Of a stretch of 64,000 nucleotides of DNA, positions 1-64,000 are shown one piece after another. The stretch is from assembly GCA_024679065.1 (NCBI GenBank), contig JAGIQG010000009.1, positions 31,248,001-31,312,000 of the forward strand, written 5' to 3'. The translations under genes were made by a program, and so were the position numbers. The notes beneath the pieces were generated by a model. The model had not been told where the DNA came from, made no database searches, and was given only the letters and a program-made list of their open reading frames with translations. Within the stretch, counting starts at the first letter, position 1. Each line of letters begins with the position of its first letter. This DNA comes from Sphyrna mokarran. Taxonomy: Eukaryota.

Positions 1-297
1 CTGGCTATTCAGGTAAGTCTTAAGCGATCCCAGCATGTCCATTTCCACCACCCCACTTGGCAGTGCATTCCACTGTGTGTAAAAAACATCCCTCTGATAT
101 CTGAGTTATACCTCGCCCCTCTCATTTTGAGCCTATGACCCCTCGTGATTGTCACCTCCAATATGAGAAAAAATTTCCCACTGTTCACTCTATCTATACC
201 TTCATAATTTTGTACACCTCTATTAGGTCTCCCCTCATTCTCCATCTTTCCAGGGAAAACAACCCCAGTTTACCCAATCTCTCCTCATAGTTAAGAC
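1..297 (-). mobile_element. CR1-clade LINE ORF2 3' fragment (decayed)
   Basis: Minus strand reads like CR1 RT C-terminus (GDLIEVYKIM..GIDRV, RGHRLK, FFT); similar to 31215-31514. Confidence 0.75.
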
Positions 298-959
298 CAC
301 ATTACTGGGGTTTTTTTTGGCTGGACAATTGGTGTCCTAATCTGTTCATCATAACTTAGAGCTAACCTTGCCCTCCTGTGAACCATCTTTCATAGAATCC
401 CAACAGTGCAGGAGGAGACAATTTGGCCCATTGAGTCTCGACTAATTCTCTGACAAAGCATCTCACCCAGGATCCATCCCTGTAACCTCACGTACTTACT
501 CCGTTAATCCAAACTGAAAGGGTTAATAATCACACAAGTATATAAAAAAAAATCACATTAGCTGCAAGTTGAACCTCAGTCGCAGAAGGAAAGGTATGTG
601 CAAGTGACAGGTTTTGATTAAAGTAAGCCTGGGACACTGAGGGGCTCTGTGGTGCAGAGGTGCCCCTGCTGTTCCTGCATCCACAGAAATGAAAATATTA
701 GAGAATGCTATCACTTTTTTTTTCAGCAACTACCATTGATTCTGTTAGGAACCACTGATCAGGTTGCTCAAAACTTGGACCAGGATTTTACATTCCTCCA
801 CCGATGGGTTCTTAGGCAAAGGGTGGTGGCGGGGGGGGGGGGGGGGGCAGGCAGAGGTGGGGGGGGGTGCAACATGACATTGAAAGGACAGGTAACTGCC
901 TGGGTTCCCACTGCCTCAATGCCATAGTGATAAGGACTTGGATAAGGACTTGGTCAGGA

Positions 960-1520
960 AGTCCGCCCTTTCCCTAGTTGAGGTCCTTAAGTGCACAATC
1001 ATTGGTCCCTGAAGGGATATTTCCCACCCATCCCCAATTTTTATGCTGGTGGGAAGATTGGACTTCTGCGGGGAAAGCCTGAAAAAGATGTATTTTGGGT
1101 GTGAAGGGGGACCTCCCTCTAAATTTCCCCCACATCTCCTGCTCCCTTAAGGTCCAATGGTATCCAGACTTTCCTCCTCCCCCGTACCTGCCCCCAAGTT
1201 TGGGAAAGCCTCCTTTATGCTGCTCCAGGTCTTCCCTATCCACTATACTCTGGGACCGCTACCTAGATCACCAGTGCCTGGATCTTGGCTCCAACATCCT
1301 CCTGCATTTCTTCTTCCATCCACTTTGGCACTGTTGCTGCAAGGACTTGAGAGACACCGGCCAACATTAGAGCCAGACTTCCTCCCAGGTGAAGGATGGA
1401 GAGGAGGTTCCTGCTTAAAGCCATCTAATACAATCGGACATGAAATGGCTTAAGACCACTCAGATTCAAAGGACATATGTTTCCCACCAATCTTCAGATG
1501 GCAAGATGCAAAATCCCATC
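960..1520 (-). mobile_element. Possible L1/Tx1-type LINE ORF2 C-terminal remnant
   Basis: Decayed motifs SGLKPFHVRLY*MAL and RSPFTPKI..F..W...I...LKDL resemble the fish L1 ORF2 C-terminus; weak. Confidence 0.35.
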
Positions 1521-1882
1521 ATCCAACAAATTCAGGTTTAAGAGCAACTGGATAGAGCCCACATAAAGCAACTTCTGTCACAGTAGCTTCATTGCAATGT
1601 GAAAGTAAATCTATTTATGACACTAATAATTATTTATGAACTTCAAAATTTGTTGACAAAATTCACTTGAAGTTCCACAATCAGCATCAGGGCCTTGATT
1701 TGCATAAACAAATCATTTGCCAGATTTCTGGTAGAGATCAGACACCAAATAATCACAACTTGCAATACCTGGGGCGTTCCCGCAATGCCTCCACCCCCCA
1801 AAGTTATCTGATGCAAGATTTTCCCATTGCACGTAAATTCTAATTGTTAACATCCCTTTAAATAGAGATAAGTATGTTATTA

Positions 1883-2186
1883 TGGTGGCACAGTGGTTTG
1901 CACTGCTGCCTCACACTACCAGGGATCCGGTTTAATTTGGCTCAGGTCATTGCCTGTGTGAAGTCTGCATGTTCTTTCCATGTCTGCGGGGGTTCCCTTC
2001 AGATGCTCCAGTTTCCTCCCACAATGTAAAAGATGTGCAGGCTAGATACATTGGCCATGCAAAATTTTCCCTTAGTGTAACCCAAATATATGCTGGAGTT
2101 GTGGCGACTAGGGGATTGTCACAGTAACTTCATTACATTGTTCGTGTAAGCCTACTTGTGACACTAATAAATAAACTTTAAAACTT
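1883..2186 (+). mobile_element. tRNA-derived V-SINE, tail type B
   Basis: ggtggcacagtgg..cactgctgcctcac head, V-domain gtttcctcccaca..ttggccatgc, tail cacagtaacttcatt..gtaagcctacttgtgacactaataaa. Confidence 0.85.
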
Positions 2187-2469
2187 TATTATGATGAATA
2201 GGCGAGCAAGTGATTGTGATAGCAGCTCTGAGCAATGCAGGCTGTAATTCGTAACAACTTCAGTATTCCAAAAGGAAGTTAAATGAAATAACTTTTACAG
2301 TGAGGTTTTCATAAGGTAGCTTCTTGGTGTAAGCTTCTTTTATCTCATGACGATATTGCCATCTAGTGACCTCAGTGAGTATCTCAAATTGGTGACCAAC
2401 ATTCAGAGAGAAAATACGAAAAAAAATCTGGACGCTGAAACACTAACAATGAGTAGTGAGCACTAATTT

Positions 2470-2662
2470 CATATGGGAAATAATTGCTTGACCAACCTAA
2501 CTGATTTCTTCCAGAGGTGATGGAAAGTTAGACAGAGGTAACGCTATAGATGTAATTCACCTGCATCTCCAAAAGACCATGAAAGCTGCCACATAATAGA
2601 CTTATGAATAAAATCAGAAGATGCGGAGTCAGGCGACATGTAACAAACTGGACAGCTAATTG
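2470..2662 (+). mobile_element. Old CR1 RT fragment, first part (continues at about 6105)
   Basis: cttgaccaacctaactgatttctt..atagatgtaattcacctg (CLTNL..FF, DVIYLDF-like), ending at aattgg (NW). Confidence 0.6.
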
Positions 2663-2902
2663 GCATTACATTTTTCTGTTCTTTAAAATAAACGTACTAA
2701 TCAGGCACAAAGATTGGCGAAACAATATGAATTCCTTATTTGAAGGTAAGACAATATACAGACAGTGTTCATTAGGAGGTTACCAGGCCTCAACCACAGC
2801 TGCTTACAGGCTGATGGCAAACCATGGAACTATTACATGTTGAGGATGTTGACAGTAGTTTGGGATATACTCCCTTAAAGTGCATATCACCATATCACTA
2901 CA
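2663..2902 (-). repeat. 3' LTR of the Gypsy element
   Basis: Starts TGTAGTG on minus after aaaatgggaa; shares ataaacgtac.aatcag.ca.a and aaagtg..t.tca..at.tcac.a.a with 5404-5527. Confidence 0.6.
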
Positions 2903-5403
2903 TTCCCATTTTCTGAAATTAAGAGTTAATAAAAGAATCAAACTATTTACATGAAAGCAAAAAAAAAATGGTTTAGTGTCTGAATGTACTTCAATATATG
3001 ACAATAAATTTGTAAGTCTCTGGAACATATTGGTAATTTGCTTCTTTATCCAGCTTTCTTTATGGTAACATTTGCTGAGGCTGCTGTATGTTTGCAGAAT
3101 GCTAATTATCGTTGCTTTGCTTGTATTACATTTTAACAGTGTTCTAGTCACAGTAGGAATGCTTGGTGTTTCTGGTTATGACATTGTCCTCATTTGGGAA
3201 CAGTTTCATTATATTGTCATGCCATCTAATGTTCATGTTTGATGCAATCTTTGTTCTGGACACATGCTGATAATTTCTCTGGATTCAAGTACCATCAGTT
3301 GGATGTTATATTCGAACTTTCCAATATTCACGGTGGATCACATAACCTATATGCTGGCTCTGGGCATCTTTTGTCTTCCACTGTTTTTTCGATCAGGGAA
3401 TCATGTGTATCTGGGGAGCATCAACAAGTGACGTCTAGGGAAGTTTTTCACACTAGTCTGCTGAATGGTAATTCTGCATTGGTTTGCAGTGCAATGTTTG
3501 CAAAGATGATGTGGATGTACATATTCAGCTCAAGCAGTTGTGTGTAGCCTATTGGCTGATGATCTACAGAATTATATCATCTACCCCAGTGTTAGCATAA
3601 GGTTTCCAATCGTGCTGCTTGTGGTCACTGGACTTCACCATCATCTTGAGGATACTACGAAAAATGTCCAAGGAGATGCACTCACATGCTGGGATGCCTG
3701 TGGCGTCCACAATAGTAGTGACGCTTGTGTGTAATGGATCCCGGGGATGGAAGTTCTGAGACATTGTACCCAATGAGTTTAGCACTGGGCAGTCAAATCA
3801 CCATTTGTCACGTCTGTAAATATATACATTTCAATGTGCCAGTCGAAAGGATGCTTTGCACTGGTATCCACTTTTGCATATAAGTTATGCTGACCCTTCA
3901 TCTGATGGTGTCAAGGGCTTCTGTTGGCACTGATGCGGCAATGCATTCTTTGATGCTCATCAAGCTGAATGCCTATTCACTTTGAATGTTGATGTTCTGT
4001 GTCATTCTCATCATCATTAACTGATCAGAAAGCTTAGCTAACTATGTTGTGGATCTTGCATTTGCACTGTTTAGTATGTACTCTTGGTTGGTTAGAATGC
4101 TGTACCTGTCTGGTCTCTCTTTGTGGCTTCTCACAATTTCAAACTACTTGTTTTGGTCTTTGCCTTCTCTGTTGGCACTTCCACATGTCTTGCATACAGC
4201 ATTAAAAGCTTCAATCTATACCATTTAGTTTGGTGCAATAGGACATTGTGGAATGCTCCCACTGAGGTGGATGTTATCATGATCTTGTTTATTCTGTCAG
4301 CTAGCTCTGTCACCATGATGTTGCAAATATGTCCTTTATCTCGGAATCTACTTACTCCAAGTGGTGCCTTCAGAAGCTGAATTGATCTTTAAGTGTTGAC
4401 TAAAGTTTATCTGGATTTTTAAAATGATCTTCAGATAAGCCTGATGAATTTAGTCTGCAGAGGCCTTCAGTTCCCAAATCAAATTGTTATCTTGTGTGTC
4501 TAGATTGGAAATATTGAGGCCCAGAAAACACTAAAGAGATTTTTTTGCTTTCCAGTTGTGTGTTGGAAATTGTGTGGTCATCTTTTAATTTCTTGCATGA
4601 TTTCTAATGCTATCGGGATCTTTGACAACTATGTAAGTTTCTCCATCTTCTTTTGGAGTTAAGTTTGCTCCAAGTTCACAGAATCACAGAGTACCACAGT
4701 GCAGAAGAGGCTCTTCGGTCCATTGAATCTGCACCGATGCATGAAAGGCCCTGACCTGCCCACATAATCCCCGTTGCCCAGCATTTGGCCCATAACCTTG
4801 TGCAGTACTATTAGTTGTCACTGCCTTAGCTAGTCATGGGTTACTGCTTAACTACAATGGTGGCACTGCTGACTGCTTCCTGGTTTTGCTCAGCTTAACT
4901 CTAAGCTCCACCAATAAAGCGATGATTTAGGCAGATCTTTGAATATGAAAGCAAACAGTGATAAAAATGACTTTTTTTTACAGACTCCTTCTGGCTGCTG
5001 GGAGCTTTTAAGGGATGCATTCTACTTAGCTCAGTTTGCAGTACTTTCTTTCCCCAGAAGCAATAGTGATAGAATGCCTTTCCTGTCTAAGTTTTACTTA
5101 CAGGGAGAATCTCCAGACTTTGCTATTTCATTTCTGCTCCTGCTTGAACTTCACAGCAGATAGACTATTACTATTAAGCTCTGCTAAATTCAAACAATAT
5201 TACTGGGACATAATGCCTGCTGGCAAAGCATAACCCAGAACAGAAGTATAATGAGTAGAATCTCTACAAAGCTTCAGAATTCTTACACAGGGTGAGCTTT
5301 AATAGAAGTTCCACTTTCGCACCAGCTCTTTTCTTTTGCTGGATGCTAAGAGGTTGAAGTTGATATAATTTACAATCAAACCTTCAAAGCCACACTGCCA
5401 CCA

Positions 5404-5527
5404 TGTTACTTTCTTCTTTTATTTGACATAAACGTACCAATCAGACATAAGGAGTGTTAAACAATAACGTGTGTTCTTTATGTGAAATTAAACCCCATTA
5501 AAAAGTGTGTGTCATTATGTCACAATA
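5404..5527 (-). repeat. 5' LTR (internally shortened) of the Gypsy element
   Basis: Ends ...gtaaca immediately before tggtggcag on minus; matches both ends of 2663-2902. Confidence 0.6.
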
Positions 5528-5869
5528 ACTGACTGCAAATCAGAATTCATGGAATCCCTACAATGCAAAAAGAAACCATTTAGCCCATGAAGCTTGTACC
5601 AACAACAATCCCATCTAGATTCCATTCCCACGTATTTACTCTGCCAATCCGCCTGACACTAAGGCACAATTGGGCTTAGCTGAGATTGAGGTCGGTGCAG
5701 ACTTGATGGACCAAATGATCTCCTTCTGTACTATGGGGATTCTACGAACTCCACATTCCCATCACCTCCTGGATGAAGTGCTTTCTTCTAAATTCCCTAT
5801 TTGAATTCTTAGTTTTTATTTTGGTGATCTTTAATTTTGTTCTTCACCACGGGAAGATCTTTCATAATT

Positions 5870-6103
5870 TTAACATGGCCAATTGAGGTAATCTGCACAT
5901 TTTTGGATACTAAGGGCAATTTAGCATGGCTAATTCACCTAACCTGCATTTCTTTGGAATATGGGAGGAAACCAGAATACCCACAGGAAACCCATGCAGA
6001 CACAGGGAGAACATACAAATGCCACACAGACAGTGAGCCGAGGCCAGAATTGAACCAGGGTCCGTGGCTCCGTGAGGCAGCAATGCTAATAACTGTACCA
6101 CCA
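5870..6103 (-). mobile_element. HE1-like V-SINE
   Basis: Reverse complement of tRNA head plus V-domain (gggaggaaaccag..aggaaacccatgcagacac). Confidence 0.85.
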
Positions 6104-6104
6104 C

Positions 6105-7320
6105 AAAGAGTAATTGTAAAGGGTAACTAATTAAAGTGTGGGAAGGTGGAAAGTGGAGTCCTCCAAAAATCAGGTTTAGTCCACAGTTTATCATAATGAT
6201 TTAAACTTTGGAGTCCAAAGTGCAATTTCTAAAATTGTGGATGACATTAACTTGAAGTAGGGAACTTGTGAATACTGAAAAAGATTGCAACTAGTTAAAA
6301 AAAGGTATTAATAAACTCGTGGAATGGGCATATAATTCAGACATGAATTTCGACACAGTTAAGTGTAAGACATTTTGGTAAGAAAAATAAGAAGGTGATA
6401 TTTTAAATAAAAATGAGAATCTAAATGGGATAAAGGAACAAATCAATCTGAAATAACAAATCACACACATCACTAAAGATAGCACCATAGGTCAGTAATG
6501 CCACATGACCAATAAGCTAAGCACTGAGGTTTATTTCTCAAGAATTAGAATTGAAAAGCAGGAAGGTGTTTGAGAACTCTGGGTCTATTCCCAATGGAGT
6601 TTAGAAGGACAAGAACGATCTTATTGAAACTAGCAGACTACTAAAAGGCCTGGATAGAGTGAACGTGTGAAAGATGTTTCCATAGAAGGCAAGACTTAGA
6701 ATAAAGAAACGACCCTTTAGAACAGAGATGAGGAGGAATTTCTTCAGCCAGAGGGTGGTGAGTTGATGGAATTCATTGCCATAAAAGGATGTGGAGGTCA
6801 AGTCATTAAGTATGTTTAAGACAGAAATAGATAAGTAGAAATAGATCTTGATTGGTAAGGGGATCAAAAATTGTAGGGAAATAGCAAAAGAATAGGATTG
6901 AGGAACTTATCAGCCATGATTGAATGATGGAGAAGACTTGATGAGCCAAATGGCCTAATTCTATTCCTTTATCTAATGATCTAAGTTATGCTAAATTCAC
7001 ATTGATATTTGATTAGAACATACCTGGAGTTCTCTGTACAGTCCTGGTCAGTGCGTTATAGAAAGAACATGGAGGCATTGAAGAGAAGCGAAAAATGACT
7101 TATAAGGATGTTACCATATTGGGAAAGAAATAACAGTTGAAGTTTCATTCTTCTTGAATAGAAAACACTGAAGGGCAACCTAATAGAGACATTTAAAATT
7201 ATAAAAAATCTTTCCGTGATGAAAAGCAAAAATCAGAGATCATCAAAATAAGAACTAAGAATTCAAACAGGGAATTCAGAAGAAAGCACTTCACCCAGGA
7301 GGTGATGGGAATGTGGAGTT
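6105..7320 (+). mobile_element. Old CR1 RT fragment, second part, containing a younger CR1 3' end at about 6570-6983
   Basis: agtggagtcctc (SGVPQ-like), tttctaaaattgtggatgac (ISKFADD-like); younger insert ends in gccaaatggcctaattctattcc. Confidence 0.7.
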
Positions 7321-7632
7321 CATAGAATCCCTACAGTGCAGAAGGAAGCCATTTGGCCCATCAAGTCTGCACTGACCACAATCTCAGCCAGGCCCTATTC
7401 CTGCAATCCTCCATACTTACCTTGCTAATCCCCGACACTAAATTTAATTTAACATGGCCAATCAACTTCACCTCCTAACTTGCAGATCTTTGGAGTGTGG
7501 AATGAAACCGGAACCCCTGGAGGAAACCCACACAGATACAAGGAAAATGTGCAAACTCTACGCACCCAAGGCCAGAATTGAACCCGGGTCCCTGACACAG
7601 TGTGAGGTACTACCACTGTGAGGTAGTGGTGG
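7321..7632 (-). mobile_element. HE1-like V-SINE, tail type A (CR1/HER1 tail)
   Basis: catagaatccctacagtgcagaagga tail, V-domain, tRNA head. Confidence 0.85.
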
Positions 7633-8482
7633 CCCATTACCAAAGAGAGTAGATGAGGTGAATTGTATAGTCACATCTAGATAATCATGAAAGAAAACAT
7701 ATGATGTTAGATGAGGCGAGCATTCAAGTGGAACATAAACATGAGTACGGACTCGCTGGGCCAAATGGCCTGTTTCTATGATATATATTCCAACTAATTT
7801 TATGTAACATTCTCCCCTCAACTGACTTTGCCCAAAAAATTAGATTAACTGGTCATTCATCTCATCTGGTGTCTATGCAATCTTGTATTAAGCAAGTGAC
7901 AGCCACATTTGCCACAAAAGATGGTGAAGCACTTTCAGATGTCCTGAGAACATTATGCAAAACTATATAAATGCAAATTCCTGCAATTTTTTTTAACTCC
8001 AGTGGTGACAGATTTTTTTAAAATTCACCAAGGTCATTTCTCATGCTGTAGCAGTTATGTCAGCCCTAAGTTAAACATGAGAGCAGACAGACTCCTTCAC
8101 ACAGGGAAGTTGATGTTTTTTACTGCAGCAACCGTAAAGTACACAGTGTTACCTGGAGAGATTCACTGTGACCCACCTGTCCTTTCTTTAGTGGGGCGGA
8201 CAGTTTTTTTCTAATTCAGATAAAACGGTGAGATTAAGTAACAGCCTCAAAATAGGATAGAGAGTCCCATTGACATTGGGCATTTTGAAATGGGCTGACT
8301 GCTGGATATCCAAAGCACATGGATTAATGTGGATCAGAGTCCTACAACATAAACAGGACCCTAATTGCCATGTTTGGTCTGATATAGTAGAAACCTCTGA
8401 CAGTTCCAAGGGCAAAGAGACCTACCAAAGGGAAGCAACAACTTCTGAGGACCACTAAAATAATCTGAGCCATTGCCATCTT

Positions 8483-8835
8483 GGGAGGGTAATGGCCTAG
8501 GGATATTATCGCTATTAATCCAGAAAATCATTTAAAGTTGTGGGGACCCAGGTTCAAACCCTGCCATGGCGGATGACAGAATTTGAATTCAATAAAAAAA
8601 AGTGGACTTAAGAATCAACTGATGACCATGAAGCCATTGTTGATTGTTGAAAAAACCCAACTGGTTTGCTGATGTCCTTTAGGGAAGGAAATCTGCCATT
8701 CTTACCTGGTATGGCCCACATGTGACTCCAGAACCACAGCAATGTGATTGACTCTCAACTGTCCTCAGGCAACTAAGGATGGGCAATAAAAGCTGGCCTG
8801 CCAGTGACGCTCATGTCCCATGGATGAATGAAAGA
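8483..8835 (+). mobile_element. tRNA-headed SINE (type C) with tail of the LINE family at 52109-56470
   Basis: B-box-like ggttcaaacc; tail ggcaactaaggatgggcaataaaagctggcc..cccatg shared with LINE ends at about 45530-45600 and 56410-56470. Confidence 0.8.
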
Positions 8836-8983
8836 ACCTTTCTCCATCTGTGACTAGGACTCTCCAAACACTCCCCTCCATTGCCCTTGTCTCATTTACC
8901 TCAATGCTGGCTGGCTCAGCCCAGTATAGAGGCTTCAACTAGTGGGCAGTTTTGGGACACATGTTTGGTGTCCTTCAGCTTAC

Positions 8984-9100
8984 CTGAAAAAAGTAAATGA
9001 GGTCTTTGCCTTAAAATCACAAGGGCTTTTTCACCACCAGAATGGGCCTTCAGTCAGTTTGCTCCACCAGTCAGTGGAGTCACAAAGGCCAACATTGATC
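8984..9100 (-). other. Exon-like segment, 117 nt (non-coding or pseudo-exon)
   Basis: Acceptor ttttgtctgttcttttcacctcag and donor cag|gtaagc; a stop codon in all three frames. Confidence 0.3.
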
Positions 9101-9759
9101 CTGAGGTGAAAAGAACAGACAAAACAAATGGGATATATTAGCAGAAGTAATAGGAAGCACAAAATGACTACATACATATGTCCTGTCATTTCTATATCCC
9201 AAAGCGATTGATTCACCAAGTCTTTAAAGAAGTGGACCATCAATGGCTCCATTTGATTGGGCTCTCACTTGGTGCCTATCATCCGAAATATTTCCACTTT
9301 TCTCTTGTTAGTTAGGATGCAAAAGTCAAAAAGCTAAAGGAACAGTGAAGGCAGCACAGCGTCCGCTAACACATCACCATTTTAATGATAGCCAGATCTC
9401 ACCCGGCGCCTTATCATTTGCTGAGCCTTGAATGTGTTACCATTTGGTGCTGGCCCATTGGGATTTCATTAAAATATAGCCTGGCCGCCTCAAGAAAGAA
9501 ATATGATGTCTGAAGAAATGAAAAAGCAAGATCTATGTGTCTTCGGAGAAGTAAAATCTTATTTCGATGTGAAAGTACAGCTTGAGTCAGTAGTAGCATT
9601 TATATGTCTTCACTTCCTGCCTCAGTGCTGCCACCTTTGGAGTCCCTAAATAAACCACCTCACTTTCATTCTGTTCTTATTGATAGCATTTGAAAAGATA
9701 GAGTTGCCTTTGGCACAAAGGTTGGCCATAAGCTGCTCTAATCTCTCCACAACTTCCCT

Positions 9760-10210
9760 CAACACCTGTAGCAACCTGAAACATCTGCTTCTTAGACACA
9801 AGAGTTCTGGGCTCATAGACAGTCTTGAATACCACTCTAGTGCCATACTGAGAGAATGCCACACTGCTGGAGGTGCAGTCTTTCCAATGAGGTACTAAAG
9901 CAGTCATTTGAAATATACTGTAACATGAAACCAAGGTCTTGTCAACTTTCTCAGATAGATGTGAAAGGTTCCATGGTCATATTTAAAGTAAAGCCAGTGT
10001 TCTAGTCAATATTTATTACTTTAGCAATGTTATTAATACAATTCAAATATTAATTTATTTCATTGATGTATATTGGATGTGAAATAGACTATCACATTGC
10101 CTCACATTGCAACAGTAGCATTTCAAAAGCGCATGGATTCTGAAATGCTTCTGGGACATCCAGAGGTGGTGAAAGACACAATGCAAATCAGGTTTAATCG
10201 TTCTTTCTAT
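9760..10210 (+). mobile_element. Ancient DeuSINE (SacSINE1/AmnSINE1-like)
   Basis: actgagagaatgccacactgctggaggtgc..gatgtgaaaggttccatgg..gggacatcc.gaggtggtgaaagacac; related copy at 36780-37130. Confidence 0.65.
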
Positions 10211-11146
10211 CCATGAATGAATTTGCATGGTAATTCTGTCTGATACTAAATTGTCTGGAATAACTGATATTAATCATCCTGAGATATTATGGTGTTTCGT
10301 AAAATTCCTTTAAATAAATCCAAAGACAATAGTCTGAATTCGAAATGCAGCTGCCAGGGGTGAGAGTGAGAGCCAATGCCGCTGTGATGAGTGACAGGAT
10401 TCCGGGGTGGCATTTTGCTGGTGGTGGCATGTTAACTAAATATGAGGACTGGGATATTCACACAAGTGTTGTCAGCCTAATCAAGGCACCAAGAGCTCTG
10501 TGGCTTCAGCACTATCTTTGCTAACAATGGCTAGTTATGAGGCTACATCACCAGGGAAATGCTGAGGCAGCTTTGACAATGTTCCAGGAAAGCTAGGCCA
10601 AGAAGACAAACCTTGGGGAAGCTTATTGCACTAGCAGTGCCTTGCCATTGCTGTGAGGTGGCATCACCTGGAGCACCCATTAAAGAGGCCCTCACCCCTG
10701 CAAAACCTGCTTGGAGGCTACTGTCAATGCTATTGAAATGGATAGGCACATATCACTCATAAGACAATGTATAAGAGGTTCTTGACAGAGTGGATGTGGA
10801 AAGAATTGCTGGAATTTTACCTATACGCCCTCCTCCTCCACTCCCTCAATACAGCCACACCCCACTCAGTTCCAGGGTGGCGAGACTCACAGAATAGAAT
10901 TTTCCATTGGCCTCAGATGGGATTTTACAAGCCTCGCCTGAGCAAGATCATAAAATACTGGCAGATTGTTCTCTTTTTGGGATAATCTAAACTAGGGGTC
11001 ACTTTAAAAATAAAGGGTTACTCATTTAAAATAGAGATGATGGACAGTTTTGTTCTCTCAGAGGGTCGAAAGCCTTTGAATCCTCATCTTGAAAATCTAT
11101 CCACTTCGAATATTTGTAAGTCAGGAGTGGATAGATATTTGGTAAG

Positions 11147-12131
11147 TGTTAAGGGACAGGCCAGAAACTCAAAGGTGTTTTGTGAAATTAGCTTGGATCC
11201 TAAGTTTTACATTTGATTTTGGCATTGGTGAGCATAAAGTGTTTCACTCCAGATATAATCCAAGCAACCATTAGGAAGCTTTTATCAAACAATAAACACA
11301 GAATATAACAAGAAGAATTAGTGTAACTTTACACAATGACAAGACTTAAACATGACACTGCATAGCTCTTAACAGCTAGCTATCTCTGTTGTTCCAACGT
11401 AAAAACAATACCCCATTGACATACAGCCTTCTTCAGAACTAATTAGCTTTAAAACAAATATATTCACATGATGCTAGGTTTCCAGTTTTAGCACCTATTG
11501 ACAGAAATCCAAACAGCTGGTTTCAGGAAAGGTATGTCCTCAAAACAGTAGAAGAGAGAAGTTAACCTAGTCTTTAGTTTTCAGACTTCAGAGACAAAGG
11601 ACTTTCTCTCTTTCTGCAGCTTCCAAAATAGCAACATTCAAACAAAAGAATTTCCAACTCCAGAGAGGGAAAACAAGAGACACTGCTCTCTTTCTCTCTC
11701 TCTGTCTCAAGTTCAAACCACATCTGAAAGACTAATCTGGAAGTCTCTGTCCCCAGTCATATAATCTGATTTGTCAATTATCCCAATTAAGCTCTACTCT
11801 GTAATCCCAGGATAACATTAAAAAAGAACACCGCATTAGTACAGATTAAAATAAAAATAATGGCCAGAATTTTATCAGCCCACCTGGCATGTGAATTGGA
11901 GCTAGTGAGGGGAAGACTGTGGAAAGGTCTGTTGACCTTGGTTGGATTTTATGGATTTGGGATGAGCGAAGCTGTAAAATCCCACCCTATGACAATTATA
12001 CTGCTTCAGTAACATTAAAGGGTACCGACTGTAGACAAAATGGTTCTGGTAAAATGCCAGGGATTGCTTGAAACATCCTGCAGAGAAACATGATTAAAAC
12101 ACACATTTCATAAAGGCACAACATCGTCACA
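11147..12131. mobile_element. Probable solo LTR inserted in a CR1 3' fragment
   Basis: TGTT...CACA termini; CR1 tail text breaks at 11146 (gatagatatttggtaag) and resumes at 12132; no clear TSD. Confidence 0.5.
11861..11987. mobile_element. Short MITE (Harbinger-like TIRs), nested in the solo LTR
   Basis: ggccagaatttta...taaaatcccaccc; close match to 18843-18968. Confidence 0.6.
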
Positions 12132-13074
12132 CAAACAAGAGGTGATAGGTAGTCAGGGGTAAACAGGATACAGATCTGAGGTTACTATAAAACCATCCAT
12201 CATCTTATTAAATGGCAGAGCAGCCTCAGGAGGTCAAATAATTTACTTCTGCTCTTTGTTCATATGTTCATTCGTTTAGATTTGGCAACATTTATACACA
12301 GGTAGAAAGCTTGAAGACATAAGTAGCAGAGATGTATAATCTGCTCAGAAGCAAAAATGAAACTGAGATTGGGTCACATGACACACTTCCTTTCTAGTGA
12401 TGTTATGCAGGTAGCCCTGAAAAGCATATTATAATAACTGTCTCCGGTGCTTGCCCTATGAAGCAATGGATCCTCAAAGATATGGTTTAAATGCCAAGGA
12501 GGTTGGAAAACAGCACTGAATTATGCCTTGGAGTGGCTCAACTGCCTAGTGGGCAGTCACTATGCCAAGGATTTCATCACTGGCAGTATTGCATGGTGAC
12601 AGCTAGATGCCAGAGTCCCTCCCGACACCTTCCCATTTCTCTGTCCACCTACAGAGGACCAGGAATATTCAATTCAGTTAGTGGGATTATTGTTTTCCCA
12701 ACAAACAGTGGCAGTACTTTGTATCCGGCCATTTTTGTATCAGCCCACCTCTGTCGTCAATTTGATTACAGGTGGTCCTTACTTTAGCCCAATGAAAATA
12801 AAGTTGGCAGGCACTGCCGTGTGGGAGGCAGGATTGTGATGTTGGGATATCACCTGATTCCCAATTACCAGGTCAAATGTGAAATTATGGACTACTGTGG
12901 TTCACGTAGAAGAATTATTCCCTGATTACCCTAGGTGGGTATTGCCTTCTGCAGAGATTCTGTCACCACCATCATCACCTCGCACTCTCCCCCCTCCCCT
13001 CCACCCCCACTCCGCCCTTCCTCCTCACTCTTCCTTCGCAAGGCCTCTGGTCATCCTCCAAATCATGCAGTAAT

Positions 13075-13338
13075 CCAATGAAGATGTCTACTGACTGTGA
13101 AAATCCACTAGTCGTCATGCTTTGGCGCCTGTTTGGATACACTGAAGGAGAATTTAGCATGGCCAATGCACTTAATCAGCATGTCTTTCGGATGGTGAAA
13201 GGTAAGTGAAGCTCCTAGAGGAAAACCACGCAGACAGGGGGAAAACATGCAGACTCCACATAGAGTGATCCAACCAGGAATTGAATCCAGGTCCCTGCTG
13301 CTGTGAGGCAGCAGTGTTAACCATTACGCCACCGTGCC
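13075..13338 (-). mobile_element. V-SINE, tail type B
   Basis: Head, V-domain and partial B tail on minus strand. Confidence 0.8.
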
Positions 13339-13882
13339 ATAAAATGGAGATTTCTGTAAATTATAAGTGAGACATTCAGAAGAAGAATTTATTAAAGATC
13401 AATAGAGTTGCCAACTTCCACTTAAGTGGTATTTACATGTAACCACTAATAGCAGCTCCAGTTTTTCATGTATATGTCATTCCAATAGTACTTTCTCATC
13501 ATTGACTGAAAACAGTTAAGTAATGAGGGGATACCTTCACAAAGATTAAATGTTATTTAGCACCATGGCAGAACTTATTTGAGGTGGATATAACTGATGT
13601 GGATTGATTTGTATGTGAAACACAAGATGGACACAAGCTATTTGTTATATTAATGTGTGATGCAGTGAGTAGTATTCAGAATTATCATTCTCAGTTTCCT
13701 ATCAGAGTTGGCATTGGAAAACAACACTTACTTTCAAGGCTGAACAACTGAAATCATCAGCCGAAAAGGACCACTCAGCAATCAACTTGTATATGGTGAA
13801 TAAGTGCTCTAAATAGTGCTGAGTCAGATTCCGGAGTAGTTCAATGACGAAGAATGATTTGACAGCAAATAATTGATTGAGG

Positions 13883-14200
13883 CAGGTTATCACTGCTGCC
13901 TCACAGTACCAGGAACCTTGGTTCAATTCCGCCCTTGGGTGACTGTGTGGAGTTTGCATATTCTCTCCTGTATGCATGGGTTCCCTCCAGGTCCTCTGGT
14001 TTCCTCCACAGGCCAAAGAGGTTAGGCGGATTGGCTGTGTTAGATTGCTCCTTAGTGTCCCAAAGTGTGTAAATTAGGGAGATTAGCAGAGTAAGAGCAT
14101 GGGGTTACAGCAATAGGACCTGAGTGAGGTGCTTTGTTAGAGAATTAGTGCAGACTTGATGGGCCAAAAGGCCGTCTTTTGCACTGTAGAGATTCTATGA
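13883..14200 (+). mobile_element. HE1-like V-SINE, tail type A
   Basis: ggttcaattcc B-box, V-domain, ends gcactgtagagattctatg. Confidence 0.85.
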
Positions 14201-14515
14201 TGATGCTATAGGCCCTTATATAAATTATAATTTAACTTATTTCCAGCACACATCAGGGACAAGGTGAATCTGATCTAGTATTGGGAGGCACTGCACTTCC
14301 AGCCCAACCTATAATGTGTGTGCACTGTTGGTCAGATGAAACACTTTGCCTGCAAGAAATTTCTCAGCCCTGTTTAAAATATTATTGCAAGAGATGCTTA
14401 GTTTTCATACTTATTCTCAATTTATTTAGAGTTTTTTCTTTGCATTCTGCACAACTCCTTTATCCTAATCCATGATATAATAATTGCTTCATCAAATTTG
14501 TTTTATTTCTTTTAG

Positions 14516-14594
14516 TGATGCAGGATAATGGAGGAAACAGAAGACTGAGGCAAGAGATTCCAATCAATGAAACAGTTAACCTTCAGCATGGACA
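14516..14594 (+). other. Exon-like segment, 79 nt
   Basis: Acceptor ttgttttatttcttttag, donor ca|gtaaga; open frame MQDNGGNRRLRQEIPINETVNLQHG; protein not recognised. Confidence 0.3.
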
Positions 14595-15051
14595 GTAAGA
14601 CTGCAACTGTTTGCGGGTGATGTGTTGAACACGGTCTTTGATCGTGTCCGAGATTCTTCAGCTGTTAGTTCATACAGATCACTGTCGATAGATGCTTTCA
14701 ATTCAATTGATAAATGTTGGTGTGACTCTTGGTGGCACACTCTGATTGTCCAGCCAGTGGGGACTAATGAATTTTGAATCTGGCCCCCTGGCCTGTGCAG
14801 GGTTCAGCATTGATGATTCTCACTCCTGGGCTCTGACCCGAGAAGCGCTGCTGCTGGTGCATACATTGGCTATTAATCTTTGCAACACTATCTGTCCTCT
14901 CTTGACCAGCTACAACCTGTTATTAATGTCTCAATCATGTCTTCATTACATACAGGCATCATAGAAAGTGAGCTGGGTCGGAGCACTGGCACCTTACGGA
15001 TACATTGCTGAGAGGTTCACACAAGGATAGTTTCCAGGCTCTTTTTGCATT

Positions 15052-15330
15052 GCAGGAGGGAAAGATATGCATATATTGCAATACACCAGAGAGACAGAAT
15101 GATTCAAAGAGGGAGAGAATGATACAAATATATTACAATATTGCATAGGGAGAGAAAGGTAGAAACATATTACAATATAGCAAGGGCAGAAGAGATATAA
15201 ATATATTTCAAAATACTTCAGAGACAGGGAAAAGTATAAATATATCACAATAGTGCTGAGGGAGGGAAACATACCAATATATTACAATATAGCAGGGAAA
15301 AGGAAAGGTACAAAAATATTCCAATACTCG
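15052..15330. repeat. Degenerate minisatellite, about 37-bp unit, about 7 copies
   Basis: Consensus near cagagggagggaaagatacaaatatattacaatatag, e.g. catagggagagaaaggtagaaacatattacaatatag and ctgagggagggaaacataccaatatattacaatatag. Confidence 0.75.
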
Positions 15331-16005
15331 TAATGATATACAGACATACAATTGACACGCCTCTAAGCTGTTTAGAAGTATTCAGTAACTACAATAAGTT
15401 GGCCCCAATATGATCCAAAGAGGAAGTAAATTATCACTCCGCTACAATGCCTGGCCTTTTAAAGACACAGCTTTTCAAACAGCTTCTTACCGGGTGGCCA
15501 TTTTATGTGAGAGGGCTTTCACTTAAACTTCATTCAGTAAAAATGATGGAAATATGGGTTTGGTTTTCAATTTGCAGCCCAGGCACAGTTTGCAGAGTTT
15601 GTGGATTAGCCACCCAGTATGAATATAGTTTCATTTTCATGTCCAATGAAATCAGCGAATATGAAAATGGGACAATTTTAACACACACTGTTGATGGGGC
15701 AGGTTCTCAAAGGGGTGTAAATAATGTACAAAAATTCTGTTCACAGAAACCTGAAACATGAAACATTTTACCCTGACTTCTGGTGTTTGCTGTTCAAGTT
15801 CAAACAGCACTGAAAATTGGGTCGTCCTGCCCTGGTCTCACTCTTTTCTTCAATTTTGTCCCTTGCAGTGTTTACACAGACATAGAGGGGAGAGGAGGAC
15901 ATGCAGACATGCACAGCACCAGATGTGGAAGAGAAAAATTGCAGCAACTGGGATGAGTTGTGCTGCACCGAATGCATATAAAATAGGAAGTGAGGAAGGA
16001 GCCAT

Positions 16006-16590
16006 GATTTTGATTTGATTTCATTCGATTTATTACTTTCACATGTATTAATATACAGTGAAAAGTATTGTTTCTTGAGTGCTATATAGACAAGGCATAC
16101 CATTCATAGAGAAGGAGAGAGTGCAGAATGTAGTATATAACAGTTATAGCTAGAGTGTAGAGAAAGATCAACTTAGTATGAGTTAGATCTGTTCAAAAGT
16201 CTGACAGCAGCAGGGAAGAAGCTGCTCTTGAGTCGGTTGATACGTGACCTCAGAATTTTGTATCTTTCTTCCAACAGAAGAAGGTAGAAGAGAGTATGTC
16301 CAGAGTGCTTTAATAATGCTGGCTGCTTTTCTGAAGCAGTGGCGAGTGTAGACAGAGTCAATGGATGGGAGGCTAGTTCGCATGATGCACTAAACTTCAT
16401 TCACGACACTTTGTAGTTTCTTGCGGTCTTGGGCAGAGCAGGAGTCATACCAAGCTGTGAAACAACCAGAAAGAGTGCTTTTTATGGTGCATCTGTAAAA
16501 GTTGGTAAGAGTCATTGTGGACATATCAAATTTCCTTAGTCTTCTGAGAAAGTTGGCATTGGTGTGTTTTCTTAACTATAGTATTGGCAT
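16006..16590 (-). mobile_element. Rex1/Babar-clade LINE 3' end
   Basis: HSGHTLF..RYKILRSRINRLKSSFFPAAVRLLN; (aaatc)n tail. Confidence 0.8.
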
Positions 16591-17270
16591 GGAGAGATAT
16601 TGAGGGAATGTGATTGAGTAAAGACTAACAATCATGAAGCAAATGGTTCTGATGGGTGCCGTGTAAGAAGCAAGAAAAGCTGATTATGTGCTTGTAATGA
16701 GAATATGATGTGGCATAGTGTAGGCTTGTGCTGGGTGGTAGAGGGAAGGGAATTGTTAAGATTGATGAGTAAAGGGTATTGCTGAGAGCGATGGGGAAGT
16801 GAAGAGCTGTCATTAACCTAACAATCTGTTTAATGCCTCTCTATGTTTTGAGGACTTGGTGTTTTAGGGTGCTCATCCCTCAGTGATTAAAGCTTCCCTC
16901 CACACATGGCCACCTCTAGCAGGTATTCTACTGAAATTCAGGCTTGTTTCCTTGACATCTCTGCTGGGTGATCCCCTATCCATGCAGCAAAATGTAACAA
17001 GGAGCCAGGAGGCAACCTTGTCATTTTCAGATAGGCCCATGGACAACTAGGAATCTCCTTTCTGATGGATTTGAGAATTGAATGGCTTGTTCACTGGAAT
17101 AGAAGGAGAGTTTCAAATTCAAACTATTGCCCAACAAATGCCTAAAGTTAAAGCTGGAACATGGGAAATGAAGAACTGACATTCAGCACTTCAGTTAGGA
17201 CAATATAAATAAATATCTATAAATGCTCAAACGCAAGTGGACAGCTCTCTTTGTAATTTCCTTTTCACAA

Positions 17271-17585
17271 GGGTGGCATATTGGCACAATGGCTAGTACC
17301 ACTGCCTCATAACGCCAGGACCTAGGTTTGATTCACAGCTTGGGTCTCTGTCTGTGTGGAGTTTGCACATTCTCCCGGTATCTGCACGGGTTTCCTCCAG
17401 GTGCTCCGGTTTCCTCCCACAGTCCAAAGACATGCTGGTTGGGTGCATTGGCCATGCAAACTTTTCTCTCAGTGTACTCAAACAGGTGCCGGAGTATGGC
17501 GACCAGGGAACTTTCACAGTAACTTTATTGCAGTGTTAATGTAAGCCTACTTGTGACACTAATAAATAAACTTTAAACTTAAACT
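17271..17585 (+). mobile_element. V-SINE, tail type B (well preserved)
   Basis: Full head, V-domain and B tail ending aataaataaactttaaacttaaact. Confidence 0.9.
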
Positions 17586-18239
17586 AATTTGCTCCAATCC
17601 GAGTGTTAAATTCTTGTTGCAGGATTCCAGAGATTTTAGTCAGTAAATTGTTGTTTTCTCTATATTAAAATATAAATAATTAACTGATATTGAACAATTG
17701 CTTTATTGCTGCTAAAATCCTTCAGTGTTAATTTTAAATGATAGTAGAAGTTGCTAATAACAGAGGCCCAGAGCAATTACAGAAAAGTCTAATTCATTGT
17801 GTTTTTCTTTGTTCCTAACTGCTGCAATGTTGAGATGAAATGTTTTATGAAGCCAGTTTAATTCCCCGTCCTACAGTAAACATTTTAAATGAAACCAATG
17901 GTCTGACATTACAGCACGGTCAGGCTAGCTTGCTGCTGCAAGCCTAAGGGGACTAGTATTCAGCTAAATCCACAAAGGCATAGCCTATGTTTTGCTGGTT
18001 ATGGGGGTATTCTCAGCTGGAATTTTCAACTTGTCACTTCAGAGGAATAGCCGAGCTTCCATTTAACATCTCATCAGTAGGACAGCACGGCCAAGTATCC
18101 ACTCAGGACTGCACTGACATGTCAATTTAGATTTTCAGCTCCGTTCAACAGTGGGGCATGAGTCCACAGCCTTCAAGCTCAGCTGAGGTAAATGTGCTCC
18201 AATCTGAGCTACTGCCTAACAGCTGCAGGATTTTAAGAA

Positions 18240-18558
18240 TTCTTCCATGTGGTTATCAGCATTTGTCACCCATCCATAATTGCCCTTGAACCAAGTGGCT
18301 TGCGAGGCCATTTCAGAGGGCAGTTAAATATCATTCACATTCATGCAAGCCAGATCAGTTAAGGATGGCAGATTTCCTGGAAATTAGTAAACCAGATGGT
18401 TTTTAACAATATTCAACGATTTCTTGCTCACCATTGTAGAGACTAGTTTTTGATCCCAGATTTAAATTTAAACTTAACCAGCTACCATGGTGGGATTTGA
18501 ACTTGTGCCTAAGAGCCTGGGCCTCCTGAAAACTAGGCCAGAGATATGGCCACTGCAA
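18240..18558 (-). mobile_element. tRNA-headed SINE type C
   Basis: Reverse-complement similarity to 8483-8835 (gttcaaatcccaccatggtagctgg, aggaaatctgccatcc, caagggcaattatggatggg). Confidence 0.7.
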
Positions 18559-18842
18559 AACTGTCGAGAATAACTCACTCTGTTGAACTACAAGAGTCAT
18601 TTCACAGTTAAGGTGTGAAACATGCTGTGTAATCTCATGGGAAGGGTCTTTGCCATGAAGAAAATGGGCCACTTATTCATAATTGTGTTTTTATTACAGA
18701 CCTACCCTGTCCACAACCATCAGGAAGGAAGCAGGATAGAAGGTAGACAAACACTGTTTGGACAAGATCCAATAAAAGACGATGGAGAATTTGAAGTTAT
18801 ACTGCCACTACCTTTTAGTATTCTCCAGTTCATGGAATCATA

Positions 18843-18968
18843 GGCCAGAATTTTACCGTCCTGCCTGCTATGGGAGTTGGAGCGGGTGAGAGGCGGACCA
18901 TGGAAATGTCCGTTGACCTTGGGCAGGATTTTACGATTTCAGGATAAGCGAGGCCATAAAATCCCACC
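18843..18968. mobile_element. Short MITE (Harbinger-like TIRs)
   Basis: Imperfect TIRs ggccagaatttta / taaaatcccaccc; relatives at about 10808-10962, 11861-11987, 23559-23687, 62955-63075. Confidence 0.65.
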
Positions 18969-18969
18969 C

Positions 18970-19302
18970 ACAGAATCTCTACAGTGCAGATGCAGGCCAT
19001 TTGGTCCATCCAGTCTTCACTGACTCTCTGATGAGGCATCCAACCCAGACCCTATCCCTATAACCCCATGTATTTGCCCCACTAATCCCTCTAACCTACA
19101 GACCTTTGGCCACAAAGAGGCAATTTAGCATGACCAATCCACATAATCAGTAGAACTTTGGACTATGGAAAGAAACCAGAGTATCTGGAGGAAACCCAAA
19201 CAAACAAAGGGAGAATGCGCAAACTCCACAGGCAGTCACCTAAGGTCACAATTGCACATGGTTGCCTAAGCACTGTGAGGCAATAGTGCTAACCACTGTG
19301 CC
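18970..19302 (-). mobile_element. HE1-like V-SINE, tail type A
   Basis: Head, V-domain, A tail on minus. Confidence 0.85.
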
Positions 19303-19756
19303 AATCAGATACTGCAATCATTCACATTTTGACACCTGCCCTAAACCTTCAAAGCGGGCTAGATATAGAACTCAACAGCTGTATATCTAACTCATAAGAC
19401 TTACAATTTTACCTGTTTTTGGAAACAATGTCTGGATGATTGGCTGTAAATCTTAACCTTACTTTTCCGAAGAAGGACCCCACTACAGTGTCAGACAATT
19501 CATAGCAAGCTACATTAAGCGCCTGATTCGCCCAAGTATCTGGAGAACTTCTAACACTCTGGAGAACTTAATAAATGTACTGGAGGATTGGCCACAGGAT
19601 GAAGCACAGCTACATTGAGCAAATGGATGTGGCATGAGAGGAAGCGCATAGATGTTTTCCAAGCACTGGACCCACGGTTTGATAACAAATGAAAAGAGAT
19701 TAATACCCTATTGGCCTGCCTTCAGACAACAGTTGATGGAATATCAGGAAACATTT

Positions 19757-20045
19757 TAAGTTTAATTTATCACAAGTAGGCTTACATTCACACTGCAGTG
19801 AAGTTACTATAGAAATTCCCTATTCACCATACTCTGGCACCTGTTCAGATACACTGAAGGAGAATTTTTCATGGCCAATGCACCTAACCAGCACATCTTT
19901 TGGACTGTGGGAGAAAATCGGAGCATACAGAGAAAACCAGGCAGACACAGAGATGCTCTGCATAGACAGTGATCCAAGCTGGGAACCAAACCCAGGTGCC
20001 TGGCGCTTTGAGGCAGCAATGCTAACCACTGTGCCACCATGGCAC
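19757..20045 (-). mobile_element. V-SINE, tail type B
   Basis: cacaagtaggcttacatt tail plus V-domain and head on minus. Confidence 0.85.
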
Positions 20046-20459
20046 TTCTATATCTATTGAGTGTCCTTGAGCAGCATTTGAGGAGAAAAATACATAGCAG
20101 TACACTTTTGACATTCCTGCAAAAAGGAATCACTCAAATTTGGTGACAATGAAGCAAGGAGCATTTTTGGTTTTTTTTCAGAGAAAGACTCAAAGTAGTG
20201 AGGGAGCAATCACAAAACAGAATTCTGTCATGACATTTTGGCTGGAACTATTGAGGCATTGAAATTCACTTTACAGAAGTGTCTCATCAAGAGGTCAATT
20301 GAATAAAATAATTGATGGTTGCGTTGCCCAACACTTGGGTTAGGCGGTAGCATAGTGGTCTCCCATTACATCTTGAAGATGATAAAAAATGTTCGCAATA
20401 TGAAAACTAAAATTCTTCACTATTCCTGTGGATTCCATTCTTAATTTGATTGGTTATAT

Positions 20460-20782
20460 CATAGCATAGAATAGAATTCCTGACCTTACAGAAGGAGGCC
20501 ATTTGACCCATTGAGTTCGTACCAACCACAATCCCACCCAAGCCCTATTCCTGTAACCCCACACATTTACCCTGCTAGACCCCTGACACTAAGGTCAATC
20601 TGGCATGGCCAATCAATCTAACCTGCACATCTTTACGCTGTTGGTGGAAACTGAAGCACCCAGAGGAAACACACTTAGACATGGAGAGAACGAGCAAACT
20701 CCATACAGACAATCACCCGAAACCAGGATGATATTTGGGTCCCTTGGGCTGCAAGGCAGCAGTGCTAACCACTGTGCCACCC
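20460..20782 (-). mobile_element. HE1-like V-SINE, tail type A
   Basis: Same family text on minus. Confidence 0.85.
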
Positions 20783-21647
20783 CATATGTTTGTCATTTCT
20801 ATACATAAGCTTGTGCAAGTACAAGCCTGACTTGTGTTCTCATATATTTATTTTAGTGCTTCCACAAAGCACGTCCCCAGTAACTATGGTTGGAAGGTGT
20901 GGAAGGACACTAAGGGCATAAGACAGTGAATGGCCACGAGGAGCTGCAGTCAAAGAGGTTCTGGTCTGCCAGCTTTGTAAGTGGAACAAATGAAACTAAA
21001 TTGAATAGACTGAGGGACAAAGCAACAAGTGCAGCCCCTTAAAGGGGGAGCGAGCGAGACAAAAACAAAGCACAAATGAAACATCAAACTAAAGAGGTCC
21101 TGGCTGCCATTTGCTTGTACTACATCTCAGTGGGGTGGTCTGAGTGGTACCCACAATAACTCTGGTTGAGAGGCTGAAGGACAAACAGCAATGTTATAAT
21201 CATGCCTTTTACACAGCCACAATTTTAATTGCTCCACTATGTGCCTTCAGCTGCCCTAGCTCTGAATTATGGAAGTTCCTCCCAAAACCCTTCCGTTGTG
21301 CCTCAGACATATGGAGGGACGGATATGCCACATTCTATGTCTGAGCAGGAGTTTACAGCTTCCAAAATGTCCACTCTCATGCTTCCAGCTTCTTGCTTTC
21401 AGTTTAGCTTCAGTGTCTCTTTCTCAGTCACCATACCCAGATATAATTAACAGCTTGCAAAACAACAAAGAGGCAATTAAAGACTAAATAACTGAACAAT
21501 TGAAGACTTCATCTTTCTCCCTGGTAACACTAAAATGCTTTACCTTAAATTAAACTGTCATAAAAAAACAAGCATATGTATGTTGAGTTATTCCTGAGAG
21601 TTCAGAGTGTCCATTTGCTCTAAATACACAAATAGTTCTCAGATTGT

Positions 21648-21976
21648 CATAGAATCATAGAAACCCCAGTGCAGAAAGAGGCCATTTGACCCATCAAGTC
21701 TGCACAATCCCACCTAGGCCCCTACTCCCATATCCTTTCAAATTTACCCACTAATTTATGCATCTCAGGACAATAAGGAGCAATTTTAACATGGCCAATC
21801 AACTGAACTCCCATATCTTTGGACCATGGGAGGAAACCAAAGTATCCAGAGAAAAAATCCATACAGACACGAGGAGAACATGCAAACTTCACACAAACAG
21901 CGACCCAAGCCGGGAATCGAACCCAGGCCCCTAGAGCTGTAAAGCAGCAGTACTAACTACTGTGCTACTGTGCCGC
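21648..21976 (-). mobile_element. HE1-like V-SINE, tail type A
   Basis: catagaatcatagaa tail; gggaatcgaaccc is the reverse B-box. Confidence 0.85.
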
Positions 21977-21979
21977 AAA

Positions 21980-24900
21980 TGCAACTTGTGTTTCAATGTC
22001 AGATGATGGTGAATTCTGTAACTTGCTGGGAAACGTGAACAACTGTGGACTATTGTCCTGAGAGATGAGCTTCATTTTGTAAACAGGTTGTCTACAGTGT
22101 CAAAGAGTGAATGGCCATTATGGAATTTGTGGTAGCAATTTCCAGCCAATTATTATGTCGATAATGAACAAGCAAAAATTGTTGATTTCCAGCAGTGTCT
22201 TGCACTTCTCCAAAAGTATCTCCCTGCAGTTGTTACCATGGGTTTGTTGGCTATATGGTCAGCTGTATACAGATAAGGGAACACAATTTAATAGATAGTT
22301 CACCAAGTGCATATGCTACCCAGTTTCTATTGAACTCTTTGAGACAGGAATCAATTTCTGGCCACCAGATTGCTTCACGGGACTGTTGTTTAACCTTAAC
22401 ACATGGATGTCCTTCATAGACAAGATGCGATACACGTTGCAGTAGCATTATTGTACATAGTTGTCATCAAACGATGTGAGTTCATTGTGTACACTGTCGT
22501 AAGGGATGAGTTCTTCCTCTGATTCATGAGGCAGTTTTGGGTACAGGTACAGATACAGGCTTAATTTGTGCAGTACATTATTGCCAACTATGTCTTCAAC
22601 TCCTCTCGTATAACAAGATTTGTGATTGCATGTGAAATCATTGTGATCACGTAGTCTTCAATATCACAAGTTGCAATCACTATCACTAATGTCTGTATTG
22701 GTAGCACAGCTAAACATGTCAGCTACTTGCTTGTGTGGACCTGCAAGACGCCCAAACCCAAAGTTGTACTGATAAAGACATTCTGACTATCTGTAGATAC
22801 ATAGCGATAGTCAACAAAGAAGTCAGCATTTGATCAGAGTTGATAGTGTATCTCTCTCTCTCATAGATATATATATGTCAATGTTCACAAACATGGATGC
22901 AAGGCAATGCTTCCCACTCTCCAATGGAGTATTTGAGTCCAGCTTTCTGCAATAGGTGTGAAGTGTAGAGGATTGGAGGTTCGTTTCCTCTATGTGAGAA
23001 TAAAGCATGAATAGCATTTCCTGACCCATCTGTTGTGATCTCTACTTCAGCACGTGAGATAAAATGTGTGAGGACTGACTGAAGTACTAGCTTCACATTT
23101 AAGATGTCACATTGTTTGCTGTTGATTGTCCATTCACATTGTAGCTTTCGAATAGGCTCTGCAATCTCTGGGTACTTAAGCACAATTTCTGCTGAAAGTA
23201 TTGAGGAACAATGCCAGCCAACTCTTGCACATTAGATGGGGTTGGAAGCACATGAACAGCTTTGACATTGTCATGTAAATACTTTACTCCAGTTGCTGTC
23301 ACTCCAAAGCATAGAAAGGCAATCTTAAATGCCACAAATGTACATTTGTCTGTATTCAGCATCAAATTGTATTGTCCAAGATGAGTGAGCACTGCTGATA
23401 AGCAGTCATTTTGTTCTGCCTTGTCCCTTGCATGGACAGCTACACTGCCTTGTAGATTGAGCATCCCCTTAACATCAGACAAGATTGAAGAAATAATCTT
23501 CATAGGGCATTCCATGATAATAAAACATAACTTTCTGAGTAATGAAAGCTATAAGATATGGGGTGGGATTCTCCAGCTGACCCCGCCCCAAAACTGGAGA
23601 TTCAGCCGTAGGTCTTATGGGCCTTTGTGTGGTCTTCCCCTCACCTGCTATGATTCCCATGGCGGGTGGGACGGGAGAAATCCCCCTGTCAAATTTGTTC
23701 TGCCATTGCTATCTAAAGATAACTCCGTCACTTTCAAAATTAGTGAGGACTGTAGGTAGGAAGTTAATATTATTGTCACATGTACAAATGGTTCGCACAG
23801 CGCCAGGGACCCGAGTTCAATTTCCGGCTTGGGTCACTGTCTGTGTGCAATCTGTATGTTCTCCCCATGTCTGCCTGCATTTCCTCCGGATGCTCTGGTT
23901 TCCTCTTGCAGTCTAAAAAACATGATGGTTAGGTGAATTGGCCATGCTAAGTTTTCCCTCAGTGTACCGGAACAAATGCCAAAGTCTGGCGACCAGGAGA
24001 TGTCTACAGTAACTTCATTGCAGTATTAATGTAAGCCTACTTGTGATACTAATAAAATAACCTATAAACTTTATTTGGGGTACAATGAAAAGTATTATTT
24101 CTTGCAAGCCATACCAAATAAAACATACCATTCATAGATTACATAGGGGAGAAGGAAAGGAAAGGGTGCAGAATATAGTGTTATAGTCATAACTAGGGTG
24201 AAGAGAAAGATTTGAATAATTACTTTGTTGCTGGCCTTAAGGCCCATGCATAGTCTAAGCTCCCCATTTTTGCATTGTGCAATGACTTGGTTCACTGTCC
24301 CTGACACTGTGTCAATACACTCAATCACCATCTGCTTCAAGTTGTGTCACCTCCTGTGACACTAGAGCAGGAACTGCAAATGACAACTGTATCAAATTTT
24401 GTGAAATTGGCAAAATTGATGAGCTAACGTGGAGAGCATGACAATACCCTATAATCACCCCAGACCCACTAAATAAGACAGGATACCAGGCACACAGTTA
24501 GTGGCATCAACTTGTGTCAAGCCTATTGAGAATATTTACCTCCATAAAGCCTTTGCCTTTGGCTGCCTGTCAACGGTGGGTTTTTCTACTCACTGGAATT
24601 ATAATCCTTCTTAAATGGAATAATTAAACGTTGTAAGCTTGAAGATTGTCTGTTTCAAGAAGAAGAAAAAGTTAGAAAAAAACCATTGGAAGAATTTGTC
24701 ATTTAATATTTGAACCAACATGGATGAGAAACAACATTGAAATATTTGAGACTCAACTGAGCATTCCTTAAAATGACCTGATTCTTCAACATGGTGTGTA
24801 CATGCCGTAACTCACTCTTACAAAGAGATTCTTTCATATGTCAAACTTATGCAGTCCTCTTCTTTGATGATCTGCAAACCTTTATGAAGTGACCCCAATT
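21980..24900 (-). mobile_element. Decayed Gypsy/Ty3 pol (RT-RNaseH-integrase order)
   Basis: RT start KNGELRLCMGLK..NKVII (24095-24340), RT end LNTDKCTF..IAFL..KAVHVLPTPSNVQEL (23099-23515), RNaseH TTDGS..YSIGEWEAL (22878-23183), integrase Zn-finger EGHPC..IWWPEID (22251-22448); interrupted by MITE, SINE and Rex tail. Confidence 0.85.
23795..24072 (+). mobile_element. V-SINE tail type B, tail-to-tail with a Rex/Babar tail (24075-24212, minus)
   Basis: SINE text, then acaatgaaaagtatt..aagggtgcagaatatagtg matching 16050-16170. Confidence 0.8.
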
Positions 24901-24904
24901 TAAT

Positions 24905-25315
24905 TTTAAGTTTATTTATTAGTGAATAAATAAACTATTTATTTATTATTTATTTAAATAAATAGATTTACATTAACAATGAAGTAACATTTAAAATTTC
25001 CCAGATTATTCTCGACAGCCACCAGGATATTGCTGCCAATTCAGGGAGGTTCCTGGGTATTCTGGCAGGGATATCTAAATTCCCTAGTCACCATACTCCA
25101 GCGCCTCTTTGAGTCACACTGAGGGAGAATGTAGCATGGCCAATGCATCTAACCAGCAAATCATTCAGATGGTGGGCAGAAATCGGAGCACCTGGAGGAA
25201 ACCCACACCGACACAGGGAGAACATGCAGACTCTGCACAGACAGTGATCCAGCCTGGGAATCAAACCCCAGTCCCTGGCACTGTGGGCAGTAGTACTAAC
25301 CACAGTGCCACCGTG
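24905..25315 (-). mobile_element. V-SINE tail type B interrupted by a 90-bp non-SINE insertion
   Basis: Tail (24905-24990) and body (25076-25315) are collinear around an inverted copy of 25697-25789. Confidence 0.8.
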
Positions 25316-25789
25316 CAGTCCCAGGAGTTACAGGTTTTCCCTTGAGCTGAATATAGTATAGTGTATTAATGACTGCTTTTGTAATTTAATCAACTTTTTG
25401 CAGCTTTCTGATGATAGGCTAATGACATCAAATGTATATCATTCAATTATCACATTTATCTTTTGCTCAAGGTATTTTTCAAGAGCACTTTCCTGACATC
25501 TTCAGTGAACTGCTCGAATATCCACTGACTTTATTCTCCGAGACAATGTGCAATTATTACTTTCTTGTGGATCACTGCTAAGTCCAAACTGTCCATCCAC
25601 CTAGCAAACATGTAGGTCGTAAATCCCGAAATCCAACAATCGCGTAGTGCGGGTGGATCTGGTAGTGAAGAAAGGAAAGGTGCCAGAGAGGGTTTGTTAT
25701 CCCTGCCGGAATACCAGGAGTCTCTTTGAATCGGCAGCAATGTCCCGGTGGCCATCGAGAGCAATCTGGGAGATTTTTAAGTATTACTT
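24983..25789. repeat. Inverted repeat pair 1 (24983-25074 / 25697-25789)
   Basis: cccagattattctcgacagccaccaggatattgctgccaattca vs reverse complement cccagattgctctcgatggccaccgggacattgctgccgattca; about 80% by eye. Confidence 0.85.
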
Positions 25790-26008
25790 TAAGCAAATAA
25801 ACTAATAAGCACTACAATTTGTTCACAAGAGCTCAGCATTGATTGTAAAACGATGACCTCATGGCATACAGAATGATGACATAAAGTGCAAAGTGGCAGC
25901 GACGTGTATTCATACTGCCCTCATGAATGTCATTGGCTGTTTTTTCCCACGAAATGGTTAAAGGCTAAGCTATCACATGTAGTTGTAGAAAAGAGTATGC
26001 ACCAATTA

Positions 26009-26888
26009 TTAGGGATGGAGTAAAAAATTTTTAACAACTATGTAACCCAACACCATTTTCATGGTGTTAACCAGGTTCACTGGTCATTATTACTGCTGGT
26101 GGGAGTTTGCTACATGCAAATTGACAGCTGTACGCCGACTGTTGTGTCTCTGGATACTGGTTTGCTTGGTAGGAGGTTCAGAGGGCTGTTTGGCAACTGT
26201 ATCCTGCCCTTGGACATGTGAACATACAAACCCAAACTAGGGGGCAGGAATATGTCACTCAGCCCTTTGAAATTTGCTCCGCCATTCAATAAGCTCATGT
26301 CGGATCTGACTCTAACCTCCCTTCCACCTCATTAACCTTTCATCCCTTGTTTATCAAGAATCTATTTGCCTCTGTCTTGAGAACATTCAAACACTGCTCT
26401 CATTACCTTTTAAGGAAGAGAGTTTCATGATTCTCAGAGAGACAAACAATGTCTCTTCATCTCTGTGAGGTGAGTGTGATTTGGACAGGCCATGGGGGGT
26501 GTAGCAACTCCGACCACCTGGACTCTGGGTTCTGATTGCTGAGATGTTTGTAACTGGAAGCAGTGGATGTTACAGAGCCGGGAACTGTCAGGAGGAAGCA
26601 GATCAGGGTAGCCATCGTCAGCCAGAGAGCAGAACCTGATCTGCTACATGTCAATGGACAAGTATTTGGCAGCGGATTCATTACAACATCCCAACATATA
26701 TAAGTGTCAGCTACATACTTTTGAAATGCCGTCACTGTTCTGATTTGGAAAATACAGCAGTCAGTTTGCATGTAGCAAACTCCCACAAACAGCAATGTAA
26801 TAACAACTAGTTAACCTGGTTTGGCAGTAGCACCTTGAAAATGATGTTGGGTTACATACTTGTTAAAATTTTTTTACTCCATCCCTAA
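26009..26888. repeat. Inverted repeat pair 2 (26009-26132 / 26752-26888)
   Basis: ttagggatggagtaaaaaatttttaacaactatgtaacccaacaccattttcatggtg vs reverse complement ttagggatggagtaaaaaaattttaacaagtatgtaacccaacatcattttcaaggtg, extending into DeuSINE sequence. Confidence 0.9.
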
Positions 26889-27039
26889 AATTACAATGCT
26901 AATTTTCAGAGTGGACTGGGCAAACCCAAATCCACTCTTGCTTGCTTGCTCGAAAACCAAATTCAAATTCCAATTGAACCCAATTCAAGTTCCCAAGAGA
27001 GACAAACAAGATTCAAGCTGACAAGATAAGACATTATGC

Positions 27040-27500
27040 TCCAATCTGGGCTTCAATTACACACTGTTTCATGTACAATGACCTACTTGCTATGGCTTCA
27101 AACTCTATTCCCTAGCTGCCAACTCTCTCTGACAACAATCCAAGGCTTTGCCAGTCTATTCGCAACATTGGTGTCACGTGATATTGAGATGATCTTCCAG
27201 CTTCACATTCATGTCATCTCTAAGACAGCCTTTTTCTATTTACATAACATTGCCCTGCCTTATCTCAACTGTTACTGAAACCCTATTCTTGCCTTCATTA
27301 CTTTGGACTCAACTTTCCAATGCACAGTCGGCTGCTCTTCCACATTCTACCTTCATAAACTTGAGGTCATTGAAAACTCCTCAATTACAGCCCTCCCATT
27401 CCTTTTGTACTCCCATGCTTGTGATCGACACTGACTCTCGGTCAAGCGACCTGTTGATTTTAAAATTCTTGTCTATGTTTTCAAATCCTTCTATGGCCTT
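27040..27500 (+). mobile_element. L2-clade LINE RT C-terminal remnant
   Basis: HIHVISKTAFFYLHNIA, typical of L2 (HI..ISKTAFFHLRNIA). Confidence 0.65.
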
Positions 27501-27529
27501 ATCGGAATATTGTCAGCACCCATAGCCTT

Positions 27530-27975
27530 TGCAGTATCCAGTGTCTTCAGCCTTTTCTTGATTTCATGTGGAGTGAATCCAATTGGCTGAAGTCTGACAT
27601 CTGTGATGCTCAGGACTTCTGGAGGAGGCCACGATAGAATCCCCACTTGGCACTTCTAACCGAAGATTGTCATGAATGTTTCAGCTTTATCTTTTGAACA
27701 GATATATTGGGCTCCTCCACCATTTGTGGAGTGTCCTCCTCCAGTGAGTTGTTTAATGGTCTATCTCTGTTCAAGGCTGGATGTGGCATGACTGCAGAGC
27801 TTAGATCTGATCCATTAGTTGTGGGGGTTGCTTGGCTCTCTCTTACATACTGCTAATGCTGTTTGGCATGCAAGTAGTCTAGCATTGTAGTTTCACCAAG
27901 TTGACACCTTATTTTTAGTTATGCCAGGTGTTGCTCCTGGCATGTTCACCTGCTTTCTTCATTGAACCAAGGTTG
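27530..27975 (-). mobile_element. Fragment of the 52109-56470 LINE family
   Basis: Reverse-complement similarity to 53210-53530 (ggttcaat.aag..gcagg.gagcatgccagga; agatctaag.tct.cagtc.tgccac). Confidence 0.65.
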
Positions 27976-28114
27976 ATTAGATATTGTGCTCTCTGGAATC
28001 TCCACAGCCTCGGAAAGGAACAGAGTAATGAATGGAGACTTGTACAAAATCAGATAGAAGCAATGCTGAGAATTACTCCAATGTATCTTCCATACCTTAC
28101 ATTATGCAGTAGAC

Positions 28115-28668
28115 ACTATAGTTAAGAAAGCCTATCAACACATCTACTTTCTCAGAAGACTAAAGAAATTTGGCATGTCAGCTACAATTCTCACCAACTT
28201 TTGCAGATACAACATAGAAAGCATTGTTTTTATCATAGCTTGGTATGGTTGCTGCTCTGATCAAGATCTCAAGAAACTACAAAAGGATTGCGAATGTAGC
28301 CCAATCCATCACTCAAACCAGCCTCCCATCCATTGACTCCATCTACAATTCTGACTGTTTTTACAAAGCGATCAGTATAATTAATGACCCTATGCACGCC
28401 ACACATTCTTTCTTTTGCCTTCTTCCATTGGAAAAAGATACAAATGTCTAAGGTCGCATACCATCCGACTCAAGAACAGCTTCTCTTCCGCTGCCATCAG
28501 ACTTTTGAATGGACCTACCTTGCATTAAATTGACCTTTCTCACCACCCTAGCTATGGTTGTTACATTACATTCTGCATTCTCTCCTTTCCTTCTCTGTGA
28601 ATGTCTGTACAGTGTGCAAGAAATAATACCTTTCACTGTGGATGTGACAATAATAAATCAAATCAAAT
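28115..28668 (+). mobile_element. Rex1/Babar-clade LINE 3' end
   Basis: AQSITQTSLPSIDSIY..; ends aataaatcaaatcaaatc. Confidence 0.8.
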
Positions 28669-29129
28669 CACAGGTGGCTAATGAGAATAATTCAGTATAA
28701 TTGGGCCCAATTTGATGTAATGGTAATTCAGGAGTTAAAAGTGGAGGTTCCGAGAGACATTATTGCTAGCCAGTGTCCTACACATTCTTATGTTGCATCT
28801 ATAAAGATGTTAAACACAAAGAGCTGATCACCCTAAGCTCTGCCACTCACAAGTTTGTGAATTGGAAAGAAATGAGTTAATTAAGTATTTAAACATCACC
28901 TTCTATAATGCTTTTCTTAAATAAAATCTATTCAATCTGTAACTACTGTTTCAGTAGGCTTATATATTTCTTTATTATTCCAACTTCAAATTAACCTTTT
29001 TCTAATTTTGCTCCTGAGGTCTCATGAATTGCTATTATGGTTAAAACCTCAAAATGGAAATTTACTAAGATTTTTGTATAAGTAGCAGTAAACTGATTTA
29101 TGATTGGTACAATCAAAAGATTCGCATTC

Positions 29130-29340
29130 CAACCATTCTTCGCATTCCAGTTATAATTACCTTGTAATTGTGTCTTTGCCTATATATGTGTGTATGTGAA
29201 ATCTACCTCTCCACTCCCCCCTGATGAAAGAACAGTGCTCAGAAAGTTTATGATTCCAAATAAACCTGGTGGATTTAACACGGTGTTGTAGAACTTCTCA
29301 TTGTGTCCACCCCTGTCCAACGCTGGCATCTCCACATCAT
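29130..29340 (+). mobile_element. Penelope-like terminal fragment with decayed hammerhead core
   Basis: ctgatga..gaaa at 29221-29245, then ttccaaataaacctg..gtccaacgctggcatctccacatcat; same family as 59292-59511. Confidence 0.65.
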
Positions 29341-29644
29341 AATCAAAATTCTAATAGCTGCTTTGATCTCCTTAGAAAAGAAAATCATATCACTAGATAG
29401 TTTGTGGGTGACAAAGTGTATAGTTTGACTCCAGTGAGCATAGGCTACACAGCAGCAGATGAGCACTGCAGCAATGCACATGCAACTAACAGTATGGTCA
29501 TCAAGTAGACCATTAGGATCGTAGAGAAACATATGTGTTGCCAAACCAAATGGGGACAGGCTCTGTCTGCAGTATGCTATGTCAAACCATTGAACTCTTT
29601 GCTACACTTTTCTGCAATCAGGGACTGAGAGGGTTAGGGCAAGT

Positions 29645-29912
29645 GCAGTGGCACAGTGGTTGGCAGTGCTCCCTCACAGCATCAGGGTCCTCGGTTTCAA
29701 TTCTGGCCTTGGTTTACTGCCTCCTGACATCTGCATGGATTTCTGCCAAGTGCTCCGCTTTCCTCCTCAGGTTAGGTGGATTAGCCATGGTAAATGCACG
29801 GGGCCACAGGAATAGGGCAAAGAGAACAGCCTGCATGGGATGCTCATTAAGAGAGTAGTCGATGCAGACTCGATAGGCTGAATGACCTTTCTCTGCGGTG
29901 GGATTCTATGGT
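29645..29912 (+). mobile_element. HE1-like V-SINE, tail type A (with deletions)
   Basis: Head and tail recognisable. Confidence 0.75.
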
Positions 29913-30589
29913 TCAATCTACACAAGGCATCAGTCACCATTTTGGTAGGTTGCCTGCCATGAATGCACAGCACTCAGTCCCTTTTCTGATCTTTTTTCTC
30001 CTTCTGTTCCCACTCCACCATTTACGAAAAATATTAACAGTACCACCTGCTGTGACTTAATAAAAAGAGCACACACACAAACACACACAAAATGGATATG
30101 CATTCTACTGAATTGTCAAATAATCCTAACAAATAGAGTAAGTCACCTATGTCCACAATTCTAGAAATCCTAGTCATTCTTTGCAAGGGTGGAGAGATCA
30201 AAAAGTGCATGACCATTATGACCACCGACCTCTTGGATTCCTCTGCCAGTTCACCAGCACCCTCTCTGCATCTCACTTCAGAATGTCCATTCATGCTAGA
30301 ACTGACCTTGTAAAGTCTATCTCCTGTGCACCAATTCCCTACTCCTATTTAACTGAAACATGGAGTATCATGTTTAATAACACTCCAATGGATATTCAGA
30401 TACACTTACCCAAAAATGTTCAGACTAAGTAAATATCAGTCCAGAGCATTGATAAGTGCAACTCATCTTCCATTAGTATAAATGTAGTGTGTGAAACCAT
30501 ACGAGCCAGGGGAGAACCCATACTTAGAATAGAATCTATGTCATATACAAAGACGTATGTGTTTTTTTTATAAAGAACAAAGAACAAAA

Positions 30590-30891
30590 CAGCACAGGAA
30601 ACAGTCCCTTCGGCCCAACGAGCCCATGCCGCCACCCCAATGTTCCCACCTCTATCCGTGATTCCTGTCTACGTTTATAGATCTATGGATTGAAACCAAA
30701 TTTGAGACAATTTAGGGAGAATTTGTTCTGCCAATTAGCCTAAGAGCACATTTTTGGGATGTGGGAGGAAACCGGAGCACCCGGAGAAAATCCACGCAAG
30801 CACGGGGGGAATGCACAAACTCCCAGAGATTCAGGCCCAAATCCATCTATCTGCACAGCACAGCGATAGTCACTGAGCTGTCGTGTTGCCC
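30590..30891 (-). mobile_element. V-SINE-like segment at the 3' end of the CR1
   Basis: gggcaacacgacagctcagtg head with no clear B-box, V-domain ctccgggtgctccggtttcctcccacatccc, runs into the CR1 tail. Confidence 0.75.
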
Positions 30892-31108
30892 ATCAAACGG
30901 TCCAGGTCAAGCATACACTAATGACGTGAAGCACTAGGATACTCTCGAAAAATCCAAGAGCAGTCCTCTCACAACCCATCGCATTTATGCCCCTTGTTAG
31001 ACAACAAGGCGGACCAAAGCACCTGTAAGATAAAAACAAGTACATCAATATCATCGTCTATTTACACACTTGCCAGGGACTCACAAGGCTCATGATCCCT
31101 ATTTTAAA

Positions 31109-33960
31109 TCAGTTTTCTATACCCCTCCATTCCCATTCTGTTCATGTGCCCATCTAAGCATCTCTTAAATAACTCCAGAGTGCCAGCCTCCACCACTTTA
31201 CTTGGCAGCGCATTCTATACCTCCACCACCCTCTGTGTGAAAAAACTCCCTCTAGCATCCAAATTATACCTTACCTCCCTCACCCTAAGCCCGTGACTCC
31301 TTGTGCTATTTGAGTCCATCCTAGGAAAAAGCTTAACCCTGTTTACTCTATCTATACCCCTCATAATCTTGTACACCTCTATTAGATCTCCTCTAAGTCT
31401 ACGTCTTTCTAAGGAAAACAGTCCCAATTTGCCTAACCTCTCCTTGTAACTCAGACCTTCCATACCAGGCAGCATCCTGGTAAACCTCCTCTGCACTCTC
31501 TCCAGAGTCTCCACATCCTTCCGGTAGTAAGGCGACCAGAACTAGACGCAATATTCCAAATGAAGTCTAACCAACATTTTATACAACTACAACATTAAAG
31601 GCCAGCTCTTGTACTCTATACCCCTTCCTATAAAGGCTAGCATACCATATGCTTTCTTCACAATCTTCTCCACCTGCTCTGCCACCTTCAGAGACTTGTT
31701 CACCTGCACCCCCAGGTCCCTCTGCATTTCTATACTCTTAATAGTTCTACCCTTTATCATATACCTCCCCCCAACATTCTTTCTCCCAAAATGCATCACC
31801 TCACATTTATCACGATTGAATTCCATCTACCATCTATCTGCCCAAGCTACCAGCCTATCTATGTCCTGCTGCATTGCCTGACAATGCTCCTCACTATCCG
31901 CAAGTCCAGCCATCTTTGTATCGTCTGCAAACTTGCTGATCACTCCACCTACTCCCTCTTCCAAGTCATTTATATATATTACAAATAGAAGAGGTCCCAG
32001 TACCAAGCCCTGTGGCACACCACTAGTGACCGACCTCCAGCTAGAAAAACACCCTTCCACTACTACTCTCTGTCTCCTGTTACTAAGCCAGTTACTTATC
32101 CATCTAGCTACCTGTCCTCATATCCCATTAGCCTTGACCTTTTCAACTAACCTCCCATGAGGGACTTTGTCAAACGCCTTACTAAAATCCATATAGACGA
32201 CATCAACAGCTCGCCTTTCATCGACCATTTTCATCACCTCCTCAAAATATTGATGGAGATTTGTAAGGTACGACCTCCCTTTAACAAAGCCATGCTCCGT
32301 ATCCCTAATCAGATCGCAACGCTCTAAGTGCCTATATATCCTATCTCTAAGAATATCCTCCAACAGCTTCCCTACCACTGACGTCAAACTCACCGACCTA
32401 TAATTTCCAGGGTTACCCCTACTACCCTTTTTAAAACAATGGTACAACATCAGCTATTCTCCAGTCCTCTGGAACCTCACCTGTGTCCAAAGAAAAGACA
32501 AAGATTTGCATCAGAGGCCCAGCAATCTCACCTCATACCTCCCTAAGCAGCCTGGGATAAATGCTATCAGGCCCTGGAGATTTATCAGTTTTAATGCTAC
32601 CTAGAAGCTCTAACACTTCTTCCCTCGGTATGGATATTTCCCTCAATTGGTCTACAGCTCCCTCAGAGACAGGAGCTGTCAACAAGCCCCTCTCCTTTGT
32701 TAATACCGAAGCAAAGTATTCATTCAGGATCTCCGCCATTTCCTCGGGCTCTAAGCACAGTTCCCCTCCTCTGACCCTAAGAGGTCCGGTATTTCCTCTA
32801 ACCACCCTTTTATTCCTAACATAAGAGTAAAAAGCCTTTGGATTTTCCTTAATACTATCCACCAAAACCATTTCATGCCCCCTTCTTGCCCTTCTAACTC
32901 CCCGTCTGAGCTCCCTCCTACTCTCTCTATATTCCTCCAATGCTCTCTCCGTTCCCAGCTGCTTTGACCTATCACATGCCTCTCTTTTCTTCCTAACCAA
33001 GTCCTCAATATCCCTAGTAATCCACGGCTCTCTAATCCTACCTTTCCCATCTTTCCTTTTAGCCGGCACATATCTAACTTGCAACATTTTCAGTATTCCC
33101 TTGAAAGAGTCCCATATGCCTAGCGTGGACTTACCCTCGAACAACCGTTCCCAATCAGTTTCCATAAGTTCCTGCCTAATCCGACCATAGTTAGCCTTCC
33201 CCCAATTCAGTACCCTGCCCCTAGGGCAACAAGCATCCTTTTCCATCTGTATCCTAAAGTAGACAGAATTGTGGTCACTGTTAACCACATGTTCCCCTAC
33301 TACAACATCAACCACCTGCCCTGGCTCATTACTCAGAACTAAATCCAATATAGCCCCTCTCTAGTCGGGCTAGCCACATACTGCTCCAACGATCCTTCCA
33401 GTATACATTTTACAAATTCCTCCCCGTCCAAACCCCCAGCTCTAGGTACTTTCCAATCCACCCTAGGGAGATTAAAATCTCCCACTATAACGACTCTGTT
33501 CTTTCTGCATCTATCCAAAATGTCTTTACATATGCCTTCTTCAACTACCTGCGGGCTGTTGGGTGGCCTATAATACACCCCTAGCATAGTAATTGCCCCC
33601 TTTCTATTCCTCAACTCCACCCACAGCGACTCCACTCCTAACTCCTCTGTATTGTCCTCCCTCTGCACCGCCGTGATGCTCTCCTTAACTAACAACGCCA
33701 CTCCTCCACCTCTTCTGGACCCTCCTCTGTCACGCCTGAAACACTTATACCCAGGAATGTTCAGTTGCCACTGCTCCCCTTCCTTTAACCACGTCTCCGT
33801 CACCGCAACCACATCCAAGTTCCTCACAAACATTAAGGCCCTAAGTTCATCCATTTTTCCTGTTACGCTCCTCGCATTGAAACAGACACACTCCAGACCT
33901 CCAAGCCCACTCAGAATCTCCTTCTCCTGGTGTATTTCCTCTCATCCAAGCTTACACTAT
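31109..33960 (-). pseudogene. CR1 ORF2 (APE + reverse transcriptase), broken by a few nonsense and frameshift changes
   Basis: VAVTETWL, YYRPP, VGDFN, SDHN, DFSKAFDKVPH, SGVPQG.VLGP, SKFADDTK, LERVQRRFTRM. Confidence 0.9.
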
Positions 33961-34014
33961 CTCCCATCCCGCTCTCTACCAAGTTATCGGTCTCAGCCCC
34001 TCCCCTCCTCCATA

Positions 34015-34245
34015 TCAGTTTAAACCCTGCCAAAACACTCCAGCTAACCTCCCAGCTTAGATATTCACATCCTTCCCATTTAAGTGTTCCCCGTCCCTTC
34101 TATACAGGTGCCCTTTTTTCACAAATACTTCCCAGTTATCCACAAATATGAAACCCTCTGCCCTGCACCAGTCCTTCAGCCACACATTCAGCTGTAGGAT
34201 TTCATTTCTCCTGGCCCCACTATTACCTGGCCCTGGTAGCAGCCC
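34015..34245 (-). pseudogene. CR1 ORF1 SGNH-esterase C-terminal fragment
   Basis: Manual translation GLLP..LNVWLKDWCRAEGFIFVDNW..LYRRDGEHLN (DGxHL motif), one internal stop. Confidence 0.8.
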
Positions 34246-35469
34246 TATATTCCCCTTTCTTGTCTAAAATATTGGTTCATGTCACTGTTTTCTAAAATTT
34301 GCTGCCAGCTATGCAGCAGCTGGCACACCGGGAGACTGATAAAATCAGCATTGAGCAGTGTCTTTTTTTGTCAGCGTGAAAGAGTTTCAAACAAGCTGTA
34401 CGTTTCACTTTGACACCAAAGTTCAGCAGATGTCAGCATAACTCTAATAATAAAAGCAAAATGTAACTACAGTAGTTATTTCGCATAGCCCTGACAGGAA
34501 AAGAAAACCTACATTTTGAACCCAATATAAAGCGGATAAAAGTTTATTGAAGTACATTTCAAACGCAAATGTTACTGAGAAAATATACAACAATAGGAAT
34601 GTAATTAATTTAGACAGGAAATGAGATTTGCTTTCAAAATGTTATCCACTTAACCAAATTGTACCCTTATCTAGTATGAACACACTTAGGTAAAATGTGC
34701 TCTGGAGCGATGATAGCCTAATAAAATGAGCGTTGCATCTCCACAGTGTCTGGTAGAAGGGGAATATCCTTGTTTCTTTTTGCTCTTACTGCCTTCGCTG
34801 TATGACTAATGGCCTGCTGATGCCATATTGATAAGGAATTAACCTCCAACCCCTATGGATTCATTGTCAATAGATTCTGAGTGTTGTAAATTAAAGGAAA
34901 TACACAGTATCAAATGGCCAGCAGCGCGACAAGCTGATTTATGACAGAGAGAGGGAAAAAACCAACAGCATTGAACAGTCAAGACCCTTTGAGCCTTAGA
35001 GCTCTGGTAATTTCCAGCCCATTTTAGAATGGTCATAATGGTGGTGCACTTTTTAATATCTCCACCCTTGCAAAAAATGACTAGGATTTCTAGAATTATG
35101 GACATATGTGGCTTATTCTATTTGTTAGGGTTGCTTGACAATTCAGCAGAATGCATATACATTTTATGTGTGTTTGTGTGTGTGTTCTTTTTAACCCAGT
35201 CACAACAGGTGGTGCTGTTAATATTTTTCGTAAATGTTCCTTTTGGGAAACACATCATGCCGTGATACCAGTTGGTTGGAAGATTCATGTGTCACCACAT
35301 TCAGACATAGTCTTTTGCTTGGCTGTGTAATGTTACTAAGCTCTCCTTCCCTCGTGAAACCAGGCTTTCTCTTTGTTCAGCTAAAAAACAAGTTAGAAAA
35401 TTTATTGGTTTGAATTCTGCTCCCAGCATGTGAATTCATAGAATGGTCACAGTTCAAAGGGGAGACAAA

Positions 35470-35780
35470 GGGTGGCACAAGGGTGTAGTGGTTAGCACTG
35501 CTGCCTCACAATGCCAGGGACGTGGGTTCAATTCCGGCATCAGGTCACTGTCTGTGTGGAGATTCTCCCCGTGTCTGCGTGGATTTCCTCTGGGTACTCT
35601 GGTTTTCTCTAACAGTCCAAAGATATGCAGGTTAAGTTAATCGGCCACGGTAAATTGACCATAATGTCAGAGGATTAGCAAGGTAATTATATGTATTATA
35701 AGAATAGGACCTGGATAGGATTATGGTCAGTGCAGATGCAATGGGCCAAGTAGCCTCCTTCTGCGCTGTAGGGATTCTAT
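35470..35780 (+). mobile_element. HE1-like V-SINE, tail type A
   Basis: Head with gggttcaattcc, ends ctgtagggattctatg. Confidence 0.85.
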
Positions 35781-36504
35781 GTTGTGTTTCTTTCTATTTT
35801 TTCACAGGATCTAGGTGTTACTGGCCATACCAGCATTTGTTTCCCATCCTTGATTGGTCTTGGGAATGTGGTGGCGAACTGCCTTCTTAAACCACTGCAG
35901 TCCCTGCGCTGTAGGTATAGCCACAGTGCTGTTAGTTCCAGGATTTCAATCCAGCGGCAGAGAAGGAACAATGATATATATCACACAAATATCAGGGCTT
36001 ACTGTGCAGTGCAGTGCTGAGGGATTGCTGCTTTGTCAGAGATGTTGTCTGTCAAGTGAGGGATTAAACTTTGGCTCTACGCAGAATTCCTAAGCTTTAG
36101 GAGTTAGTTTTGTGCACCCTACATTATGGATCGCTGTCACTGTGGTGATAGGCTGCATGTCTAGAAGGTTCAAACAAACAAACAGCTTTAGTGAAAGGAT
36201 GTTAACACTACGGGCTGTTAAAATAGACTACCTGTGCATCTGCGCTAATGGCCAGTGATGGCTTCAGTGACATCACAGTGGTCACTCTCTTAAAATGCCT
36301 TGTTTCCCCTGCAAAACTGTGAGTGAGGAAACACTAGAAATAACATGAATACACAACAGTCACGACTTTGACCTTCTTTTGTAAGTTAGGACTTTCTGTT
36401 CTTCAAGTTGCGCAAGTATCTGTTTAGAAGCTGCAGCCAAGACACGAATCGCATTCAGTCATGGAGACAAGTGCTTTAACTGAATGTACTGAATATTTTC
36501 ACCA

Positions 36505-36778
36505 GTGGTACGGTGACACAGTGCTTATCATTGCTGCCTCAAAGCACCAGGGATCCGGGTTAGATTCGCGTCTTGGGTCACTCTCTGTGCAGAGTTTGCA
36601 TGTTCTCCTCCTGTCTGCATGGGTTTTCTCCATCTACTCCGGTTTCTTCCCACAGTCCAAAAGACTCCCTGAGTGTGCCTGAACAGATGCTGGAGTGTGG
36701 TAATTATGGGATTTTCATGGTAACTTCATTGCAGTGTTAATGTAAGCCTACTTGCGACAATAATAAGTAAACTTTAAA
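36505..36778 (+). mobile_element. V-SINE, tail type B
   Basis: Head and B tail. Confidence 0.8.
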
Positions 36779-36779
36779 C

Positions 36780-37130
36780 ACTGTCGCACTGAGAGACTGC
36801 TACACTTCAAAATGTCAAACGTGCCCTTTTCAGTTGTGGTATTAAACTGAGGACCTGTCTCAGGTGGATATAAAAGATCTCCAAACACTGTTTTAAAAAA
36901 GAGGAGAATTCTCACTGGTGCCTTGTCTGATATTTAACTCTCAGTCAATAGAAACAAGTTCCCTGGTCTTTGGCACATTGCTGTGTGATCATGCTGTGCA
37001 GAAATCAGCTGATGCCTTTCCTGCATTACAATAATGATTACAATTCAAAAGATTTCCACTCATAGCAATCATTTTGTAAAGTCCTGAGGTCAGGAAAGGC
37101 GCTACATAAATACAGCGCTTTATTTTTATT
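36780..37130 (+). mobile_element. Ancient DeuSINE (SacSINE1-like)
   Basis: ctcaggtggatataaaagatc..cattgctgt..gtcctgaggtcaggaaaggcgctacataaat. Confidence 0.75.
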
Positions 37131-37984
37131 TTGGCACTGCAAAGATGGCAGATGAGTGCATCTGTTCACAGAAATTGTTATCACCTAACAACACCCGTAG
37201 GCTCGTGGCATCTGAATAGGAATCCCTGTGTTTTCTCAAGGGAAGTTGTCAGTGACCTCCACAGCAACCTACAGGGAAACTTGGTGCCTGATGGACCTGG
37301 TGGACATTCTGGTAGTGGAAAAGTTGACCAATGCGCTGAAGTTTATTGGCATAGAGTCCTTCCAGGCTCCTATCGGCTCCATGTGACCCAGCTTAGAGTT
37401 GGCAGTTCACAATCATGGCAAACTAATGACTAGGCTATGATTTGCCAGGACAAATATTCTCCATTTTATATTGACAGTAATAGCCAAATTGAGACATCCT
37501 TTTTTGTAGCAACAGCTGTCTTAATCACACCACGCTACTTACTGTAATCGTGATTTCTCTCAACCCACCAGGAGTTTCACAAACCAGACAGGGCTTTCAC
37601 TCGGCTAATGTGTAGCTTGGATGTAATCACAACAAAAGATTGTGCCAATTTATGCCAAGTTCCCAAGCATCTGTCAAATGAAAAGGTTTGCCAAACATTA
37701 TTTCATCAAGTGAAGATAGTACGATGTTGAAATTTTGGCATGAAAGAAAGCCATTCGACCAATCATGTCTGTGTTAGCTGCAGCATCAGATAAGGACCAT
37801 TTACCCTGGCCCTGTTCTTTCTCCATCATTTTCTTTCTTAAGTGTTTATCCATGTCCTTTTTTTAGTGTTGAGATTGACTGGGGTTTCAGAGTAACACTG
37901 CTAGCAAAGAATCATTTTTACATAAGGGAAATGTTCACTGCCTCAAAAAGAATCATGAATGCTATAAGGGAGGTGAGGAGAGAA

Positions 37985-38176
37985 GCAAAATTCTGTGGAT
38001 GCTGGAAATATCAGACAAAAACAGAAAATGTTGGATGGACTCAAATGGTCTGGCCACATCTGTGGAGAGAGAAAAACGCAGTTAATGTTTCAAGTCTGTA
38101 TGCTCTGAAGAAGAATCATATGGACTTGAAATATTAAAACTGCTTCTCTCTCCATGGATTCTGTTGCATCTGTTGA
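37985..38176. mobile_element. Penelope-type palindromic element, family 1
   Basis: gatgctggaaat..aaaaacagaaaatg..catctgtggagagaga arm mirrored by tctctctccatgga; ctgaaga..gaaa core at 38105-38131. Confidence 0.6.
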
Positions 38177-38190
38177 AAAACATTTGTTGA

Positions 38191-38365
38191 AAGAAGTCTC
38201 ACAACACCAGCTTAAAGTCCAACAGGTTTATTTGTAGCAAACACCACAAGTTTTCAGAACAGGCTTGTGGCAATTACTATAAATTTGCGTGTTGAACTTT
38301 AAGCTGGTGTTGCGAGACTTCTTTCTGTTTTTACTTCAGTCCAACATCGGCATCTCTACATCATG
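38191..38365. mobile_element. Penelope-type palindromic element, family 2
   Basis: aagaagtctcacaacaccagcttaaagt mirrored by actttaagctggtgttgcgagacttctt; aaacattt on both flanks. Confidence 0.7.
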
Positions 38366-38597
38366 AGAAACATTTATATCAGGTGAAAGACAAGATGAAA
38401 TGAGAGACAAATGCTCTGTTTACTTTTTAGAGTTTGCAATGGCTGATCAGCAATTCATCACTCAATGAATTGATGAATAGAAACTTTTAGCACTAGCTAA
38501 TGTTGGTGCTGATACAGAAGCCTACAACCAAAAAATGTTGGGAACAAAGCTTTTATCCTTTATCCAGGCCTTACATTGTATGAGGCAAGCCAACTCA

Positions 38598-38918
38598 GTG
38601 TGGCACGGTGGCAAAGTGATTAGCACTACTGTCTCATGACACCAGGGACCCAAGTTCAATTCCGGACTGTCGATGTGGAGTTTGCCCATTCTCCCCACAT
38701 CTGTGTGGGTTTCCTCCGAGTGCTCCTGTTTCCTCCCATTGTCTGTAGATGTGCAAGTTAGGTTGAGTGGCCATGCTAAATCGGTCTTTAGTGTCAGGGG
38801 GACTAGCTAGGATAAATATATGGGGTTATGGGGATAGTTTCTGGGTGGGATTATAGTTGGTGCAGAGTTGATGGGCCAAATGGCCTCCTTCTGCACTGAA
38901 GGATTCTATAATTCTATG
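38598..38918 (+). mobile_element. HE1-like V-SINE, tail type A
   Basis: ggcacggtggc head to ggattctataattctatg. Confidence 0.9.
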
Positions 38919-39799
38919 GTTCTAACTCTAAGGTGCCAATGTGATGCACTTCATTAAGTATTTTATATAACCATAATCCATTGTAAATGAAGTAAAATAT
39001 CATCACTGGCCTCTTCACTCTCATTAAAAAAAACAAATAATCGTCCTTTACTGTTGAGCAACACAGATTTCCATCAACAAGTCTATGGCCTTTTGGTTGG
39101 CCCACCACATCCCTCATAAAGGAGGAGACACTATTTTATAATAATAGGGATGGTTATGCCAGGTAACAAATAAAATATTATTCTGGCTATGAGTTCACAG
39201 TAACTAATTAATAAATCAAATATTAGCATTATTACATGGTTGAAATTGTTATCACTTAACAATGTCTGTGAGCTAAATATGACTAGTCTAAATGGTGTCT
39301 GAGTAACAATCCATGCTTTTCCCTCAACAGAAGTTGTCACCAATCAGTACAGCCTCCTATAGAAAACAGGCTGCCTGCAGGGCCGGAGATTCATTCATGC
39401 AAGTTTTAAACTAATAATAAATCAAATACTGATATTATTATACGATAGTCTGGGATTTTGTGATGACTTTAATCTGACACTTGATGTGAACATGTTAAAA
39501 TACAAATTCCTTGATTAAGGGCCAAATTGATGGGTTAATCAGGGAGCCTTTTGTTTTGTACTTAACCAGCAATGTCAATTTCTCTGGGACTCCTAGTTAG
39601 ACTACTAACTGAAAGTCCTCCATATGCTGTTGTCAGGTTTGTTAATGAAGAGATTTTGATGAAGGGACTTCTGCCTCCAAGGACTTATTACAGGTTTCAA
39701 TAGTATTTTTGGATCTAATGCAGCAAGGATTCAATTTCCTGGGAAAACTGGTGATGAAATTTTAACTTCTCTCAGCTAACAGGGACTGACAGAGTTAAA

Positions 39800-40510
39800 A
39801 TCAAAGATCAAAGAATATTACAGCACAGGAAGAAGCCTTTCGGCCCTCCAAGCTTACACCAATTATGCTGCCCAACATGACTAAAACACCCTATCCTTTT
39901 GGGGAACTATATCCCTGTATTCCCATCCTATTCATGTACTTAAAAGTCACTACCATATCCACTTCCTCTACCTCCCCCGGCAACAAGTTTAAGGTACCCA
40001 CTACTCTCTGTGTAAAAAATCTGTCTCGTCCATCTCTTTTAAACCTTGTTCCCTAGTGATTGATTCTTCCACCCTGGGATAAAGCTTCTGACTATCCACT
40101 CTGTCCATACCTGTCATAATCTTGTAGACTTCTATCAGGTCTCCCATCAACGTCCATCGCTCCAGTGAGAACAAACCAAGTTTCTCCAATCTCTCCTCAT
40201 AACTAATGCCCTCCATATCATGCAAATCCTGGGAAATCTTTTCTGTACCCTCGCCAAAGCTTCCACATCCTTCTGGTAGTGTGGTGACCAGAATTGAACA
40301 CTATATCTCCAAGTGCGGTCTAACTAAGTTTTTATAAAGCTGCAACATGGCTTGCCAACTTTTAAACTCAATAGCCCAGCCAATGAAACTAAGCATGCTG
40401 TATGCCTTCTTGACTACTTTCTCCACCTGCATTGCCACTTTCAGTGACATGTGTACCCTATAGACCCAGACCCCTTTGCCAATCAATACTCTTAAAGGTT
40501 CTGCCATTTA
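39800..40510 (-). mobile_element. CR1 3' fragment
   Basis: QVEKVVKKAY..LVRPHLE and YEERLEKLGLFSLE..GDLIEVYKIM. Confidence 0.9.
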
Positions 40511-42129
40511 CTTATCAAATTGAAAATGTTATCATTTGATCTCCATCTGCTACCATTCTAAACCATGCAGTCACTTTAGACATCTGAGGTCCCTGCCAGA
40601 AATGGCACTATCGTATATATATTTGGTTTAAAATTTGGACTTTTTTGTGTCAAAATATTTTCCAGTCCATCAACTTCCACCTTTGCTATATTAAAGTGGT
40701 GCTTGGGAAATACAAATCCTATCTATTGCTTCATGTCAATATCAGAACTTACCTGGACATTGGGAAATTTACATCACTATGTATAATGATATAGGTTATT
40801 TTTTTTTGTCTTTAATATGAGGTACAAAGTATTATTCTATCAAGCAACTCGATTACAAAACGGTAAATGGTAAGGTTCACCGTAGTCGGACTTCACTTGA
40901 CAAGTTTGCCCAAGCAGCAAGATCAGTGGTGAACAGTTATTTAAGTGGGAATTTTACAGATATTTTATCATTAAACTAACCAAAGAGTGGCCTTTGCAAA
41001 GCTCTTGAAGCTTGTCTTAAGAATAAGTCATGGGCACCTAAAAGTGGAAGGAAATTCAAGAGTAAAATAAGGAGCACCTTAAAATAAAACTTGCCCTCCC
41101 AAAAAAATATATTCCCGTTTGGCACAATAAAGCAATTACAGAGGTTGGCAAACACGGTTGAATTCCCATAATTCTCTGTGTTGTCATACATTGACACAAT
41201 TCCTAAAACACTTTTCATTACTAGTTTTTTTTCTGTAAAGTTCCTTTTAATTAAGTGTCTGCCTGGTTTCTCATACTCATTTCAATAACTAAGACCCACT
41301 CTGACCTAATGTACACCGACTCGTACATTATTGCTTAATTGGATATGGATTACTAAACAACTACATTTGCTTTGACAAATGAGCCCCACAAGGGTAACAA
41401 TTACACATTAGCATTTTTTCAATACATTCAATAGTTAATTTTCTTCTCATTTTTTCTAGTAAAAATTCAAGATTTTTCTGGCACTTTGAAGCAATTAAAA
41501 TTGATTATTGAAAACTAGTATGTCTATTTTGGAATCACAGTTTATGTGACTGTATTAATTTATCTCAAGGATTGTAAACTTTCTCCTATGCAGGTCAATC
41601 TAGAATTAAATGCCCCGGTTAGAGTCAAATCTTTCACTTCTCTGTGCTAACTATGTACTTTGATCACAGTCTCTGAACGTTATTGACCAGTGTAATGTGC
41701 CATTTCCCTTATTAGCCAGGTTTGTGGCCTCTCTGGTTGATAATTCAAGGTCAGCTATGTTGTATGATTTTATGCCCACTTGAATCTGGATTAAGAGCAG
41801 CACTACTACACGACCTTCACACAAAAAGGAAACTTGTATCACTAAGATTAACTTAAATTAAAAACCCCAGGTCCTGGAGGTGAGAGGATGACTGGAATTC
41901 CCCCAGAAAAATTCTAGGTTTCCAATGTGCAGGAAAATAGGAATAAATCCTGCCTTTTTTTAAGCATGATTTCCAGAAAAAATCTCTGATTCACTGTGCA
42001 TCATAGCCCTAGCTTGATTCACTCTGGAAACCAGACATGAGAGGCCAGCAGCATAGTGCTGAGCGGACCACTGAATATGGGTCAGCGCAAAAATTGCTGG
42101 CCAGTCCTGCAGTCCCCATCGCTAGTCAT

Positions 42130-42540
42130 GCAACCCCACCCCTACCACCACATTCCCTGATTGCTGGCCTCCTAGATTTCCACAGGCCAGCCCCGATGCT
42201 CCCCCCACCCCCACCATTCCCTTTCCCACTCCCACCCTCTTCCCACACCGGCCAACCCCAATCTCTGTTCTCCCTGATCTCCCACCTGGCCAACCCCGAT
42301 TTCCCCAACCCCCATCCACCAGCCTGAACCCCCCCCCCACCCAAGCAGTCTAACCCCCCCCTTCCCAATCATTCCTGACAGTCCTAACCCCTTTCTCTCC
42401 GCTCCTCCACCACCCAAATGGCCAGCCCCAACTACCTCCACCTTTCATCTCAAAGGCATGCCAAGTACAGAATGGCAGCAGGACCCTTCCCACCCCACCC
42501 CCAATGATTGCTTCCCCCAATAGGTCCTGCCCCTAAAGTC
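42130..42540. repeat. C-rich low-complexity tract
   Basis: Dense C runs; produces the Gly/Pro-rich spurious ORFs. Confidence 0.7.
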
Positions 42541-42689
42541 CATGCCCTCTCTGGGCTTGCTCCCTTGGCACTGCCCAATGCCCAGCAGGCTGGGAGTATC
42601 ACCCTCGATATGTTATCTCATTAAATAAAACTAACAGAAAGAATGAAACTTTGATCCTAAACACTTCAATAAAAAAACTTATATGGTAG

Positions 42690-43095
42690 AGTCTGTAACA
42701 CTACATTCTGCACCCTTTCCTTTACTACTCCCCTGTGTACGCTATGAATGGTATACTTTGTCTGTATAGCAAACAAGAAACAACACTTTTCACTGTACCC
42801 CAATACGTGCGACAATATTAAATCAAGTTCCCTCTTCCACATTCTTTCGTCGGAAAAAGTTACAAAAGCCTGAGATCACAAAGAACAGCTTGTTCCCTAC
42901 TGCCGTCAGACTTTTGAATGGACTTCTCTTGCATTAAGTTGATCTTTCTCTACACTCTAGCTATGACTATAACACTATATTCTGCACTCTCTTATTTCCT
43001 TCTCAATGAGTGGTATGGCTTGTCTGTACAGTGCGCAAGTAACAATACTTTTCACTGTATGTTAATACATGTGATAATAATAAATCAAATCAAAT
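42690..43095 (+). mobile_element. Two tandem Rex/Babar 3' tails
   Basis: taacacta.attctgcac..ctttcactgta..aaatcaa occurs at 42695-42826 and again at 42970-43095. Confidence 0.75.
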
Positions 43096-43294
43096 CTGCA
43101 TTTTATATGTTTTTATCTGTAGCAAGGCTAAATGAAATATAACATAGTTAATTCATTTGTTTCAGTACCAGACTCAATGCCAGAAAATGGATAAAGTGGG
43201 AGATAAACTTCTAGGATGTGGAGAGGAAGTGGAGAGTCAGAATAAAACTTGCGCATATGTTTTTGGACATCTAGTCAGTAATGACCCTAAATTA

Positions 43295-43575
43295 TAGAAT
43301 CAATCATAGAATTCCTACAGCACAGAAGGAGGCCATTCAGCCCATCAAGTCTATACTGACAACAATCCTACCTAGGTCCTATCCCCATAACCCAACTTAT
43401 TTACCCCACTAATCCCTCTAACTTACACATCCCAGGACACTAAGGGGCAATTTAGCATGGTCAGTGCACCTAACTCACGCATCTTTGGACTGTAGAGAAA
43501 AAAGGACATCTGGAGGAAATCCACACAGACATGGGGAGAATGTGCAAACTCCACACATAAAGTTACCCAAGCTGG
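43295..43575 (-). mobile_element. HE1-like V-SINE, tail type A (head truncated)
   Basis: Tail and V-domain on minus. Confidence 0.8.
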
Positions 43576-44429
43576 GATGTACTCAAGCCGGAATCAGGAT
43601 GGAGATCACTCATACCATATAGTCACAGCTCAAGGAAGTATAAAATGCCTCTCGTATAATGTTAAAGTTCCTTTAAATATGCCGAGAGAAGTCCAAGCAG
43701 GTTAAGGCCTGCATTCTCCATTGCATATTTGAAACAGGATAAAATTTCTCCTACCATACATTTGTGTCAATTTGTACCTGACTGTATTTTCCTGGAGGAC
43801 CTTTAATTTAATATTCCATTAGTATTCCATGAAAAGTAGGAGTCTTGATGTTTTTGAGAGGAAGAGACATTAGCTGCAGTTTTGTTAAGATTATCCAAAT
43901 ATTATGGATTGATAATATTATGAAGCAGCAAAAGGAGAAGTTGGGTAACTTTTAGAGATATCTGCTGTGGATAAGGCCCCAAAATTCCTGGAACTTTCAT
44001 GAAGAGTTAGCAGAGATGAGGACAAGGAGGTCAAGATTAATTGGAATGAAAGCCTCAGAGAGGATGGTGCAGATAATAAGGAGACAGTATAGGCAATTGT
44101 AATGGTTCTTTAACCACACCATTTCATTGTATCATAATTTCAGTCACGGTAAGTGAGGACACAGGAAACTAAACAGTTTGAAATAATTTGGAAGAAAAAC
44201 CCCACCTTCACACCATCTATATTCGCATAAATGACAAACTGTGAGTATCAATATGCCCCAGACACATCACTAATCTCAGAAAGAAACATTTCAGGAGCTC
44301 AGTTTTCAGAAAAAGTAACATTCAGGTGAACAATATTGACAACACACTCAGTGGAGACAATCTTCTTTTGTATTCTTGTTGATGGTTACAGAGTATTCAC
44401 CACTATTAAAAACCCCTTAGATACTTAAG

Positions 44430-45600
44430 TAGACAATGCCCGCTTACAGCAGAACCTGCACGATATTCAGGCTTAGCCTCATAAGTGGCAAATTACATAT
44501 GTAACCACACAAATTCTAACAGAACTAGACAGGATAGATGCAGAGGAGGTATTCCCAATGGTGGGGGAGTCCAGAACAAGGGGTTGCAGTCTGAGGATTT
44601 GGGGTAGACCATTTAGGGCAGAGGTGAAGAGACATTTCTATACCAAAGAGTGGTGAACCTGTGGAATTCATTATCACAGGAAGTAGTTGATGCCAAAACA
44701 TTGAATTTATTCAATAGATATAGCATTTAGGGCAAATGGAATCAAATGTTATGGAGAGAAAGCAGGATTAGACTATTGAATTGGACAATCGGCCATGATC
44801 GTAATGGTCAGTAGAGCAAGCTCAAAGGGCCAAATGGCCTCCTCCTGCTCCAAAGTTCTATGTTTCTATATTAAATGGGAGGCAATGGCCATCTCAGACA
44901 AGAGAAAATTGAATCATCTCCTCTTGCCATTCAGTAATATCAACATCACCAAATCCTGCACCATCAACATCCAGGGGTTACCACTAACTAGAAACTGAAC
45001 TGGACCAGCCACATAAATACTGTGGCTACATGAGCAGGAAGAGCTGGGAATTTTGCAGTGAATAACTCACTTCCTGACTCCCCAAAGATTGTCTACCATT
45101 TACAAGACACTTGTCAAGAATGTGATGAAATATACTTCTTGTTGGAATGAGTGCAACTCCAACAACAATAAAGAAGGTCCACGTTATGCAGAACAAAGCA
45201 GCCCACGTGATTAATGTCCCATCCACTACGTTCAACATTCACTCCCTCTACGACCAGTACGCAGTGACAGCAATGTGTATCATCTGCAAATTATTCTGCA
45301 GGAACTCACCAAGGCTTTTTTTGACAGAATCTTTCAAAAAATGACTTTTACCAACTAGAAGAACAAGGACAGCAGAAGCCCTGGAAAACCACCACCAGAC
45401 AACACATCATCCCAACTTGGAACAATATCAGCTTTTATTTACTGTTGCCAAGTTCAAAATCCTGAAACTCCCTTAACAAGGTATGGGTGACTGTGATGGT
45501 TGATGAAGATGGCTCATCATGATGTTTTTATGGGCAATTAGGAACGAGCAATAAATGCTGGCTGAGCCAGCAGTACTCACATCCATGAAAGAATATTTTT
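44430..45600 (+). mobile_element. 3' part of the 52109-56470 LINE family with a CR1 tail inserted at about 44520-44870
   Basis: Similar to 55020-56470; tail gggcaattaggaacgagcaataaatgctggc. Confidence 0.75.
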
Positions 45601-46714
45601 CAAAATGATGTAGGTTGGAGGATTTAATGACTACATTTGGAACTTATAATACATATTGAATACCCATGCTGTTGGCATCCCTCTGCATTGTTAACCAGCT
45701 GTCTAGCCAACTGAGCTAAATTGACATCTCCCCATACCAGCTGAGGTTATTCATGAAAATCCATCTTCTTCACCTTTCCCCTCACCTGCTGATCCTCAGG
45801 TTATATCAGCTCTTCCCTTTAAAAGTCATCTGGAACTATGGTGACTTTACGTACTGAATAAATACAACACTCTTTGATTATAATGGCTTCATCAATCTAG
45901 CCCTTTCTGATTTCAGCATAGGTGGCTAAGTAAAGTGTATCTGCACAAAGTTCATGATGCTATGAAGCAGGAGCCGCAAGGATATCAGGATTATCCAGCA
46001 TCATCTTGCTCCATGAAAAGTCCTTGGTATAGTCCCTGTGACCAAAGTCACAACCTTCAGATGTTGATGGCCCAGGATTTAGAAACCAGTGAGTATGTTG
46101 TTGTGTAAAAAGAGTTTTGGTACAAGGGATAGATGTGGTAATTAGGGATAGTGATAGGATATAATGAAGAAACAAGCAGTAAATGTGGAGAGTTTGGCAA
46201 TTGATTTGCTTATTAATCATTTTTAGGGAAGCTTTCGTTTCCCTTTAGTCCCCCCACCAGCGATGATCAGTGGCAGCCATGTGCACCATATGCAAGAAGC
46301 ATTGCAGAAACTTACCTAGGTTCCTCAGGCAGCATCATCCAAAGGACAAGAGCAGCAGATACCTGGAACACCACCGACTGACATTTTCCCTTCAAGTCAC
46401 TCACCATTCTGACTTGAGAATTGCCATTTCTTCACTGTCATTGGGTCAAAATCCAATTAAGGATGTGCAATAAATGCTGGCTTAGCCATGAGGTTGAGAT
46501 CCCATAAAACAATACATTCTAAAAGTGGCACAGTTGAATAGCTGGTAATGAGAGAGGCTTGCAACAAAGCTAATTGTGCAAGAGTATCCTGGCCAATATA
46601 AGTGTCAGGTATGAGACCTGATTGATTGAAACCTTTGGCAAATTAGTGATGGAGTTTTGTTGAATTGATGTCTGAGGCTCATGGTAAAGTTGGTAGAATG
46701 CAACATTTGAAGAA

Positions 46715-46942
46715 ATGGAATTGTAGAATTCATTACCACAGGAAGTAGTTGATGCCAAAACATTGAACATGTTCAAGATACGGCTGGATATAGCACTTAG
46801 GGTGAATGGAATCAAAGATTATGGGGAGAAAGCAGGATTAGGCTATTGAGTTGTACGATTAACCACTATCATAATGAATGGTGGAGCAGGCTCAAAGGGC
46901 CAATTGGCCTCCTCCTGCTCCTATCTTCTGTGATTCTATGTA
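46715..46942 (+). mobile_element. CR1 3' tail
   Basis: Close match to 44660-44870. Confidence 0.8.
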
Positions 46943-47070
46943 TCCAAACATTAATTCACTTCAACCGCTAATGTGAGGCAATTCACCTGACAGAATTGCA
47001 TCCAGACAGGTCTTTGGCGTTGATCTCCATGACTATCTGCTCTCACTGCCTTTTAAATATATGACTGTAG

Positions 47071-47284
47071 GGCCTTCTGGTCCCCGCAGACACAAACAAT
47101 GTTCCCCCCTTTCTACCATCAATACCAAGGAGTATAGCATTAATAAATCTGGGAGTCTGGTCTCCCCCATTGCCCCACTGGTCAATGTTGCCCAAGTTAG
47201 ATTCTCTTCTTTCACCATCATCTGGCACAATGCACACACTACCCCTGCGATGGATGTTAATAAAGTTGTTGAATCAAAGAAAGA
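47071..47284. other. Unique stop-poor segment, candidate coding exon (strand unresolved)
   Basis: Four of six frames open; plus strand tgtag|..aga|gtgagc, minus strand acceptor catccatcgcag; protein not recognised. Confidence 0.3.
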
Positions 47285-48424
47285 GTGAGCATTTTAGAAA
47301 TACAAGGTTGGCCAAAGTTTACCTTTTCAAAACCTTGCCGTATTAATATTCTCAGCTTGTAACACACAAGCTTAACATTTTTGCTGCATATTTTGGTGAA
47401 GAGAGACCTATCAATTTTACTTACCATCTGTGACTTTGGATGCCACAGTTAAATCCTGATGAACAGACAACTAGTTTGCCAAAAAGCACTTTATCTCAAC
47501 CTGGATTATATTAGGATTTCTAGTTTTGAGGAAATCAGTTAATTAGAAATGTTTATGTTGAAGCCTATTCAGTAATCAGTGAACACTCATTGTAAACAAC
47601 ATTGAAAACAGAACTAGTTAAGCTTTGAGTGTTACATGGATCATAGTTGATCAAAGTGCTTAGGTTTTTTTTAGAAAAACTGGTTTCATTGCCTAGATTA
47701 GGGGTGTGACCCAACAGAAGTGTCAAGCACTATGGTGACATTTTGTAATGTTGCAGAAATTTTCAATTAGGAAAGGATTGGCCTTTGCAGAAGATGAAGT
47801 GGGAAAAGATGGAACCTATCATTCTCCTGATCAAAGGACACCCAGGAGACAGGGGAGGTGGCACAGGACAATCTGTTGTCAGCATAAGATTGGGCAAAAA
47901 TTATCTACTTTTTCCAGATGAAAGAATGTGCCCACCATCTCTCCTCCAGAGCACACAATGTTATTGAGAAATTTTTACAGTACTCATAAGTAAAAATAAT
48001 TCAAATCACTCCTTAACATTTCAACTAAAGATGCTTTTAAACATTTATCCACAATTTTTAAAATTATTTCACAAGACAGCGTTAGGTTGGGCATGCATTT
48101 ATTGCCCATCACTAGCTGCCCTTGAGAAAGTGGTGCTGAGGTTCCTTCTTCAACCACTGCAGTCCATGTATTGTAGGTACACCCACAGGACTGTTAGAGA
48201 GAAAGTTCTAGGATTTCTATTCATTGACAGTGAAGGAATGGCAATATAACTCCAAGACAGGGTCATGCATGTCTTGCAGGGAAACTTGAAGATGGTGCTA
48301 ACCATCTTACTGTTGAGCCTTTCATCTTCCAAATACCCATGGTCAGGCAGAGAAGGGACACCAAGAGGTGATTAATGATGAAGACACACGAGCAAGAATT
48401 TTTCTGTGGACTTTGGGACCCCAA

Positions 48425-50230
48425 CATCATAGAAAATAGAAACATAGAAGAAAGAAGAAGACCATTTTTCGCTTCAAGCCTGCTCTGCCATTCATTACAA
48501 TCATAGCTGATCATCTAACTCAATAGCCTAATCCTGCTTTCTATCCATAACCTTTGATCCCATTCACCCCAAATGCTATATCCAGCCACCTCTTAAATGC
48601 ATTCAATGTTTTGGCATGAACTACTTCCTGTGGTAATGAAGTCCACAGGCTCACAACTCTTCTGATGAAAAATGTCTCCTCACCTTCTCCTAAATGGTCT
48701 ACCCTGAATCCTCAGACTGTGAACCCTGGATCTGGATTCCCCACCATTGGGAATATCTTCCCTGCATCTACCCTGTTTAGTCCTGATAGAATTTTATAAG
48801 TCTCTATGAGGTCCCCCTTCATTTGTCTGAACTCCAGTGAAAACAATCCTAACTTGATTAATCTCTCCTCATATATCAGTCCCAACATCCCTGGAATCAG
48901 CCTGATAAACCTTTAATGTACTCCCTTGAGAGCAAAAATATCCTTCCTCAGAAAAGAAGACCAAAACTGCACACAATACTCTAGGTGAGGACTCACGAAG
49001 GCCCAGTGTAATTGCAACAACACACCCCTGTTCCTGAACTTGAAATGTCTCGCAATGAAGGCAAACATGCTATTTGCCTTCTTTACTGTCTGCTGCACCT
49101 GCATGCTTACCTGCAGCGACTGGTGCACAAGGACACCCAGATCCCGCAGCATACTCCTCTCTCCCAATTCACAGCCATTCCAGTAGTAATCTGCCATTTT
49201 GTTTTTGCTTCCAAAGTAAATATCCTCACATTTATCCAAATTATACTGCATCATTGACTAGCCCATTGAACCAACTTGTCCAGATAATTCTGAAGGATCT
49301 CTGCATCCTTGTCAATGTTTACCACCCAACGTGGCATTATCTGCAAACTTTGAGATGTTAGATTTTGTTCCCTCATCCAGATCATTAATTCATATTGTGA
49401 ACAGCTGGGCTTCCAGCACTGATCCCGATGGCACTCCACTATTTACTGTCTGACAATTTGGAAAGCACCCATTAATTCCCATTTTTGTTTTCTTTCTGCC
49501 AGCCAGTTTTCTAATCATCTCAATACACTTCTTCCAATCCCATGCACTTTAATCCTGTATGATAATCTCTTGTGTGGAACTTTGTCAAACACCTTCTGAA
49601 AGTGCAAATATATTATATCTACTGGTTCCCCCTTGTCAACTCTACTGGTTACATCTTCGAAGAAATATAACAGATTTGTCAAGCATGATTTCCCCTTTAT
49701 AAACGCATGCTGACTCTATCTAATCCTGCCAATTGCTTTCTAAATCTCTGCTTTAAAGTCCTTGATAATGGATTTGATAATGGAGCGTTTTCCCCACTAC
49801 TGGTGTTAAGCTTACTGGTCTATAACTTTCTATTTTCTCTCTTCCTCTCTTTTTGAATATTGGAGTGACATTAGCTACCCTCCAATCTGAAGAGACTGTC
49901 CAGAGTCTATAGAACCCTGGAACATGACCACCAATGCATCTACTATTTCAAGAGCCACTTCCTTAAGTACCCTAGGCTGTAAATTATAGGGCACTGGGGA
50001 TTTATCTGTCTTTGATCCCATCAATTTTCCCAGCACCATTTCTCTACTAATATTGATCTCTCTGTCACTAAATCTTGTATTCTCCAACATTTCTGGCATT
50101 TGATTTTGCAAAGACAGAACCAAAGTATGTATTCAATTATTCAGTCATTTCTTTGTCATTATGCATTCCCCGTTTTTGTCTGTAGGGGACCTATGTTTGT
50201 CTTCATCATCCTCTTTCTCTTCATGTATCT
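48425..50230 (-). mobile_element. CR1 RT region and 3' end (decayed)
   Basis: DKSP.P..L.PRVLKEVA, KCE..YFG..RDLGVLVH..PHLEYCVQFWS; (ttctatg)-type tail at 48427-48450. Confidence 0.9.
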
Positions 50231-53200
50231 TTCAGGATAGCATGAGGCTCCTGAGTCTACACTTCCCAACAGCAGAACTTGCAATTCCTCCAAATTGGCC
50301 GCTTGCTTGCATATTAAGAATGGCAGTCAGGCTCCATAATGTAATGTGCAGACAGAAGCATGTGCCCAGGATCTGTGGGGCAGTGGGGGGTGGATTTCAG
50401 TTATTTTTTTCCAGTTGCAATCCTTTTTGCTGCTTGATTGATTTCCAAAGTCAGAAAGAAGGTTTTTAGAGATTCCTGTAAAAGATGGTTATTTCCTTTT
50501 TTGAAGGGCACTGCTTCTGACTTTGTACCATACACCTTCAATGTAGAACTTCCCATTATTTTTCCTTGCAGCACATGGACCAAGACATCTGGAAACCACT
50601 TGTCAATCTAGGGAGGCAATTACACAGGGTCGTTTAGATGAAATAGCCATTATGTTCCCTTGTCATTACCAGAGATGGTAATCAGTGCTTGGATGCGTTT
50701 AGAATTACCTTGTCTGAAACCACAAGTAATGGTTCCATTGTCCATTAGAGAAACAGCCTGCAGCCATTCCTGTCAGTGGCTAGCTGTGCATTTTTAGTCA
50801 CCTTTAGAGTTTGTGTCTGTTTTTTAAGAATATTAAACTCAAGTCTTTTCAAGATCTATTATTTCTCTTTATGATTCCATTGTTTTTTTCTTCATCATCA
50901 GGGGGTTCCTTCTACAAAGGCAGTACCTGATCAAGAGATCCTACATCGGGATGAAGACTTTTGCTGAGAACTTGCCCCTACTCCTTCCCTGTCAAATGCC
51001 TAATTGATGCACAATATGATGGGCCTTCCCAAAAAGAGATAATGTGGGACTCTCACTGGCTGTCTGGCCAGTGGCTGATATCCCATCGCCAGAACCCCAT
51101 CACCTCTCGTCCAGTGTGCATGAATTTTCATGAATATATAATTAAGCTTGGTAGCAAGGACTGCCACCACCTAATGATCCGCCAGTAGTCAGCATCTCAG
51201 CCCACAGTGAGAGAGAGTTGTATAACAGTGCCACAACACATCCTCACCTTCATAGTCCAGCACTTAGAGTTACAAAATACCTATGCTCCTTGGTTGCTGT
51301 TCCTCAAATAAAATCATCGCCCCTCAAAGTAGGAAATGCCCTGCTCATAGATTTAGGTAGTAATTTGTGTTTGTGCTTCTTTTTATTGTTGCCCCTTTAA
51401 AGTATGGAGTTTAAACCAGAAATGAACGATAAATGAACAATGAAATGAACTGCTACTACAGCTGAAGACAGTTGCTAAGGTGTAAAATTTATCCTGTACT
51501 TTAGAGATAAAAAATAATAATTGAGTAAAACAAAGCAGTTCTATCAAAAGTTGGATAAATCTTAACTAAAAGCCAAAGATTTAATTCTTAAATAACATGC
51601 ACAGAATAGTTCTAGTTGAGAAACAAGCAGTACCACAGGTGCAATGGGTTCATTTTCTTTCTCCTGTTATGTAATTGCTAAGGTTTTGCAATTCAATGCA
51701 TGCTTTGAGAATTTTAAAAAGTTAACCCATTCCTTTATGTATCATAATCACTAAATGCTGTGCAGTATGGTGATGTATAATATTAAGTAACAAAAAGGGT
51801 TACTTAATATCATATTTATATCTTATTCTTCCCCTGGTTTATTCACCTGATTGCATATTCTAGACCTGTACAAGATCACGTATTATGTGTTAAATTGCTG
51901 TACAGCATGAGTGGAAAAAGGACCAGATCAATTAAGGTCAAGCAATTCACACTAAATCCATCAATGTTCTATATATAAGCAATTATCTGTATTCGTCTCT
52001 GTGTAATACATACTTTTAGTATTCTCTTTTTAACATTCTATGAATACTGTACATTTTATCCTGTTTGTTCTGACATAAATTTGCTGAAAATTGTATTGTA
52101 TTGAAGAGAGGCGTGGAGTAATGGTAATGTCATTGGAATGGTGACCCAGATGCCCAGGCTAATTCTCTGGGGGACATGGGTTCAAATCTTGCCTTGGTAG
52201 CTGGTGAAATTTAAATTCAATCTAGAAGTCTCAGTAATTGTGATTATCGTAAAAACATATCTTGCTCATGAGGGGTGATCAGTCAGCCTAATGTTTATGC
52301 GAGATTCCAGACCCACAGCTTTGTAGTTGACTGTTAAAATGCCCTTTCAGCTGTATCAAACTGCTACAGGAAAAGGGTGATAAGAAATGAAACCAGATGG
52401 ACTACCTGCATTGGTATAGTACTAAAAACAACAACGGTTCTCTTGTCCCTATAAAGTCCTCTTTCTATGGAGAGAGTTGGTCCATTGACTACTCAAGCAA
52501 CAACCCCATACTCTTGAAATCATATCTTACATACAGTGCCCCGTCTCTGGCTATGTCCTGGTCCACTTATAGGATAGTAAAGCCAGAGGTTGTATGCCGT
52601 CGGTGGGAAATACCTTGGGACTTCTCAACATTGACTCTGGACTCCATGATGTCTCATGGCATTAGGTCAAACACGGACTAGGAGACTTTTTGTTGATTTC
52701 TACCTACCACATCCCCCCTCCCCCAGATGATGAATCAGTACTCTTCCATGAATTTCAGTTGGAAGAAGCGCTGAGGGTGGCAAGGGCACAGAATGTATTC
52801 TGGGTGGGGTATTTCAACATCCACCATCAAGAATGATGCAATAGCATCATTACTAACTGAGCTGGCTAATTCCTAATGGAATAATTTCTAATAGACATAA
52901 CTGCAAGATGATGAAGAATCGAGAAGAGGAAGAAGCATTCGAGACCTCATCCTCACCAATATAACTATTGCAGATCCACCAGTCCACGACAGTATTGGAA
53001 GTTACGAACACCGCACAGTCCGCTTCACATTGAAGATACCCTCCATAATGTTGTACGGCACTATCAATATGCTAAATGGGAAAGATTTCAAACAGATCTC
53101 GCAACTCAAAACCGTGCATCATTGAGCTGCTGTGGACCATCAGCAGCAGTAGAGTTATATTCAAACACAATCTGTAACCTAATGTCGCAGCATATCCCCT

Positions 53201-53939
53201 CAGAAGGATCAATTCTGGTTCAATAAAAGGTGCAGGAGAGCATGCCAGGAAGAGCACTTAGCATTCCTAAAATGTGCAACCTGGCAAAACTACAATATAG
53301 GACTATTTGCACACAAACAATGAAATCAGCTTATGATCGAGCAAAATGATCCCACAAGCAATGGATCAGATCTAAGTTCTACAGTCCTGCCACGTCCAAT
53401 CTTGAACAAATAAGTAACTAACTGGAGGAGGAGGCTCCACAAGAATCCCAGCCTCCATGATTGGGGAAACCAAGAAAAGTAATGCAAAAAATAAGCATTA
53501 CAATTACCTTCAGCCAAAAGTTCTTCTTGCATGATCAATCTCAGCCTGACATCTCCAGATACCAGCCTGCAGTCAATTCAATCCATTCCACACAATGTCA
53601 AGAAACAACTGAAGGTACTGGATACGACAGTTATAGACCCTAATAACATTCCAGTAATAGTATTGGAGACTTGTGCTCCAAAACCAGCTGCACCTTTAGC
53701 CAAGCTGTCCCAGAGCAACCACAAGATGGAATTCTACCTAACAGTGTGGAAATTGGCCCAGGTATATCCTGTAAACAAAAAGCAGGACAAATCCAACCTG
53801 GCCAATTACTGCTCCATTAGTCTACTCTCAATCAAAAGCAAAGCTTATGGAAATGGCTGTTCACCCAATCATGATCAAGTGGCACTTATTTATAATGAGT
53901 TAACTCTCTAATAATAGATGCTGAATATTTGTGTGAAGA

Positions 53940-54420
53940 GATTTTTTTTATTCATTTGTGGGACAGGTGGGTGCTGGCTGGCCAGCATTTATTGCCCATC
54001 CTTAGTTGTTCTTGAGAAGATGGTGGTGTGCTGCCTTCTTGAATTGCTGTAGTCCATGTGCTGTGGATTGACCCATAATGCCATTTGAGAGGAAATTCCA
54101 GGATTTTGATCCATTGACTGAGAAGGAACAGTGATATATTTCCAAGTCAGGGTGGCAGGTGGCTTGGAGGAGCAGTTGCAGGTAGTGGTGTTCCCAGGTA
54201 TCTGCTGCCCTTGTCTTTCTAGATGGTCATGGTCGTGGGTTTGGAAGGTGCTGTCCTGAGACCTTTGGTGAATTGCTGCAGTGCATCCTGTAGATAGTAC
54301 ACACTGCTGCTGCTACTGAGCATGCGTAGTAGAGAGAGTGAATGTTCGTAGATGTGGTACCAATTAAGTGGGCTGTTTTGTTCTGGGTGCTGTCAAGTTT
54401 CTTGAGATTATATTGTGTGT
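53940..54420 (-). mobile_element. Inverted 3' end of the same LINE family inserted in its RT region
   Basis: ggccagcatttattgcccatcc..; LKKLDSTQNKTAHLIG..IHSLY..CTIYRMHCSNSP. Confidence 0.8.
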
Positions 54421-55307
54421 ATGTAATAATGAAGCCACACAGAAAAAAAGTGTGGAGATTCATGAAGATGGACAGTCCTTGTTCTTTGTAATCTATGTGA
54501 GATTAATATATCTCCAGCCAGATTGCTCACTAAGAGTAAGACAACATCTTCCAAGACAACCCAACAACAATAAAACACCCAGCATTAATCTGCTCACTGA
54601 TGCACAGATTGGGTTCCACCAGGGCCATTTGTCTCCAGGTCTCATTAGAGCTCTAACCTAAACATGGACAAAAGAACCAAACTTACGAAGTGAGATGAGA
54701 TTGACGACTTGTGATATTAGTGTAATATTTGACAGAGTGCAGCATCAAGGAGCCCGAGCAAAACTTCAGCCAGTGGGAATCAAGGGAAAATCTTTCCATG
54801 GCTTGGAGCCAAACTTAACATAAACAAAGGTGATTGTGTAGCTGGAGGTCAATCATTTCAGTTGCAGGATAACACTGCTGAAGTTCCTTAGAATAGCATC
54901 CCAAGCACAACCATCTTCAACCACTTTATCAATAGCCTTTCCTCCATGATAGATCAGAAATTGGGATGTTCGTTGATGACTTCACTATATTCAGCAGCAT
55001 TCATGATTTATGAGATATGAAGCAGTCCATATCCATTTGCAGCAGACATGAATTCGTGCTTGGCATGATAAGTGGAAGTAAATTTGCATCAAGCAAATGC
55101 CAGACAATGACCTTCTCCAATAGGAAACAATCTACCATCGGCCCTTAACATTTAATGACATTACCATCACTAAAAGCCCCACTGTCACATCATGCAATTG
55201 CTATTGACCAGAAATGGAACCAGCTTTATGAATACTCTTGTTACAGGAACAGGTCACAAGTTCAGAATTTTGTGGCTAGTAACCCACCATCTGACTCCCC
55301 ACAGTTG

Positions 55308-55962
55308 TCATAAGAACATAAGAACATAAGAAATACAAGCAGAATTAGGCCATCTAGCCTCTTGAGCCTGCCCCACCATTCAATAAGACCATGGCTGATC
55401 TGAAGTGGATCAGTTCCACCTTCCCGCTTTCTCCCCGTAACTCTTAATTCCCTTGTCTATCAGAAACCTATCTACTCATGACTTAAATTTTTCAGTAGGG
55501 TAACCTCCACCACTTCAACAGGCAGAGAATTCCAGAGATTCACCACCCTTTGAGTGAAGAAGTTCTTCCTCAACTCCGATCTAAACTGCGCCCCCCCCCC
55601 TTATATTGAGGCTGTGCCCCCAAGTCCTGCTATCCTTTTTAAGCGAGAAGAATCTCTCTACCTCTACCCTATCTATCCCCTTCACTATCTTACATGTCTC
55701 TATAAAATCTCCCCTCAGCCTTCTAAACTCCAATGAGTATAGATCCAGTCTATTCAATCTCTCCTCATAGGCTAACTCCCTCATCTCCGGTATCAGTCTA
55801 GTGAACTTTCTCTGCACTCCTCCAAGGCCAAAATATCCTTCCGTAAATGCAACGACCAAAACTGCACACAGTACTTCAGCTGCAGCCTCACCAGTACCCT
55901 GTACAGTTGCAGCAAGACCTCCCTGCTTTTATATTCTATCCCCCTCGCGATAAAGGCAAATA
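55308..55962 (-). mobile_element. CR1 3' fragment inserted in the LINE
   Basis: VQRKFTRLIP..YEERLNRL.LYSLEFRRLRGD; (cataagaa)3 tail. Confidence 0.9.
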
Positions 55963-56943
55963 TCTAAAAGACACAAGTCAAGAATGTGGTGGAATACTCT
56001 CTACTTGCCTGGATGAATGCAGCTCCAACAACACAGAAGCTTGACACCATCCAAGACAAAGATTGGCATACCATCCACCACCTTAAGCATTCACTCCGTC
56101 CACCACTGAAATATAACGGCAACAATGTGTATCATCTACAAGATGCACTGCAGCAATTCATCAAGATTCCTTCAACAGTACCTGTCAAACCTGTGATTTC
56201 TACCACTTCAAAGTATAAGGGCTGCAATGCATGGGAATATTACCATCTGCAAGTTCCTCTGTAAATCACACACCATCCTGAGTTGGAACTATATCATTGT
56301 TCTTTCATTGTCATTGGGCAAAATCCTGGAACTCTCTCCCTAAGAGCACTGTGGGCATAAATGCCAGAGGGGTTGCAGTGGTTCAAGAAGCTGGCTCAGC
56401 ACCACCTTGTCAAGGCAATTAAAAGTGAGTAGTAAGTGCTGGGTTTATGAATGATATCTACATCATGTGAAAGAACTTTTGAAACTCATTTCATTAAGCT
56501 ATCAGCCTGATGAGAACCGTCATCAGTCCAATCTGGGATTGAGTTATGTTTCTGGAGGTAAAAAGATGTCATTGCGGCCCTTTAGATTAGTGAGTCTTTT
56601 AAGTTGGCTAAGTTGTTTTAGTGAAAAATTTGTCAAACAAGAACACATTATTTTTATGTATTATGATCAAGTTATAGCTATGTTACAACTGTAAAGTAAA
56701 AAAATTTGCGAAAAGAACAATCATTCCAATGAAAATGCTTGTATAAAAATACCAAAGTTGCTTGCAAAGCATTCGTTGAATCTTTAGTTGATATCTTTTG
56801 AACAAATCTATTTGTAACATATATTCTACGAGTAACTTATAGCTTCCTGATTAAGTAATTTTCTTCTATGTTTCATGGTAAGTGACATGAAGTCGGATTG
56901 TAAAGTTGATCATGGCTTTAAAGTGTTTCCAATTCTACTACAG

Positions 56944-57030
56944 TTACAATGGAAAGGAAGAAGCCCTAATGGTTGGTCTTGTAAATGGAAAGTCCAGACT
57001 ATGGATAATGGAAAGGGCTTGGAAAAGAGA
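56944..57030 (+). other. Exon-like segment, 87 nt
   Basis: ttctactacag acceptor, aga|gtgagt donor, two open frames. Confidence 0.25.
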
Positions 57031-58231
57031 GTGAGTCAGTCTTTAAAAACAGTACAGAAATTCCCACACAAGGTGTGAATTACCATTATAACAGACAGAA
57101 AATGTAATGGGGGAATTAGGCTACACAGAGCAGAAAGACTTTCTTATTGATTGGTCTAGAAATGTTTGTAAACTAGCAATAATGGCGCCGGCACATTCTG
57201 CTCCCCTGTTAGTAAAGCCACTGACCTCTAAAGCCAATTTGTATAGATTGGTACCTGCTTCTAACACTATCTCAGGTGCAAAATGACTCAAAGCCTGAGC
57301 TTAGGTGTAACCTGACACTGATAATGAACTAAAACATGTCCCATTAATGTGCAATTTATAGATCCAGTTTGGCTCCACACATGCATGCACAAAAAAAAAT
57401 TCTTGGAGAAGATTGCAAAATAATGTAGCTTCTACTTCATTAGTGTTTGATTTACAAAGCAGCCACCACCCTCACTCTTTATGTAACTTTAACCCCTTGA
57501 CCTCTTCAAAGCCATTGAGACAGTATAAAGGGCATACAAATGTGGAAATCACACAGCAGTCAATTTTAAATGGGTTTTTCATATCACACTTGGGATTCTG
57601 CAGGATCTCCAGAGCTGTAAAACATTTACACATTCCTCTTGTACTTGTTACATGGTTGGGTAGGAGCTGCTTTGAATGGTTTCACATCTTGTGAGTGGTG
57701 TTAGAGTGCAAACGCCCCATAATATGCACATGAACAGAATCTTATTAACAAGATCTTCAATTCATCACCATCTTTCTTTTCAAATTTATCAGGCTTGTGA
57801 AGTTTAACTTCATATTTTCTTCCCAATAACCATTATACATCGTCAGTGTTTGAGATCTAATAGCACAGTAAAAGATTAACTAACCTACAGTATAACTGCT
57901 ATCAATGTTCATGGATTTAGAAATTTTCCTCTTAGAAAAGGCATACCTTCCACTCTATGGATAATTATGGTATAGTAACCGGTTGTTCTGCTAATGCTTA
58001 ACTTGTTTCTCATCAATAGTTTCTGCAAAGGCTAAGTAAATAATCATTCACCATCTAACTGCCACTACCCACTCCTCCTCCCACCTGGCCACTCGCTCAT
58101 ACAGGCTAATAAATGCTCCCTCAGTATTGGATTAAACATATTTCACTACCTGAATAAATAGCATAAGAAAGAGTTATCCAGTGTCACATTTGGAGTACAT
58201 GTTCTACAACACTGGCTTGGCTATCCGATAA

Positions 58232-58310
58232 ATTGGTTGGACTTAAACCTGGTGTTGTCAGACTTCTTACTGTGTTTACCCCAGTCCAATACTGGCACCT
58301 CCACATCTTG
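58232..58310 (+). mobile_element. Penelope family 2 terminal fragment
   Basis: ttggacttaaacctggtgttgtcagacttcttactgtg..ctccacatc; ttgg.tatcc on both sides. Confidence 0.65.
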
Positions 58311-58432
58311 GTTATCCAAATCAGAGGAGACTTTTCTACCTGAATGGAAAAAAATTTGAAGGCTCATTTACCTAGGAGCACGTCGTTGGAGTTTAGCAAT
58401 ATGTCTTAAATCCTGCCTACTTTCCTTGCTAG

Positions 58433-58469
58433 ATGGTACACAGTTATCAACTTTGGACAAAGGCTAACT
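58433..58469 (+). other. Exon-like segment, 37 nt
   Basis: cctactttccttgctag acceptor, act|gtgagt donor. Confidence 0.25.
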
Positions 58470-58677
58470 GTGAGTTTTCATTTATACACACAAGGAGCAG
58501 ACCCAGCCCAAAAATATAATTTCATGAAAGAAGCATGCTGCATCTATGACACGGAGCTCAAGCAATGGACAAGTGGTACTGCTATGTCATTGATTCCTCA
58601 TCTGACCTATCCAAATTTAGTTTTTTTTTCACATTTCCATTTTCCTGCTTTTCCCATTCTCCCTCCCCAATTTTGTA

Positions 58678-59010
58678 TAGAATTTTAGAATCCCCGCAGT
58701 GTAGAAGGAGGCTATTGAGCCCATCAAGTCTGCACTGACAACAGCCCCAGGTTCTGACCACAGGCTCTATCCCTGTAATCCTGCTAATCCCTCTAACTTA
58801 TGCATTCAGGGACACTAAAGGGCAATTTAGTATGACTATTTAACCTAACCCGCACAGCTTTGAAATGTGGGAGGAAACTGAAGCATCCAGAGGAAACCCA
58901 TGCAGACACTGGGTAATTGTGCAAACTCCAAACAGACAGTGACCTAAGCCAGGAGTCAAACCAAGGTTCCTGGAGCTGTGAAGCAGAAGTGCTAACCACT
59001 GTGCCACTGT
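58678..59010 (-). mobile_element. HE1-like V-SINE, tail type A
   Basis: Head, V-domain and tail on minus. Confidence 0.85.
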
Positions 59011-59291
59011 ACCATCCCTATTTTTCTCAAGTGACCATTTCCATTTGGAATCATGCATCATCTCTGCCTTATAGTCAGAAAGTTCCAGGTCATTATCACT
59101 CGTTATGTATAAAAAAAACTCATATCTCCCCTTGCTTCTCCTATGTCCTAAAGTTCCTGTATCATCAACCAATGGGAACAGCATTTCTTTTTCTACATTA
59201 TCTAACATAACCTTGGACACATCTGTCAAATCTCCCTTGCTCCAAGGACAACAACTCAACTTCTCCAACCTAATTGTGTAGCTAAAATTTC

Positions 59292-59511
59292 ATGATGTGG
59301 AGATGCCGGCGTTGGACTAGGATGGCCACAGTATAAGTCTCACAACACCAGATTAAAATCTAACAGGTTTATTTGGAATCACAAGTTTTCAGAGCGCTGC
59401 TCCTTAATCAGGTCCTTCATCACACTAACCTGATGAAGGAGCAGTGCACTGAAAGCTTGTGATTCCAAATAAACCTGGTAGACTTTAACCTAGTGTTGTG
59501 AGACTTCTTAC
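59292..59511. mobile_element. Penelope-type hairpin element with 13-bp target-site duplication
   Basis: Arms 59335-59413 / 59428-59506; tagctaaaatttc at 59279-59291 and 59512-59524. Confidence 0.85.
59427..59461 (+). ncRNA. Minimal type I hammerhead ribozyme-like motif (decayed)
   Basis: aac-CTGATGA-a-ggagc-agt-gcact-GAA-AGCT-t-gtg: core boxes intact, stem II imperfect, palindromic AGCT in place of stem III. Confidence 0.55.
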
Positions 59512-60019
59512 TAGCTAAAATTTCTCATCCCTGATCACTCTGGTAAACCTTCACTTCACTGTCACAGATGTTTACATGCTTTCTAAAGTATGTGAACAGA
59601 ATTGAATGCAATCGTCTAATTGTGACCTAACCACTCTTACTAATTAATTTATATTCACCGAAGTATAGTTATTAACATCACAAACAATAACTTGCATTAA
59701 TACAGTCCTATTAAAGTTGAGAAGAACTATCATTTCATAGATCGGGAAAGAAATATTGAACCAGAAAGGAAGAGGTTAGGAGAAAGGACCAATAAACTTC
59801 AAGAAGAAATGGGTTTATTGTACTACAGTCTGTATCAACAGTAAAAGTTGGCTCTTCTGATAATTGAACTGATTGATTTAGTCTGTAGTGCACCCATGCA
59901 GGGCAACAATGCCTCAGGTTTGATCTCTTATCTGTGTTGAATTGTCTGATTTCAGCAGAGGCAAGTAGCAGAGTGCACATTATTCCTAAGTTAAGGAAAG
60001 GAAAGGCATCTAGATCCAA

Positions 60020-60288
60020 TGCCATTCAGCCAATCGAGTCTGCACCAACAACAATCCCATCAAGGCCCTATCCCCATAACCCCATGTATTTACTTTGCTA
60101 ATCCCCCTAACACCAAGGGTCCATTTAGCATTGTCAATCAATTCAACCTGCACATTGTTGGACTGTGGGAGGAAACCAGGTCACCTGGAGGAAACCCACA
60201 GACACAAGGAGAACATATAAACTCCACACAGTCACCAAGGCCAGAATTGAACTCGGATCCCTGACACTATGAGGCAATGTTGCTAATC
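60020..60288 (-). mobile_element. HE1-like V-SINE, tail type A
   Basis: Family text on minus. Confidence 0.8.
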
Positions 60289-61321
60289 AGGGATAACCCA
60301 TAAATTCTGATGCTTTCAGTGATGCCCCCATCCCATGAATGAGTGCATTGTGAGAACAGCCCAGGTAATAAGACATTGATTATTTGCAGTATTGCTGCAA
60401 TGTAAAATTCTGATGAAACTTTGACAGGAATAACTAACTTATTTTACAAATACAGAGCATTGACATATAATGCATTTCCGAGGGTGAGAGAAATGCTCTA
60501 TTGAGATAGCATTTATCCATGATTTAGCGTTACAATACAGACATTTCCCAGCATGAATGCTTTTAGCAGACTGAAACTGACAAGCTGGGTCTGCACTAAA
60601 ATGAAATTAAGGACTTTGGTGAATTAATAACATGATGCACTTTTATAGTAGCAGCAAGTTCTGGAATGAAAAAATTGACAGATGGAGATTTGTAATAAAA
60701 AAGGAACAAGAGAACATAATTTTTAATTAATTAAATCTCTGTGTGTTTACAATCAATAGTATAAACATTCAGAATGGAGACTTCTGCAAAGCTTTATACT
60801 ATTACCCTGACAATAGTGCCCTGGAAAAGTCCCAAGACTATTGTTTCCTTGTCTAGAGGACAATTATAAAAGTAGTAATATAATTTCCAAAATAACATTA
60901 ACAATGAAATTCCAATTATTATTTATTAATCTGGCCTGCAAAACTAATTGTATCACACCTACAGAAGAAAAAAATGCCTTCTGTTCATTATTTGTTCAAA
61001 CAAAACTGTAGTTCATATGAATGTAATGAATAGTTGATTTCTTTGTCTCCTCATTGATCAATAGATGTTCAGTATAAATGATATTGCAATAAGAGTAAGT
61101 CCAACAACTGAAAACATTTTTCAAAACATCTACCTTGATTACACACTCTAACATTCCTGCAGCTGCAGAGCATAGAATTACACTGATAATGATTCAAAGT
61201 CTGAGCACAAATTTGATGGGATCATATTCACCTAACTCTGCAGCAAGAAATCCAGCAGATCTGTTGAAATAAAATAATATTGCAGATGTTGGGAATGCTG
61301 GAGAAACTCTGCAGGTCTCAC

Positions 61322-61408
61322 CATCTCCTCCTTGTCTTCCAAAATTCTCCTTAAAAGCCTTCAACTTGTTTCTCACACTGGATTTCCCCAATCCTGCAGT
61401 GTTGACCT
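61322..61408 (-). other. Exon-like segment, 87 nt, phase 1-1
   Basis: ctgtgctttacttag acceptor, atg|gtgaga donor; VNTAGLGKSSVRNKLKAFKENFGRQGGD; donor abuts a Penelope-like fragment. Confidence 0.25.
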
Positions 61409-61456
61409 CTAAGTAAAGCACAGGGAAATGTCCTTCTTGTGATAAATTCCCTGTTA

Positions 61457-62002
61457 GGACGTGGAAGCTATTGAGAGGGTGCAGAGGAGATTTACAAGGA
61501 TGTTGCCTGGATTGGGGGGCATGCCTTATGAAGATAGGATGAGAGATCTGGGTCTCTTCTCTCTGGAGAGACGAAGGTTGAAAGGTGACCCGATAGAGGT
61601 TTATAAGATGTTGAGAGGAGTAGATAGAGTTGATTCTCGGAGGCTATTTTATAAGATGTTGAAAGGAATAGATAAAGTGGATTCTTGGAGGCTATTTCCC
61701 AGGGCTGAAATGGTTGCTACGAGAGGATACAGGTTTAAGGTGCTGGGGGGCAAATACAGAGGAGATGTTAGAGGTAAGTTTTTCACTCAGAGGCTGGTGA
61801 ATGAATGGAATCGGCTACTGTCAGTGGTGGTAGAGGTGAACTCACTGGAGTCTTTTAAGAGACTTCTGGATGAGTACATGGGATTTAATGGGATTGGGAG
61901 TTACAGATAGTTCTATGGCCTAGTAGGTACTGATATGATCAGCACAACTTGTGGGCCGAAGGAGCTGTTTGTGCTGTAGTGTTCTATGTTCTATGTTCTA
62001 TG
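61457..62002 (+). mobile_element. Young CR1 3' end with an internal 48-bp duplication
   Basis: 149-aa open ORF IERVQRRFTRML..FFTQRLVNEWN; (gttctat)3 tail. Confidence 0.9.
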
Positions 62003-62024
62003 ACAATATCTACCATTTCATCAC

Positions 62025-62298
62025 TTGGGTTAGCACTGCTGTCTCACAGCCCCAAAAACCTGGATTCGATACCCACTTGGGTCACTGTCTATGTGGAGTC
62101 TGCACATTCTCCCTGTGTCTGCGTGGATTTTCTTCCCACAATCTGAGAGACAAGTTGGTTAGGTGCATTGGCCATGCTAAATTCTCCCTCAGTATACCCA
62201 AACAGGGATCAGAGTGTGGTAACTATGGAACTTTTACATTAACTTCATTGCAGTGTTAATGTAAGCCTGCTTGTAATTAATAAATTAATTTTTAAATT
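62025..62298 (+). mobile_element. V-SINE, tail type B
   Basis: Head, V-domain, B tail. Confidence 0.8.
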
Positions 62299-62799
62299 TT
62301 TTTTGAAATAAAGTTTTCCCAGATTCAGAAAGCTTGAGCAAACAAAATTCTGAAATACCTGAGCAACTGACATTCGACACTATTCATCCTTCTCTGACGT
62401 TTCTCCCTCTTAGGGAAATGAATCAAATTAAAGGATGTGTTAGGATGCTTAGTGGTTGTAAACAGCTGCTACTACTGACTGACGGAAGTCAATATTTTTC
62501 CCCAGTGTGTGACTAAGAAGGGGACATTTTTATCCAAATGTTCATTTGTGCTTTCAATCAAAATCCTCACAGTTTATTAACTGTGTAATTGCACAATCGA
62601 TTCCAATTAATTAAATATCCAATAAGCAAATATCTCTCTTCGGTGGTTGAAAGAAAAAATTAAATCTGTTCAACGGTTGTACACTATGCTGAAATTCTTG
62701 GATAACATTATTCACAAGAAACTTTCTGCAGATATTAAAAAGAGCCTGTGTTCCCATAAAATACTATTTTCTTCAAGTGTTAACAGTTCCATGTCAGTG

Positions 62800-63150
62800 A
62801 TACAAAAGCAAAATACTACGAATTCCAGAAATTTGTAATGAAGAAATATTTGGCAAATCAGGCAGTATCTGTGGAGAGAGAGGAAAACAGAATTCGCATA
62901 TCAGGTCGATAATCTATATGCCAGAATATGGTCAGAACTGACATGAAAAGTTGAATGGGATTTTCCAGCCACACTCATGCCAAAACCAGCGAATCCTGAC
63001 CAAGGTTAATGGACCTTTGCATGGTCTACACCCCCATCCACTACGATTCCCACCATGTGTGGGATGGAAGAATCTCTCTCATTACCTCTATTTCTCTATT
63101 TACAAGTGCTGCTTGATCTATTAGTTTCAGCATTTTTTGTTTTATTCCAA
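62800..63150. mobile_element. Decayed Penelope family 1 palindrome split by a MITE
   Basis: aaagcaaaatact..atctgtggagagag arm and tttcagcattttttgtttt arm flank a gggattttcc..aagaatctc element. Confidence 0.45.
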
Positions 63151-63652
63151 GGCATTGATATCTCTTATAAAATAATGTGGCAGCAGCAGGAACAACTGCT
63201 GAGCAAGAACTTTTATAACAGATGGAGTTGCAGTTGTGAGGTTTATAATGTAGTTATGTTTTGGGACTGTGACTTACAGGTGGTAGTGGTCCCAGATATT
63301 TACTGCTTTTGTCTTTACTGGTGATAGAGATATGGGTTTCAAAGATGCTGCCAAAGGTGATTTAATGAGTTGCTGATAGAGTCCAGAGTCACAAGAAGGT
63401 GAGAATGTCAGGTTGTAAACATGTGTAATTTAAAATGTCCATTTTATTCCAAGATAGAATAAATTGAGGTCCAAAGATTAGCTAATTTCTACCTGGATAC
63501 AAAGCTCATGTGATTCACATCATCATGGATATGGACTTTGAGGGAGGAAGAAATTTTAAAATATCTCTGAAATTCACAGACAAGTTAATCTGCCTGGATT
63601 CGGGAGAGAGGGATTTACTAGAAGCCAAATGTCTCTATGACTGACTGTGCAT

Positions 63653-63932
63653 TGGGCGGCATGGTGGCACAGTGGTTAGCACTGCTGCCTGACAGTGGCA
63701 GGGATCTGGGTTCGATTCCCGGCTTGGGTCACTGTCTGTGTGGTGTTTGCATGTTATCCCCATGTCAACATGGGTTTCCTCCAAGTGCTCTGGTTTCTTT
63801 CCACAATCTGAAAGACATGTTGGTGAGGTGTGTTGATCCAAATAGCTACTGGAGTGTGGTGACTAGGGGAATTTCACAGTAACTTCATTGCAGTGTTAAT
63901 GTAAGCCTTACTTGTGACTAATGAATAAACTT
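63653..63932 (+). mobile_element. V-SINE, tail type B
   Basis: gggcggcatggtggcacagtggttagcac, gggttcgattccc, B tail. Confidence 0.9.
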
Positions 63933-64000
63933 TATGTCTTTATTTTACATGTGGATGCGAACTTATGCTTTGATTGAAAAGACCAAATTCCTGAGGATCT

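Follow-up and report, generated by a model that had tools for sequence, protein, structure and literature searches.

LINEs are, in the textbook division, transcribed by Pol II, whereas SINEs use Pol III. The LINEs closest to the one analysed here are the Zenons, for which elasmobranch consensuses (CarCar, RhiTyp, ScyCan, HypSab and SquAca Zenon) have been published and for which the absence of ORF1 is a stated trait of all members (Stuart et al. 2026, PMC13343379). RTE-1_DAn and elements related to it have been described, in one sentence, as LINEs holding a tRNA-like sequence that matches many tRNA-derived SINEs (Kojima 2018, PMC5786205), the only source among the literature searched in which we found the term RTE-1_DAn. 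The same paper gives RTE, Ingi, Vingi and R2 as the only sources of bipartite LINE derivatives, with a tRNA head added afterwards. The accessible part of PMC6765202 describes R2 and L1Tc RNAs as uncapped LINE transcripts with a structured 5′ end thought to permit cap-independent translation, and that of PMC5499810 describes cartilaginous-fish SINEs, the CmiSINEs and SacSINE1, with tRNA-Ala/CORE or Deu bodies and an L2 tail.

We examined a LINE in a 64,000-nucleotide stretch of the Sphyrna mokarran genome (the window). On sequence similarity, judged by eye over the first 400 nt, its family is one already catalogued, the elasmobranch Zenon, with which it shares that region, the APE-RT ORF, the lack of ORF1, an A tail and a similar length (3290 here; 3244–3314 in the five main consensuses). 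The single ORF with APE and RT, together with the missing ORF1, the poly-A tail and the by-eye match to the named consensuses, places it in Zenon, within the CR1 group; a canonical vertebrate CR1 was rejected on the basis of RT segments only about 30–37% identical to CR1 of this genome, the absence of an esterase ORF1 and an A tail in place of a microsatellite. Inspection by eye of the first 400 nt shows the head of this LINE at the start of seven published Zenon consensuses from five elasmobranchs but not of the coelacanth Zenon or the two from hagfish. In the accessible parts of PMC13343379, 'tRNA' appears in neither text nor supplement, 'SINE' occurs solely within species names and one reference, and we found no account of the origin of the head, SINE derivatives, T-run depletion or a missing AUG. 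A table in that paper credits few copies with an intact ORF2 (3 of 612 and 1 of 1419). What is new here relative to the published Zenon is that the head derives from a tRNA, that head-plus-tail SINEs exist, that neither subfamily consensus contains TTTT and that no in-frame AUG precedes the endonuclease.

Like RTE-1_DAn, this LINE contains a tRNA-like sequence; RTE-1_DAn differs in belonging by name to the RTE clade, and the position and function of its sequence are not given (PMC5786205). Bov-A/Bov-tA, RIME and the Vingi derivatives are likewise short elements that combine the 5′ end and the 3′ end of a LINE lacking ORF1, but here a CR1-group LINE itself bears the tRNA head, and the bipartite product is therefore already a SINE. 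The CmiSINEs and SacSINE1, compared by description only (accessible part of PMC5499810), share a tRNA head and a LINE tail and differ in their bodies and in the L2 origin of that tail. Our preferred reading, which we hold to be probable, is that the window element is an old copy of an ORF1-less elasmobranch Zenon, that the family-wide, tRNA-shaped head with its A and B boxes likely served as an internal Pol III promoter driving the entire 3.3-kb coding RNA and that the short SINEs are likely derivatives.

The window copy and its headed family

The element, at 52106–56475, comprises the decayed, twice-interrupted remains of a LINE 3.29 kb long with a single ORF (APE-RT) (Table 1). The original prediction, a LINE with a tRNA-like head at 52109..56470, was right about the element and slightly short at both ends, the true start lying near 52106; it was silent on the two later insertions that split the copy (53889–54576 and 55305–55961). 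It had also placed the endonuclease within about 130 bp of 52345, and the first endonuclease strand does lie close downstream, at 52453 (108 bp in this deleted copy; 113–139 bp in the consensus). Window 52108–53888 is 68% identical to subfamily-A consensus 3–1998. A Pfam PF14529 match on a sister copy (L082) supports the APE part of the ORF, and RVT_1 matches on sister copies cover the RT core. The antisense LINE insertion is 86% identical to subfamily-B consensus 2831–3290 and 81% to A; the adjoining stretch 54407–54576, left unassigned, had no other match among the family loci compared. The CR1 insertion was found by tblastn with the CR1 part of protein P0002 as the query (E 1e-38 over 55963–55493).

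Table 1 Features of the LINE copy and the two head-plus-tail SINEs in the window
Feature	Position	Strand	Comparison or remark
Head-plus-tail SINE of subfamily B, with its junction at consensus 289	8483..8835	+	85% to consensus 9-289, 86% to 3224-3289
Head-plus-tail SINE, older, junction at consensus ~315	18240..18558	-	matches A consensus 16-316 and 3215-3247
Head of tRNA origin (Ser-type with long variable arm)	52106..52200	+	aligns to subfamily-A consensus 1-95
A box; B box	~52114-52124; ~52179-52189	+	within tRNA-derived head
Body common to SINEs (consensus 96-315)	52201..52360	+	several deletions in window copy
A-rich linker, conserved out-of-frame ATG (52387-52389), Arg-rich extension	52361..52452	+	extension decayed in window copy
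5′ part of the decayed single ORF (APE endonuclease, linker, RT start)	52453..53888	+	
Later insertion: 5′-truncated younger subfamily-B copy of same LINE, antisense	53945..54406	-	
Decayed ORF, RT core	54577..55304	+	75% to A consensus 1998-2744
Canonical CR1 3′ fragment, inserted later	55305..55961	-	
ORF end and 3′ tail common to SINEs	55962..56475	+	76% to A consensus 2755-3281

The reported alignment of 52109–52345 with the bodies of the two window SINEs was confirmed, as window 52050–52450 scored far above shuffled sequence against both: 97.5 against the SINE at 8483–8835 (300 shuffles: mean 38, maximum 60.5) and 102.5 against the minus-strand SINE at 18240–18558 (mean 40, maximum 65.5). 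The claim that LINE copy and SINEs carry the same 3′ tail failed in direct pairwise comparison (scores of 37.5 and 52.5, below shuffle maxima of 66 and 59) but held through the family consensus: SINE 8768–8833 corresponds to consensus 3224–3289 at 86%, and SINE 18289–18257 and window 55962–56475 match the subfamily-A tail at 88% and 76%, respectively.

The junction between head and endonuclease is family-wide rather than peculiar to this locus, being spanned in all 40 scored hits (4717 candidates), and its exact 17-mer occurs 458 times (control, 0). The family consensus is 3290 bp long and holds one ORF with APE and RT. Among 40 long copies, 28 have a start no more than 9 nt from base 1, and in 23 both ends are present. 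Full-length copies carry no conventional ORF1 upstream, and there is no room for one: the endonuclease begins at consensus 428, after the shared head. Copies terminate in A runs that are a poly-A tail and not a microsatellite. Target-site duplications in the 19 two-ended copies compared scored 5.4 against 5.1 for mismatched flanks, none above control. An alternative 5′ end was considered for eight copies starting at 184–201 and dismissed, since at the junction their flanking sequences show no relation.

Between two headed subfamilies, A and B, the ORF has a pN/pS of 0.24. Because this is purifying selection acting between headed elements, the headed elements were autonomous, as predicted, and head, body and one APE-RT ORF form a single transposing unit. 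The further proposal that a tRNA-derived head takes the place of a normal 5′ UTR and ORF1 was borne out for a family-wide, tRNA-shaped head in an ORF1-less LINE; since absence of ORF1 is common to all Zenons, the head is not demonstrably a replacement for ORF1.

Transcription and translation of the headed LINE

With its default threshold, ARAGORN called the subfamily-A consensus head a tRNA; the B head was called at 90%. In the raw window it called 0 genes. The A and B boxes are kept in both subfamilies and are recognisable by eye in the published Zenon heads, one of which has a gap in the B box. The best tRNA scores of the head are with long-arm, Ser-type genes, in a set of 53 genes with 17 labels that leaves Leu, Tyr and Sec outside. 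Rfam searches of single copies returned no tRNA and nothing credible.

The check for internal T4+ terminators advised in the original prediction found no TTTT in either subfamily consensus. This absence alone is not significant (P 0.083–0.106), and only 8 synonymous sites could create such a run. The subfamily-B ORF has 3 TTT runs where 12.6 are expected from synonymous shuffles (0 of 5000 as low), and TTT is the most depleted of the 64 trinucleotides in B, whereas in subfamily A it is only the fifth most depleted (8 against 14.6). Phe content is 1.8%, against 2.2–7.3% in 33 relatives. Every one of the 17 CR1 ORFs scored in this genome contains TTTT, at about 3.6 per kb; these controls are T-richer (23–29%) than the T-poor element (21%) and include no full-length headless Zenon. 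Neither a Rex1 nor an L2 RT emerged as a control of matching composition. A metagenome scan with P0040 gave 13 distant loci (24–47% identity), none with an ARAGORN tRNA; the seven inspected had 11–42 TTTT runs each and are too distant and T-rich for a fair control.

No in-frame AUG precedes the endonuclease. The distance from the conserved ATG to Asn has a mode of 95 nt in subfamily B and 92 nt in A, both out of frame and 3 nt apart. Mixed 94/95-nt spacing in subfamily B was considered as a sign of two masters and rejected in favour of scattered single deletions. Two relatives, P0011 and P0040 (about 960–980 residues), are recorded with a Met ahead of the same motif; the homolog search for longer proteins gave one match. 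Stop–restart from the upstream ORF is unlikely, as its stop lies inside the endonuclease and its position shifts between subfamilies, and inspection by eye showed no canonical slippery heptamer.

The main alternative keeps this anatomy and has Pol II make the coding RNA, either from a promoter lying within the body or through host read-through, with the tRNA fold retained for some other use, for instance processing, stability or ribosome recruitment, and Pol III used by the SINEs only. LINEs are as a rule Pol II transcripts (PMC5786205), and the absence of TTTT is weak by itself (P ~0.09). The 5′ 330 nt fold strongly (z −4.5), but windows in the ORF do too (z −4.5 and −3.9). Against Pol II stand the precise starts at base 1, just ahead of the A box (28 of 40), the retention of both boxes across the subfamilies and published heads, the depletion of TTT over the ORF and the missing in-frame AUG, unlike in P0011 and P0040. 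We regard this alternative as possible, on balance doubtful. Even under Pol II, thousands of shark SINE copies gain a parent and a published family gains an unannotated tRNA head.

Under the preferred Pol III reading, an ancestral Zenon ORF would have joined a tRNA-derived SINE in the shark–ray ancestor, and the variable A-rich linker may be the old tail of that SINE. Pol III would begin at base 1, read through because T runs have been purged and stop in flanking DNA. That the resulting transcript is uncapped and translated without a cap is about an even proposition; translation could start at a non-AUG codon in the Arg-rich frame or involve a −1 shift from the conserved AUG, and the folded 5′ region would aid it. 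R2 and L1Tc RNAs differ in being cut from a co-transcript by an HDV-like ribozyme (accessible part of PMC6765202); Rfam gave no ribozyme match in seven decayed copies of the shark LINE, the HDV-like type being sought at the 5′ end. The protein would then recognise the 3′ hairpin and A tail and prime reverse transcription at the target.

Neither a Zenon with a tRNA head nor a LINE transcribed by Pol III was described in the literature found by our searches. Pol III transcription of a protein-coding element, if true, would be very unusual: a LINE bearing such a head would supply a natural case of Pol III making a long protein-coding transcript, on which initiation independent of cap and AUG could be studied. 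More tentatively, with chances we put slightly below even, sharks and rays may harbour an autonomous vertebrate LINE lineage whose 3.3-kb RT mRNA is made by Pol III from a captured tRNA promoter, with terminators purged from the coding sequence, no cap, no in-frame AUG and SINEs arising by simple deletion.

Origin of the head-plus-tail SINEs

The short elements have a tRNA-like head with A and B boxes and a 3′ tail common to their partner LINE, as tRNA-derived SINEs do. Their composition agrees with the prediction that the SINE equals the LINE 5′ end joined to the LINE 3′ end, and they are likely derivatives of the LINE that keep its first 289–315 and last ~70 bases. Of 127 head-bearing elements, 72 run from head to tail, 46 from head to APE and 9 fall in neither class. 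The SINE junctions form three classes, two of them with 1588 and 1855 exact matches.

The earlier proposal that the SINE is an internal-deletion product remains the best reading: the head and tail of 59 of 63 SINEs point to one and the same LINE subfamily (Fisher P 3e-11), about ten head sites unite B LINEs and B SINEs against both A groups (groups drawn from the tree), and junction 289 sits on a 3-nt microhomology. Repeated deletion and end exchange by template switching are not separated by these data. The same junction classes recur in subfamilies A and B (315: 7 and 7; 289: 4 and 35), which fits end exchange as well as repeated deletion. A second alternative sees the SINEs not as fresh deletions but as a separate, unbroken lineage, which gave the LINE its head once and later swapped ends with it by template switching. 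In an AU test on 100 head copies, the SINEs as one clade were not rejected (p 0.75; the constrained tree outscored the free search), and B SINEs share differences that set them apart from B LINEs, positions 50, 54 and 137 being examples. The tracking of LINE subfamily by both ends, the shared B sites and the microhomology make a separate lineage unlikely. If deletion is the route, it would leave a ready-made SINE with promoter and tail; such direct SINE birth by deletion alone would reverse the order proposed for bipartite SINEs and extend them to the CR1 group.

That headed copies are repeated SINE–LINE chimeras, the true master having had a conventional 5′ end or an ORF1, is highly improbable and largely refuted: L1 forms chimeric insertions with small RNAs (accessible part of PMC13174262), and the head, collinear in 19 of 29 loci found by the APE part, is missing in the other 10 (8 distinct), but apart from two short matches nothing upstream is common to those eight, the same junction recurs unchanged among copies and in five species, and the ORF has been selected between headed subfamilies.

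The 5′ architecture of the Zenon LINE

The window, from a 2.77-Gb genome, holds a decayed copy of an elasmobranch Zenon, a LINE of the CR1 group whose closest named proteins come from sharks. The original prediction was that a head resembling two SINEs in the window leads here into endonuclease (APE) and reverse transcriptase (RT) remnants. Alignment scores of the head against both SINEs far exceeded those of shuffles, and APE and RT remnants with broken reading frames were present downstream, as predicted. Searching the genome with window positions 52100-52800 returned 29 other loci, each listed on the APE part only. A collinear head lay upstream of APE in 19 of these, although candidate choice may favour headed copies because the query included the head. 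The remaining 10 (8 distinct) were truncated, and a flank comparison found no common alternative upstream sequence among the 8 headless loci beyond two short matches. All 40 scored matches to a junction query, from 4717 candidates, spanned the junction, and the exact junction 17-mer occurred 458 times against 0 for a control, so the head–APE junction is a family trait and not unique to this locus.

We built a 3290-bp consensus from 40 long stretches, with copies mostly 82-89% identical; 28 of the 40 begin at most 9 nt from base 1, and both ends are present in 23. The consensus contains a single ORF with APE and RT, whose two stops resemble products of CpG decay, and has a predicted hairpin plus an A run at its 3′ end. 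The predicted absence of ORF1 was borne out, since the endonuclease already begins at position 428. A second, older subfamily (A), represented by 20 loci and the window copy, has 260 differing sites and the same layout. Between A and the younger subfamily B, pN/pS was 0.24 with CpG-type changes excluded, and headed elements therefore encoded a working protein.

Stuart et al. 2026 (PMC13343379) describe Zenons from five elasmobranchs, coelacanth and hagfish, stating that none of them has ORF1 and that their tails are poly-A. By eye, over the first 400 nt, all seven elasmobranch consensuses there open with the same head, whereas the coelacanth and two hagfish consensuses lack it. The word 'tRNA' has no match in the text of that paper or in the first 400 characters of its supplement cells. 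We regard the structure as very probably genuine; it belongs to the known Zenon family, whose 5′ architecture seems to have gone unrecognised.

Features of the Zenon family and its surroundings
Feature	Position	Remark
Window copy	window 52106-56475	three pieces against family consensus, split by antisense 3′ fragment of B and CR1 fragment
Head of window copy	window 52106-52345	
Named SINEs	window 8483-8835 (+), 18240-18558 (-)	
Other Zenon-family fragments	window 27503-27977, 44381-45595, 46249-46488, 48085-48297, 35830-35982, 63272-63375	truncated
Canonical CR1 ORF2 remnants	window 31128-32354 minus, 48580-49715 minus	long
Separate ~300-bp repeat family	window 1886-2182, 17282-17577, 7322-7594, 13885-14199, many more	far commoner; unrelated to Zenon head
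Single ORF	consensus about 293-3232	
SINE junctions	consensus 315, 297, 289	
5′ truncation cluster	consensus 184-201	L075, L080, L085, L086, L088, L092, L098, L100 (also L010, L011)
Hybrid open frame	L096:4645-6282 minus	young CR1 inserted in frame into Zenon copy; 546 residues

The truncation cluster comprises 8 of the 40 copies, compared with 4 across 10-183, and has unrelated flanks. It sits immediately 3′ of a long helix predicted there and may mark an RT stall point, and the query start could bias the count.

tRNA-like head and SINEs

With the default threshold, ARAGORN recognised the subfamily A head as an 88-nt tRNA; for the B head it did so at 90%. A and B boxes were found in 4/4 groups. 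Compared with 53 tRNA genes of 17 labels, Leu, Tyr and Sec not among them, the head was most like the genome's own long-arm Ser-type genes, which had been fetched with a sequence motif and are candidate parents. Dense tRNA gene clusters (L101-L130 on G000:C446 and L135-L142 on G000:C982) contain repeated Lys-Thr-Val and Ser genes, along with Ser-like genes with altered anticodons. By eye, in the supplement of PMC13343379, the variable-arm hairpin of the head differs in sequence yet is still complementary in SquAca, whereas HypSab lacks it.

Of the 127 elements that bear a head, 46 run on into LINE sequence and 72 pass to the tail, with 9 unassigned; we retained 100, with near-complete heads and duplicates dropped. 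Exact SINE junction motifs were counted 1588 and 1855 times. Using references from LINE copies only, we found that head and tail match the same LINE subfamily in 59 of 63 SINEs. An AU test left SINE monophyly standing (p 0.75), and A and B SINEs have junctions in common. Together, these data indicate that LINE and SINE share both ends through time. Of the prediction that the SINE is an internal deletion of the LINE, the sharing of both ends with the LINE stood, whereas the AU result and the common junctions count against a pure deletion story. Derivation by deletion is still the simplest route and a reasonably probable one; possibly, LINE and SINE ends were exchanged by template switching. Four copies (L064, L095, L264 and L263) keep both ends but lack long internal stretches (such as consensus 706 to 3232 or 1696 to 3072), and are possible intermediate deletion derivatives.

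Transcription and start of translation

T runs terminate Pol III. Internal T4+ terminators were absent from both consensuses, with 0 sense-strand TTTT in A and 0 in B, an absence that by itself has P about 0.09; A runs of at least 4 number 15 in each. The B ORF has 3 TTT runs versus 12.6 expected from synonymous shuffles, and its Phe codons are TTC (16) and TTT (2). TTT ranks first in trinucleotide depletion in B and fifth in A, and decayed copies carry 0.73 TTTT per kb. CR1 ORFs had TTTT in 17/17 and no clear TTT depletion in 16/17, one row being a CR1 hybrid with a Zenon element, a comparison limited by the lower T content of Zenon. We put it at even chances that full-length LINE RNA would be made by Pol III.

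No in-frame AUG precedes the first catalytic motif in the consensus. An ATG at 348 is conserved in 37/40 B and 10/14 A copies, at a modal 95 or 92 nt from the motif Asn codon and out of frame in both subfamilies, between which a 3-nt indel preserves frame; its equivalent is also seen in those published Zenon heads long enough to include it (PMC13343379). With CpG decay discounted, the reading frame of the endonuclease is open around this ATG and reads as an Arg-rich extension, which resembles the N-terminus of a related protein, P0011, whose Met lies at about the same distance. Initiation is therefore likely to be non-AUG or via a -1 shift. Cap-independent translation has been proposed for R2 and L1Tc (PMC6765202), and an uncapped Zenon RNA would need a cap- and AUG-independent route.

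Two annotated shark proteins, P0001 (aldo-keto reductase-like) and P0007 (FERM domain 7-like), hold in-frame pieces of the Zenon ORF, which reflect either exonisation or gene-model error.
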